Below are positions 1 through 45,757 of a DNA stretch of 45,757 nt, in pieces. This stretch comes from Candidatus Woesearchaeota archaeon. Lineage in GTDB: Archaea; Nanobdellota; Nanobdellia; Woesearchaeales; GW2011-AR4. The first letter of the stretch is position 1. Every line of letters starts with the position of its first letter. Made by a program: the position numbers and the translations under genes. The DNA lies in NCBI GenBank assembly GCA_018303645.1, contig JAGVXR010000058.1, forward strand, positions 1-45,757, given 5' to 3'. The notes under the pieces are model-generated. The model worked only from the letters and a program-made list of their open reading frames with translations, did no database searches and had not been told where the DNA came from.

Positions 1-762
1 GATATGCAATCGGCAAAAGAAATCGGCTTTGTTGATAAGAAAATACCTTACAATAGTATGTTTGACTATTTTAAGAAAAAAGAATTAACACCATTATTGA
101 CTCAAATAATAACTATAACGAGTTTGCCTTTGAAGTCAGTAGAACATGACTTTGCCATTGATGCAACAGGTTTCGGGACAAGCAACTTTCAAAGGTGGTA
201 TAGTTTCAAGCATGGCAAAGAAATTTCATCAAGAAGATGGGTTAAATGCCACTTTGTTACAGGCGTCAAGACAAACATAATTCCAAGCGTAAAAATAACC
301 ACAGAGTTCGACAACGACAGCCCAGAATTAAGGGAATTAGTTAAGACAACATCAGAAAACTTCGAAATGGAAGAAGTATCGGCAGATAAAGCATATTTAA
401 GCAGGGATAACATGAATTTAATAGAAGAAGCTGGGGCAACTCCATTTATTCCCTTCAAGAGCAATGCAACAGCAAAGCCAAAAAATTCTGCTATCTGGAA
501 GAAAATGTTTTATTACTTCCAGCTAAACAATGAAGAATTTTTACAGCACTACCACAAAAGAAGCAATGCTGAAACTTCTGTCCACATGATAAAGTCAAAG
601 TTCGGCGATAGTGTAAGGAGTAAGACATGGACAGCACAGGTTAATGAGGTATTGTGTAAAATTATCTGCCACAATATATGTTGTGTAATACAAGAAATGC
701 ACGAGTTGGGAATTGCTCCAGACTTCTGCCCGAATAGTCAGGAAGTTGCCCGAATAGTATGA
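1..762 (+). CDS. DDE-type transposase, C-terminal portion (5' end lies outside the window)
   Basis: Frame is open to base 1. DDE-like landmarks FAIDATG, SADKAYLS and RSNAETSVHMIKSKFG resemble IS4/IS5-superfamily transposases. Confidence 0.6.
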   Translation, partial: DMQSAKEIGFVDKKIPYNSMFDYFKKKELTPLLTQIITITSLPLKSVEHDFAIDATGFGTSNFQRWYSFKHGKEISSRRWVKCHFVTGVKTNIIPSVKITTEFDNDSPELRELVKTTSENFEMEEVSADKAYLSRDNMNLIEEAGATPFIPFKSNATAKPKNSAIWKKMFYYFQLNNEEFLQHYHKRSNAETSVHMIKSKFGDSVRSKTWTAQVNEVLCKIICHNICCVIQEMHELGIAPDFCPNSQEVARIV

Positions 763-790
763 CTTTTCGGGGACTTATCGGGCAAAGCTT
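1..790 (+). mobile_element. Partial IS element (right end inferred)
   Basis: Contains the transposase ORF. TGCCCGAATAGT occurs twice (727-738, 747-758), and a related inverted copy CTTATCGGGCA sits at 774-784 just past the stop. The exact terminus is not determinable. Confidence 0.35.
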
Positions 791-835
791 TTGAAACAGA
801 AAGATTTATAAAGGGGCAAAATAAAGGAATAGCCT

Positions 836-1930
836 ATGGGAAATGGGGGTTTGGAAGGGGCACTTGAAACGAGTGCAATGGCTGTTGAATCGCCTAAAAG
901 CATGGGAAGAAGTATATTCTCCAGCAAAACTGCCCAAGCTCTGGGATTTGCTGCTGCGCTTTACATGTCTGGCTGCGCAACTGATGGAAGAAGAGTACCA
1001 ATGACTATAGGGCTCCCAGGCGGGCAGACTGTAACAATTCCAGCACCGCCCCGCACTTCAGCATCTCTTGATGACAGGATTTCACTTGAAGGTACAAGTG
1101 TTGACCCAAAGCATGAGGAGTTTGTGAATCATTTGAAGGATGTTGCTGTTGCTAAGTATAAACCCACTGGTAAAGGGCAAAAGGCATTGACAGAGCTTAG
1201 AAAATATGTTAACATAGAGGAAAGGCATATTATGAATATTAGGGAAATAAACGAGTTTTTAATGCCAATGGGAATGTTTTTGGTTGAATTTTTCAAAAAT
1301 GGCGTTATAAACATGGATATAAATGAAATCCAAACAAAAGACAAGTTTGAGGCTTATGCAGGTGGAGAGCATATAGGCACTTATGATAGAGTTATACTAG
1401 GCAAAACATTGTTTTCTACAAAAACATTACCTCCTCCTGGTGTAGGCGGGCGTTATGGAATTGGCAGCCCTAAAAAATATGTGATATTCCTTCCTTATTA
1501 CTTAGTTCCACTCAATCTTGCAGATTATGCTTCTATGCATGAGGTAGGGCATATAAAGTATAATATTGACGAGGAAGGCGCTGACTTGTTTGCTTTAAGT
1601 GCTGGAATGAGCAGGAAAATAAAAATAGAAAATCTTAGTGATATAGATAATTACTTAAAAAATCAAACATCCCTTACTTATAAATTACAAGATGCTATAA
1701 AAAGAATAATTTTTTATACTGGGAAAATGGATAAAAACGACCCAACTCTTGTTGGAAGGGTTAACATCCAAAACGGCTTGACAGATTTATCAAGGAAAAT
1801 CAATTCAATCGACTCACAATACCCTTCAGATCCTAGAAAAGCTTCTGACCAGCAGATACAAGCAATGTCTAAGCTTTTATTTGACAGGTTTCTGATGAAA
1901 AATCCTATTTACAGGCTTTCAGGGTATTGA
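836..1930 (+). CDS. Secreted/lipoprotein-like protein with ImmA/IrrE (M78)-like HExxH metallopeptidase motif
   Basis: TATA TTTATAAA at 806-813, 30 nt upstream of the ATG. Hydrophobic segment ends in the lipobox-like YMSGC. Motif MHEVGHIKYNIDEEGADLFAL matches the HExxH...E..A..FA pattern. Confidence 0.55.
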   Translation: MGNGGLEGALETSAMAVESPKSMGRSIFSSKTAQALGFAAALYMSGCATDGRRVPMTIGLPGGQTVTIPAPPRTSASLDDRISLEGTSVDPKHEEFVNHLKDVAVAKYKPTGKGQKALTELRKYVNIEERHIMNIREINEFLMPMGMFLVEFFKNGVINMDINEIQTKDKFEAYAGGEHIGTYDRVILGKTLFSTKTLPPPGVGGRYGIGSPKKYVIFLPYYLVPLNLADYASMHEVGHIKYNIDEEGADLFALSAGMSRKIKIENLSDIDNYLKNQTSLTYKLQDAIKRIIFYTGKMDKNDPTLVGRVNIQNGLTDLSRKINSIDSQYPSDPRKASDQQIQAMSKLLFDRFLMKNPIYRLSGY

Positions 1931-1988
1931 CTGCAAAAAAACAGAAAATTATATTAACAAGTCGGTTAAAAGTAGTTGAATAAGAGAG

Positions 1989-4900
1989 ATGAAAGCAAAA
2001 AAGAGGGTTTTGTTGTTAGCAATAGGATTACTTCTTGTGCTTAATATAGAGTTTGCTTATTCTTCATTTGTTGAAGATACAATAACAATAACCGAAACCT
2101 TTTTTCCTGAAGTATTTTATTTTGTTCCTGGATATGGGGCAGTTACTTCTCCATCCAATGCTGACACTTCAATTTTTCGTTCTGACCCGGCTTTAGCTGA
2201 GGCTGCATTAGCGGGTTTAGCGCGCTTGATATTTGTTGCTTCTCAGGGGCAATCAATAACCCAACTTATTAGTATTACCACAGCGGACGGTGCAAAAATT
2301 AATGTTAATGAAAAAGGAGAGGTTGAAATGAGGACATCTGATGGAACATTTCTTTATGGTACAGATTTAAAATTTGTTTCTGGGAAGGATAACTCAGATG
2401 GTTCAAGCACAGCATCAGGCACTTTCAAAGGAAATGATAACAAAGTTTATGCAGTTGAAGTAACCTCACCACATTGGCTTTCCTCGTCTCCTACCGCTAT
2501 TGACCTAAAACAAGCAGTTGAACAAGCACCTCCACCCCAATTCACCATCTTCATCCCAGAACCACCTACCTATATACTATTATATGTCCCTCCAAAGATT
2601 CCGCTTTGCACTCCGCAGACAGAAGTATGCGATGGCAAAGACAATGACTGCAACAGCAAAATAGATGATTACGTGATAAATGACTGCAAAAGCGAGGAAG
2701 GATTGTGTGCAAAACAATTAGGTGTATGCAAAGGAACAAGGAAAAAATGCAATGGCTTGAATAATTATCAGGACTGCACAACAAATGAGTACGGCGTAAG
2801 CGGAAAATACCAGGAGACAGAAACTCAATGCGACAATCTTGACAATGACTGCGACGGCTCTATTGACGAGGGATGCGGGTGCCTTCCAGCTTCAACAAAG
2901 CCCTGCGGCTACAATGACAAAGGTATTTGTCAATTAGGAACTCAGGTATGCTCAGCAGACGGCAAATGGGGTGATTGCATTGGTGCGGTTTACCCGGACT
3001 CGTTCAAGGAAACAGCATGCGATGGATTGGACAACGATTGTGATGGCTTAGTGGACGAATGTGTAACAAACCCGTGCGGGGAATGCGGGCAATTGCCCAC
3101 AGAAGTATGCAACTACCAAGATGAGGACTGCAATGCAGAGCCTAAAAGCCCGACAACAGCAACCTTCAACGGCAAATTTTACCAAGATTTCTCAAATTAC
3201 TGCCCTGCAGGCACTGTATGCAAGGGCTCTTACGCTGACGGAGTGGACAACAATAATGATGGAATAGTCGATGAAAACATCGACGAGAATGTCAAGTCAA
3301 AACCCAATAACAACTACCAATCATGGTGCGAAACCTGTGCTGCCAATCAAGGGCAGGCATGCGGCAACTGCGGTACTATTGACTGCGGAGGCAACTGTGT
3401 TAATCAAGGAGTATGCTCGCCTAATTCAGTCCAGTGCTCAGGCGACACAACCCAAACTTGCGCTGGAAACTGCCAATGGCAATCAGTGCAGAACTGCAAC
3501 AACCAGGATGGGTGGTACGGTGGAGGAAATACTCAGCAAGCAACTTGCGGCTCAGCAGACAATGACGCTTCTTCAGATTTCAGGGACTATGGATGTTCAG
3601 CAGGCTCATGCTCTTACTCCATAACACAGACAAAAGATTGTGACAGCTCAGACGCCTGGTACGGCGGCGGAAATAATGCAGGATGCGGCACTGACCCGAA
3701 TTCTGTATGGAATGATTATTATGTAACAACAAACACAAATTCATGCACTTCAACAACTGCGTGCACAGGCACAGGCAGCGTTAATTGCGACAGTAGCGAC
3801 GTATGCAACAACAAGTGCGAAGGGACAATATTCACATCTGTGCCGCCGATGAAAGACTATTATGTCGCAACAAACACAAATTCATGCACATCGACAACTG
3901 ACAGCCCTGTAACAGAAGACTGCGCAACCAAATCAAGCACTGACTCTGACGGCTCTGCAACAGCTTACACAACACAGGGTACTGTAGTAGATTACACCTC
4001 TTGTACACTTAGTGGCTGCGGCTCAAATGCTTATAACGACGCTTGCTCAGGTACTACCCTAACAGAATATGGAGCATCTGGTTCGTCTTTTGTATCTGGA
4101 ACAAAACAATGCCAGGATTTTGAAACATTTTATTGCTCTGGAACAAACAGATACAGGCAGGAATGGGGGTGCTCCTCAAGCCCGGGATATTGCAATGACG
4201 CTGCTGTTGCTGATATTTTGATAGAGGATTGCAATACCCAAGATGGATGGTATTGCAATGGCGCGACGAGAGAATACAGAGATTATGGATGTGCTCCAAG
4301 CAGTTGCACCTACACTGTCGCATCCTCAGAAAACTGTGCAGCAAAAGCATCTACAGATACAGATGGCTCTGCAGCAGCATACACTGTAGGAGGAACTGTT
4401 ACTGATTATGTAACATGCTCTGCCGGAAGCTGTACGTCCAACTCTTACAATGACGCTTGCTCAGCCACAATGCTTACAGAACACGGGACTTCTGGTGCTT
4501 CATTTGTTTCAAATAGCTATAATTGCGAGAATCTTGAATCAAACTACTGCTCAGGCGACAGGTACTTCAGGAATGAGTGGGCATGCACCAGCTCCCCAGG
4601 AGCTTGCACAGACGCAGCAGACACTGCAATAGGCACCAATGCGGATGGCGATGCAAAAGACCTGCAATGCGGCGATTCATTGTGTGATAATGCAGCCGGG
4701 GTTTATGACTCGACAAAAACAGCAACAGAAACAAACTGCGCAGACGGATTGGACAATGATTGCGACGGCACAGCGGACTGCAGCGACACAGACTGCAACG
4801 GTTCTATTGCAGGCAGCGTCAGGAACTCCGACAACCAGGCAATTTCATCAGCTGATGTAAGCGCAATGAAAGACCTGTCAACAGTCAAGTCAGCAACAAC

Positions 4901-5054
4901 AAATTCACAGGGTAGCTACAGCCTGGGTAGCATGAACTGCGGAGCTTACGACTTGGTTGCTTCTTATTCCGGTTATCAGCCTCAAACTAAAAGCATCAGC
5001 CTTCAGCCGAATCAGCAGATGACAGCAGACTTCACATTAGCCCTGATGAAATAG
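1989..5054 (+). CDS. Giant secreted Cys-rich surface protein with repeated CDGxDNDCDG metal-binding-type motifs and a C-terminal carboxypeptidase-regulatory-like beta-sandwich
   Basis: N-terminal signal-like MKAKKRVLLLAIGLLLVLNIEFAYS. Motifs CDGKDNDCN, CDNLDNDCDGSIDEGC, CDGLDNDCDGLVDEC and CADGLDNDCDGTADC. C-terminus GSVRNSDNQAISSADV...GSYSL...GYQPQTKSISL...ADFTL. Confidence 0.8.
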   Translation: MKAKKRVLLLAIGLLLVLNIEFAYSSFVEDTITITETFFPEVFYFVPGYGAVTSPSNADTSIFRSDPALAEAALAGLARLIFVASQGQSITQLISITTADGAKINVNEKGEVEMRTSDGTFLYGTDLKFVSGKDNSDGSSTASGTFKGNDNKVYAVEVTSPHWLSSSPTAIDLKQAVEQAPPPQFTIFIPEPPTYILLYVPPKIPLCTPQTEVCDGKDNDCNSKIDDYVINDCKSEEGLCAKQLGVCKGTRKKCNGLNNYQDCTTNEYGVSGKYQETETQCDNLDNDCDGSIDEGCGCLPASTKPCGYNDKGICQLGTQVCSADGKWGDCIGAVYPDSFKETACDGLDNDCDGLVDECVTNPCGECGQLPTEVCNYQDEDCNAEPKSPTTATFNGKFYQDFSNYCPAGTVCKGSYADGVDNNNDGIVDENIDENVKSKPNNNYQSWCETCAANQGQACGNCGTIDCGGNCVNQGVCSPNSVQCSGDTTQTCAGNCQWQSVQNCNNQDGWYGGGNTQQATCGSADNDASSDFRDYGCSAGSCSYSITQTKDCDSSDAWYGGGNNAGCGTDPNSVWNDYYVTTNTNSCTSTTACTGTGSVNCDSSDVCNNKCEGTIFTSVPPMKDYYVATNTNSCTSTTDSPVTEDCATKSSTDSDGSATAYTTQGTVVDYTSCTLSGCGSNAYNDACSGTTLTEYGASGSSFVSGTKQCQDFETFYCSGTNRYRQEWGCSSSPGYCNDAAVADILIEDCNTQDGWYCNGATREYRDYGCAPSSCTYTVASSENCAAKASTDTDGSAAAYTVGGTVTDYVTCSAGSCTSNSYNDACSATMLTEHGTSGASFVSNSYNCENLESNYCSGDRYFRNEWACTSSPGACTDAADTAIGTNADGDAKDLQCGDSLCDNAAGVYDSTKTATETNCADGLDNDCDGTADCSDTDCNGSIAGSVRNSDNQAISSADVSAMKDLSTVKSATTNSQGSYSLGSMNCGAYDLVASYSGYQPQTKSISLQPNQQMTADFTLALMK
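3921..4640 (+). repeat. Internal tandem duplication (about 138 codons, two diverged copies) inside the giant surface-protein gene
   Basis: CATKSSTDSDGSATAYTTQGTVVDYTSC...YCSGTNRYRQEWGCSSSPGYC is paralleled by CAAKASTDTDGSAAAYTVGGTVTDYVTC...YCSGDRYFRNEWACTSSPGAC. Copy 2 starts near 4335. Confidence 0.7.
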
Positions 5055-5311
5055 TCCATGCCTCATGCGACGGCAAAAACGGCTGCGCTTTCTATGACAG
5101 CATTTCAAAAGCAGCCTGCGACAACTCGCAGCCCGGCTGGGTCAGGGACTACAATTCCACACATTATGTTGTTTGCGCGCCCGGCGCCCCACAGCCAAAA
5201 CTCGAGATAGAGGCAAGCGTAAGCTGCGCAAGCGGCACCTTGGTCAAAATAACAAGAATTGTGGTGTACAACGGCAAGCCTGTTAAGCTGACTGTTGCAA
5301 CATGCGGCTAA
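4991..5311 (+). other. Start-codon-less open frame (-1 relative to the giant gene), probably its frameshifted C-terminal extension
   Basis: Frame is open from 4991 to TAA at 5309-5311 with no ATG/GTG/TTG. It encodes ...PDEIVHASCDGKNGCAFYDSISKAACDNSQPGW...VKLTVATCG. Its stop lies 1 nt before the next ATG (5313). Confidence 0.35.
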
Positions 5312-5312
5312 A

Positions 5313-5654
5313 ATGACAAAAACAAAATTTAAAATCGATGAAATAATGCTGGTGCTTATCGTGGTTTTTATAGCCACATTTGTAAATATATACACCAAAG
5401 CTAAAGAGCCCGATATGGAGGCGGAGAAAATAACAGCGATGATTTTGGACGACCACAGCATAAGCTTTGCCAATGGCAATGTAATAGACGAAAGCAAGCT
5501 GATGGAAATCAAAAATATGGACTACGGGGATTTTAAAAACTCGCTTAAAGCCAAAAGTGATTTTTGCGTTTATATTGAAGATGGGGATGGAAATGTCATA
5601 TTGTCCAAAGGCTCGTCAAGATTCAATGGAGACGGCTTAAGTTGCAGGGAATAA
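5313..5654 (+). CDS. Small N-terminally membrane-anchored hypothetical protein
   Basis: MTKTKFKIDEIMLVLIVVFIATFV hydrophobic N-terminus. ATG at 5313 follows the preceding stop by 1 nt. The longer 5295 start is also possible. Confidence 0.5.
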   Translation: MTKTKFKIDEIMLVLIVVFIATFVNIYTKAKEPDMEAEKITAMILDDHSISFANGNVIDESKLMEIKNMDYGDFKNSLKAKSDFCVYIEDGDGNVILSKGSSRFNGDGLSCRE

Positions 5655-5682
5655 AATACTTAAAAAGGAATGCCAAAAATAA

Positions 5683-8598
5683 ATGAGATATAATATGCCA
5701 CAGATAAAAAAGAGGATGTATCTGCTGTTTTTTGTAATATCTTTACTCTTGCCCCTCTCAGTGAATTCCCAGACATGCACGCAATTATCCTGCTTCAGCT
5801 TTGGCAAGACCTGTGTCCAGACTGCTAGCGGAGCTCAATGCGCTGACTACTGCAAGGACAAGGGCTTGGCAGTTGCAGCAGTCGGCGGCTGCTCTCTTGA
5901 CAAGAGGTACTGCAGCGCAGGAGGCGTATTGACAAGCAAATGCAGTGTTTGCGGCTGCGCAAAAGGCGAGGTATGCCAAAGCGACGGCTCGTGCCTGAAA
6001 GTGTGCAATGACGGCACTAAAAGCGGGCAGTGCTCCGCCCAAAAGCCGTTATATTGCGACAACGGCAAGCTTGTTGAAAAATCAAATAATTGCGGTTGTG
6101 ATGAAGGCAAAGTGCCTCAAAGCGATGGAACTTGCGGGTTTAAGTCATTTGCAAAAGATTCAACAATTTACGATTTTATTTATGGGTTGCAAAATGGAGT
6201 AAGGGAAAGGCTCAATTACAATAATATTGCCCTTCAAGGAACTGCTTTTGCATCAAGCACTTATGATGCGCCTGCTAATTGGGGACCATATAAACCTACC
6301 CCGGATAAGGTGATTGATGGGATTTATACAGATTGGCTGTCATCAGCTAGCTCGCAGCAAGAGAAAAACCAATACATAGGAATTGAATGGAATGAAGAAA
6401 AAACTTTCAATCAGGTCAAATTTGTGCAGTCAAAGCGTCATGTAAAAAGCTACAAGGTACAATATTTCAAGGATGGAAATTGGATTGATGCTACCAAAGA
6501 AAAGCAATTGGAATATTTCCCGAAAGATTTTGAACTTAATGATTGGGTTTGGGAGAATGAAAATGCATTCTTTGAGCCTGTAAAGGCAAGAAAAGTCAGA
6601 ATCTTTTTCCCAGAATGCTACGGGGTTTGCAGAATTCGTGAAGTTGGTGTTTACAACAGCGACGAAGATTCTTTGGGTTTATACACGCCAAATTACGCCG
6701 AAGGAGAATTCATTTCAAGAATAATTGATACTGGGACTTTGAAGAACAATGTGAAATATGAAAATCTTTACTTTACATCCCATGCTGAAGGCTCCTCGGG
6801 CAGCGAGGCGTCTGTGAAACTTCAAGTTAGGACAGCCACCATAACAAATGAGGGATTTAAAGGAGTATTCACGCCATGGACAGGCCCGGATGGCACTTCA
6901 GGAACATTTTACGAGAATTCAGGGCAGGCAATAAACCCAGTTGTCTACAAGTCAGATTCATTTTACTCTTCAACGGGATTTGTGTCTCCGACTGCAACAG
7001 GCGAGAAATTCAATACATGGGCAAATCCGCAGAATGCTTTTGCAAGCGACTTATCGTATGCGTACAAAACAGCCCAGCCCTCATTTAAAAGAGGGCAGCC
7101 AATATCCACTTCATGCCAAGCCTTTTTAGATCTCTCATCGAATGGTGGGAATTCCTATGAAGCAAAAAAATATTCTAATTTTGGAAGTGGTGATTTGGGC
7201 AAAGGAGGCCCAGCTTTATCAGACGGATTCACTTTTGGCAGCACTGATGATTTGTGGGGCAGGAGATGGTATCCGTCAGATTTTGCAAACAGCAATTTTA
7301 GAGTTAGGATAAGCCATGGCGTAGAAAGTTCAGGAGGCCCTTCTCCCGGTGCCCAAGACTACTATAACTTCAATCTGCCTGACTTAAGCGGTAAAAAAAT
7401 AAGGGGCATTGAAGTAAAAGTGCAGGGGCTATGCGACGGAACATCATCCGAATCCATATTAAAAGTGGATAGCATTAAATTAAATGTATACCTATATCAT
7501 GAAACTTATGACAAAAGCATCATTACAGGCTCCCACAACGGCAAAAAGTACATCCAGTATAGGGCATTGTTCTCAACCAATGACAAGAGCAAAGTGCCGT
7601 TTTTAGACGATGTCAAAATCATCTACTCGGGAAAGTTCAATTCAAAGCCTGTAGTGAGCACAAAAAACCAGGAAGTTGTTTTAGGAACTCCAGTTAATTT
7701 TGCAGCCATTGCGAATGACATTGATGGAAAAATTATCTCCTACGAGTGGGACTTCGGAAATGGCAAAACAGGAACTGGAAGCAATCCGGTCTACAGCTAT
7801 CCAAATGACGGCTTCTACACTGTAAAAGTTACAGCAAAAGATGATGACGGAGCTATAGCAAAAGCAAAGGCAAAAGTATCTGTCAATGTTTATGATTGCT
7901 TATCCGATGCTGCTCCAAAAAGCGGTCCTGCTGCAAACTTATTCGAGCCTGCAGATCCTTTAATAAAACTCAAAGCGACAGAAGCGTTATTGGAGTATGC
8001 CCAAAGCAAGGGCATAAAGGTTAAGGATGTCGACACAACATTAGAATATTACGAAGCAGCCAATAACTACATCACAAAACATATGAGTTACTTATCAGAT
8101 GGACCAACATGGAATGATCCTTGGAATGGGGCATCTGCCAAGGCATTGTTCCAGGCAGGTAACAGGGGATGCGGCAACAAGTATTGCGGAGATTGCGAGG
8201 ACTTCGCTATAACAACGACAGCTTTGCTAAGGGCAATGGGCGTAAGCCCGAAATGCGCCTATACAGCATGCTCATCAATCCATTGCTATAATATCCTAAA
8301 TATAGGCGGCAGGTTCAGGCTAGTGGAGCCGCAAAAAAACAGCCTGACAAGCGAGTTTAATTCAAAATCTTATGAGTGGAAATATGAAGGTTATACTTCA
8401 TATGAAACACACCGTGTTTTTAATGATGAGGTTGGAAAATTCGCATACGCAACTGTAGGTGATGCCAATCCGGAAACTTATACTATAAACTACCCAAGCA
8501 CAAGCGGCCTGCCAAACCCAAGCAAGAAATGCCCAGCTTCGTATTCGCAATGGAAAGGGCAGGGTGACCAAACCTACTTTAATGATAAATGCCTATAA
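5683..8598 (+). CDS. Secreted multidomain protein: Cys-rich N-terminus, discoidin (F5/8 type C)-like, PKD, and C-terminal transglutaminase-like cysteine protease core
   Basis: Signal-like MYLLFFVISLLLPLSVNSQ. Discoidin-like NIALQG..ASS...VIDG...NQYIGIEW...VKFV. PKD-like YEWDFGNGKTGTGSNPVYSYPNDGFYTVKVTAKDDDG. Transglutaminase-like core GDCEDFAITTTALLRAMGV. Confidence 0.75.
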   Translation: MRYNMPQIKKRMYLLFFVISLLLPLSVNSQTCTQLSCFSFGKTCVQTASGAQCADYCKDKGLAVAAVGGCSLDKRYCSAGGVLTSKCSVCGCAKGEVCQSDGSCLKVCNDGTKSGQCSAQKPLYCDNGKLVEKSNNCGCDEGKVPQSDGTCGFKSFAKDSTIYDFIYGLQNGVRERLNYNNIALQGTAFASSTYDAPANWGPYKPTPDKVIDGIYTDWLSSASSQQEKNQYIGIEWNEEKTFNQVKFVQSKRHVKSYKVQYFKDGNWIDATKEKQLEYFPKDFELNDWVWENENAFFEPVKARKVRIFFPECYGVCRIREVGVYNSDEDSLGLYTPNYAEGEFISRIIDTGTLKNNVKYENLYFTSHAEGSSGSEASVKLQVRTATITNEGFKGVFTPWTGPDGTSGTFYENSGQAINPVVYKSDSFYSSTGFVSPTATGEKFNTWANPQNAFASDLSYAYKTAQPSFKRGQPISTSCQAFLDLSSNGGNSYEAKKYSNFGSGDLGKGGPALSDGFTFGSTDDLWGRRWYPSDFANSNFRVRISHGVESSGGPSPGAQDYYNFNLPDLSGKKIRGIEVKVQGLCDGTSSESILKVDSIKLNVYLYHETYDKSIITGSHNGKKYIQYRALFSTNDKSKVPFLDDVKIIYSGKFNSKPVVSTKNQEVVLGTPVNFAAIANDIDGKIISYEWDFGNGKTGTGSNPVYSYPNDGFYTVKVTAKDDDGAIAKAKAKVSVNVYDCLSDAAPKSGPAANLFEPADPLIKLKATEALLEYAQSKGIKVKDVDTTLEYYEAANNYITKHMSYLSDGPTWNDPWNGASAKALFQAGNRGCGNKYCGDCEDFAITTTALLRAMGVSPKCAYTACSSIHCYNILNIGGRFRLVEPQKNSLTSEFNSKSYEWKYEGYTSYETHRVFNDEVGKFAYATVGDANPETYTINYPSTSGLPNPSKKCPASYSQWKGQGDQTYFNDKCL

Positions 8599-8600
8599 AA

Positions 8601-9806
8601 ATGACAAATAAACAAATAATTCCGATTATTGTATTTTTGCTGTGCATTGGCATAGCAAATGCAATTGAATTTTACGAGGGCAGTGTTGTCATAAACACTT
8701 TCAACGCAGATGTAAGCATAGGGCAGAATGCAGATGTCACTCTTAATTACACTTTAGCTGGGAACGAGAAGGTAAGCCTTAATTTTGAGAATGTACCTGA
8801 ATCAGCCCAGATAACAGCAAATGGGCAGAGTTACGGGAGAAGCTTTGACTTGGAAATAAACGGCAGCGCTTTTATATTGGTTAAATATACTGCTGATGTT
8901 GGAACAGAAGCTATAAAAGAGCTTACAATTGACCCGAATATTCTGTTTAATGGATTGGTAAGCGCAAACAGGGTTCAAAATTATTTTGTCAAGATAAAAA
9001 TGCCTTCCAATGTCAACGAGCTTTTAAGCTCAAGCGAAAGCCCGTCAGAAATCTCAACAGAGGGCGGAAGGAAGGTTTTTATTTGGGAAAAAACAAATGC
9101 CTATGCCTCTTCGCTGACAATAGACTGGCACACATTGAATGTAAACATTGACGTGGAAAGGATTGTCCCAAGCGAAATAACCGATGAATTTGTTGTTAAG
9201 AATGTAATAAGAAACAATGGCAACGATATCTCAAATGTAAGATTGGTCCAGACATGGCTGGAAGGCGACTTTGACCCTGTTTCGCCGCTAAATGAGTTTG
9301 AAAGGATAGAAGCCGGCAATGACAGAAGGCTCGAGTGGAAAAAAACAATCTCATCAATTCCGGGCGGCTCTGTGGGCGAGTTTTCTTACAGGCTAAAAGT
9401 ATTGAACAGGGGGGAAAATGTCGTTTTCAGGCATTTATATCTCTATGTCGGCGATGTCTTGGTAAAAATAGTTGAGAAGGCAGAGTACACAACATTGGGA
9501 AGCGCAGAGCCATCCAACATAAGCGACATAAACGTAACAAGCGCAACAGAGGTTGCAGCATTTGTGACTGAAGATGGTATAATAGTGCCTGAAGAGCCTT
9601 CTGAAGATGGTGCAAGCCTGATTCCTCCGATAACAGAAGAAGATATTGAAGCGGAATTCCTGCCTGAAGCGCCACCAAAAAAAGAACCCACTATCCCGGA
9701 CAGAAGGACATTGTTCTGGACGGGCATTTTGGTTGCCATATTGGCGCTTGTCGTCTTGCTGTTTATTTACTTAAACAGAAGAAAGGAAAAGGGCGTTAAA
9801 TTCTAG
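8601..9806 (+). CDS. Surface protein with N-terminal signal and C-terminal transmembrane anchor (hypothetical)
   Basis: MTNKQIIPIIVFLLCIGIANA signal. C-terminal LFWTGILVAILALVVLLFIYLNRRKEKG. Alternative ATG at 8589 overlaps the upstream stop. Confidence 0.6.
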   Translation: MTNKQIIPIIVFLLCIGIANAIEFYEGSVVINTFNADVSIGQNADVTLNYTLAGNEKVSLNFENVPESAQITANGQSYGRSFDLEINGSAFILVKYTADVGTEAIKELTIDPNILFNGLVSANRVQNYFVKIKMPSNVNELLSSSESPSEISTEGGRKVFIWEKTNAYASSLTIDWHTLNVNIDVERIVPSEITDEFVVKNVIRNNGNDISNVRLVQTWLEGDFDPVSPLNEFERIEAGNDRRLEWKKTISSIPGGSVGEFSYRLKVLNRGENVVFRHLYLYVGDVLVKIVEKAEYTTLGSAEPSNISDINVTSATEVAAFVTEDGIIVPEEPSEDGASLIPPITEEDIEAEFLPEAPPKKEPTIPDRRTLFWTGILVAILALVVLLFIYLNRRKEKGVKF

Positions 9807-9852
9807 ATACTGTCAAAAAATTTAAGTATATGGCTGCTTATTTTTGATTATA

Positions 9853-10614
9853 ATGCGCAAATCACAATCTGCCATTGAATTCATCAGCTTAGCTACTTTC
9901 ATGCTTTTGGTGATACTCGGCTTTTTTGCCATAACAAGCTCCAAGATACTGGAGTCAAAAGAAGAGGGGAACAGGGAAATCGCTGCAGACATTGCCGATT
10001 TCGCCTACCGCGAGATAGAGATCGCAAAGTCAGTCAATGACGGCTACACAAGGGTTTTTTCCATGCCACAGACAGTCAACGGCGTCAATTACAGCATAAA
10101 AATAACTGACAACAGGGAGCTTGCCGTGGATTACCTTGGCTACGAGCATGTAAGATTCCTGCCTTCGAATGTTACCGGAAACCTCACCAAGGGCACAAAT
10201 ATGATCAGCAAGGCAAATGGCGTTATTTTTATAAACGGAAGCCAAATTGAAATATCCCCCTTTCTCACAATCCTTTTAATGAAAAACAACAATATTAATG
10301 CCATCGGCTTTGACAATAGCGGAAATGTTATTTTAAGGGGGGGCCTGCAGCAAAACATCGCCAATCCCCAAATTACGGGCGATGATGAGTTTATATTTAG
10401 GGACAGCAATGGAAACAATGTTGCAGTCATAAATCTTGTAAATGGCAACATGTTTATAAAAGGAAGCCTCCAGGAGAACCAAGCATCATTAACGCCATCT
10501 GCTTTCAGCAGCGATTTCATTGTGAAAGCCCAAAATGGGAATGTAATCGCGTATTTTGACGAATCCGGTAATCTCTACTTAAAAGGCACTTTAACTCAAA
10601 ATGGAAATCCTTGA
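9853..10614 (+). CDS. Archaeal type IV pilin-like protein (class III signal peptide)
   Basis: N-terminus MRKSQSAIEFISLATFMLLVILGFF has a charged head, then a Q/S cleavage-type site, then a hydrophobic helix. TATA-like TTTAAGTATA at 9819-9828. The track's TTG at 9844 is less likely. Confidence 0.6.
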   Translation: MRKSQSAIEFISLATFMLLVILGFFAITSSKILESKEEGNREIAADIADFAYREIEIAKSVNDGYTRVFSMPQTVNGVNYSIKITDNRELAVDYLGYEHVRFLPSNVTGNLTKGTNMISKANGVIFINGSQIEISPFLTILLMKNNNINAIGFDNSGNVILRGGLQQNIANPQITGDDEFIFRDSNGNNVAVINLVNGNMFIKGSLQENQASLTPSAFSSDFIVKAQNGNVIAYFDESGNLYLKGTLTQNGNP

Positions 10615-10632
10615 GGTGAAAAAAATGGAAAA
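10611..10632 (+). repeat. 22-bp exact direct repeat, copy 1 (TTGAGGTGAAAAAAATGGAAAA)
   Basis: Identical to 11411-11432, exactly 800 bp away. Contains SD GAGGTGA plus ATGGAAAA. Confidence 0.9.
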
Positions 10633-10659
10633 AATCAGTGAGATAAATGTGATGCAATA

Positions 10660-11079
10660 CTACTTTAGTCCAAGCTCATTAATCAATTCAGAAGTGGTAA
10701 GCACTTTGACTTTTGATTGCATTTTGAAAGCCTTTTCATCCGACCAAATTGCACAGTTTGATTTCAATGCTAATGCAAAATACTCTATATCTTTTGAATG
10801 TGGCGAGATCTCTTTAGCATCAGAAATCTTATCCATGAAGTCTTCTAGTGGCATAAATTTAATCCTTAATTTCATAATACTTATAAAGTTATCAAAATCC
10901 TCATGCGAAAACCCTGATTTAAACCTTATCTCTTCTCGGTTATTTTCCAGCTCAGCCAGCATTCTAAATGGCGTAAAAAAATCTGTTGCGTCGGAGAAAA
11001 ATATTCCCATTGCCGCCGAACTTAATTTTTTACCTATTATTACAGAAAAAACTCGATTTGCATCGATTATTAACCTCAT
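10660..11079 (-). CDS. vapC: PIN-domain protein (VapC-like toxin)
   Basis: MRLIIDANRVFSVI N-terminal acidic motif and DIEYFALALKSNCAIWSDEKAF C-terminal PIN-like motif. Lies 12 nt downstream of a small partner gene. Confidence 0.6.
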   Translation of the reverse strand: MRLIIDANRVFSVIIGKKLSSAAMGIFFSDATDFFTPFRMLAELENNREEIRFKSGFSHEDFDNFISIMKLRIKFMPLEDFMDKISDAKEISPHSKDIEYFALALKSNCAIWSDEKAFKMQSKVKVLTTSELINELGLK

Positions 11080-11091
11080 TTTAGAGTTAAT

Positions 11092-11349
11092 TTACGCTAT
11101 GCCTTTCTCTTCGAGTTCCTTAGAAATGCCATTAGAAACTTTCTTTCCCAACTCTAAAGCATCTTTTTCCGTTAATTTGCTTTTAGACGCTAATGCCTCA
11201 AGCAGGGCTTTCTGCAATTCTTTTGACCTAGAAAGTCGCAACTCAAATGCCTTTGCTTTTATAGCTTCCTCAGCTACTTTAGACCAATCTACCTCAGGAA
11301 ATTCCCTTATCTTGTTTTCCAATTCCTTTGATAACTGCAATATCGGCAT
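11092..11349 (-). CDS. Small helical antitoxin-like protein (VapB-like partner)
   Basis: 85 aa, charged and coiled-coil-like, immediately upstream of the PIN gene on the same strand. Confidence 0.45.
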   Translation of the reverse strand: MPILQLSKELENKIREFPEVDWSKVAEEAIKAKAFELRLSRSKELQKALLEALASKSKLTEKDALELGKKVSNGISKELEEKGIA

Positions 11350-11410
11350 TTTATTACCATTTTATTCAAAGCCCAATCTGCTATATAAACCTTTCGTTCA
11401 AGAATATTTA

Positions 11411-11432
11411 TTGAGGTGAAAAAAATGGAAAA
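11411..11432 (+). repeat. 22-bp exact direct repeat, copy 2 (overlaps SD and start of the tail-fibre-like gene)
   Basis: Identical to 10611-10632. Confidence 0.9.
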
Positions 11433-12327
11433 TATAAGTAGGACAAAAATAGAAAATAAAAAAGAAAAATATTATAAAAATAAAAAATCCATCTTAAGGT
11501 CCTCTTTAGCCTCAACTTTGAAGCTTGTCTTAGCGATAGCTCTATTTGCCATATTTGCTTTAATTGTAAATGCAGGCGATGTAATAGTTGAAAATGGCAA
11601 AATAAATGTTGACAGCAAATTGTATGTAGATGATGCTGGAAAAGTCGGCATCGGGACGACGAGTCCGGCTGGGATGGTTCATATTTTTGGTGGTGGGGCA
11701 ACCGCGCGCCTGATTCTGCAAAAGAGTTCGTCAGGCGCTGGCAATGCGATGCAGTTCAGAGACGAAACTAATGCCGCAAAGGCTATGTTGGGCATAGCAG
11801 AGGTTGCAAACGGAGGCGTCGTGGGGTCAGCGCTCAACGACTTCTTTGTAAGGGCTGAAGGCACTCAAAGGATTATGCTTTCACCAAATAACGGTGATAC
11901 CATCGGAGTAGTTATCAATTCAGCCGGCAACGTCGGCATCGGGACGACAAGCCCAAGCTACAGGCTAGATGTTGCAGGCGATGCGCATGCAACAAGCTTT
12001 CCCACCTCATCTGATGCGAGGCTCAAAAAGAATATAGCGCCAGTCACCAACTCGCTTGACAAGCTGAAAAATGTCAATGGAGTCTATTTTGAGTGGAATG
12101 AAAAATACAAGCAGCTTGGAAGAGCTACAAATGGAAAGCAGATTGGAATTATTGCGCAGGATTTGGAGAAAGAATTTCCAGAGCTTGTAACCACGTGGGG
12201 TAATGAAAGCTACAGGGCTGTTGATTATGGAAGATTAACTGCAGTCCTTCTCGAGGCTGTAAAAGAACTTGATGCGGAAAATCAGGAACTAAAGCAAAGA
12301 GTTGAAGATTTAGAGGCAAAAGCTTAA
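11425..12327 (+). CDS. Tail-fibre-like protein with C-terminal intramolecular chaperone auto-processing (peptidase S74-type) domain
   Basis: N-terminal TM anchor, GIGTTSP repeats, then SSDARLKKNIAPV...NGVYFEWNEKY...GIIAQDLEKEFPELV...AVDYGRLTAVLLEAVKELDAENQELKQRVEDLE. SD GAGGTGA lies 5 nt upstream of the ATG. Confidence 0.7.
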   Translation: MENISRTKIENKKEKYYKNKKSILRSSLASTLKLVLAIALFAIFALIVNAGDVIVENGKINVDSKLYVDDAGKVGIGTTSPAGMVHIFGGGATARLILQKSSSGAGNAMQFRDETNAAKAMLGIAEVANGGVVGSALNDFFVRAEGTQRIMLSPNNGDTIGVVINSAGNVGIGTTSPSYRLDVAGDAHATSFPTSSDARLKKNIAPVTNSLDKLKNVNGVYFEWNEKYKQLGRATNGKQIGIIAQDLEKEFPELVTTWGNESYRAVDYGRLTAVLLEAVKELDAENQELKQRVEDLEAKA

Positions 12328-12336
12328 TAATCTATC

Positions 12337-14241
12337 TTAAACATACGGAATATTCTCATGAAACTTAATCCCGTAGACATAGATATAGTTCCAGAACAAG
12401 CCCTTTTTTCTTGTGACAAAGACTGAAAATCCCGCATCCCTAAACATTTTTTCCACCACCTTGTCATTTGAAAGCCATGCAACATTCGGTATCACCCTGA
12501 AGAAGTCTGCATAGTCCACAAACACAATTTTGCCGCCATACGGCAGCAAGCCGCGCATCTCCCTCAGCACCTTTTTTACATCCTGCAGGTAGCCCATCAT
12601 GCCTATGCTTACAACAGCGTCAACATGCGGAATGGAGGGATGCACCCTGTTCACCTGGTGCTCATCATGGACAACAATCACATGGGTGTGCCCCTTTTTA
12701 AAAAGCCTTCTCTTTGTTATAATCAGGTCTTTTCTTGACAGATCGGTTGCATAAACCCTGCCATTAGGCTTTACTGCTTCTGCAAGATGCATTGTAAGCG
12801 TTCCAACCGAGCAGCCGAATTCCAGCACCTTTTTTCCCTTTACATCCCCAAGCAACGCAAGTATCTCCTTTCTTATGCTTTTCGGGAGCACCATCTTCTC
12901 TGTGAGAAGCGTTGCATATGCAAGCATATCATTAATTTTTATGATTGCATCCGGATTATAGTAGATTTCAAGCATGAGATAAACAGGCATGCCGACAAAA
13001 ATAAGCGACAAGCCAAGCTTTAGGGTGCCAAGCGCATTTGGCTCATTCAAAAGCCATGCACCCATAATGCCGAGAATGAAGATTATTACAATGGAAGCGC
13101 CAACTCCTGCAAACGGCGCTTTAAACCTTCTTTGCACAGAAGGCTCTTTAATTCTCAGCACAGGCACTGATAAAATCACAAAAATATAGAGTATCAATCC
13201 CAATGGCAGCAATAAGCTTAGCAATGCCTTATACCTCCCGAATACCATTCCAAAGACTGCAAGCGCAACTATTGTCTGGAAAATAATGGCTTTGTACGGG
13301 GTTTTAAAGTTTGGATGTATTTCGCTGAACTGGGATATAAACAATTTGTCCCTTGCCAATGCAAGTATAAGCCTCGGAAGGGTTATTATTTCACCTGCAG
13401 CAGAACCAATCAAAGCTATGAAAATGCCTATGTTTACAGCCAGCATGCCAATATTTCCCATTGCTTTTTCCGATACAAGCGACAAAGGAGCAGAGCTTGA
13501 AACAAGCATCTTCCACGGGATTACTCCCAATGAGACAACTGCAACAAGAATTCCCATTGCCCCCACTACTATTGTTCCCCACACAATCGCCTTGGGTATT
13601 ATCTTTTCAGGCTCTTCTGTTTCCTCAGCAAGATAAGTTGCGGACTCCCAGCCAAAAAAGCTTTCGGCAATGTAAAAAATGCTGATGAAAATCGAGGCTG
13701 TCCCTAAAGTGAAGAAGGGGGAATAATTTGAGAAGTCTATGTGAAAAGCTCCCGGAACCACTATGGATGCCACAACCCCAATTGACAATGCAGCTATAAT
13801 AACAACAACAATCCCGCTTGCCTCGATGCCTATATATGCAATAATGTTCAGAAGGATTATGAAAAAAACGCTTATGATTATTTTCAGCCAGAAAGCTGAA
13901 GAAGGCATGAGATAGTCAATGGCTGCCGCTATCACCAATGCTGTTGTGAGATTGCCAACAATCCACGCGAGCCAGCCTATCATGAACGAGAAAAACCTGC
14001 TGTAGGCGTGCTTGCTGAACTCATAGATGCCGCCTGCCTTTGGGTAAGCGGATGAAAGCTCTGCAAAAAACGTGCTTATGTAAACTGCAATAAGCGTCAG
14101 AGCAGCCCATGCAATTATTGAGGCGTTTCCGGAATAGTTGGCTGCTATCGAAACCCCAAAGAACAAGCCCGTGCCCATAATGGAGGCAATTGCCAAAGAC
14201 AGGATTGTCCAAAAGCCCAAAACCCTCTTTAATTCAGCCAT
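12337..14241 (-). CDS. APC-superfamily amino acid permease fused to a C-terminal class I SAM-dependent methyltransferase domain
   Basis: About 430 aa of polytopic membrane sequence, then VLEFGCSVGTLTMHLAE...ATDLS...GGKIVFVDY. TATA TTTTTAAA lies 30 nt upstream of the ATG. Confidence 0.7.
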   Translation of the reverse strand: MAELKRVLGFWTILSLAIASIMGTGLFFGVSIAANYSGNASIIAWAALTLIAVYISTFFAELSSAYPKAGGIYEFSKHAYSRFFSFMIGWLAWIVGNLTTALVIAAAIDYLMPSSAFWLKIIISVFFIILLNIIAYIGIEASGIVVVIIAALSIGVVASIVVPGAFHIDFSNYSPFFTLGTASIFISIFYIAESFFGWESATYLAEETEEPEKIIPKAIVWGTIVVGAMGILVAVVSLGVIPWKMLVSSSAPLSLVSEKAMGNIGMLAVNIGIFIALIGSAAGEIITLPRLILALARDKLFISQFSEIHPNFKTPYKAIIFQTIVALAVFGMVFGRYKALLSLLLPLGLILYIFVILSVPVLRIKEPSVQRRFKAPFAGVGASIVIIFILGIMGAWLLNEPNALGTLKLGLSLIFVGMPVYLMLEIYYNPDAIIKINDMLAYATLLTEKMVLPKSIRKEILALLGDVKGKKVLEFGCSVGTLTMHLAEAVKPNGRVYATDLSRKDLIITKRRLFKKGHTHVIVVHDEHQVNRVHPSIPHVDAVVSIGMMGYLQDVKKVLREMRGLLPYGGKIVFVDYADFFRVIPNVAWLSNDKVVEKMFRDAGFSVFVTRKKGLFWNYIYVYGIKFHENIPYV

Positions 14242-14329
14242 TGCTTACTCATTTTTTGATATGTTTAAAAATAAGTGTTTATACTTGAATGTGGTAAAAT
14301 TTATATATGAAGCGGATAACCAAATTAAT

Positions 14330-15040
14330 ATGAAAATAATGATGGTTGAAGGGCACTATAAAGGCAGGATAGACTTATCAAATTTAGATGCAGGCACGCT
14401 GCCAAAAAATATCGGGCTGGCCACAACTGCCCAGTTTCTTGACTATGTTGGCGAAATAACGCAATTTCTCGAGCAGAACGGCAAAAAAGTCTTTGCAGGC
14501 AAAATAAGGCAAAAGTATGAAGGGCAGCTGCTTGGCTGCGACACAGGCGCTGCTGAAAAGATAAAAGACAATGTAGATGCCTTCCTTTACATAGGCACGG
14601 GCGTTTTCCACCCATTGGGCATTGCATTGAATGTTGAAAAGGAAGTATTCTGCTACGATCCTATAAACGCAATAATATCAAAAATAGACAGAAGCGAGGT
14701 GGACAAATACAACAGGAAAAGAAAAGCCGCTTATATGAAATTTATGGAAGCAACTGAAATCGGCATTTTGGTTTCCTTAAAGCCGGGGCAGAACAACTTC
14801 AGGAAAGCTGTTGAGCTGAAAAGGCAGTTAAAGGGCAAGAACTGCTATATTTTTGCATTTGACACCTTGGATTTCAGCCAGATTGAAAACTTTCCTTTTG
14901 TGCAGTGCTGGGTTAATACTGCATGCAACCGCATACTCGATGACTATTCAAAATTCCCAAAGCCTTTGGTAGACTTAAGCGACTTAGAAAAAATGGAACT
15001 GCTAACTGTTGCCGCCAACTATAATAGCGGACGTAACTAA
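14330..15040 (+). CDS. dph2: Diphthamide synthase Dph2-like protein lacking the N-terminal domain
   Basis: TTAQF...GQLLGCD...YIGTGVFHPLG...VSLKPGQ...FPFVQCWVNTACNRILDDY aligns with domains 2-3 of archaeal Dph2. TATA about 30 nt upstream of ATG 14330. The upstream part of the track ORF overlaps the permease gene and is discounted. Confidence 0.65.
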   Translation: MKIMMVEGHYKGRIDLSNLDAGTLPKNIGLATTAQFLDYVGEITQFLEQNGKKVFAGKIRQKYEGQLLGCDTGAAEKIKDNVDAFLYIGTGVFHPLGIALNVEKEVFCYDPINAIISKIDRSEVDKYNRKRKAAYMKFMEATEIGILVSLKPGQNNFRKAVELKRQLKGKNCYIFAFDTLDFSQIENFPFVQCWVNTACNRILDDYSKFPKPLVDLSDLEKMELLTVAANYNSGRN

Positions 15041-15069
15041 ATTATAAATTATCCGCTATTATATCGGGA

Positions 15070-15103
15070 GGACACAACAATTTTTAATTAATTATTTGTG
15101 TCC
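15070..15103. terminator. Hairpin between convergent genes (GGACACAA / TTGTGTCC, T-rich loop)
   Basis: 8-bp perfect inverted repeat at 15070-15077 and 15096-15103, with an 18-nt loop containing T5. Confidence 0.35.
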
Positions 15104-15113
15104 GACATTATAG

Positions 15114-15377
15114 TCATCTCTTCTTTTTTTCCGAAAGCAGGTAAATCATTGTCTTGATTTCATTCAGCTCCTTCTTTGAGACGTCAACCATCAGGCTTAA
15201 AAGGATGAACAATATCAATAAGGTAAGCCAGTTGAAAATGGCTATAACCATCAGCCAGCTTATCTGACCGCTCTCGGCATTGTACACCTGGTTGATAAGC
15301 TGAAAACCTAGAACAGCAGCGCCTATGCCTACAATTAGGAGAATCAACTCAAAAACATTCATCTTGCTTCTGGGCAT
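15114..15377 (-). CDS. Small two-TM membrane protein (hypothetical)
   Basis: 87-aa ORF with two hydrophobic helices and a charged tail. Confidence 0.5.
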   Translation of the reverse strand: MPRSKMNVFELILLIVGIGAAVLGFQLINQVYNAESGQISWLMVIAIFNWLTLLILFILLSLMVDVSKKELNEIKTMIYLLSEKKKR

Positions 15378-15421
15378 AAAAACCTCTTTTCTGTGAATAT
15401 TGGATTACTATTATTTAAACT

Positions 15422-17215
15422 TTATTGTTGCTTGAGCCTGTAGAACTTAAATGCTACAAATACTGTAGTGATTACTGCAATAAGTCCTGCAGCAATAAAA
15501 ATGCTTCCTTCTCCAGCAAAATCTTTAATAGAAAATCCCGTCAATTGATTTGTTTCTTTTTCCTTGCCAGCACTTGCAGCAATAGTTAGATTTTTTTCTT
15601 TGCATGGGTTGCAGACACCGCCGCAGTCAACTTCTTGCTCATTCTGGTTTTTTATATTGTCGCTGCATGTTTCTGCTGCCAATGCCAATTGTTTTGGCAT
15701 TTCACATTTCTGAGTTATTGCAGGCGGGCTTGACGAGCTTGGGCATTCTGTTTCCTGCACATGCTGGGGCACTTTTACAAAATCGCATTGCCTTGCCTGT
15801 AACTCATTAACGCAATTGTTCCATTCACCGCACTTCCAATCCATGTTGCAGACAAAAGTCAAACCGCCTCCAGAGCCTCCGCCTCCTCCCCCGCCGCTGC
15901 TGCCACCGCCGGAAGAACTTGAGGAACTTGGAGGATTACATCCATCGTTGGTGTGCTGGCTCGGATTATTGTCGCAATTGTCAGTCCCTAGAGCGCATCC
16001 TTCCCCATATCCATCTCCATCAGCATCCCTGCACTGCTCCTTGACAGCAGAGTGGCTTAAGCCTGTTATTTTGTATCTTGAGCCTGTGTCAAAGCAAGCG
16101 TATTGTCCGCTTGTGGTGTTGTCACATACAACTAAAGTTTCATTTGCTGAATCGCAGGCTGAGCTTATCGACTCAAAGCCTGCATCAGCATCTTTTATGC
16201 AAACGGATTTAGCAGTTGTGTTTATTTTTTCAAGGAAAATTGTTTTTTTAAAACCTAATAAATTAATGTTGCCTCTTATAGAAACTGCGCTGCTGCCATT
16301 GGTTGTTTTGTTGATTGTCAAATTGCCAAAATCAAGGATATTTGATGAATTAAATGTGAAGTTAAACTCCATGATTGTGTCTGTGCCGTTAGTTATATTG
16401 ATTGTAAAAGTTCCATTGAACAGCTTTGACAAATTTGATGTTCCATTTATAGCTATGCTTAAGGATAAAGTAGTGTTTATCGATGATAAATTCCCAACCA
16501 AGAAATCATTTTCGTCAGAGATACCATCATTATCATCGTCAGTATCGCTGAAGTCCGGATTGCCGTCATTGTCCAAGTCACGGGCACCATTTATAGTTAT
16601 ATTGATTACCAAAGAATCAACATCAAAACTATCGTTAGCAGTTACATTAACTTTGTAAAATCCAGCATCGCTTAAATTTGTATTCCAGACAAATGAGTTA
16701 CCCTCACGAGAAAATCTTGAATCATTAATTGAGTAATCCAAAATATCATTGTCCAAGTCATTTGCATTAAGGCTTATGTTTACTTTCTGCGTTTCACTTA
16801 ATTCTATGGATGTTGTGCTTATGTTTATTGTTGGTTTTCCGTTTAATATGGTAATTTTTGAGCTGTTCATAAAATCGCTCCAGTTGAATCCGTCAAAAAC
16901 CCTCACGGAAAAAGTCCAATTCTCAAGCTTAGTTGTGTTTATTGCATGGATGAAGGTTTGGTTTGTGTAGTTTGTTATTGGCGTGTTATTGATGTACCAT
17001 AACGTTTCATTTGCAGTAATGCTGTCATTGTCAAAATCAGAAAAGCTCCAGAATGCTTGCAAAGTGCCGTTTGTTCTGTTGAGGAAGTCTGTGTTTGTCA
17101 GGTTTGCTGACGTAACAAGAGGGGCTACATTTGTGTTATCAACAGTTAGGTTCCAAGATAAAGACGATTGTAAGCTTCCATCAGACACAATAACAGTTAT
17201 GTTATAAAAACCCAC
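15422..17215 (-). pseudogene. Subtilase gene, third fragment: Ig-like repeat region, Cys-rich modules, Ser/Gly linker, C-terminal TM anchor
   Basis: Its frame continues upstream to 17314 (TGDAITTSWYQNGTLK...) and overlaps the previous fragment. Ends in IFIAAGLIAVITTVFVAFKFY. Confidence 0.6.
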
Positions 17216-17690
17216 AGCTGAAAAGTTGCCTGAAAATGTAAAATTGCTTAATGTTGACTTTAATGTTCCATTCTGGTACCAAGAAGTTGTAATTGCATCC
17301 CCTGTCGTTAACTGTTATGTTAAAAGTAAAGTTGTCGGGCTCGTTAATGCTTTTATCCAGTTCAATCGGAAAAAATGAGGTTATATTCGGGGCTGTGTTA
17401 TTGATTGTAACTGTAAATGTCGGCGTTATCTGCGTATTGCCTGCCGAGTCGCTGCCATAAATCCTGTATTTGAAAACTCCAAATGAGCTTACACTTTTGT
17501 TAATCATCCAATTTAATAGAATTGGAGTTGCATTTATTGTCTCATTTGAAGAGTTGAATTCCAAAATTACTGCTGACAACACTTCACTTGAAGTCAAATT
17601 TATTATGAATGATGTGCTTGACAATGCTGTATTATTTGCTGGAGTCGGTGCAACCAAGCTTAATTCAGGGGCAGTTGTGTCAAGCGACAA
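17202..17690 (-). pseudogene. Subtilase gene, second fragment (Ig-like repeat region)
   Basis: No ATG (TTG only). Its frame is open upstream into the protease ORF. Repeat-type sequence ...TAPNITSFFPIELDKSINEPDNFTFNITVND. Confidence 0.6.
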
Positions 17691-17707
17691 TAATGCTTTG
17701 AAAATGT

Positions 17708-18994
17708 TTATCCTCGAGAAAAAAAATCCGCTTCCACTTGTGTCATCAATCTGCTTGCCTGTATCGGCCTCCTGTACTGCCTCAGCAATGCAAAAGCGCC
17801 TGCAACATGGGGGGTTGCCATTGAAGTGCCACTCAATGACTCAAATCCGCCACCCTTTTTAGTTGATGTAATGTTAACGCCAGGCGCCAACAAATCTGTT
17901 ATGTTATTTCTGTTAAAATCAATTGCATCGGACTTGGTTGTGCCTCCAACAGCAGTTGTATTTGTTATGCATGCAGGGCTTGCAATGCCGGTTGTGCTAG
18001 GAGTACTATCGGTAGGACTTTTTCTATTTCCAGTAGCTGCAATTACACTTATATTTTTTATAATTGCATTTGCTATCGAACTTGTTAGTAGTGTATCATC
18101 ATTATCACAATGAGAGGCAAACAATTCTGTTGTGCCAAGGCTCATTGTAATAACTGAAATATTAAATTTTGATGCATTATTTACACACCAGTCAATGCCA
18201 TCAATCAAATCTGGACCAGAGCCCCCTCCACTCGAATCCAAAACTTTTATAGCGATAATGTTCGCATCAGGCGCAATTCCCCTGTAAGTTTCATTGGTGG
18301 AAGCCACAATTCCAGCAACATGAGTGCCGTGCCCATTGTCATCAATCGGATTGCTATCACTGTTCACAAAATCGTAGCCGCCTATCACTTTTGAGCATGT
18401 CCCGTTCAAAAAAGAATTATTCGAGCATTCCCCCCAAGCAGGATGCGTGTAGTCAACTCCAGTGTCTATGACGCAAACTGACTCATGTTTTCCAGTTACG
18501 TTTGTTCCGTTATAAACCAAGCTCCATGTTCTTGTGGCATTGATTATACCTGCAGAATCGCTTAGGAAAAGTGTTATGTTTTTCGGCTTGTATATCTTCA
18601 AAACCCTCGGATTGTTTTTGAGCTTTTGATAGCCTGATTTCTTCAGCTTGCCTGCAAAACCGTTAACAGTTGTGTAAGTATTTGTCAAATCAAACTCATA
18701 ATCTTCATTGTTTTGCGCTGACAATCCCTTGTCTTTTTTCTTTAGAGTCAAATCGGCGAAGACTGCGCCTTGTTGTTCCTTTATCATGCTCTTTTTGGCA
18801 TCAAAATCATCTTTATCATTGGAAATTCCGTATTTTTGCAAAACATCATAATCGTCCTTTAAAACAACTATTACGCCAGCCTCATCATTGTCCCCAAACA
18901 GCTCCTGCATTTCAGAATTAGCCTGAGACTGCGCAGAGATAGAATAAGCCATAGCTATGACAAAAACTAAAAAAATCATTAACCCCCTCTTCAT
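17708..18994 (-). CDS. Subtilisin-like serine protease (S8) with signal peptide and propeptide; 3' end terminated by a frameshift
   Basis: Catalytic triad motifs VIDTGVDYTHP, HGTHVAGIV and GTSMATPHVAG. TATA about 31 nt upstream of ATG 18994. Confidence 0.8.
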   Translation of the reverse strand: MKRGLMIFLVFVIAMAYSISAQSQANSEMQELFGDNDEAGVIVVLKDDYDVLQKYGISNDKDDFDAKKSMIKEQQGAVFADLTLKKKDKGLSAQNNEDYEFDLTNTYTTVNGFAGKLKKSGYQKLKNNPRVLKIYKPKNITLFLSDSAGIINATRTWSLVYNGTNVTGKHESVCVIDTGVDYTHPAWGECSNNSFLNGTCSKVIGGYDFVNSDSNPIDDNGHGTHVAGIVASTNETYRGIAPDANIIAIKVLDSSGGGSGPDLIDGIDWCVNNASKFNISVITMSLGTTELFASHCDNDDTLLTSSIANAIIKNISVIAATGNRKSPTDSTPSTTGIASPACITNTTAVGGTTKSDAIDFNRNNITDLLAPGVNITSTKKGGGFESLSGTSMATPHVAGAFALLRQYRRPIQASRLMTQVEADFFSRG

Positions 18995-19090
18995 TTGCCA
19001 TGGTATTAAAATTCCATATTTAAGGCTTTTCTTAATGTGCCAATAGTGGACAATATCTTTAAATATACGTTTATATTATTAATTGCTGCA

Positions 19091-19444
19091 ATGAAAAAAA
19101 TAATGACTTTGCTTTCATTCCTTGTTATATTCATAATAGGCTGCAATACCCAACAAGCAAAAGAGCCTTTTTGCGGCGACAACACATGCCAGGAAAACGA
19201 GAATGAAAACTGCGCAGCTGACTGCGGCGGGTTTGGTGGCATGACGAAGATTAAATGCGCAAATGCCGGCGGCAACTGGAATGATTGCGGCTCACCTTGC
19301 GCAGGGACTGGCGCTGAGTTCTGCATTCAGGTTTGCTCGCCGCAATGCGAATGCGGAGGAATTGCCGGGTTTAAATGCCCTGAAGGATATACATGCAGAT
19401 TAAGCGGGAAAATAGCTGACGAGCTTGGTGTTTGCTTAAAGTAA
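19091..19444 (+). CDS. Small Cys-rich secreted lipoprotein (hypothetical; possible protease inhibitor-like fold)
   Basis: MKKIMTLLSFLVIFIIGC lipobox, 17 Cys, C-terminal CGGIAGFKCPEGYTCRLSGKIADELGVC. TATA at 19058-19065. Confidence 0.55.
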   Translation: MKKIMTLLSFLVIFIIGCNTQQAKEPFCGDNTCQENENENCAADCGGFGGMTKIKCANAGGNWNDCGSPCAGTGAEFCIQVCSPQCECGGIAGFKCPEGYTCRLSGKIADELGVCLK

Positions 19445-19451
19445 TATCAAA

Positions 19452-19622
19452 TTAAAACTTCAGCTTTTTAATCCATTTTTTTATGTCTTCAACCTTTATC
19501 TCGAGCAGGAACAGCCCTGCAAGTATCAAAAGTATGCCCTGAAGTATCGGAACAAATATTCCAATTATCCCCAACCCCACCAAAGCAAAGCCAGCAATCC
19601 TTTTTAATATTTTTACGTACAT
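19452..19622 (-). CDS. 56-aa membrane protein (PGPGW/YbaN-like hairpin)
   Basis: MYVKILKRIAGFALVGLGIIGIFVPILQGILLILAGLFLLEIK... Its ATG lies 1 nt after the sppA stop. Below the ORF-track size cutoff. Confidence 0.4.
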   Translation of the reverse strand: MYVKILKRIAGFALVGLGIIGIFVPILQGILLILAGLFLLEIKVEDIKKWIKKLKF

Positions 19623-19623
19623 C

Positions 19624-20562
19624 TTAGGTTGTTATGCTCAAGGTTGAAGCATCTCTTTTCTCAAATAAGGAATTTCCAATGCCTTTTCCGACAAAAAATG
19701 ACTGCCTGCTTATTATCCTGCTCAGGACTTCAAATAAACTCTTTTCTTTCTTGTACTCAACAATTTCAGCTTTTATTCCTTCCTTTTTTTCAATATACCC
19801 TATGACCTCATCTTTTCCGCCAATCTCGTCTACCAAGCCAAGCTCCTTTGCCTGTGATCCCAAATAGAACAAGCCATTTGCCATTTTGTCAACTTCTTTT
19901 TTGCCCATGTTCCTGTTTTTAGCCACTTCGCCCACAAAATAATCCCTTATCTCGTCCAATGACTGCTGGAATAATTCCCTTTCCTCCTGAGTCATCTCCT
20001 TGTAAGGGCTTCCGATGTCCTTGTATTTGCCTGCGACAAGCCTTTGGTACGTTATGTTATACCTTTCCAGCAGCCCTGGAAATTCAAGGTAAGATGCAAT
20101 CACCCCAATTGAGCCGGTTACTGAAACGCGGTTTGCAACTATATGATCCGATGCTGATGCAATCCAGTAAGCGCCTGAAGTCCCTATTTCCCTTATCCAT
20201 GCAACAGTTGTCTTGTTTGTTTTTTTGACGGCATTTGCTATCTCTTCAGATGCGACAGCTGAACCCCCTGGGCTGTTTATCTCGAGTATTATCGCCTTTA
20301 TACTTGGATTTTTATCGGCTTTTTCTATAAGCTCTATGGTGTCTGGAGATGCTGTTACGCTTTCAAAAATAAATTCAGAGTCTTCCGAGCCTGTGATTAC
20401 ACCTTCTATTGGTATCAACGCAACATTGCCGCTTAAGCTTTCCACGTCAATGCCTGCAAACAGCGAAATCACACCTACCGCCATAAATCCAAGTATGCTC
20501 AACAGCAATAAGACAAATATTGCATAGCCCCACCTGAAGCTTGGTCCTTGCGCAGGCTTCAT
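19624..20562 (-). CDS. sppA: Signal peptide peptidase SppA (S49 family)
   Basis: N-terminal TM, then ILEINSPGGSAVASEEI and GTSGAYWIASASDHIVANRVSVTGSIGV motifs. Confidence 0.8.
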   Translation of the reverse strand: MKPAQGPSFRWGYAIFVLLLLSILGFMAVGVISLFAGIDVESLSGNVALIPIEGVITGSEDSEFIFESVTASPDTIELIEKADKNPSIKAIILEINSPGGSAVASEEIANAVKKTNKTTVAWIREIGTSGAYWIASASDHIVANRVSVTGSIGVIASYLEFPGLLERYNITYQRLVAGKYKDIGSPYKEMTQEERELFQQSLDEIRDYFVGEVAKNRNMGKKEVDKMANGLFYLGSQAKELGLVDEIGGKDEVIGYIEKKEGIKAEIVEYKKEKSLFEVLSRIISRQSFFVGKGIGNSLFEKRDASTLSITT

Positions 20563-20783
20563 TGCCCCTCACCTTCTTTCTTGAAAGCCTGGAATATGTC
20601 TTTTCTTCCCTGCTTCAGGTTGTCTAGTATCTGGGCTTTTGCCATCTCCAAAAACCCGATTGCCTCCTGCGGAGTCACATTCTGGGTTTTCATTGTGGTT
20701 TGTATGTTGTTGGAAGTTACATCAACCCTCAATAAAAAAGCTTTTTGTTCATCTGACATTTGCACCACCAACCTTTTAATCAT
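20559..20783 (-). CDS. Hypothetical small protein
   Basis: 74-aa ORF. Its stop overlaps the sppA start (ATGA) and its start overlaps the RDD gene stop. Confidence 0.4.
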   Translation of the reverse strand: MIKRLVVQMSDEQKAFLLRVDVTSNNIQTTMKTQNVTPQEAIGFLEMAKAQILDNLKQGRKDIFQAFKKEGEGQ

Positions 20784-21285
20784 TGCTTAAGCTGTATACT
20801 TCAACAACCCTTGTCCTGCTTAATATCTCGCTTAATCTCTGGTTTGTCTTTGCAAAAAACATGAACAAAGGGTCAACAATCCAAAGCAAAATAAACGGGA
20901 ATACCGGCAAAAATACAAGATTCCTTGCTAACAACTGCCATGCCTTTAAATCTTTATTGCTGCTGACGACATAAATCCTCATCAGCATCTTTCCTATCGT
21001 CTGCCCCATCTTTCTTTCCAGCATCCAAAAATACAGCAGGACAAGAATTGACATTACAAGGGAGACAGATGTCAAAAAACCGGTATAGTCAGCGCTGCTG
21101 CTGAGAATCTTATATGCCTCAGAAAAATTGTAATCTTTCGGCATAATGTCCCGGAACAGGCTCCTGAACGGGAAAAGTATGACTAGGTTTATCACAGCCA
21201 TGTCTATGAAAAAAGCGGCAATCCTTTTCCATATAAGCGCAGGGCCGATAAATGTTTTTTCCTTTGGCAAGTTCAAGCGCTTCAT
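20776..21285 (-). CDS. RDD-family membrane protein
   Basis: WKRIAAFFIDMAVINLVILFPF and three TM segments. ATG 21285 has TTTTATAAATA about 33 nt upstream. The track's GTG 21339 is less likely. Confidence 0.6.
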   Translation of the reverse strand: MKRLNLPKEKTFIGPALIWKRIAAFFIDMAVINLVILFPFRSLFRDIMPKDYNFSEAYKILSSSADYTGFLTSVSLVMSILVLLYFWMLERKMGQTIGKMLMRIYVVSSNKDLKAWQLLARNLVFLPVFPFILLWIVDPLFMFFAKTNQRLSEILSRTRVVEVYSLSND

Positions 21286-21325
21286 TGTTTTTGAGAAATC
21301 ATTGCTATTTATAAAATTTGGGATT

Positions 21326-21396
21326 TTAGTGAAAGACACAAGATTTAGGACAATAATTAATGTCTTTCACTAATTAGAAAAAGACATCTATTGTCC
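21326..21396. promoter_or_regulatory. Nested palindromes / AAAGACA motif triplet in a divergent intergenic region
   Basis: TTAGTGAAAGACA (21326-21338) pairs with TGTCTTTCACTAA (21361-21373). GGACAATA (21348-21355) pairs with TATTGTCC (21389-21396). A third AAAGACA sits at 21380-21386. Confidence 0.35.
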
Positions 21397-21464
21397 AATT
21401 ATCCTTAATGTCATTTTCTATTTATTAGAAAGATATATAAACAAACCAGAATACGGATTTCTTA

Positions 21465-21809
21465 ATGAGCAAGAAGAAGGAAGAGCAGCAAAAGCAGGAG
21501 CAGATTCAGCAGGAACTCTCCAGAATCCATTTGCCAAGGGGCAAGGAAACTTTTGGAATTATCGAGCAGAGGCTTGGCGGCTCCAGAATGAGGGTGAGGT
21601 GCCTTGACGGCAAAACAAGGATATGCAGAATACCCGGCAGGCTTACAAGAAAGCTTTGGGTGCGGGAAGGCGATGTTACGATTGTAGAGCCTTGGGAGTA
21701 CAGCGGCGACGAAAAAGGCGACATCCTATACAAATACACGCCAACTCAAACATCTTTTCTGAAGAGAAAGGGGCACTTGAAGCAGATGGAAGAGTTCGAG
21801 GAGTTCTAG
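21465..21809 (+). CDS. eif1a: Translation initiation factor aIF-1A
   Basis: [49 protein letters not shown]...GDILYKY is an S1-like OB fold typical of aIF-1A. Confidence 0.9.
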
Positions 21810-21856
21810 CAATTATCGTAGAAATCTTTAAATAAATCACTTAATGACCTTTTATT

Positions 21857-22456
21857 ATGGGGAGGTTCAGCACAGGCTTCTTTGCAATGAATTTCATACT
21901 GCTTTTTGCAGCAATAAGCTTTGTCTTTGTTGTTTTTGACCTGCACAGGCTTGCCTTTGTTTTTGAGCTTGCGGTATTGCTGGCAACAATCTTCTTTTTT
22001 GTTTTTGCAATGTTTTCAGTATACCGTGGCAGGCAATGGGGATGGACGCTGCTTGCAGCAATCCTGGCATTTCTGATGCTAAACACATTGTTTATCTACA
22101 TGCTCACAAAAACTTTTGATACACCCCATACCACAATTATAATTTTCTCAGCAGCCGGATTAGTGATTGCCTTTTTAAATCTGAGAATTGGCGGACAACC
22201 TGAAATCCAAATGCAGGAGAATGAAAAAGCAAGGGATTACTACCCTTACATTGACAAGATGGAGCCTGACGAGCCCAAGGCGTATGTAGAAAAGACATTC
22301 AGCCCCGGGAAATTCATTGCAAGCAGGAATGCAAACAAGTTTCATGCCGCAAAATGCGACTGGGCAAAAAAGATAGGCATTGAAAACCAAATATGGTTCA
22401 ACTCAAGGGAAGAGGCAGAGGCTCAGGGATTAGAGGCTGACAAGTGCGTTGCATAG
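21857..22456 (+). CDS. Membrane protein with C-terminal Ada-like metal-binding motif
   Basis: Four TM helices, then ASRNANKFHAAKCDWAKKIGIENQIWFNSREEAEAQGLEADKCV (YH..C....I...N...F.S.EEA...G...C pattern). Confidence 0.5.
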   Translation: MGRFSTGFFAMNFILLFAAISFVFVVFDLHRLAFVFELAVLLATIFFFVFAMFSVYRGRQWGWTLLAAILAFLMLNTLFIYMLTKTFDTPHTTIIIFSAAGLVIAFLNLRIGGQPEIQMQENEKARDYYPYIDKMEPDEPKAYVEKTFSPGKFIASRNANKFHAAKCDWAKKIGIENQIWFNSREEAEAQGLEADKCVA

Positions 22457-22903
22457 TCATTTCTTCCATAATAGTGTTATCAATAAAACAACGCTTATAG
22501 TGACAGCGCTGTCCGCAACATTGAAGACGGGCCATATCCTGAAGTCTATAAAGTCAATCACATAGCCGTAAGCAATCCTGTCAATTAAGTTGCCGATTGT
22601 ACCCCCAAGCAGCAGCCCAACAGCAAATTGCGTTAATTTTTCATTGTTTTTTACGGCTTTTTTCAAATAATAAAAAATGGCGATAACCACAATTATTGAG
22701 AATAAAATAAAAAACCAGTTTAATCCCTTGAACAATCCGAAAGCAGAGCCTGTGTTGGTTATGTAAGTCAAATGCAGGATGTTTTTTATTATAGGGATTG
22801 ATTCATTTAATCTAAAATTATGTTTTATGATGTATTTGGTTAATTGGTCCAGAATGACAATCAAGAGACCAATAGGAATTATTACGGCATATTTTTTATC
22901 CAT
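22457..22903 (-). CDS. lspA: Lipoprotein signal peptidase (signal peptidase II)
   Basis: LDQLTK, NTGSAFG, LLGGTIGNLIDRI, VIDFIDF and FNVADS motifs in a four-TM, 148-aa protein. Confidence 0.8.
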   Translation of the reverse strand: MDKKYAVIIPIGLLIVILDQLTKYIIKHNFRLNESIPIIKNILHLTYITNTGSAFGLFKGLNWFFILFSIIVVIAIFYYLKKAVKNNEKLTQFAVGLLLGGTIGNLIDRIAYGYVIDFIDFRIWPVFNVADSAVTISVVLLITLLWKK

Positions 22904-22949
22904 CAGAACACATTAAGAATCAATATATAAAAATCTTTTCAAAAATCTT

Positions 22950-23345
22950 TCAATAATATCTCTTTCTTCTGCTGTCTTCCTGCTCGCCCCTTGCAATCGC
23001 CTCAATGTTTGCAAGCCTCTGGTTGATGCTCTCAATGGATGCCCTTAAGGCATCTAATTTGCTTGAAATAACCTCGAGGTTTTTGGATGCGATGTAGCTG
23101 TCATTCGACATTGATGGCTGCTGGGCAGGCGCCTGAAATGCCTGAGCCTGAAAATTTTGCTGCGGTTGCTGGTACGAAGGGTATTTCTGCCACGGCTGTT
23201 GTTGCTGCTCCATGCCCATGCCCAAATCCGGGGAAGGGCCTGTTCCCATATCCAGCCCAAGCTCCTTGTCAAGCCCCAAATCCTTGCCCAAGTCTTCAAT
23301 ATCATCTCTTTTCTTCCAGAATGCCAGCTTGCTCAAGAAAGCCAT
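22950..23345 (-). CDS. Hypothetical protein with Q/P-rich low-complexity centre and C-terminal coiled coil
   Basis: 131-aa ORF. Overlapping alternative-frame ORFs are low-complexity shadows. Confidence 0.45.
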   Translation of the reverse strand: MAFLSKLAFWKKRDDIEDLGKDLGLDKELGLDMGTGPSPDLGMGMEQQQQPWQKYPSYQQPQQNFQAQAFQAPAQQPSMSNDSYIASKNLEVISSKLDALRASIESINQRLANIEAIARGEQEDSRRKRYY

Positions 23346-23397
23346 CTATTCACCTCTTTAGGCAGACTTATTGGAATAGATATATAAAGATTTTGGA

Positions 23398-23562
23398 TTA
23401 AGCGCCTTTCAGCACAAAATAAAGGACTGCCACCACAAACAAGGTTGATATAATAAAAAAAAGCATTACAAAGAATTTTTCAACCAATTTATGCAGGATT
23501 ACCATTAGGATTAAGTAGACTATCACTGCTCCGACAACCATTGACAACACCGGCAACGCCAT
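23398..23562 (-). CDS. 54-aa two-TM membrane protein (hypothetical)
   Basis: MALPVLSMVVGAVIVYLILMVILHKLVEKFFVMLFFIISTLFVVAVLYFVLKGA. Its ATG lies 1 nt after the upstream gene's stop. Confidence 0.35.
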   Translation of the reverse strand: MALPVLSMVVGAVIVYLILMVILHKLVEKFFVMLFFIISTLFVVAVLYFVLKGA

Positions 23563-23563
23563 T

Positions 23564-24262
23564 TCATTCACCTGAATTCCTGTAATATCTGCAATCCGTG
23601 TTTACAGGGCATTTCTTGCATAAAGGCTCTTTTTTGCATATGTTCTTTCCCAATTCCACCAGCAATGCATGGCACTCATTAAATAACCTTTCGCTGTTTG
23701 GGAGGCTTTGCATGAATAATCTTTGCAGTTCCTCATACGTTTGTTCCTTAAAGCCAATCCTGTTCATAACCCTTTTTGTGTAGGCGTCAATGACAAATAT
23801 CGGCTTTTTGGCTGCGTACAATATTATTGAATCTGCTGTCTCAGGGCCGATGCCATTAATGGATAATAATTCATTTCTCAGTTTTTCAATATTGTTATTA
23901 AATAAATTTTTCAGACTTCCATCATAATTCTTCAATAAAAAATTGCAGAAATTTTTTAATTTTTTTGCCTTTTGGTTATGGTAGCCTGATGATTTGATTA
24001 TTTGAGCTAATTTTTCATTTTTTATTATTTTTTTAATATTGATTAAATTGTGTTTATTCAATTCCACAATTGCCTTTTCTACATTCTTCCATGACGTGTT
24101 TTGGGTAAGAATTGCGCCGAAGCAAACTTCTAGCTGCTGCTTCTCGTTTTTAGGGCCGCCAGAGTATTCAGGATGGAGTTTGCCTTCTGCTGTGACGGGC
24201 CACCAGTGCTGGGGGTGGAAATGGGAGTGTAAAAGAGAATATATTGTTTTTAATCTTTCCAT
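23564..24262 (-). CDS. Endonuclease III-related HhH-GPD DNA glycosylase-like protein with 4Fe-4S motif
   Basis: HWWP...FGAILTQNTSWKNVEKA, HhH LLSINGIGPETADSIILYA, and cluster CKKEPLCKKCPVNTDC. Confidence 0.75.
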   Translation of the reverse strand: MERLKTIYSLLHSHFHPQHWWPVTAEGKLHPEYSGGPKNEKQQLEVCFGAILTQNTSWKNVEKAIVELNKHNLINIKKIIKNEKLAQIIKSSGYHNQKAKKLKNFCNFLLKNYDGSLKNLFNNNIEKLRNELLSINGIGPETADSIILYAAKKPIFVIDAYTKRVMNRIGFKEQTYEELQRLFMQSLPNSERLFNECHALLVELGKNICKKEPLCKKCPVNTDCRYYRNSGE

Positions 24263-24316
24263 ATAATTGGTATAGTGGGAAAGTTATTTAAATTTAATTG
24301 TATTACTGAAGATAAA

Positions 24317-25282
24317 ATGGTTACACTAGACAACAGACTGGTTAATGTTGGTGAATTCAATGGGGACAAAAAATCAGGACGGAGAAATTATGAGAGGGCT
24401 CTCCAAGGCAAAGAACTGGTAAAAGAGGCTAAGTCCCAATTGGAGGAAAGTCTAAAAAGGCAGACTGGATTTGACAGCCTAAATCTGCCAACAAAGCCTG
24501 AAACTACCACAATACAAATCGGGGATATGGTATTTTCAATTGATTCCAGAAGAAGCACAATAAGGCCTTCGTATAAGACAGCCGTTGAGGGAATGGAAAC
24601 TTACCTTAATGGGATATACCTATTTACGTTGCAAGGGATGGAATTGCAATTTGTGTTCCCTCATGAAAATCAAATCTATATTGGCACAGGAAAGCTATTG
24701 GAAGCATTTAATATCTTTGTTTGGGGTATTCTAAATACAGGCGTTAAGCATACAATAGAGTATGAAGCAAGTGGAAAACTGGCTGAAGAGAAGCCATTGG
24801 ACGAACTGACACTGAGAGAAATAAAAAAATACAGAGCATTGACAGAAGAAAACTTCGCTGATTATGTAAGGATGGACAGGATTGAGCCCATTCTTGACTC
24901 TTATGTAAAGGCGTATAAGAAACTGCTGGGAAAAGGGCAAAGAAAGCGTGAAAGGACAACAGCCGTAACATCAAGATCTGGCTATAAAACAACAGAATCA
25001 AAAGCTGAGGGGCCTGACTGGGCTTACGTAACAAAAACTCTAGTTACAGTGCCTACAGCGCTAGACTCTAAAGGTGAATTAAACATTTTGGATAATGTAG
25101 AAATAAGCAAAGCCGAGAAAGAGAGGATGTTTCCTTACTACAAACTAATGTATGAAGAAATTAGTGATTCTAAAATCCTGACGGTTTCTATACAAAGCAT
25201 TTACAAAAGAATACAAACCCTTAAAGAGGAAAAGAGCATTGAAGCAAAAAGATTGAAAGTAGAGCCTAAGGAGATTGTTTGA
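24317..25282 (+). CDS. Hypothetical protein
   Basis: TATA TATTTAAA at 24286-24293, 31 nt upstream of ATG 24317. No recognisable motif. Confidence 0.5.
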   Translation: MVTLDNRLVNVGEFNGDKKSGRRNYERALQGKELVKEAKSQLEESLKRQTGFDSLNLPTKPETTTIQIGDMVFSIDSRRSTIRPSYKTAVEGMETYLNGIYLFTLQGMELQFVFPHENQIYIGTGKLLEAFNIFVWGILNTGVKHTIEYEASGKLAEEKPLDELTLREIKKYRALTEENFADYVRMDRIEPILDSYVKAYKKLLGKGQRKRERTTAVTSRSGYKTTESKAEGPDWAYVTKTLVTVPTALDSKGELNILDNVEISKAEKERMFPYYKLMYEEISDSKILTVSIQSIYKRIQTLKEEKSIEAKRLKVEPKEIV

Positions 25283-25286
25283 TGTT

Positions 25287-25934
25287 CTAACCAAAATTTA
25301 GCTGGTATTGTGCAGAATTTCTTGATATCGGCTTTGCCAGTCTTTCCTTTATTTCTGACTCGTGCGGCGCATGCTGCATTGGATTTTTGTAATCTCCCTC
25401 TTGATACTTTTTATTATGCACTTTTTTTATAGTATCTATCCCTTCAAGAACACAATCGCGTACAATCATGTATATTGGGGCATTTTTTAAATTATTTGGA
25501 AAAAATTTTTTATGATCGAATAGTGTGGTTTTTTTAGTCCAAATACCTGCATAAAAATAAAAAGCAATCCAAGGCGGCAGCTCTTGCATTATATCTCTTG
25601 GAGGATAAGCGTTTATTTGCCCCCAAAAAGCTCTTTTCATAGGCTCTTTTGTTAATGAATGATAAAGTGCTTCCTGAAGACTATCTTGTCCACTATCAAG
25701 GGGAACACCATCTCTTTGAAGCCTGTCTGCAATATATGGAGCTAAATCATCTTTCATGTATTTTCGGTTATCCCGTCTATAGAGCAATTTTTGTGCGGCA
25801 TCATCTATTAGGACAACCCTCCCTTTGATTACATCACTAGGGAGTATTTTATTTCTGATAAGTTCGCTAATAAACTCTTGTCTGGCACCTTCGCTGAGCC
25901 TGTTTAGCCTTTCTTCTAAAGTCAGTTCGTTCAT
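25287..25934 (-). CDS. Hypothetical protein
   Basis: TTTATAAA lies 30 nt upstream of ATG 25934. The track's TTG 25946 is less likely. No recognisable motif. Confidence 0.5.
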   Translation of the reverse strand: MNELTLEERLNRLSEGARQEFISELIRNKILPSDVIKGRVVLIDDAAQKLLYRRDNRKYMKDDLAPYIADRLQRDGVPLDSGQDSLQEALYHSLTKEPMKRAFWGQINAYPPRDIMQELPPWIAFYFYAGIWTKKTTLFDHKKFFPNNLKNAPIYMIVRDCVLEGIDTIKKVHNKKYQEGDYKNPMQHAPHESEIKERLAKPISRNSAQYQLNFG

Positions 25935-26002
25935 TAAAATAAACAAGTTTTAACCCTTTATAAACCTTTCGGTTTTTGTAACTAGCGAGTAATAAAAATT
26001 TA

Positions 26003-26401
26003 TTAAGAAATCAGCACCGCGTTTATAATCCCGTCCTGCCCTGGCCTTGATGTAATCCTTGCCTTGCCAAGCTCTGTGTCAATTACAGAGCCTTTTGTCA
26101 TTATATTCCTTCTTATGAAGTGCCTGTTAGCGGGATTGTCTGTGATTGTCTTAATCTTTGCCTGCTTGAAACTTTTTGATTTTGGGTCAAATAAATTTAC
26201 CGTGTCGGCTCTCAGCATCCTGAGCTTTCTGTTGCCGCCCATTCCTCTTATGACATTCACTTTTATCTTGCCGAGCTTTGTAAAGGAAGGCTCCCTTCCA
26301 AGCTCGTACTGCTTTTTTTTCCTATAGGAGATATACCTTCCGCCTGTAGGCTTTCTTTTTGCCCTTGCCTGTGATATTGCCATAGGGTTAGTAGTTTTCA
26401 T
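26003..26401 (-). CDS. rps8e: 30S ribosomal protein S8e
   Basis: RKPTGGRYISYRKKKQYELGREPSFTKLG...NRHFIRRNIMTKGSVI... is typical S8e. Confidence 0.9.
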   Translation of the reverse strand: MKTTNPMAISQARAKRKPTGGRYISYRKKKQYELGREPSFTKLGKIKVNVIRGMGGNRKLRMLRADTVNLFDPKSKSFKQAKIKTITDNPANRHFIRRNIMTKGSVIDTELGKARITSRPGQDGIINAVLIS

Positions 26402-26503
26402 TGGTTTAAATAGGTTTCTATGAGTGTATATTAAGTTAGTAGTAATCGACTATTATCGATTTTAACGAAGTATTTAAATACTTATTTTGTTCAGTGGTGT
26501 TTT

Positions 26504-27409
26504 ATGGCATTTATTGAATTCTTGATGGTAATCATTCTAATCCTACTTATAATAATCCTATTAAAGCTCAAGAAAAAACAAGAGCCTCAGCAAGTTGATA
26601 CCATGGCAAATCAACTCTTACTAAATCAATTAGAAAAAATAGAAAAAGAAATGGATAAAAAATCAAAAGATGATTCAGAAAGACAGGAAAAGATGGTTAA
26701 ATATGTTGAAGATAACATCTCTTCTTTTACCAGAACAATACATGGTACTAAAAGAAGAGGAAAAGTCGGAGAGTCTATACTCCAGGAAATGTTATCAGAA
26801 CCTATAAAATCTGGGTTAATAGTAACTGATTTAGATACGGATTCTGGAAAAGTCGAATTTGCTTGGGATTTAAAAAATGGAAAACATCTTCCAATAGACT
26901 CTAAATTACCTGAAGTAGAAAAACTTTACTCAGATTATGATAAAGCTGAGGATGCAGCAACCCAAACAAAATTAAAAAAGCAACTATTGAAACAGATTGA
27001 AGATAAAAAGAGTGAGGTTCAAAAATACTTAAATAATCATAATACAATTGATAAGTGCATAGTTGCTATACCAGATGCTATCTCTGACATGTTTCCCGAT
27101 ATAAATAAAGATGCTACTAGAACAGGAATATTTGTAGCTGGATATACTAAAGTATTTTTATTTGCATGCATACTAAGCGAGTACTACCTAAAATCTTTAG
27201 AAACTGGCGAAATAGGTGTATACAGAGATACAATTACATCATTAAAAAACATCCTCAAAGAAATAGAAGAGAGAACTAACACCATAAATCGTGGTATAGT
27301 TCAAATTTCTGGGGCTAACAAAAGTATACAAACAGAAGTTGATAAATCTATGAACAAAATTGGACAATTATCTATAATTAAGTTAAGTACAAAAAAGAAA
27401 ACCAAATAA
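26504..27409 (+). CDS. rmuC: RmuC-family DNA recombination protein
   Basis: N-terminal TM, coiled coil, KRRGKVGESILQEML and HLPIDSKLPEVEKLY motifs. Confidence 0.65.
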   Translation: MAFIEFLMVIILILLIIILLKLKKKQEPQQVDTMANQLLLNQLEKIEKEMDKKSKDDSERQEKMVKYVEDNISSFTRTIHGTKRRGKVGESILQEMLSEPIKSGLIVTDLDTDSGKVEFAWDLKNGKHLPIDSKLPEVEKLYSDYDKAEDAATQTKLKKQLLKQIEDKKSEVQKYLNNHNTIDKCIVAIPDAISDMFPDINKDATRTGIFVAGYTKVFLFACILSEYYLKSLETGEIGVYRDTITSLKNILKEIEERTNTINRGIVQISGANKSIQTEVDKSMNKIGQLSIIKLSTKKKTK

Positions 27410-27495
27410 ATCTTGGAAAATAATCAATGATAAGAAACCTTTATAAACACGCCCGATTTCTCCGAACTTAACAAATTTTGAGGTGTTTTTACTTT

Positions 27496-27720
27496 ATGGA
27501 ACCTGCAAGGCCGTTGGACGCATTGAACAAGGCAAGAGACAAAAGGATAATTGTTGAGCTGAAGAACAACAAGCAGTATATTGGCAAGCTCAAGTCATTT
27601 GACATCCACATCAATGTTGTTATTGAGGATGTTGAGGAAAGGGTTAATGGCGAGGTTACGAGGAAGCTTAATACAATTTTCATCAGGGGCGACACAATAA
27701 CCGTAATATCAACAGAATAG
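27496..27720 (+). CDS. Sm-like archaeal protein (LSm/SmAP)
   Basis: PLDALNKARDKRIIVELKNNKQYIGKLKSFDIHINVVIEDVEE...IFIRGDTITVI gives Sm1/Sm2 motifs. SD GAGGTG lies 10 nt upstream of the ATG. Confidence 0.9.
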   Translation: MEPARPLDALNKARDKRIIVELKNNKQYIGKLKSFDIHINVVIEDVEERVNGEVTRKLNTIFIRGDTITVISTE

Positions 27721-27747
27721 ATTTCTGGATTTATCGAGTGACTAAAA

Positions 27748-27843
27748 ATGAAAGGCACGCCATCAACTTTTTACAAAAAACTTGACCAAAAGTACGCAAG
27801 TGCTACATTTGCTTTGCAAAGTAGCACGAGGTGGAACAAATGA
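27748..27843 (+). CDS. 31-codon upstream ORF whose first six residues (MKGTPS) duplicate the L37e N-terminus
   Basis: MKGTPSTFYKKLDQKYASATFALQSSTRWNK. Its TGA overlaps the L37e ATG (ATGA). Weak SD GAGTGA upstream. Confidence 0.35.
   Translation: MKGTPSTFYKKLDQKYASATFALQSSTRWNK
27800..27827 (+). promoter_or_regulatory. 12-bp hairpin immediately upstream of the L37e SD
   Basis: GTGCTAC-A-TTTGC-TTT-GCAAA-GTAGCAC, followed by GAGGTGG (27828-27834) and ATG 27840. Confidence 0.4.
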
Positions 27844-28007
27844 AGGGAACCCCGTCTATGGGCGAGAAGTCCGGCAAGAAGAACATGATTTACTGCCGGC
27901 GCTGCGGACAAAGGAAAATGAACCTCCGCAAGGCGAAGTGCAGCTCATGCGGCTTCGGAAAAAGCGCAAGGCTAAGAAAGTACAACTGGCAGAAGAAGAT
28001 AAGGTAA
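27840..28007 (+). CDS. rpl37e: 50S ribosomal protein L37e
   Basis: MKGTPSMGEKSGKKNMIYCRRCGQRKMNLRKAKCSSCGFGKSARLRKYNWQKKIR, a C4 zinc ribbon. 55 aa, so absent from the ORF track. Conserved LSm-L37e gene pair. Confidence 0.9.
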   Translation: MKGTPSMGEKSGKKNMIYCRRCGQRKMNLRKAKCSSCGFGKSARLRKYNWQKKIR

Positions 28008-28278
28008 AAGATAGCTAATTTATTATTTCTTTTGGCAATGCAACAAATTCAATCACGAATAAAAAATTAATTCAAAGACGTCGCTTCCCAATAACGGCAA
28101 AGGAGCAATGGGAACCCAGCTCAGGACTGCATCGCTGGCAGTTTTCATGTATTTGCACCGAGGAGGAGTATGAGGAAAAATTACTTCGACAACATAATGC
28201 CGAGGCGCCAATATGATGTTGCCGAAGGCAACGGATTGAAATTTTAAGATATATATACTTCATAGTTATTTTTAGCAA

Positions 28279-28288
28279 CCTTTTTAAA
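28279..28288 (+). promoter_or_regulatory. BRE/TATA-like element CCTTTTTAAA upstream of tRNA-Leu
   Basis: The same 10-mer lies at the same distance (26 nt from element end to gene start) upstream of the tRNA at 34688. Confidence 0.5.
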
Positions 28289-28313
28289 CAATTATCTTTA
28301 TTTTCTCTTTTAT

Positions 28314-28397
28314 GCGGAGGTGCCGGAGCGGTCAAACGGGATAGGCTTAGGACCTATTGGCTTAGTGCCTACGCAGGTTCGAATCCTGTCCTCCGCA
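28314..28397 (+). tRNA. tRNA-Leu (anticodon UAG), class II with long variable arm
   Basis: Acceptor GCGGAGG/CCTCCGC, anticodon arm ATAGG-CTTAGGA-CCTAT, variable arm TGGCTTAGTGCCTAC, T arm CAGGTTCGAATCCTG. Confidence 0.9.
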
Positions 28398-28431
28398 TAA
28401 TTTAAATATAAGTTTTTATTCCTTTTTTACC

Positions 28432-28656
28432 ATGGGAAAGAAAGACAAGCCGAAAAAGATAAGCGCTAAGAAAGAAAGGTACAGCAAGTTCAGGAAGGAA
28501 AAGCCCTCTTCACTGACAGTTGCAATGCCGGACTTGAGCGAACAGCAGGCTATGGAAAAGCGGCAGGACGAGCAGCGCATCAGCATGTTCTGGCGCAGCT
28601 ACAGAAGGCCTCCGGAAAAGTTTGTCAGCGAAAGAAAGGCAAAAAGCAAAAGGTAA
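28432..28656 (+). CDS. Small lysine/arginine-rich hypothetical protein
   Basis: 74-aa highly basic ORF. Confidence 0.4.
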   Translation: MGKKDKPKKISAKKERYSKFRKEKPSSLTVAMPDLSEQQAMEKRQDEQRISMFWRSYRRPPEKFVSERKAKSKR

Positions 28657-28766
28657 TTCTGCTTATAAACAAAATAAAGTTGTTGCAGTAAAAAATACCC
28701 CAGTATAGTATTTTGTATACGACAAATCAAAAGCTTTTTATACCGAGTTAACCATAAGATTCATAC

Positions 28767-28925
28767 GTGGGGGTGGACATATTGTCATTTTTTTCTGATG
28801 ATGAGAAGCAGGATTTCATTACTGTAGATGGCAATATCTACACCCACAAGCAGATTGAAACCAGAAACGGCATCATATTCATGCGAATGAAAAAGAGGCT
28901 TCTGCCTATTTTAGACAATAAATGA
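28767..28925 (+). CDS. Possible small protein (non-ATG start)
   Basis: GTG 28767, GTG 28773 or TTG 28782 as start. ...DDEKQDFITVDGNIYTHKQIETRNGIIFMRMKKRLLPILDNK. Its TGA overlaps the next ATG (ATGA). Confidence 0.25.
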   Translation: MGVDILSFFSDDEKQDFITVDGNIYTHKQIETRNGIIFMRMKKRLLPILDNK

Positions 28926-29089
28926 AAGACAAGCAGCTTCTTAGGGTTTTAGTTATAGTGCTTATTGTATTTTTGGTTCTTAACATTGTATTTCTTGCTT
29001 TAAAAATCATCAGCGAGTTTTTTTTCTGGATTGTTATAGCTGTTATTGCGGTTTTTGCATATAAATACCTGCCGAAGATGAGGAAATGA
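28922..29089 (+). CDS. 55-aa two-TM membrane protein (hypothetical)
   Basis: MKDKQLLRVLVIVLIVFLVLNIVFLALKIISEFFFWIVIAVIAVFAYKYLPKMRK. Confidence 0.35.
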   Translation: MKDKQLLRVLVIVLIVFLVLNIVFLALKIISEFFFWIVIAVIAVFAYKYLPKMRK

Positions 29090-29091
29090 TT

Positions 29092-30069
29092 TTAATTAGC
29101 CTGATTTTTTGGCAAATACTGCTCTATAGAGGTAGGTATTCTAAATGATTCTTTGACTCCTTCGTCATACATTTTTTGCCTTTTTCCACTAGGCGGTATT
29201 CCTGCCAGATCTCTATACTTTGTAACAGCCCTTCTAGAAATTTTTCCTAATTTTTTTGATAATTCCTCATCGCTTAGGGCAATTCCTGATTTAATCTCAC
29301 TTCTCAGCACATTATTCAAACTAGGTAGAATGTTGTAGAGCGCCACTTGATCCAAATTAGGAAGCAGATAAAAAACAGGCAAAGTTACTTTACCATTTTG
29401 GGAGTCTATACAGACGCTTCTGTTTTTCAAAAGACGGTAATATGTTGAATGATGGTATGGAAGTTGCTCTAAATAGCCAATATTAGAGCGGGGCAGGGGA
29501 ATCAATTCTGAAGGGTCTAGTTTCAACAAAAATCCAGCTTGCCTTTTTCCAATTTGGAGGTAACAATCTTCCAAAGTCTTTACAATCCAGTTTCTTTGAC
29601 CTAATAGCCAAACAACCAATCTCTTAACATCACTTGTTAGCTGGTATTGCCTTAATTCCATCTTTGAAGGCTTAAAATGTTCTGCAGGCAGCATAGAAAA
29701 ATCCCCATAACCCCTTACATGATAAGTTATGTCAGGCAAAGCCATGGTTTTATCATCGACTTTTGCTTCTAGAACATCCCCAAAATGGAGTTTAACGCCC
29801 TCTGTCTTTCTGCCTTGAGTAATTCTGGTATTTGCAGTTGCAATGCCACCGCTTATTTCTTTAATGACACCACAATAGAATAGGGGATTGCCTCCGCCGC
29901 TGCCCTTTTCTGTTTTAAGCCTGCCCTCTACAATTTCTGGGTTGTTCAGAATAACATCTATGGTTCTGTCTATAACCAGAATAGGGATTTCAAACATTGC
30001 ATGATTTAATAATATTCTTCGCTCCTGAACAAGTTTTGGACTTTGAATAAGTCTTTGAGATAACCCCAT
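29092..30069 (-). CDS. Sigma-54 (RpoN)-like protein lacking the core-binding domain
   Basis: Region I-like LSQRLIQSPKLVQ...NNPEIVE. PDITYHV...VVWLLGQRNWIVKTLEDCYLQIGKRQAGFL. HTH-like HHSTYYRLLKN. RpoN box SRRAVTKYRDLAGIPPSGKR. TATA GTTTAAATAT (30091-30100) about 30 nt upstream of the ATG. Confidence 0.65.
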   Translation of the reverse strand: MGLSQRLIQSPKLVQERRILLNHAMFEIPILVIDRTIDVILNNPEIVEGRLKTEKGSGGGNPLFYCGVIKEISGGIATANTRITQGRKTEGVKLHFGDVLEAKVDDKTMALPDITYHVRGYGDFSMLPAEHFKPSKMELRQYQLTSDVKRLVVWLLGQRNWIVKTLEDCYLQIGKRQAGFLLKLDPSELIPLPRSNIGYLEQLPYHHSTYYRLLKNRSVCIDSQNGKVTLPVFYLLPNLDQVALYNILPSLNNVLRSEIKSGIALSDEELSKKLGKISRRAVTKYRDLAGIPPSGKRQKMYDEGVKESFRIPTSIEQYLPKNQAN

Positions 30070-30134
30070 AATTTATAGAGTAATAGCGGCATATTTAAAC
30101 CTTTTTATTGTAACAATGGAATAGTAGTAAATAA

Positions 30135-30395
30135 ACTCTTTAAGATTCAGAAAAGTTAGGGGCTTCGCTGCTGCCCAGCCAGCCTAAGCTGTCAGTTACA
30201 GTAATCCAGCACTTTTTTTAGACCACTTACGCAAGCAGAGGCTTAAATATTGCCTAGTTGACGTTTAGCCATTGCTCATTTAAGTTAACTTGCGCTCCCT
30301 TAAAGTGTTGCTTTGGCGTTAATCAATTTTAGCAAGTTGGTGTTAGATACTTTTAACTGTAAGTGAGTTTTACAGCTACGCACCCCCAAAGGCAT
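30135..30395. ncRNA. Candidate structured non-coding RNA locus (strand and class unresolved)
   Basis: 400-bp ORF-free gap with a locally GC-richer core. Promoter-like elements on both flanks: AACCTTTTTA at 30098-30107 reading +, TTTATAAATATA at 30409-30420 reading -. GGGG/CCCC ends and several 4-8 bp hairpins. Confidence 0.25.
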
Positions 30396-30469
30396 ATAAT
30401 TCTCTTTGTATATTTATAAATTTTGCATATAGAACTTATAGATTATATATAAAATAAAAGAAAAAAGGC

Positions 30470-30619
30470 TTATTTAGCCTTTCCGAGAATCCTGAAGACC
30501 TTTGTGCCGCATGCGCCGCACACTCCCTTCATGGCTCTCATGCCGTTCTTCATAGTGACTTCCTTGCCATCCTTAATCTCGACTTCTTTCCTGCACTTCA
30601 TGCATCTTCCTCTTGCCAT
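30470..30619 (-). CDS. Small zinc-ribbon protein (DUF5679-like)
   Basis: MARGRCMKCRKEVEIKDGKEVTMKNGMRAMKGVCGACGTKVFRILGKAK with CxxC...CxxC. SD GAGGTG lies 8 nt upstream of the ATG. 49 aa, below the track cutoff. Confidence 0.6.
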   Translation of the reverse strand: MARGRCMKCRKEVEIKDGKEVTMKNGMRAMKGVCGACGTKVFRILGKAK

Positions 30620-30739
30620 AGTGTATGCACCTCAAAATTTAAATAAATCTAGGATTTTTAAACCTATGAGTAGTCTGTATATTAAGTAATATATAAAGAT
30701 TTGGTTTTTTACGAGTAAATTGCTACTTTGAGGTTAGAA

Positions 30740-31405
30740 TCACTCCACAATCTCCAGCAACTCCTTGATGTCGTTTATCTCATAATCCGCCTTTGCGCCC
30801 TTGCCTTTTGGATTGCCGTACTTGGCAAAGCATGTCAGCATTCCAAGCTTCTTTGCCCCTTTAATGTCCCTTTCAGGCCTGTCTCCAACTACAAGGCACT
30901 CGCCTGGCTTGAATTTCAGCTTTTTTAAAGCCACTTCAAAAGGCTTTATGCTTGGCTTGAACTCCTTGGTATCATTAAATGTAACAACAACATCAAACAA
31001 ATGGTTGATTTTCATTGAAACAAGCCTTATCCATGCTTTCAATCTTGGAGCGTCAGAAACAATAGCCAGCTTTATACCTCTCCTCTTTAACTCAAACAAG
31101 ACATCGCTGACATGAGGATATGGCTCAAGAAAGCCTGCTCTTACTCTCCTATAAGCTACAATGCCGCTGGCTAAGATTTCATAATCAACTTTTTTTGTTA
31201 TTTTTTTTAAGAATTTTTGAAAAATTGTCTTTTCTTCCAAGCCGTACTTGCCGTAAAGGGAAAAAAGCTCCTTGACTGCCTTTTCTTTCTTCACATTCAA
31301 CCCAGCGTCAATCATTGAGGAAATTGCAGCATCGCAACTCAGTTTCTTCATAGTCATGAAGTCTATCAAAGTGTTGTCCAAGTCGAAGATGACTGATTTA
31401 ATCAT
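30740..31405 (-). CDS. HAD-superfamily hydrolase (phosphatase)
   Basis: VIFDLDNTLIDF (DxD), IVSDAP and VGDRPERDIKGAKKLGM motifs. Confidence 0.75.
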   Translation of the reverse strand: MIKSVIFDLDNTLIDFMTMKKLSCDAAISSMIDAGLNVKKEKAVKELFSLYGKYGLEEKTIFQKFLKKITKKVDYEILASGIVAYRRVRAGFLEPYPHVSDVLFELKRRGIKLAIVSDAPRLKAWIRLVSMKINHLFDVVVTFNDTKEFKPSIKPFEVALKKLKFKPGECLVVGDRPERDIKGAKKLGMLTCFAKYGNPKGKGAKADYEINDIKELLEIVE

Positions 31406-31601
31406 GAGTAAATGGTATTTTTATCATTATAAAAAGTTATTGAAAAATGAGGTAAAAATGAATAGCGATGAATTAGGTAATAAACAATATCAAAAATCCC
31501 AATAACGACAAAAATCAATCAAAAATAACGAGAGCGACTTTGCGCTGTAAACGTGATTAAAGTAATCCGCTTTTGATTTCATTTGTACAATGTATAGGTG
31601 A

Positions 31602-31657
31602 GGCGGAGAGGCTGTTGAAGGAAAACAATTGCAAAAACATTGCTCGCCTGTGCCGCC
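31602..31657 (-). terminator. Extended hairpin with internal T-runs in the 3' region of the hydrolase gene
   Basis: GGCGG/CCGCC (31602-31606, 31653-31657), AGGC/GCCT (31609-31612, 31646-31649) and GCAA/TTGC (31631-31643). On the minus strand it contains T5 and T4. Confidence 0.25.
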
Positions 31658-31714
31658 GAGCACTAGATTTTGGCGAAGCCAGATTGAATTTTTTATAAAT
31701 TATATAAAAATTGG

Positions 31715-32563
31715 CTATTTGATACTCTGCTCAAAAAACCCAATAACCCTTTTCTCATATTTTCCAGTATCAACAGAATGCGTCATTCCATGCTCTGCGT
31801 TTTTAACAATCCACAATTCAGCCTTTTTGTTTGCGTTGTGCAATAAATAAGCCTCTTTGACTGGAATTTGCGAGTCTTTTTCAGCATGTATGAGCAGGAT
31901 TGGAATTTCCAGATTTTTTATGCTTTCAACAGGGCTTGCATCATCAATATTTATTCTTAAAAATAAAATTCCATATAACTTTGTCAAATAAGCCAATGGA
32001 TATTTTAAAATAAAAAATATCCTGTACATATGCTTAACAATATTGCTTAGTTTTGCATATGCGCTGTCGGTTACAATAGCCTTTACATTTTCATGATTAA
32101 CCATCAATGCAACCGCCCCGCCAAGAGAAAACCCGTAAAGCCCGATTTTTGTCAAATTTTTTTCCTTCTCGAGATAGTTTATTGCTCCAATTATGTCATT
32201 TTTCTCCAAATAGCCTGCTGTAGTATAGCTTCCCTCGCTTTTTCCAAAGCTCCTGAAGTCAAACAAAAACACATTGAAGTCCTTCGTGAGAAACTCCGCA
32301 ATGCCAAGCAAATTTGCCTTGTCAGCAGGATAGCCGTGCATTACAATGACTGTTTTCTTGGTTTTATTGTTTGGAATAAGCCATCCGCTCAGCTTAATTC
32401 CATCAGCGCTTTTGAAAGTAATACCTTCGTATTCCAGCCCCAAATCAGAAGGCTCAATGTTGGTAATTATTTTTGGAGGATGTATTGACATAAAGAATGT
32501 GAACAGGGAGAATAGCACTAAAAATAATGCAATGAAGATTAAAATTTTAATTAATATCTGCAT
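31715..32563 (-). CDS. Alpha/beta-fold hydrolase with N-terminal TM anchor
   Basis: VMHGYPADK, nucleophile elbow GFSLGG, and C-terminal AEHG. Confidence 0.7.
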   Translation of the reverse strand: MQILIKILIFIALFLVLFSLFTFFMSIHPPKIITNIEPSDLGLEYEGITFKSADGIKLSGWLIPNNKTKKTVIVMHGYPADKANLLGIAEFLTKDFNVFLFDFRSFGKSEGSYTTAGYLEKNDIIGAINYLEKEKNLTKIGLYGFSLGGAVALMVNHENVKAIVTDSAYAKLSNIVKHMYRIFFILKYPLAYLTKLYGILFLRINIDDASPVESIKNLEIPILLIHAEKDSQIPVKEAYLLHNANKKAELWIVKNAEHGMTHSVDTGKYEKRVIGFFEQSIK

Positions 32564-32658
32564 ATTACTGATTTATTTTTGCTGTATAAAAATATTGCCA
32601 AAATTCTCAGCAGTAAGCATAGCAACCTTTAAAAACCAACTTCCATACCTGAAAATTA

Positions 32659-33729
32659 ATGGAAACTCTTGAATCCCTGAAATGGCTCAGGGAGCGCAAT
32701 CTTTATGATATTTCATCCAAGGCGGCGCTTTCCCTGAAAAAAGTATTTACTCCCTGCCTTGCTGTGAAGGACGAGAAATTGCTTATAGTGGGAGATATTG
32801 GATATGAAAACAGGAATGTGGCTGCGGTATTGTCCGGAGCCTATTATCTCGCAGCCGAGCAGCTCAAACTAGACGCAAAGCTGATTTTGCAGGATGTAAA
32901 GTCAAGAGGCGACGCCTCAGACGATGATGTTGTTAAAAATTTAGCGGAACTCCGACAAGGCAATATAATAATCCTGAACATGTCTGACAAGCTCGGCAAT
33001 ATACATCAGCTTGGAAAAAGCTTCAGGAGATGGGTTGCAAAAAAAAGCCACAGGTTTATCTCTGCAATGTCGCTTGGAGACTTGGCTACGAGCAACATAG
33101 AACTTATACTGAATGCTATTAATGTCAATTACAAGCCGCTGCAGGCGCAGCATGAGGAAATAAGGCAGAAATTTGAAAGAGCAAAGGAAGTCAGCATAAC
33201 AACACCAGCGGGAACTGACTTGTACTACAACAAAGGCGGGATAAAGGCGATTGCAGCAGACGGCAATTATACAATGCCCGGCACAGGAGGCAATCTGCCT
33301 GCAGGCGAAGTCTATGCACCCCCAAACGGGAAAAAAATAGAAGGCAAGGTTGTCATTGACGGCAGCTCAAGGACGCACGAGCATACGATACTGATAAAAA
33401 AACCCATAGAGCTTACAATTAAAGGGGGAGAGATAACGCAAATCAAAGGCGGCGATGAAGCCAAGCAGCTCGAGGCCACGCTTAAATGGGCTGCTTCTGT
33501 TGCAAAAAATCCCGGCAATGTGAGAAGAATATGCGAGCTTGGCATCGGCTTGAACCCAAATGCCTCGATAATAGGCGCAATGATTGTTGACGATAAAACC
33601 CTAGGGACAGCCCATATCGGGATCGGCTCAAATTACTGGTTTGGGGGCAATATATATGCAATCATCCATTTAGACCAAGTCTTTAAGAATCCTACAATTC
33701 ATTTGGATGGAGAATTACTCAAAATATAG
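32659..33729 (+). CDS. Aminopeptidase, M29 (AmpS/PepS)-like
   Basis: GNLPAGEVYAPP, VIDGS, ELGIGLNP and TAHIGIG motifs. Confidence 0.6.
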   Translation: METLESLKWLRERNLYDISSKAALSLKKVFTPCLAVKDEKLLIVGDIGYENRNVAAVLSGAYYLAAEQLKLDAKLILQDVKSRGDASDDDVVKNLAELRQGNIIILNMSDKLGNIHQLGKSFRRWVAKKSHRFISAMSLGDLATSNIELILNAINVNYKPLQAQHEEIRQKFERAKEVSITTPAGTDLYYNKGGIKAIAADGNYTMPGTGGNLPAGEVYAPPNGKKIEGKVVIDGSSRTHEHTILIKKPIELTIKGGEITQIKGGDEAKQLEATLKWAASVAKNPGNVRRICELGIGLNPNASIIGAMIVDDKTLGTAHIGIGSNYWFGGNIYAIIHLDQVFKNPTIHLDGELLKI

Positions 33730-33731
33730 GC

Positions 33732-33839
33732 TATTCCTCTTCTTCGTCTAGCTGCTGCATCCACTTCGGCAACTCTACTTTAGGATAATCCTTGTCAGAG
33801 CCTCCAAAATAAGCGCCTTTTTCCTTTAGCTTATCCATA
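33732..33839 (-). CDS. Possible 35-aa acidic small protein
   Basis: MDKLKEKGAYFGGSDKDYPKVELPKWMQQLDEEEE. TTTATATAT lies about 30 nt upstream of the ATG. Confidence 0.3.
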
Positions 33840-33949
33840 ATAAATCCATAATACTCTAAAATATATAAAGATTGTTTAGTAAGGTATAGTGACTACAAGC
33901 TTTAACTAAAAAGAAAAGTATTAAAAGAAATAGCCAAATTGACAGGCAG

Positions 33950-34294
33950 ATGGAATACAAGCAGGTAATCCTAGTCAGGGAGGATTTAAAACTGCCGAAA
34001 GGAAAGCTGGGCGCACAGGTTGCACACGCATCCGTAGATGCAACGCTGAAATCCGACAAAAAAATTGTTGATGCATGGAAAAAAGAAGGCGCAAAAAAGG
34101 TTGTTTTAAAAGTCAAGGATGAGAAAGAATTATTTAGGTATAAACAGATGGCTGAAGACATTGGATTGAAAACAGCTTTGATAAAAGATGCAGGGCATAC
34201 TGTCTTAGAACCCGGCACGATAACCTGCCTGGGCATTGGGCCGGACTTGGAGGAAAAAATTGATAAAGTTAGCGGAAAGCTCAATATGATGTAA
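33950..34294 (+). CDS. pth2: Peptidyl-tRNA hydrolase, archaeal/eukaryal type (Pth2)
   Basis: VILVREDLKLPKGKLGAQVAHASV...KKVVLKV...IKDAGHTVLEPGTITCLGIGP. Confidence 0.9.
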   Translation: MEYKQVILVREDLKLPKGKLGAQVAHASVDATLKSDKKIVDAWKKEGAKKVVLKVKDEKELFRYKQMAEDIGLKTALIKDAGHTVLEPGTITCLGIGPDLEEKIDKVSGKLNMM

Positions 34295-34302
34295 AACAAG
34301 CA

Positions 34303-34587
34303 TCATTCTTTTTTATCATCAATTCTCCTGTAATCTTGTCCAAACCTATACCAATTCCAGAATATTTGCCTGTCTTCAACTGGAATGCCAATTTTTTTAA
34401 AGTCTATTGGTGGTTTGATCTCCCCTTTGTACCCGTAGGCAAGAGCGGTGTAACTTGTACCTTTTTTAAGATTTTCTGGTATATTCCCCTCTAAACTTAA
34501 AGCAGGTTCAATTTTAAATCTCCTATAAAGCTTAATGAAGTGAGAGTCTATTGTTGCTAGCATTGTTGTCTCATCAATCTTAACCAC
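34303..34587 (-). CDS. Hypothetical protein
   Basis: 94-aa ORF with a GTG start 32 nt downstream of TTTTAAAA. Confidence 0.4.
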   Translation of the reverse strand: MVKIDETTMLATIDSHFIKLYRRFKIEPALSLEGNIPENLKKGTSYTALAYGYKGEIKPPIDFKKIGIPVEDRQIFWNWYRFGQDYRRIDDKKE

Positions 34588-34651
34588 TCACATGGAGTTT
34601 TGGTTTTTTGTTTTTAAAACTTTCTATAAGAGTAAAGGAGTTTTTCAGTTA

Positions 34652-34661
34652 CCTTTTTAAA
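34652..34661 (+). promoter_or_regulatory. BRE/TATA-like element CCTTTTTAAA upstream of tRNA-Lys
   Basis: Identical to the element at 28279-28288, with the same spacing to the mature 5' end. Confidence 0.5.
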
Positions 34662-34687
34662 TTCAATATTTTTCTAGTGCTTTTATC

Positions 34688-34788
34688 GGGCCCATAGCTC
34701 AGCCTGCTTAGAGCACCTGTCTAATTGGTGTGAAACTCTTAAGTAGGAAGAAATCAGGGGGTCAGGGGTTGAAATCCCCTTGGGCCCA
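34688..34788 (+). tRNA. Intron-containing tRNA, best model tRNA-Lys (CUU) with two short introns
   Basis: Acceptor GGGCCCA/TGGGCCC, D arm GCTC/GAGC, T arm AGGGG-TTGAAAT-CCCCT. 26 extra nt in the anticodon region. Removing 34720-34734 and 34743-34753 gives CCTGA-CTCTTAA-TCAGG. Confidence 0.75.
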
Positions 34789-34833
34789 TTTTATTTGATT
34801 AACTTTAAGTATACTAAATAACTACCTTTTTCC

Positions 34834-35934
34834 ATGATACAGGATGTTTTCATAATCGGGGCAACGGGCAGGGTTGGGGCTGCTTTAATAAATCAAATCA
34901 TCAAAAAAGGGGACATTGACAATAATTTTCATGTGAATCCTACGAGAATCATGGGGCTTGCCTCGAGCACACATGTAGTATACGCCCAAAAAGGGCTTTC
35001 TGAGCAGCAAGCTCTTGATTTTACAAACAAGCATCATGATGGCGCAAAAGCATACTATGATCTCAATGAGCTTTTTGAGCTTGCTAACAGAAAAAGCGAT
35101 GAAAGCTCGCTTGCATTTGTTGATGTTACTTCAGTCAATGAGGCGATGACGGAATTCCATAAAAAGGTGATTGGCAGTTCTGCGCATGGCATTGTTACAG
35201 CGAACAAGAATCCCGTTGCCTTATCAGATTACGAAACTTTCCAATTGCTCACCAGAAATCCAAGAAGATACGGCTACAGGTGCTCTGTCATGGCAGGGGC
35301 AGAGGCAGTTCCATTTCTTCGCGACTTGAGGGACTTGAACGACAGCCTTAAGTCAATTCAAGGATGTTTTTCAGGCACGTTTGGATATATAACCTCAGAG
35401 CTTGAAAAAGGCAGAGAATTCTCAGCTATTGTAATGGGGGCATATTCAAAGGGCTATACTGAGCCTCATCCAAAAGACGACTTAAGCGGCATTGACGTTG
35501 CAAGAAAAATTGTTGTATTGGCAAGAAGCGCTGGCTATAATGTTGGAATGAATGATGTTGCAATAAAGCCGTTGGTGCCCAATAACTATCTGGAAGAGGG
35601 CAATGTAAAAATATTCCTTGATAAATTGAAGGAGCTTGATGCGGAATTTAAAGGTAGGGTTGCTCAGGCTATGAAAAACGGCTTAGCATTGAGGTATGCT
35701 GCCACAATGGACGTTTCAAATAAAAAGCCAGTAATTGAAGTTGCTTTAAGGGAAGTGCCAAAGCAGGGCCAGCTTGGAAGAATTTATGGCACTATGAACA
35801 AGATTATCATTATTTCAGAATCCTATCCAAATGGCTATTGCATAGAAGCGCCAGGCGCAGGGCTTGAAGTGACTGCGCGGAATATAAGAAGGGATTTGCT
35901 TGATTTGTTGCCTGAAAGGAAAATATCTTTTTAG
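34834..35934 (+). CDS. hom: Homoserine dehydrogenase
   Basis: IIGATGRVGAAL NAD(P)-binding motif and GCFSGTFGYI...GYTEPHPKDDLSGIDVARKIVVLARSAG. Confidence 0.75.
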   Translation: MIQDVFIIGATGRVGAALINQIIKKGDIDNNFHVNPTRIMGLASSTHVVYAQKGLSEQQALDFTNKHHDGAKAYYDLNELFELANRKSDESSLAFVDVTSVNEAMTEFHKKVIGSSAHGIVTANKNPVALSDYETFQLLTRNPRRYGYRCSVMAGAEAVPFLRDLRDLNDSLKSIQGCFSGTFGYITSELEKGREFSAIVMGAYSKGYTEPHPKDDLSGIDVARKIVVLARSAGYNVGMNDVAIKPLVPNNYLEEGNVKIFLDKLKELDAEFKGRVAQAMKNGLALRYAATMDVSNKKPVIEVALREVPKQGQLGRIYGTMNKIIIISESYPNGYCIEAPGAGLEVTARNIRRDLLDLLPERKISF

Positions 35935-35935
35935 C

Positions 35936-36592
35936 CTATTTTCCAACCATTTCCTGCAAAATATCATAGGCTTTCATCGAATCTTTCTTGTTTAATATAA
36001 AAGTCAGCTCTGTCATTGTCGATACAATTTCATAAATATTTATATTGTTCCATGCCATTCTGCTGACAGCATTGAATATGACTCCGGGAGTGTAAAAGAA
36101 CTCCTCGCCGGAAAATATTATTGCCAAAGCCACCAGACTGGTCTCCTTGTTTACTGTTTTTTCTCCTGCTAGGAATCTGGTTAATTTGTCTATATATCTC
36201 TCATTTATCATGATGCTTACTTCATTGCTTCCCATTATCACATTCAAAGTGTCGCCCCTCTCAAAATTCACCAAATTATGTATGCTTTTCAATTTTACTA
36301 ATAAGCTCGGTGATTTTAAAATGGTGAAATCACAAATATTTGTCTTCAGCAATATTTCCCCTTTCAGGCTAAATGCTTTTGACTTTTTCCTGTGCTCAGC
36401 AATCTCTTCAGAATAGCGCCTCAAAGCCATGACAACTGCAGCCTGCTTGGCTTTTTTGCCCAGCTCTTTCTCTATACTCGGAAGCATATGCTCAGCGAGG
36501 CTTGCTATGCTTATTATTCCATTTGCAAGCCCCTCCTCTACAAAAGGCTGCTCGCTTACAATCTTCTTGACAATGTGGCTTACGGTTGGCAT
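35936..36592 (-). CDS. ACT-domain-type regulatory protein (hypothetical)
   Basis: Weak resemblance to the tandem ACT regions of aspartokinase C-termini. No kinase domain. Confidence 0.35.
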   Translation of the reverse strand: MPTVSHIVKKIVSEQPFVEEGLANGIISIASLAEHMLPSIEKELGKKAKQAAVVMALRRYSEEIAEHRKKSKAFSLKGEILLKTNICDFTILKSPSLLVKLKSIHNLVNFERGDTLNVIMGSNEVSIMINERYIDKLTRFLAGEKTVNKETSLVALAIIFSGEEFFYTPGVIFNAVSRMAWNNINIYEIVSTMTELTFILNKKDSMKAYDILQEMVGK

Positions 36593-36669
36593 AACAATAA
36601 TGTTTCAAAATGTTATTATAATAACATAATATTTATATAGGTTGTATAAATACTTTGCGGTAGGTAAAA

Positions 36670-37077
36670 ATGGGACAGAACGGAAATCACAGAGCAATTG
36701 AATATGAATCTTATATGATGCACGGTTCACAAGAATATGGTGTTATGTTACTCAACTTAGGCAATGGTGTAGCTATCCAACCCATAGCAGAGAGCGTGGC
36801 ACAAAGGTTGGAAGAGAGACTAGGAACTCCAGTTAAAGTTGCACAATTTACACCAAATACAAGACATATTGATGGAAAGTTTCAACCAGGCGGTGATTAT
36901 GCAACATATCACCTACAGGCAGAAAATAGACCAGATGTAAAAGCCTTTGTTGAGTGTTCAGACGAAAATAGTGACTGGGTGAATATCAGATTAAACGTAA
37001 AGAATGGTTTAGATGCAAGAGAATTCCTAGAACAATATAGGAATATAAGCCTAACACTTATGCCAAACCCTCCCTAA
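36670..37077 (+). CDS. Hypothetical protein
   Basis: 135-aa ORF with no recognisable motif. Confidence 0.45.
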   Translation: MGQNGNHRAIEYESYMMHGSQEYGVMLLNLGNGVAIQPIAESVAQRLEERLGTPVKVAQFTPNTRHIDGKFQPGGDYATYHLQAENRPDVKAFVECSDENSDWVNIRLNVKNGLDAREFLEQYRNISLTLMPNPP

Positions 37078-37183
37078 ATGATCCGAGCATGATTTTCCTG
37101 CCTAAAACTTTTTACTTGTTTTTTAATTCATCAATTTTCTTTTTTCCACAATCTTTATATAATGTTTTGTGTTTTTTTGTTCT

Positions 37184-38872
37184 ATGCAAAACAAGCAGGA
37201 GAAAAGCTTTGAGGACATCTTCTGGGCAGACACTATTGCAGACGAAGCAATAAAAAGGACGGAAACAAATCCCTTGCTTAAAGAAATCACCAAAAAGCAC
37301 GGGTTTATTGTAATGGACGAGAAAACACCTTCTGGAACAATCCATATAGGCTCAGGAAGAGGTTGGGTAATAAGCGATGCGATTGCAAAGGCTTTGATAA
37401 ACAAAGGAGTCAAAGCAAGGTTTATTCTGAGCAGTGACGACATGGACCCGTTAGACAAGTCTGCAAAAGAACTTAGCAAGGAAGAGAATGAAAAGTATAT
37501 GGGGGTGCCTTTTCGCTATATTCCAAGCCCTGTCAAAGGCTACAAAAGCTATGGCGACTATTTCTTCAGCCAGTGCACTGAATTATTTCCAGATTTTGGG
37601 ATAGAGGCAGAGCTTGAAAGCACAGGGCATGAATATGAAAAAGGCTCTTTCAATAAAACTATAAAGACAGCGCTTGACAATGCAGGCAAAATCCAGAAAA
37701 TTTACGCTGACTTGTACGGCGAAGAAGCTGCCATGGCAAACAAGCTGCCTTTCAATGTGAAATGCCCAAAATGCAACAGGATATCAACAACATTGGCGAT
37801 TGAATGGGACTCAAAAAAAGAGATGATTTGTTTTGAATGCAGGAATGATGTTGTCGAGTGGGCAAAAGGCTGCGGTTACAAAGGCTGGATTTCCCCTTAC
37901 AACGGCAACGGCAAGTTCCCTTGGAAAGTTGAATGGGCGGCGAAATGGCTCACAAAGCAGGTTATAGTTGAGACGGCAGGCAAGGATCATTTCACCCAGA
38001 ACGGCTCGAGGACTGTGGCGTGCAGAATTGCAGTTGATGTATTCAATTATCCGCCACCATATCCCTCGGATGGTTATGAGACTGGGCAGGGCTATGAATT
38101 TTTCATGGTCGGCGGCAAGAAGATGTCCACATCAAAAGGGCATGGGCTTGGGTTTGCTGAGTCTGTAAATTATGCTCCTGCAAAAATGCTGAGGTTTTTG
38201 CTGATAAGAACAAGGCCAAATGCAGCCATTGACTTTGACCCATACACTAATGACCTAATCCTGCTTTACGAGAGGTACGACCAGGCAGAAAGGGTATACT
38301 TTGGCAAGGAAGACATGGGAGAGAAGGAAAATACAAGGCAGAAAAGAATCTACGAGATGAGCCACGTTGGAAAAATTCCGAAAAAGATGCCTCCGCAGGT
38401 GAGCCTGATTCACGCCTCAATGCTTGTGCAGATTTTTGAAGACGAGAAAATGATTTTTGAGTCATTGAAAGGCACGGGGCATCTGCCTGAAAAAGCCTCA
38501 AAATCCGACATTGACTGCATAAAAGAAAGGCTTGCATTTGCGAAGAAATGGGTTGAGGAGTTTGCAGAGGAGCAGTTTAGGTTCAAGCTACAGCACAAAG
38601 TTCCCGACAATATTGATTTGAGTCAAAAGCAGAAGGATGCATTGCATCTGCTGGCTGAAAAGTTAAAAAAACAAGAATGGGACGAGAAATCACTGTTCAA
38701 CGAGTTTTACAGCATCTGTAAGGAATTTGGCATAAAGAACACCGAGTTTTTTGAGGCAGCTTACAAGGTTTTGCTGAACAAGGAAAAAGGGCCGAAACTG
38801 GCGCCTTTTATACTTGCTTTGGGAAAGGAGAAAGTTTATAAATTATCAGAAGTCTCTCTAATTTTTTTATAG
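37184..38872 (+). CDS. lysK: Lysyl-tRNA synthetase, class I
   Basis: TPSGTIHIGSGRG (HIGH-type) and KMSTSKG (KMSKS). TATA about 30 nt upstream of ATG 37184. The track's GTG 37169 is less likely. Confidence 0.85.
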   Translation: MQNKQEKSFEDIFWADTIADEAIKRTETNPLLKEITKKHGFIVMDEKTPSGTIHIGSGRGWVISDAIAKALINKGVKARFILSSDDMDPLDKSAKELSKEENEKYMGVPFRYIPSPVKGYKSYGDYFFSQCTELFPDFGIEAELESTGHEYEKGSFNKTIKTALDNAGKIQKIYADLYGEEAAMANKLPFNVKCPKCNRISTTLAIEWDSKKEMICFECRNDVVEWAKGCGYKGWISPYNGNGKFPWKVEWAAKWLTKQVIVETAGKDHFTQNGSRTVACRIAVDVFNYPPPYPSDGYETGQGYEFFMVGGKKMSTSKGHGLGFAESVNYAPAKMLRFLLIRTRPNAAIDFDPYTNDLILLYERYDQAERVYFGKEDMGEKENTRQKRIYEMSHVGKIPKKMPPQVSLIHASMLVQIFEDEKMIFESLKGTGHLPEKASKSDIDCIKERLAFAKKWVEEFAEEQFRFKLQHKVPDNIDLSQKQKDALHLLAEKLKKQEWDEKSLFNEFYSICKEFGIKNTEFFEAAYKVLLNKEKGPKLAPFILALGKEKVYKLSEVSLIFL

Positions 38873-39161
38873 ATCTTCCAAGTGTGTCGGGGTTTTTATT
38901 ATCGCCAAACTTTACGCTCTTCAAATAACTTTCTATTTCAGAAGATTTACAGTCGCCCGCATGCTCTATCACATCAAGAATTTCTTTAACCAGCAATTGA
39001 TAATTTTTAGTAAAATATCTGAATGCCATTGATAATACTTTTTCCTGAAAAGTACCCAATCCTTGTTCGCCACATGTTTTTATATACTCTGTCACGAGGG
39101 CTTTGCTTAAATCATTTTTTGATATTTTACCCCGGTTTACTATTGCTTGCAAATCCGCCAT
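38808..39161 (-). CDS. Hypothetical protein at the distal end of the lar operon
   Basis: 117-aa ORF. Its 3' end overlaps the lysK 3' end by 65 nt. Confidence 0.45.
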   Translation of the reverse strand: MADLQAIVNRGKISKNDLSKALVTEYIKTCGEQGLGTFQEKVLSMAFRYFTKNYQLLVKEILDVIEHAGDCKSSEIESYLKSVKFGDNKNPDTLGRSIKKLERLLIIYKLSPFPKQV

Positions 39162-39184
39162 AGCAAGATGTAATGTGGACTTAT

Positions 39185-39433
39185 TTAAATTATTTTACCT
39201 TTTAAATCTCCATAAACCTTCTTCAACGGAATTTTATATTTCTTAGCAATCCTCGCGCAATCCTCATATTCAGGCATTATATTTTTTATTTGATTGTTTA
39301 GTCTTGAAATCTTGACTCTTACATTGCCATACTTTGTCTTTATTATTTTGATTTCCCTGTCAAGGCTTCTCTTTTCAGCGCTAAAAATCCTGACTCCAAG
39401 AGTTGTTGTCTCGTCAAAGATTATATTGCACAA
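39185..39433 (-). CDS. larC: LarC (nickel-pincer cofactor Ni insertase), C-terminal segment in a +1 frame
   Basis: IFDETTTLGVRIF...YGNVRVK...PEYEDCARIAKKYKIPLKKVY. Only a TTG start. The frame is open upstream to 39484. Confidence 0.7.
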   Translation of the reverse strand: MCNIIFDETTTLGVRIFSAEKRSLDREIKIIKTKYGNVRVKISRLNNQIKNIMPEYEDCARIAKKYKIPLKKVYGDLKGKII

Positions 39434-39452
39434 TTTATCAGTGTCTTTTATT

Positions 39453-40334
39453 TCACATAAAACGCTTGGCAGGCCTGCCTTTTTTCATGATTATGCTGAT
39501 TAAGTAGGCATCCAAAGCTCCATTCTCCATAAGCTTTTCAATAACATAAGGATAAATCTCAGGGTTCATGTTGTCGATGTTTGCTTCGATTATGTTTATT
39601 GCCTCATTTTCAATTTTGTCCAATTCTCCGTAAAAAACTCTTAAAACATTCGGCTGTTTCAAATTCTTTGCTCCTGCACCGTAGCCGATTTTCTCAACCT
39701 TCATTGCAGGCATTTCTCCGAATTTTTCAGCCAAAGTTGTTATAATAGCAGCTCCAGTAGGAGTCACAAGCTCTGCTTCGATATTGTTGTGATAAATAGG
39801 CATGCCTTTCAATATCTCAGCAGTTGCAGGCGCTGGGACTGGAAATTTCCCATGAGAGAATTCTATAAATCCAGTACCAACATTGAGTTTTGAACAATAA
39901 ATCTTGGCTATTCCTAATTTTTTCAACCCAATAACAGCGCCAGCGACATCAATTATTGTATCAATTGCCCCTATTTCATGAAAATGAATTTTATCAATTG
40001 ACTTGTTGTGGATTTTTGCCTCTGCAGTCCCTATTTTAAGGAATATTTCTTTAATTGTATTTTTTATCCCATTATCTAATTTTGAATTGTCAATTATTTT
40101 GTTGATTTCTTTCAGATTTCTTTCATCATGGTGCTTATGCTCTTCAATCAAATCAAATTTTGTCGCTGATATTCCATTTTTAACAATCTTTTTTGATTCA
40201 ATCCCGTAATTCTTTAGATTTAGCTTTTGCAATTCCTTTCTTAAATAGCCCATATCCAAGCCCAAGTTTATCAAAGCTCCAAGTATCATGTCTCCGCTGA
40301 TTCCGCTGAAACAATCAAAGTATGCGGTTTTCAT
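39453..40334 (-). CDS. larC: LarC (DUF111), N-terminal segment
   Basis: MKTAYFDCFSGISGDMILGALINLG...HFHEIGAIDTIIDVAG...IIMKKGRPA, then premature stop. Confidence 0.8.
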   Translation of the reverse strand: MKTAYFDCFSGISGDMILGALINLGLDMGYLRKELQKLNLKNYGIESKKIVKNGISATKFDLIEEHKHHDERNLKEINKIIDNSKLDNGIKNTIKEIFLKIGTAEAKIHNKSIDKIHFHEIGAIDTIIDVAGAVIGLKKLGIAKIYCSKLNVGTGFIEFSHGKFPVPAPATAEILKGMPIYHNNIEAELVTPTGAAIITTLAEKFGEMPAMKVEKIGYGAGAKNLKQPNVLRVFYGELDKIENEAINIIEANIDNMNPEIYPYVIEKLMENGALDAYLISIIMKKGRPAKRFM

Positions 40335-40339
40335 AGAAA

Positions 40340-41083
40340 TCACTTGTTTATCATGCTTGCAAAATATCCAGCACCAAATCCGTTGTCAATGTTGACGACA
40401 ACAACTCCCGGGGAGCATGAGTTTAGCATTGTAAGCAAAGGTGCAATTCCTTTAAATGACGCCCCATAGCCAACAGAAGTCGGCACTGCAATAATCGGCT
40501 TGCCGAACAATCCTGAGACAACGCTTGGCAGCACGCCGTCCATGCCTGCAACAATAATAAGCACACTAGCTTCTTCTAGTTTTTCTTTGCTGCTCAGCAG
40601 TCGGTGCAGTCCTGCAACTCCAACATCATAAATTCTTTCGACATTATTTCCCATGACTTCTGCAACAACTGCCGCTTCTTCTGCAACGCTGATGTCTGAG
40701 GTGCCTGCGCTCAAAACAAGGATTTTACCTTTTCTGGCTTTGTTTTTATCGCTGCTTATTATTATTGTCCTTGAAATTTTGTTGTATTGCGCGTTTTTGA
40801 CGTGCTTTTTGACTTCATTGAACATCTCTTCTGTCGCCCTTGTTGCCAGAACATTTGAATTGATGGCTGCTAATTTTTTGACTATTGCAACAACTTGCTC
40901 TGTTGTCTTGTTCTGGCAGAAAACAACCTCTGGAAAGCCTTTCCTCAATGCCCTGTGATGGTCAATCTTTGCAAATCCTATGTCTTCGTATGGAAGAAAC
41001 TTCATTTTTTTTACAGCTCCGTCTATGCTGAGCTTTCCCTTTGCCACCCCCTTCATTAATTTCCTAATTTTTTGCTCGTACAT
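40340..41083 (-). CDS. larB: LarB (PurE-like nicotinic acid adenine dinucleotide carboxylase/hydrolase)
   Basis: VLSAGTSDISVAEEAAVVAEVMG...IIVAGMDGVLPSVVSGL...PIIAVPTSVGYG. Confidence 0.8.
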   Translation of the reverse strand: MYEQKIRKLMKGVAKGKLSIDGAVKKMKFLPYEDIGFAKIDHHRALRKGFPEVVFCQNKTTEQVVAIVKKLAAINSNVLATRATEEMFNEVKKHVKNAQYNKISRTIIISSDKNKARKGKILVLSAGTSDISVAEEAAVVAEVMGNNVERIYDVGVAGLHRLLSSKEKLEEASVLIIVAGMDGVLPSVVSGLFGKPIIAVPTSVGYGASFKGIAPLLTMLNSCSPGVVVVNIDNGFGAGYFASMINK

Positions 41084-41879
41084 TGATTACCGAGTTTAAA
41101 TTCCCGCTTTTGAAGCTTGCAATTGCTATTTCATCAAATCCTATTTGATTGAATATTTTTTCAATTAATTGAAGATTGCTATTTATTGTTGATTTATCAG
41201 CCTCCTTGGCTTCTATTCTCGCCAAACTGCCAAAATGCCTTACCCTCAATTCCCTTATTCCGAAATCTTTGAGAAAATTTTCAGCTTCTTCAATCATTGA
41301 CAATTTTTTCAGTGTTATCTCGCTTCCATAAGGCACTCTTGAAGATAGGCACGGAGATGACGGCTTGTCCCAAATTCTTAAACCAAGCTCTTTTGCCAGT
41401 TGCCTGACTTCATTTTTTGTGATTTCGGCTTTTTTTAACGGGCTTATCACATTGTTTTCATCGGCAGCCTTAAGCCCTGGGCGAAAGTCACCCAAGTCGT
41501 CAAAGTTTGTTCCATTTAGGATGTTTTTAATTCCAAGTTGTTCAGAAATCAATTTAAGCTTTGTATAAAGCTCTGATTTGCAGTGATAGCACCTGTTGCT
41601 TGGGTTTTTCAGGTAGTTTTCATTTTGAGTTTCTTCTGTATTTATTATTAAATGCTTTGCGCCAATCTGCTTCGCTATATTTTTTGTTTCTTCCAGTTCT
41701 CTTCTTGGCAATGAAGGGCTGTCTGCAGTAACAGCAACAACATTATTGCCTAAAATATCATGAGCTACTTTAAGAACTAACGCGCTGTCAACCCCGCCAG
41801 AAAACGCGACTATTGCGCTGCCTAGTTTTTTTATCTCATTCCTAAGTTTTTCATATTTTTGGCTTAATTCTTTTTCCAT
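41064..41879 (-). CDS. larE: LarE (PP-loop ATP-dependent sulfur transferase)
   Basis: VAFSGGVDSALVLKVA PP-loop, plus CYHCK and SPCLSSR motifs. Confidence 0.8.
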   Translation of the reverse strand: MEKELSQKYEKLRNEIKKLGSAIVAFSGGVDSALVLKVAHDILGNNVVAVTADSPSLPRRELEETKNIAKQIGAKHLIINTEETQNENYLKNPSNRCYHCKSELYTKLKLISEQLGIKNILNGTNFDDLGDFRPGLKAADENNVISPLKKAEITKNEVRQLAKELGLRIWDKPSSPCLSSRVPYGSEITLKKLSMIEEAENFLKDFGIRELRVRHFGSLARIEAKEADKSTINSNLQLIEKIFNQIGFDEIAIASFKSGNLNSVINVRAKN

Positions 41880-41884
41880 TTTAC

Positions 41885-42538
41885 CTAAAATAACATCAAT
41901 GCCCCATAAACCACTCCAGCAGAGCCTGTGCCTAAAGAAACAAGCTTGTATATTTTTTCGCTGTGCAGTTTTATCAGCGGGTATGAAAAGGCAAACGCAA
42001 AAAGCAGCATTCCAAGGGCAACGCCAAAGCTGAACAGTCCAATTGCTGCAATCAAGCCTGCAAGCGATGTGACTGCAAGCGAGGCAGCAAACAGCATCAA
42101 AAGCTCGTTGTTGCTTGCGAGCCCGTGCACGACTCCGATTCCAAACATGTGCTTGTGGGCACGCTTATCATAATGCCTCTTGAGATGAATGTGCGGATGT
42201 GAATGAACTATGCTTCCGTGCCTATGCGCATGAGAATGAAGGCTTAAAAAATTCTTCAAGCTTAAAATTCCAAGCATTATCAGCATTAACCCGGCAATCT
42301 TTTCGAAATGCGGAAGGACATTGCTCAAAAAAGACTCCTTAAAAATGAAAAATATTATTGTTATAGTTGCTGCCGTAAGCATGTGCCCGGCTGCCCAGCT
42401 GAAGCCGATTTTTATAGATGATTTTATTGAATCAGATCTCCTTAATATGTTTGAGGCTGCAATCAGGTGGTCGGAGTCATAGCTGTGCCTGAACCCGAGC
42501 GTCAAGGCAAGAGCCATAAACGAGATTGATTCCAGCAT
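41885..42538 (-). CDS. Nickel/cobalt transporter (NicO/NiCoT-like) with His-rich loop
   Basis: GFRHSYDSDHLIA signature, six TM segments, and loop HSHAHRHGSIVHSHPHIHLKRHYDKRAHKH. Confidence 0.7.
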   Translation of the reverse strand: MLESISFMALALTLGFRHSYDSDHLIAASNILRRSDSIKSSIKIGFSWAAGHMLTAATITIIFFIFKESFLSNVLPHFEKIAGLMLIMLGILSLKNFLSLHSHAHRHGSIVHSHPHIHLKRHYDKRAHKHMFGIGVVHGLASNNELLMLFAASLAVTSLAGLIAAIGLFSFGVALGMLLFAFAFSYPLIKLHSEKIYKLVSLGTGSAGVVYGALMLF

Positions 42539-42631
42539 TATATTGCAGTATATTCAGAGTTTATATAAATATTACGCTTTTTACAATCGTGTTACGAAAA
42601 ATATTTAAAGCAAAGCGATAAAATGGTTTGC

Positions 42632-43021
42632 ATGGACAAAGTTGTAAGGACTGGAATATCTTTTGAGCCTAAATTGCTGAAATTATTTGACAAATTCCTG
42701 AAGGAAAAAGGATACACGAACAGGTCGGAGGCGATTAACGACATTATAAGGGACAGGCTGACCCATATGCACGAAAGCCAGATTATTGGAACGATAAAAG
42801 TAGTCTATGATCAGCGAGTCGGGCATTACAGCAAGAACGTCTCAAACCTTCAGCACGACTACCACTGCCAGATTGTTTCTTCAATGCACACTTACTTGGA
42901 CCACCACACATGTTTGGAGCTGATTGTTGTCAAAGGAAGGACTGAAAGGGTTAAAAAGCTGCTGAAGAAGATAAAAGACACTGAAGGGGTCAAGGAAGCG
43001 GAGTTGGTGTTGGAAGGATGA
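42632..43021 (+). CDS. nikR: Nickel-responsive regulator NikR
   Basis: Ribbon-helix-helix VRTGISFEPKLLKLFDKFLKEKGYTNRSEAINDIIRD and C-terminal metal-binding HDYH...HTYLDHHTCLE. ATG 42623 is an alternative start. Confidence 0.8.
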   Translation: MDKVVRTGISFEPKLLKLFDKFLKEKGYTNRSEAINDIIRDRLTHMHESQIIGTIKVVYDQRVGHYSKNVSNLQHDYHCQIVSSMHTYLDHHTCLELIVVKGRTERVKKLLKKIKDTEGVKEAELVLEG

Positions 43022-43049
43022 AATACTATTTTTGTCTCTCTTTCTTATA

Positions 43050-43505
43050 TCAAGGTGAAAGACTTTCTGGTAACCACCAATTGTCTTTTTCTATAGTAAC
43101 TTTTAGAGCTTTTAACATATCTTCTAAGTTATAGTTTCTAATTTTTCTGACTTGACCTTTATATTTTTCAAAAGTTCTAATTGGATATCCAAATCTAACA
43201 ACTTGTCCTACTTCTATATACGTATGAGAACCTTCATCTACAGGAACTATACTAACCTTTGCCTTTCTTTTACCTGTGCCAGAATGATTGATACGTGTCA
43301 GTTCTACCCCAAATTTGACAGCATCATCCAAAACAAATCTTTTCACACTTTTTGGCTCTCCATAAAAACTACTTTCCCATCCAGCTTTAGGTTTAAAATC
43401 TGCATCTTGCTCAAAGGCAGTTGTTTCCGTATATAATCTCACTACCCTTCCATTCATTCTTTTATTAATATGGTAATAATCCACTAAAATTGCATATTTT
43501 ATCAT
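43050..43505 (-). CDS. Hypothetical protein (second gene of a two-gene unit)
   Basis: 151-aa ORF with SD GGTGGT 6 nt upstream of the ATG. Confidence 0.5.
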   Translation of the reverse strand: MIKYAILVDYYHINKRMNGRVVRLYTETTAFEQDADFKPKAGWESSFYGEPKSVKRFVLDDAVKFGVELTRINHSGTGKRKAKVSIVPVDEGSHTYIEVGQVVRFGYPIRTFEKYKGQVRKIRNYNLEDMLKALKVTIEKDNWWLPESLSP

Positions 43506-43540
43506 TTTTAACCACCATCAAGTTTTCTAATCATTTTTAA

Positions 43541-43942
43541 TCACCCTAAATTGGAACTTTCTTTTTCATATTTTAAAACCATATAAAAATAAACTCCAAG
43601 CAAAGGGGGCCGAGTTAGCCGTGCTGGGTGCACCTCTACTGATTTGTCACTCATTCTTACTTCAAGCTCTGGTTGTCTATTGAAAATGCCAATCTGTGCT
43701 TTTGGCGAGTAATAATATCCAGCCTTGTGGTTTTCGTATTTTGGTTGAACGTGAGGAATACTATCATCAAATACAACTTCAAACAGCGATTTTTCCGTTC
43801 CAAAAGCACCTAATGTCTTCCTACTTATTGTATCTATTATGTGCATGCTAAAATCATTTTTTCTTAAAAATGCGTATAATATCTCCCAAACTCTATCATT
43901 TTCTGACTCTGGTTTCTGTTCTTCAGTAATTTTAACCACCAT
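43541..43942 (-). CDS. Hypothetical protein (first gene of a two-gene unit)
   Basis: TTTAAATATA (43962-43971) lies 29 nt upstream of ATG 43942. The track's GTG 43960 is less likely. Confidence 0.5.
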   Translation of the reverse strand: MVVKITEEQKPESENDRVWEILYAFLRKNDFSMHIIDTISRKTLGAFGTEKSLFEVVFDDSIPHVQPKYENHKAGYYYSPKAQIGIFNRQPELEVRMSDKSVEVHPARLTRPPLLGVYFYMVLKYEKESSNLG

Positions 43943-44031
43943 CAAGTAGGAATATGACACTTATATTTAAACTTTTGTGGTATTGTAACAATACCATTAA
44001 ATTTATATACTAGTTATGGTCATCTAAGATA

Positions 44032-44772
44032 ATGGCGTTAGAATTCCTAAGAAAAATCGGGCTTTCAGATGGCGAGATTAAGGTTTATTCTTCCCTTCTT
44101 GACTTAGGAAAAGCTCCTTTGAATAAAATCCATGAAAGAACAGGCATTGAAAGAAGGAATATTTATGACATTCTGAACAAGCTAATTGAGCGTGGCTTAG
44201 TGACTTACATAAAAGAGAATAAAAAGAGATTATTCGAGATTAGCCATCCTAATAAAATAATTGGCTATGTAGAAGAAAAGAAACATGAATTGGATATAAC
44301 AAAGCAAGAAATAGAAAAAGAACTTCCTTCAATTCTCGAAAAATATAATTTTAAAAAGCCCGATATAAATGCAGAAATTTTCAGAGGCATAGAGGGGGTA
44401 AAAGCAGTTTGGGAGGATATGCTCAATCACAAAGAAATTTATTGGATTGGTTCTGGCAGATATGTTCCAAAGAGGCTTTCTATCTGGTTTTCCAATTATA
44501 ATAGAAGAAGAGTAAAACAAAAAGTAAAATGGCTAAATCTTATGAGAAATGAAATGAAAAAGGAAATAAAAAAGCCTTTAGAATTTGAGAAAATTAAATT
44601 TCTTCCAAAAGAATTCAGCGGCAATCCTACTGCTATTGGAATTTATGGCAATAAAATAGTTAATTTTTTGCTCGGAGAAGATTTTTTTGCATTTATGATA
44701 GAAAACAAGGAAATTGCAGATGATTACAGAAAATACCATAGTTTCTTATGGAACATAGCTAAAAACCAATAA
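44032..44772 (+). CDS. TrmB-family transcriptional regulator
   Basis: N-terminal wHTH LRKIGLSDGEIKVYSSLLDLGKAPLNKIHERTGIERRNIYDILNKLIERGLV. Confidence 0.75.
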   Translation: MALEFLRKIGLSDGEIKVYSSLLDLGKAPLNKIHERTGIERRNIYDILNKLIERGLVTYIKENKKRLFEISHPNKIIGYVEEKKHELDITKQEIEKELPSILEKYNFKKPDINAEIFRGIEGVKAVWEDMLNHKEIYWIGSGRYVPKRLSIWFSNYNRRRVKQKVKWLNLMRNEMKKEIKKPLEFEKIKFLPKEFSGNPTAIGIYGNKIVNFLLGEDFFAFMIENKEIADDYRKYHSFLWNIAKNQ

Positions 44773-44803
44773 CTTAATAAACCATTTTATTTCTATCAGT
44801 TTT

Positions 44804-45160
44804 ATGGGTGGTTACAAGGTAATTAATGGCAAGGTAGTCATTGGATTGGCTGAAAAAGTCAGTGTCAAGCATCATAACGGCAGGAAAAGTGTTGTTGCCA
44901 AGATAGACACAGGCGCTACAAAAAGCTCCATTGACACGAACCTTGCGGCAGAATTAAGACTTGGTCCTGTTATTAAGTCAAAACTAGTCAAGTCAGCGCA
45001 CGGCTCAAAGCTCCGCCCGATAATTGAAGCAGAAATAGAGTTAGCGGGTAAGAAAATAAAGTCAGAGTTCACTTTGGCGGACAGGGCTCACATGAAATAC
45101 AGGATTTTAATCGGGCAGAATATATTGAAGGACGGGTTTTTGATTGATCCAACAAAATGA
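44804..45160 (+). CDS. Retropepsin-like / DUF785 putative protease (RimK-associated type)
   Basis: AKIDTGATKSSID and RILIGQNIL motifs. Confidence 0.6.
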   Translation: MGGYKVINGKVVIGLAEKVSVKHHNGRKSVVAKIDTGATKSSIDTNLAAELRLGPVIKSKLVKSAHGSKLRPIIEAEIELAGKKIKSEFTLADRAHMKYRILIGQNILKDGFLIDPTK

Positions 45161-45690
45161 AAAATTTTAAAGAGAATATAGAAGGATGGCAAGTACCAAA
45201 TGAACTTGTTGAATATCGTTATAGACTAGGATTTGAAGTTAATCCAAATGGAAAAAAATGTATGACTTTTATTGGTTTGAATCCGTCAGATGCACATTAT
45301 GATTATAGATTAAAGAACTTAAAGTTAGACAAAACTGCCTATATATGTAGTGAATTTTCGTTAAATGAGGGATTTAGAGAGGTAGAATTATTAAATCTTT
45401 TTGCATACAGACATAAAGAAAAGGGGGTACTTCTTAAAGTTGAAGACCCTCTTGGTGAAAATAACGATGAATTTATCAAAAATGCGGTCGAAAAAGCTGA
45501 TAAAATAGTTGTTGCTTGGGGCAGATACTTTAATTCTAAAATCTATGAAAGAGCTAAAGAAGTAGAAAAAATACTTAAACCTCCTAAAAATAAAGTTTAT
45601 TGCATTAGAAAAAATCAAGATGGTTCACCTACTCACGCTTCACGTCAAAGTCCAAAACTAAAAATTGAAAAATTGTATTTTAATAATTAA
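45157..45690 (+). CDS. DUF1643-family protein
   Basis: FIGLNPSDA and ELLNLFAYR motifs. Its start overlaps the upstream stop (ATGA). Confidence 0.55.
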   Translation: MKNFKENIEGWQVPNELVEYRYRLGFEVNPNGKKCMTFIGLNPSDAHYDYRLKNLKLDKTAYICSEFSLNEGFREVELLNLFAYRHKEKGVLLKVEDPLGENNDEFIKNAVEKADKIVVAWGRYFNSKIYERAKEVEKILKPPKNKVYCIRKNQDGSPTHASRQSPKLKIEKLYFNN

Positions 45691-45693
45691 AAA

Positions 45694-45757
45694 ATGAAAG
45701 CAGCAGTAATGTCATTGGGAAGCAAAAGCTCGATGATGGTAATCGAGGCTATGAAGA
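45694..45757 (+). CDS. 5' end of an ORF running off the window, possibly RimK-type ATP-grasp
   Basis: MKAAVMSLGSKSSMMVIEAMK. The guess rests on the N-terminal pattern and the neighbouring DUF785 gene only. Confidence 0.3.
   Translation, partial: MKAAVMSLGSKSSMMVIEAMK

What the first reader, a model, noticed from the sequence alone, without database searches (positions are those of the whole stretch)
29092..30069. Sigma-54 (RpoN) homologue without a core-binding domain in an archaeal gene neighbourhood
The 325-aa product carries three sigma-54 hallmarks in the right order:
- A region I-like N-terminus (MGLSQRLIQSPKLVQ...VILNNPEIVE; compare bacterial LSQQLAMTPQLQQ...NPLLE).
- The DNA-binding module (PDITYHV..., VVWLLGQRNWIVKTLEDCYLQIGKRQAGFL, HTH-like HHSTYYRLLKNRS...NGKVTLPVFYLL).
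- A near-consensus RpoN box (ISRRAVTKYRDLAGIPPSGKRQK).

Only about 60 residues separate region I from the DNA-binding part. Bacterial sigma-54 has region II plus a core-binding domain of roughly 200 aa there. Every informative neighbour is archaeal (L37e, LSm, S8e, Pth2, intron-bearing tRNA), and the gene has its own archaeal-style TATA 30 nt upstream of the ATG.

Archaeal RNAP uses TBP/TFB, not sigma factors. A CBD-less sigma-54 could be a domesticated DNA-binding regulator or an element aimed at a bacterial host or partner. No AAA+ enhancer-binding protein (GAFTGA type) and no TGGCAC-N5-TTGC promoter were seen in the window.
Basis: partly seen in the sequence, partly recalled or inferred. 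Interest (0 to 1): 0.75.

Follow-up and report, generated by a model that had tools for sequence, protein, structure and literature searches.

The report
Archaeal sigma-54 relic lacking polymerase-binding half
A tiny symbiotic archaeon carries a cut-down copy of the bacterial transcription factor sigma-54 that keeps the DNA-reading parts and has lost the part that grips RNA polymerase; it belongs to a previously undescribed family found so far only in such archaea.

Summary
Window 29092-30069 (minus strand) encodes a 325-aa protein.

What it has and lacks:
- It has a significant Sigma54_DBD domain, including the HTH and RpoN box.
- Its N-terminus is genuinely homologous to sigma-54 region I.
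- It has no region II and no core-binding domain.

It is not a chimera or contaminant. The identical gene, with the same archaeal neighbours, was assembled independently in many samples.

It is not a one-off. About 100 sequence clusters of ~320-aa proteins share this architecture. Every labelled member comes from DPANN archaea (Woesearchaeota, Pacearchaeota, "Nanoarchaeota").

In the window's own clade the gene is a ~1.06-kb single-gene cassette with its own archaeal promoter. It occupies a slot that is only 0-30 nt long in sister genomes. The slot lies between a newly noticed structured RNA gene and a small membrane-protein gene. Alleles in that slot are only 33-40% identical, while the flanking proteins are ~86% identical. 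The gene is nevertheless under purifying selection (dN/dS 0.23).

Best reading: a polymerase-independent, sequence-specific DNA-binding regulator derived from sigma-54. No enhancer-binding ATPase, -24/-12 promoter or conserved partner gene was found. Function is inferred, not shown.

The parts
29092..30069 (-). CDS of the 325-aa sigma-54-like protein (identical to NCBI J4480_05165, Candidatus Woesearchaeota archaeon)
   Evidence: ORF list. 100% match in the protein collection. Family profile end-to-end, 306.8 bits.
29920..30069 (-). Region I-like N-terminus (aa 1-50), Leu/Gln-rich helices ending in NPEIVE
   Evidence: hhalign to bacterial region I positions 2-49, P 7.5e-6. Shuffle, reverse and deletion controls. 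AF2 helices 12-20, 23-26, 30-42 and 45-55.
29740..29919 (-). Family-specific linker (aa 51-110): one helix (62-84) plus a disordered stretch (84-97). It occupies the place of region II plus the CBD.
   Evidence: No similarity to bacterial sigma-54. Low pLDDT over 84-97. Weakest constraint, pN/pS 0.55.
29542..29739 (-). PDITY beta-hairpin (aa 112-128) and extra-long helix (aa 146-176)
   Evidence: AF2 secondary structure. Collinear hhalign alignment to bacterial PDxxV...ELH. pN/pS 0.25.
29428..29490 (-). Helix-turn-helix (aa 194-214; HHSTYYRLLKNR, cf. bacterial HESTISR), the counterpart of the -12-reading HTH
   Evidence: Pfam DBD alignment, PDB alignment to 5ui5, hhalign. R212 is nearly invariant. 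pN/pS 0.19.
29170..29355 (-). RpoN domain (aa 239-300), with the RpoN box ISRRAVTKYR at aa 277-286 (nt 29212-29241)
   Evidence: Alignments to 2ahq, 2o8k and 5ui5. R280, Y285, R286, P292 and R297 are (nearly) invariant in 78 family members. pLDDT above 90.
29095..29169 (-). Family-specific C-terminal tail (aa 301-325; consensus Y..G...PY.I....E.YL). The matched bacterial sigma-54s end within a few residues of the RpoN box.
   Evidence: Family consensus, with Y301 nearly invariant. The bacterial sigma-54 matches reach the C-terminus of those proteins.
30092..30099 (-). Archaeal-type TATA box (tttaaata) preceded by an A-rich BRE-like stretch, 26-27 nt upstream of the ATG. It implies a leaderless or near-leaderless mRNA.
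   Evidence: Direct reading of the sequence. The function is an inference.
30156..30387 (-). Independent ~230-nt structured RNA gene forming the upstream boundary of the cassette slot. It is not part of the protein's function as far as tested.
   Evidence: nhmmer coordinates. 47 pairs, 12 of them compensatory. 95.5% of cells paired against 28-47% in slid controls, and 0 of 500 shuffles reach the observed value. No Rfam match at E <= 10.
30409..30420 (-). Conserved TATA box (tttataaatata) of the RNA gene, ~27 nt upstream of its GGGGG start
   Evidence: Conserved CTATAAATATA in all loci examined. Sequence reading.
28922..29089 (+). 55-aa membrane-protein gene (TM55), the convergent downstream boundary of the slot. 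Its stop codon lies 2 nt from the stop of the sigma-54-like gene.
   Evidence: ORF list. Conserved across the clade. Slot measurements.

Best explanation
**What it is.** The gene encodes a sigma-54-derived protein that has kept the DNA-facing half of sigma-54 and lost the RNA-polymerase-facing half.
- Kept: region I packed with the extra-long helix and HTH (in bacteria this is the '-12 regulatory centre'), and the RpoN domain that reads the -24 element.
- Lost: region II and the core-binding domain.

**How it most likely works.** It is transcribed from its own archaeal TATA promoter. It most likely acts without any sigma-type docking to RNA polymerase. It would bind a bipartite DNA site through the HTH and the RpoN box, and so regulate archaeal transcription of one or a few targets, probably as a repressor or roadblock.

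**Family and genomic behaviour.** It belongs to a ~320-aa family known so far only from DPANN archaea. The family probably arose from one ancient capture of a bacterial rpoN followed by deletion of region II and the CBD. In this Woesearchaeota clade it behaves as an exchangeable single-gene cassette.

**Shown:** the homology, architecture, fold, archaeal host, family, cassette behaviour and purifying selection.

**Inferred:** DNA binding, independence from polymerase, and a regulatory role.
For: **Architecture.** Sigma54_DBD is above threshold. Region I homology survives controls. No CBD is detectable. The model is confident and its top 8 Foldseek hits are sigma-54 chains.

**DNA-reading residues.** These are the most conserved part. 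The RpoN box residues RR..KYR and the HTH arginine are nearly invariant in 78 members. Constraint is tightest over the ELH and HTH, pN/pS 0.19-0.25, with whole-gene dN/dS 0.23.

**Published domain roles (PMC5095919).**
- Region I together with the ELH/HTH forms one structural module at -12.
- The RpoN domain binds -24 and does not seem to contact the polymerase.
- The CBD makes the extensive contacts with core. This is exactly the part missing here.

**Distinct family.** 102 cluster representatives score E <= 1e-10, nearly all are 290-340 aa, and they match end to end. Bacterial-length sigma-54s appear only from E ~1e-8 and match only over the DBD.

**Host.** All labelled members are DPANN. 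Archaeal marker genes occur on the same contigs.

**Not an artefact.** Identical DNA occurs in at least 8 independent assemblies.

**Expression signal.** A TATA box lies at -26/-27 from the ATG.

**No sigma-54 partners.** No GAFTGA motif occurs in the window or in 345 kb of related loci. There is no excess of -24/-12 promoter matches. There is no conserved neighbour gene.
Against: - No DNA target has been identified and no binding was tested.
- Retention of region I is hard to explain for a plain repressor. In bacteria its known roles involve the polymerase and AAA+ activators.
- A conserved, family-specific C-terminal tail and linker helix could be new protein-docking surfaces.
- One family member (L016) sits beside catalytically dead bacterial beta and beta' fragments and a sigma-70-region-4/SNF2 fusion. 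That hints at polymerase-type contacts in at least that lineage.
- Only contig-sized pieces of each genome were visible, so activator ATPases or bacterial-type polymerase genes elsewhere in these genomes cannot be excluded.
Confidence: 0.55

Rival explanations
1. It is still an initiation or specificity factor. The protein would dock on an RNA polymerase through new surfaces (linker helix, C-terminal tail, region I/ELH). The polymerase could be the archaeal enzyme or a bacterial-type module. The protein would then direct or lock transcription at -24/-12-like promoters, possibly released by an ATPase.
For: - Region I is retained and under selection, pN/pS 0.36.
- The C-terminal tail and linker helix are family-specific and conserved.
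- In L016 the gene starts 3 nt after a Sigma70_r4+SNF2 protein. It also abuts genes for a beta' N-terminal fragment (246 bits to bacterial beta', covering the counterpart of E. coli residues 217-488) and a beta flap/C-terminal fragment.
- Sigma-70-type proteins are reported as prevalent in Woesearchaeota, with their mechanism unclear (PMC8204110).
Against: - The CBD, which makes the extensive contacts with core, is absent from all ~100 clusters.
- The L016 beta' fragment has lost the NADFDGD catalytic motif and has no close relatives.
- No polymerase fragments occur near any of the other 10 family contexts.
- No GAFTGA ATPase and no promoter enrichment were found.
Confidence: 0.15
2. It is a conflict-system or mobile-element protein. 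Examples would be a regulator, exclusion factor or immunity factor carried by cassettes and mobile elements of DPANN archaea. Fast divergence and exchange would then reflect an arms race rather than housekeeping regulation.
For: **Variable slot.** The gene occupies a slot that is 0-30 nt in seven sister genomes. In others the slot holds unrelated cargo, such as an ORF with a PIN-like N-terminus.

**Divergent alleles on one backbone.** Three alleles are 30-40% identical and not monophyletic, while the flanking HAD protein is ~86% identical.

**Other signs.**
- One allele lies on the other side of the RNA gene and is frameshifted.
- In L038 the gene ends a run of ~16 overlapping, unannotated small genes that includes a second Sigma54_DBD protein and lies near ParA.
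- One Pacearchaeota MAG carries two paralogues.
Against: - No hit in PADLOC or PHROGs beyond generic HTH matches.
- No relatives in IMG/VR motif scans or BFVD structures.
- No integrase or repeats were seen at the slot.
- In Pacearchaeota and Nanoarchaeota contigs the gene sits stably among housekeeping genes: exosome, SBDS, proteasome, RNase J, Mre11/Rad50.
- Overall dN/dS is 0.23, so there is no sign of positive selection.
- This reading overlaps with the best explanation, because it could still be a DNA-binding regulator.
Confidence: 0.2
3. It is an artefact: a bacterial rpoN fragment misassembled or misbinned into an archaeal contig, or a decaying pseudogene.
For: - Sigma-54 is otherwise a bacterial protein.
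- The sequences come from MAGs and metagenomes.
- One allele (L018) is frameshifted.
Against: - Identical gene and flanks occur in at least 8 independent assemblies from different projects.
- The gene's GC content is 38.1%, against 39.6% for the window.
- It has an archaeal promoter.
- Bacterial sigma-54s are only distant relatives, E >= 1e-8 and over the DBD only.
- The ~320-aa architecture is conserved in ~100 clusters, and AlphaFold confidence depends on their co-variation.
- dN/dS is 0.23.
Confidence: 0.01

Closest known systems
Bacterial sigma-54 (RpoN; TIGR02395, COG1508; structures 5BYH, 5UI5, 7QV9)
   Same: - Region I, the PDxxV hairpin, the extra-long helix, the HTH and the RpoN domain occur in the same order.
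- The RpoN-box motif RR..KYR is present.
- The predicted fold matches sigma-54 chains.
   Different: - Region II and the core-binding domain (E. coli residues 57-250) are absent and replaced by ~60 unrelated residues.
- The protein has an extra conserved C-terminal tail of ~25 aa.
- It scores 39 bits against a TIGR02395 cutoff of 277.
- The host is an archaeon with TBP/TFB-type promoters.
- No bEBP and no -24/-12 promoters were found.
Sigma-70-type proteins reported in Woesearchaeota and other DPANN (Castelle et al. 2021, PMC8204110)
   Same: Both are bacterial sigma-factor-derived proteins encoded in DPANN genomes. In both cases mis-binning is excluded and the mechanism is unknown.
   Different: They belong to a different, unrelated sigma family. 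That paper and its held supplements do not mention sigma-54. In L016 a Sigma70_r4 domain is fused to an SNF2 helicase next to a sigma-54-like gene.
Isolated sigma-54 DNA-binding fragments studied in vitro (RpoN-domain NMR structures 2AHQ and 2O8K/2O9L)
   Same: They are the polymerase-free C-terminal part of sigma-54. 2O8K is the published RpoN-domain entry, and the review assigns -24 promoter binding to this domain.
   Different: Those are laboratory truncations. Here the truncation is natural, keeps region I, is conserved across a family, and is encoded in archaea.
Archaeal winged-helix/HTH transcription regulators (for example TrmB, encoded at window 44032-44772)
   Same: The proposed way of working is the same: a sequence-specific DNA binder that modulates TBP/TFB/RNAP access at archaeal promoters.
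   Different: There is no homology. The sigma-54-like protein has two separated DNA-reading modules (HTH and RpoN box) plus region I, and no ligand-binding domain was detected.

Membership tests
Bacterial sigma-54 (RpoN) | C-terminal DNA-binding domain with HTH and RpoN box (Pfam PF04552) | tested here: met
   38.4 bits against a cutoff of 22.8. hhalign 99.9% probability, E 2.5e-31 for residues 146-325. RpoN-box residues are nearly invariant.
Bacterial sigma-54 (RpoN) | Core-binding domain (Pfam PF04963; E. coli residues 120-250) | tested here: not met
   No hit at E <= 10. The middle segment shows no profile similarity. All short-family members lack it, whereas bacterial hits carry PF04963.
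Bacterial sigma-54 (RpoN) | Region I / activator-interacting domain (Pfam PF00309) | tested here: met
   The Pfam model itself does not fire. Profile-profile comparison places aa 1-50 on bacterial positions 2-49, score 37.5 against shuffles of 10.5 +/- 1.8. The homology is therefore remote but real.
Bacterial sigma-54 (RpoN) | Full-length equivalog score (NCBIfam TIGR02395) | tested here: not met
   39.2 bits against a cutoff of 277.35, with only the C-terminal 134 residues matched.
Bacterial sigma-54 (RpoN) | Acts with a bacterial core RNA polymerase (beta, beta', alpha) | not testable with these tools
   No bacterial-type polymerase genes occur in the 45.8-kb window. The whole genome was not available. 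Only L016 has (inactive) beta and beta' fragments nearby.
Bacterial sigma-54 (RpoN) | Dependence on AAA+ enhancer-binding proteins with a GAFTGA loop | tested here: not met
   No GAFTGA-like or ESELFGH-like motif occurs in six-frame translations of the window or of 345 kb of related loci. Absence from the whole genome is unproven.
Bacterial sigma-54 (RpoN) | -24/-12 promoters (TGGCAC-N5-TTGCW) | tested here: inconclusive
   44 matches with up to 2 mismatches against 32.5 +/- 6 expected, with no exact match and most inside genes. The family's own target motif may differ.
Short sigma-54-like family of DPANN archaea (defined here) | ~320 aa; region I, linker, PDxxY hairpin, ELH-HTH, RpoN domain, Y..G...PY.I tail; end-to-end profile match | tested here: met
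   The family profile matches the window protein over its full length, 306.8 bits. 78 full-length members were aligned. The exhaustive search gives 102 representatives at E <= 1e-10.

The most novel reading that the evidence does not exclude
DPANN archaea use this sigma-54 remnant as a genuine promoter-locking or promoter-selecting factor on a multisubunit RNA polymerase. This would be either their own archaeal enzyme or a bacterial-derived clamp/flap module like the one in L016. Region I would still act as a switch that is opened by an ATPase. That would amount to an enhancer-dependent, sigma-54-style control step operating inside the archaeal domain.
Probability: 0.08. Interest if true: 0.95.

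Novelty: new variant of a known kind. Interest (0 to 1): 0.72.

Why it matters
Sigma-54 is regarded as an exclusively bacterial factor. It has no relatives in archaea or eukaryotes, and its origin is obscure.

This is a conserved archaeal family that keeps exactly the DNA-facing module (region I with the ELH-HTH, plus the RpoN domain) and discards the polymerase-embedded parts. That makes it a natural experiment on three questions:
- what those modules can do on their own;
- how bacterial transcription parts are re-used after transfer into archaea;
- how genome-reduced DPANN symbionts regulate genes.

It adds to the earlier report of sigma-70-type proteins in DPANN and gives a concrete, expressible 325-aa target for DNA-binding and interaction assays.

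The cassette-like exchange beside a conserved RNA gene also documents a recombination hot-spot in Woesearchaeota genomes.

Tried and rejected
1. **Chimeric assembly or contamination.** Rejected: identical DNA and neighbours occur in at least 8 independent assemblies.
2. **A hidden CBD after frame correction.** Rejected: region I and the DBD are in one ORF, and the upstream DNA is a separate RNA gene.
3. **Region I resemblance as a composition artefact.** Rejected by the shuffle, reverse and deletion controls.
4. **Viral origin.** No relatives were found in IMG/VR motif scans with P0001 and P0079, in BFVD structures or in PHROGs. GenBank phages gave only a weak DBD-like match in two Enterococcus phage records.
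5. **Known defence system.** No PADLOC hit.
6. **Conserved partner gene.** All-against-all comparison of neighbours in 8 non-redundant loci found none. ABC transporters recur in 2-3 loci only.
7. **Domain fusions in longer members.** No recognisable extra domains.
8. **Functional link to the adjacent RNA.** A covariance model of the RNA finds nothing near family members in six distant loci. Most genomes with the RNA lack the gene.
9. **The adjacent RNA as a known family (SRP, RNase P or other).** No Rfam hit even at E <= 10.
10. **L016's beta and beta' genes as a working mini-polymerase.** Rejected: the NADFDGD motif is lost.
11. **Scans that failed.** The scan with the 4-sequence alignment found nothing.
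12. **Selection from within-population variants.** Impossible, because all copies are identical.
13. **First structure prediction.** The prediction with 4 sequences was unusable, pLDDT 50.5.
Full report
**Observation**

- Pfam gives Sigma54_DBD at 38.4 bits (cutoff 22.8), covering residues 164-298 and profile positions 23-159 of 160. There is no Sigma54_AID or Sigma54_CBD hit even at E <= 10.
- NCBIfam's full-length rpoN model matches only the C-terminus, 39 bits against a cutoff of 277.
- The best matches among solved structures, by sequence, are Aquifex sigma-54 chains. The HTH (HESTISR against HHSTYYR) and the RpoN box (ARRTVAKYR against SRRAVTKYR) align.

**A family, not a singleton**

- The word-indexed search found only four relatives.
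- An exhaustive HMMER search with their profile against 1.84 billion cluster representatives found 264 hits: 102 at E <= 1e-10 and 31 at E <= 1e-30.
- Down to about E 1e-10 nearly all hits are 290-340 aa and match end to end.
- Proteins of bacterial sigma-54 length (420-500 aa) appear only from E ~1e-8 and match only with their C-terminal DBD.
- The target therefore belongs to a distinct ~320-aa family, separated from bacterial RpoN by a clear score gap.

**Architecture**

I aligned 78 full-length family members and 32 bacterial sigma-54s from the same search and compared the two profiles.

- The whole-length comparison gives 99.8% probability. It places the family's N-terminus on bacterial region I and its C-terminal 180 residues on the DBD, with the bacterial region II and CBD as one long deletion.
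- Taken separately, residues 146-325 match the bacterial DBD at 99.9% (E 2.5e-31).
- Residues 1-50 match bacterial positions 2-49 (score 37.5, P 7.5e-6).
- Residues 51-145 match nothing significant.

Region I is Leu/Gln-rich, so I controlled for composition:

| Version of the N-terminal alignment | hhalign score |
|---|---|
| Real | 37.5 |
| 60 column shuffles | 10.5 +/- 1.8 (maximum 14.7) |
| Reversed | 18.1 |
| Real, against bacterial profile with region I removed | 15.4 |

The region I homology is genuine.

AlphaFold with the 78-sequence alignment gives pLDDT 87.5 and pTM 0.85 (with four sequences it gave 50.5). The model contains:
- N-terminal helices;
- a helix at 62-84 and a disordered stretch at 84-97;
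- a beta-hairpin at 112-128 (the PDITY motif, collinear with bacterial PDxxV);
- a 31-residue helix at 146-176 (the ELH);
- the HTH, a second hairpin, a three-helix RpoN domain, and a short conserved tail.

Foldseek against the PDB returns sigma-54 chains from RNAP complexes as the top eight hits (E 5e-6 to 1e-3, probability 1.0).

The published domain map of sigma-54 (PMC5095919) sets these boundaries: RI 1-56, RII 57-120, CBD 120-250, ELH 315-353, HTH 365-385, RpoN domain 386-477. It also states the following:
- RI and the ELH/HTH form one structural module at -12.
- The CBD makes the extensive contacts with core.

The archaeal family has therefore kept the DNA-facing modules and removed the polymerase-embedded ones.

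**Host and authenticity**

*Gene content of the window:*
- S8e, LSm, L37e.
- Diphthamide synthase and aIF-1A.
- Class-I LysRS and TrmB, and PTH2.
- A tRNA-Leu.
- A second Rfam tRNA hit spanning 101 nt that ARAGORN misses, which fits an intron.

*Identity and assembly:*
- The identical protein is NCBI J4480_05165 from a Candidatus Woesearchaeota MAG and is recorded on 18-28 contigs.
- Eight loci from separate ENA and JGI assemblies carry byte-identical gene DNA and the same neighbours. Chimerism and contamination are excluded.

*Taxon labels.* Every family member that carries a label is DPANN:

| Label | Tags or bins |
|---|---|
| Woesearchaeota | J4480, HYY70 |
| Pacearchaeota | J4474, two paralogues in one MAG |
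| 'Nanoarchaeota archaeon' | AABX03, AABW63, H14-bin056 |
| 'archaeon' | V1725 |

*Contigs of other members:*
- Several carry archaeal markers: S6e, aIF5B, aIF2-gamma, RtcB, exosome subunits, SBDS and proteasome-alpha.
- Two contexts (L009, L016) are taxonomically uninformative.

*Literature:*
- I found no description of this family in the searchable library.
- Castelle et al. 2021 report sigma-70-type proteins in Woesearchaeota but not sigma-54.
- The 'RpoN' in another DPANN paper is archaeal RNAP subunit N.
- One JGI record auto-names a member 'sigma54-like protein'.

**Expression signals and missing partners**

- A TATA box (tttaaata, 30099-30092), preceded by an A-rich stretch, lies 26-27 nt upstream of the ATG. 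This geometry fits a leaderless archaeal mRNA (inference).
- No GAFTGA-type motif is encoded in the window or in 345 kb of related loci.
- TGGCAC-N5-TTGCW with up to 2 mismatches is not clearly enriched: 44 matches against 32.5 +/- 6 expected, none exact.
- An all-against-all comparison of neighbours in eight non-redundant loci finds no conserved partner gene.
- Longer family members carry no recognisable extra domain.

**Genomic behaviour**

*Synteny with L014.* A syntenic Woesearchaeota contig (L014) compares with the window as follows:
- The HAD hydrolase is 86% identical in protein and ~80% in DNA.
- The upstream intergenic region is 69% identical over 355 nt.
- The downstream small genes are ~70% identical.
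- The sigma-54-like protein between them is only 33-35% identical, with no DNA similarity.

*The backbone.* I used a 21-nt conserved block of the upstream region as an anchor and fetched 18 more loci: 11 GTDB species representatives and 7 metagenome contigs. They share this backbone at 75-98% protein identity:

M29 peptidase - alpha/beta hydrolase - HAD - DUF5679 - [RNA element] - TM55 - orf52 - orf74 ... L37e - LSm - S8e

*The slot.* The distance from the RNA's 3' end to the TM55 stop codon varies as follows:

| Slot content | Distance (nt) | Loci |
|---|---|---|
| Empty | 0-30 | seven genomes |
| Sigma-54-like gene | 1061-1073 | window, L035, L014 |
| Other cargo, e.g. an ORF with a PIN-like N-terminus in L034 | 543-2178 | L026, L028, L034, L018 |

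*A fourth backbone lineage.* In L018 (the same contig as L029) a family member lies on the other side of the RNA gene and is frameshifted.

*Allele relationships.*
- In a neighbour-joining tree the three alleles on this backbone fall into three different sub-branches.
- The window allele groups with P0002 and with P0003. P0003 sits on a 52%-GC contig with a different context.
- The L018 allele groups with P0010 (64% identity).
- The L014 allele groups with P0017.
- This fits repeated acquisition or allele replacement better than vertical descent.

*Selection.*
- The gene is not decaying. Nei-Gojobori dN/dS between the window gene and its 71%-identical orthologue is 0.23.
- pN/pS is lowest over the ELH (0.25) and the HTH (0.19), and highest in the linker (0.55).

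*Other lineages.*
- In Pacearchaeota and Nanoarchaeota contigs the gene holds a stable position after a small methyltransferase, among housekeeping genes.
- Even there it is only 31% identical while the methyltransferase is 53% identical. The family evolves fast in general.
- In L038 it ends a run of about 16 overlapping, unannotated small genes that includes a second, 176-aa Sigma54_DBD protein. These genes have no PHROG matches.
- No family member was found in IMG/VR, BFVD, PADLOC or PHROGs.

**The upstream RNA**

The 400-nt 'intergenic' region is mostly a separate gene.
- It has a conserved TATA box about 27 nt upstream of an invariant GGGGGUGCGUAGCUGUAAAAC start.
- It is about 230 nt long, has paired 5' and 3' ends, and ends in an oligo-U tract.
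- RNAalifold predicts 47 pairs, 12 with compensatory changes.
- 95.5% of cells pair, against 28-47% when partners are slid. The 12 covarying pairs compare with 5.8 +/- 1.7 in shuffles, and 0 of 500 shuffles reach that number.
- G-U patterns place it on the same strand as the protein gene.
- Rfam has no match even at E <= 10.
- It occurs once in each of the 11 GTDB genomes that the anchor scan found, and once per contig wherever seen. Most of those genomes lack the sigma-54-like gene.
- A covariance model finds no homologue near family members in six distant loci.
- I therefore treat it as the landmark of an insertion hot-spot, not as a partner.

**L016**

One distant member (P0079) has a notable set of neighbours.
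- It starts 3 nt after a 921-aa Sigma70_r4 + SNF2 helicase fusion.
- It abuts two short genes that are strongly similar to bacterial RNAP subunits. The first matches beta' (246 bits), over the counterpart of E. coli residues 217-488. The second matches the beta flap and C-terminal part.
- The beta' fragment has lost the NADFDGD motif and has no close relatives, so it cannot be a polymerase.
- The review lists the beta flap, the beta C-terminus, and the beta' zipper/Zn-binding region and dock as the sigma-54 CBD docking sites.
- This is a single locus with no counterpart in the ten other contexts examined. It is nevertheless the main reason I keep a polymerase-linked rival alive.

**Conclusion**

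*Established by the evidence:*
- The identification is sound: a natural sigma-54 derivative with no CBD and no region II, retaining region I.
- It is encoded and selected in DPANN archaea, and it is a member of a sizeable undescribed family.

*Most economical mechanism (an inference, not a result):*
- Polymerase-independent, sequence-specific DNA binding through the HTH and RpoN box.
- Region I would be retained as part of the ELH/HTH structural module.
- The protein would act on archaeal promoters.
- Its cassette-like, fast-diverging behaviour in Woesearchaeota suggests an accessory or conflict-related regulon rather than core transcription.

*Not yet done:*
- No DNA target has been identified.
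- No binding partner has been identified.
- No whole genome has been surveyed.

Noticed in passing
window 30156-30387 (minus strand), promoter ~30409-30420: A previously unclassified structured RNA gene of ~230 nt. It has its own archaeal TATA box, paired 5' and 3' ends, and an oligo-U terminator. It occurs once in each of the 11 GTDB genomes found by the anchor scan (mostly Woesearchaeota) and once per metagenome contig. 47 predicted pairs, 12 with compensatory changes. No Rfam match at E <= 10. One variant (L023) lacks the central domain and another (L014) has a 31-nt hairpin insertion.
   Followed up: yes
L016 5232-11438: A gene cluster around a distant family member: a 921-aa Sigma70_r4 + SNF2 helicase fusion, the sigma-54-like gene, a 471-aa bacterial beta' N-terminal fragment (matching E. 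coli residues 217-488, but with NADFDGD lost), and a 364-aa beta flap/C-terminal fragment. It looks like a catalytically dead polymerase clamp/flap module next to two sigma-derived proteins.
   Followed up: partly
L038 873-8981: A run of ~16 co-directional, start/stop-overlapping, unannotated small genes that ends in family member P0041. It also contains a separate 176-aa protein with only the RpoN-domain part of Sigma54_DBD. ParA and a type-IB topoisomerase lie nearby. Possibly a plasmid or virus-like module. No PHROG matches.
   Followed up: partly
slot between the RNA gene and TM55 in L026, L028, L034 and L018 (equivalent to window 29090-30155): In sister genomes the same slot holds unrelated cargo: a 124-aa ORF with a PIN-like N-terminus (L034; judged by eye, not profile-tested), 111-aa and 197-aa ORFs (L026, L028), and 305-aa plus 400-aa ORFs (L018). 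In seven genomes it is empty (0-30 nt). This marks a recombination or insertion hot-spot.
   Followed up: partly
L018 4597-5573 (same contig as L029): The family member in the 'Nanoarchaeota archaeon' H14-bin056 MAG lies on the opposite side of the RNA gene. It is split by a frameshift near residue 78 into ORFs of 78 and 247 aa. This is either a pseudogene or an assembly error.
   Followed up: no
P0034 and P0168 (NCBI J4474_02410 and J4474_03380): Two different family members come from the same Candidatus Pacearchaeota MAG, so a single genome can carry paralogues.
   Followed up: no
window 34688-34788 (plus strand): An Rfam tRNA hit (47.9 bits) spans 101 nt for a 71-position model and is not called by ARAGORN. 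This is consistent with an intron-containing archaeal tRNA.
   Followed up: no
window 4-762 and 1989-12327: A DDE transposase sits at the window start. It is followed by very large secreted or surface-type proteins (CarboxypepD_reg, PKD, transglutaminase-like), several unannotated ORFs, and a protein with a Peptidase_S74 'chaperone of endosialidase' domain, which is typical of phage tail spikes. Possibly a surface or adhesion island, or a viral remnant.
   Followed up: no
L025 and L031 (GTDB records titled 'uncultured Methanosarcinales archaeon', binchicken bins): These two contigs carry the Woesearchaeota-type backbone (HAD, DUF5679, the RNA gene, TM55, L37e, LSm, S8e at 80-98% identity to the window). 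They are probably mis-binned or mislabelled.
   Followed up: no
GenBank phage records PQ520317.1 and OR846593.1: Two Enterococcus phage records contain an unannotated stretch with weak similarity (27.6% identity, E 7e-4) to residues 146-299 of the protein, i.e. a sigma-54 DBD-like segment. Unrelated to the DPANN family.
   Followed up: no
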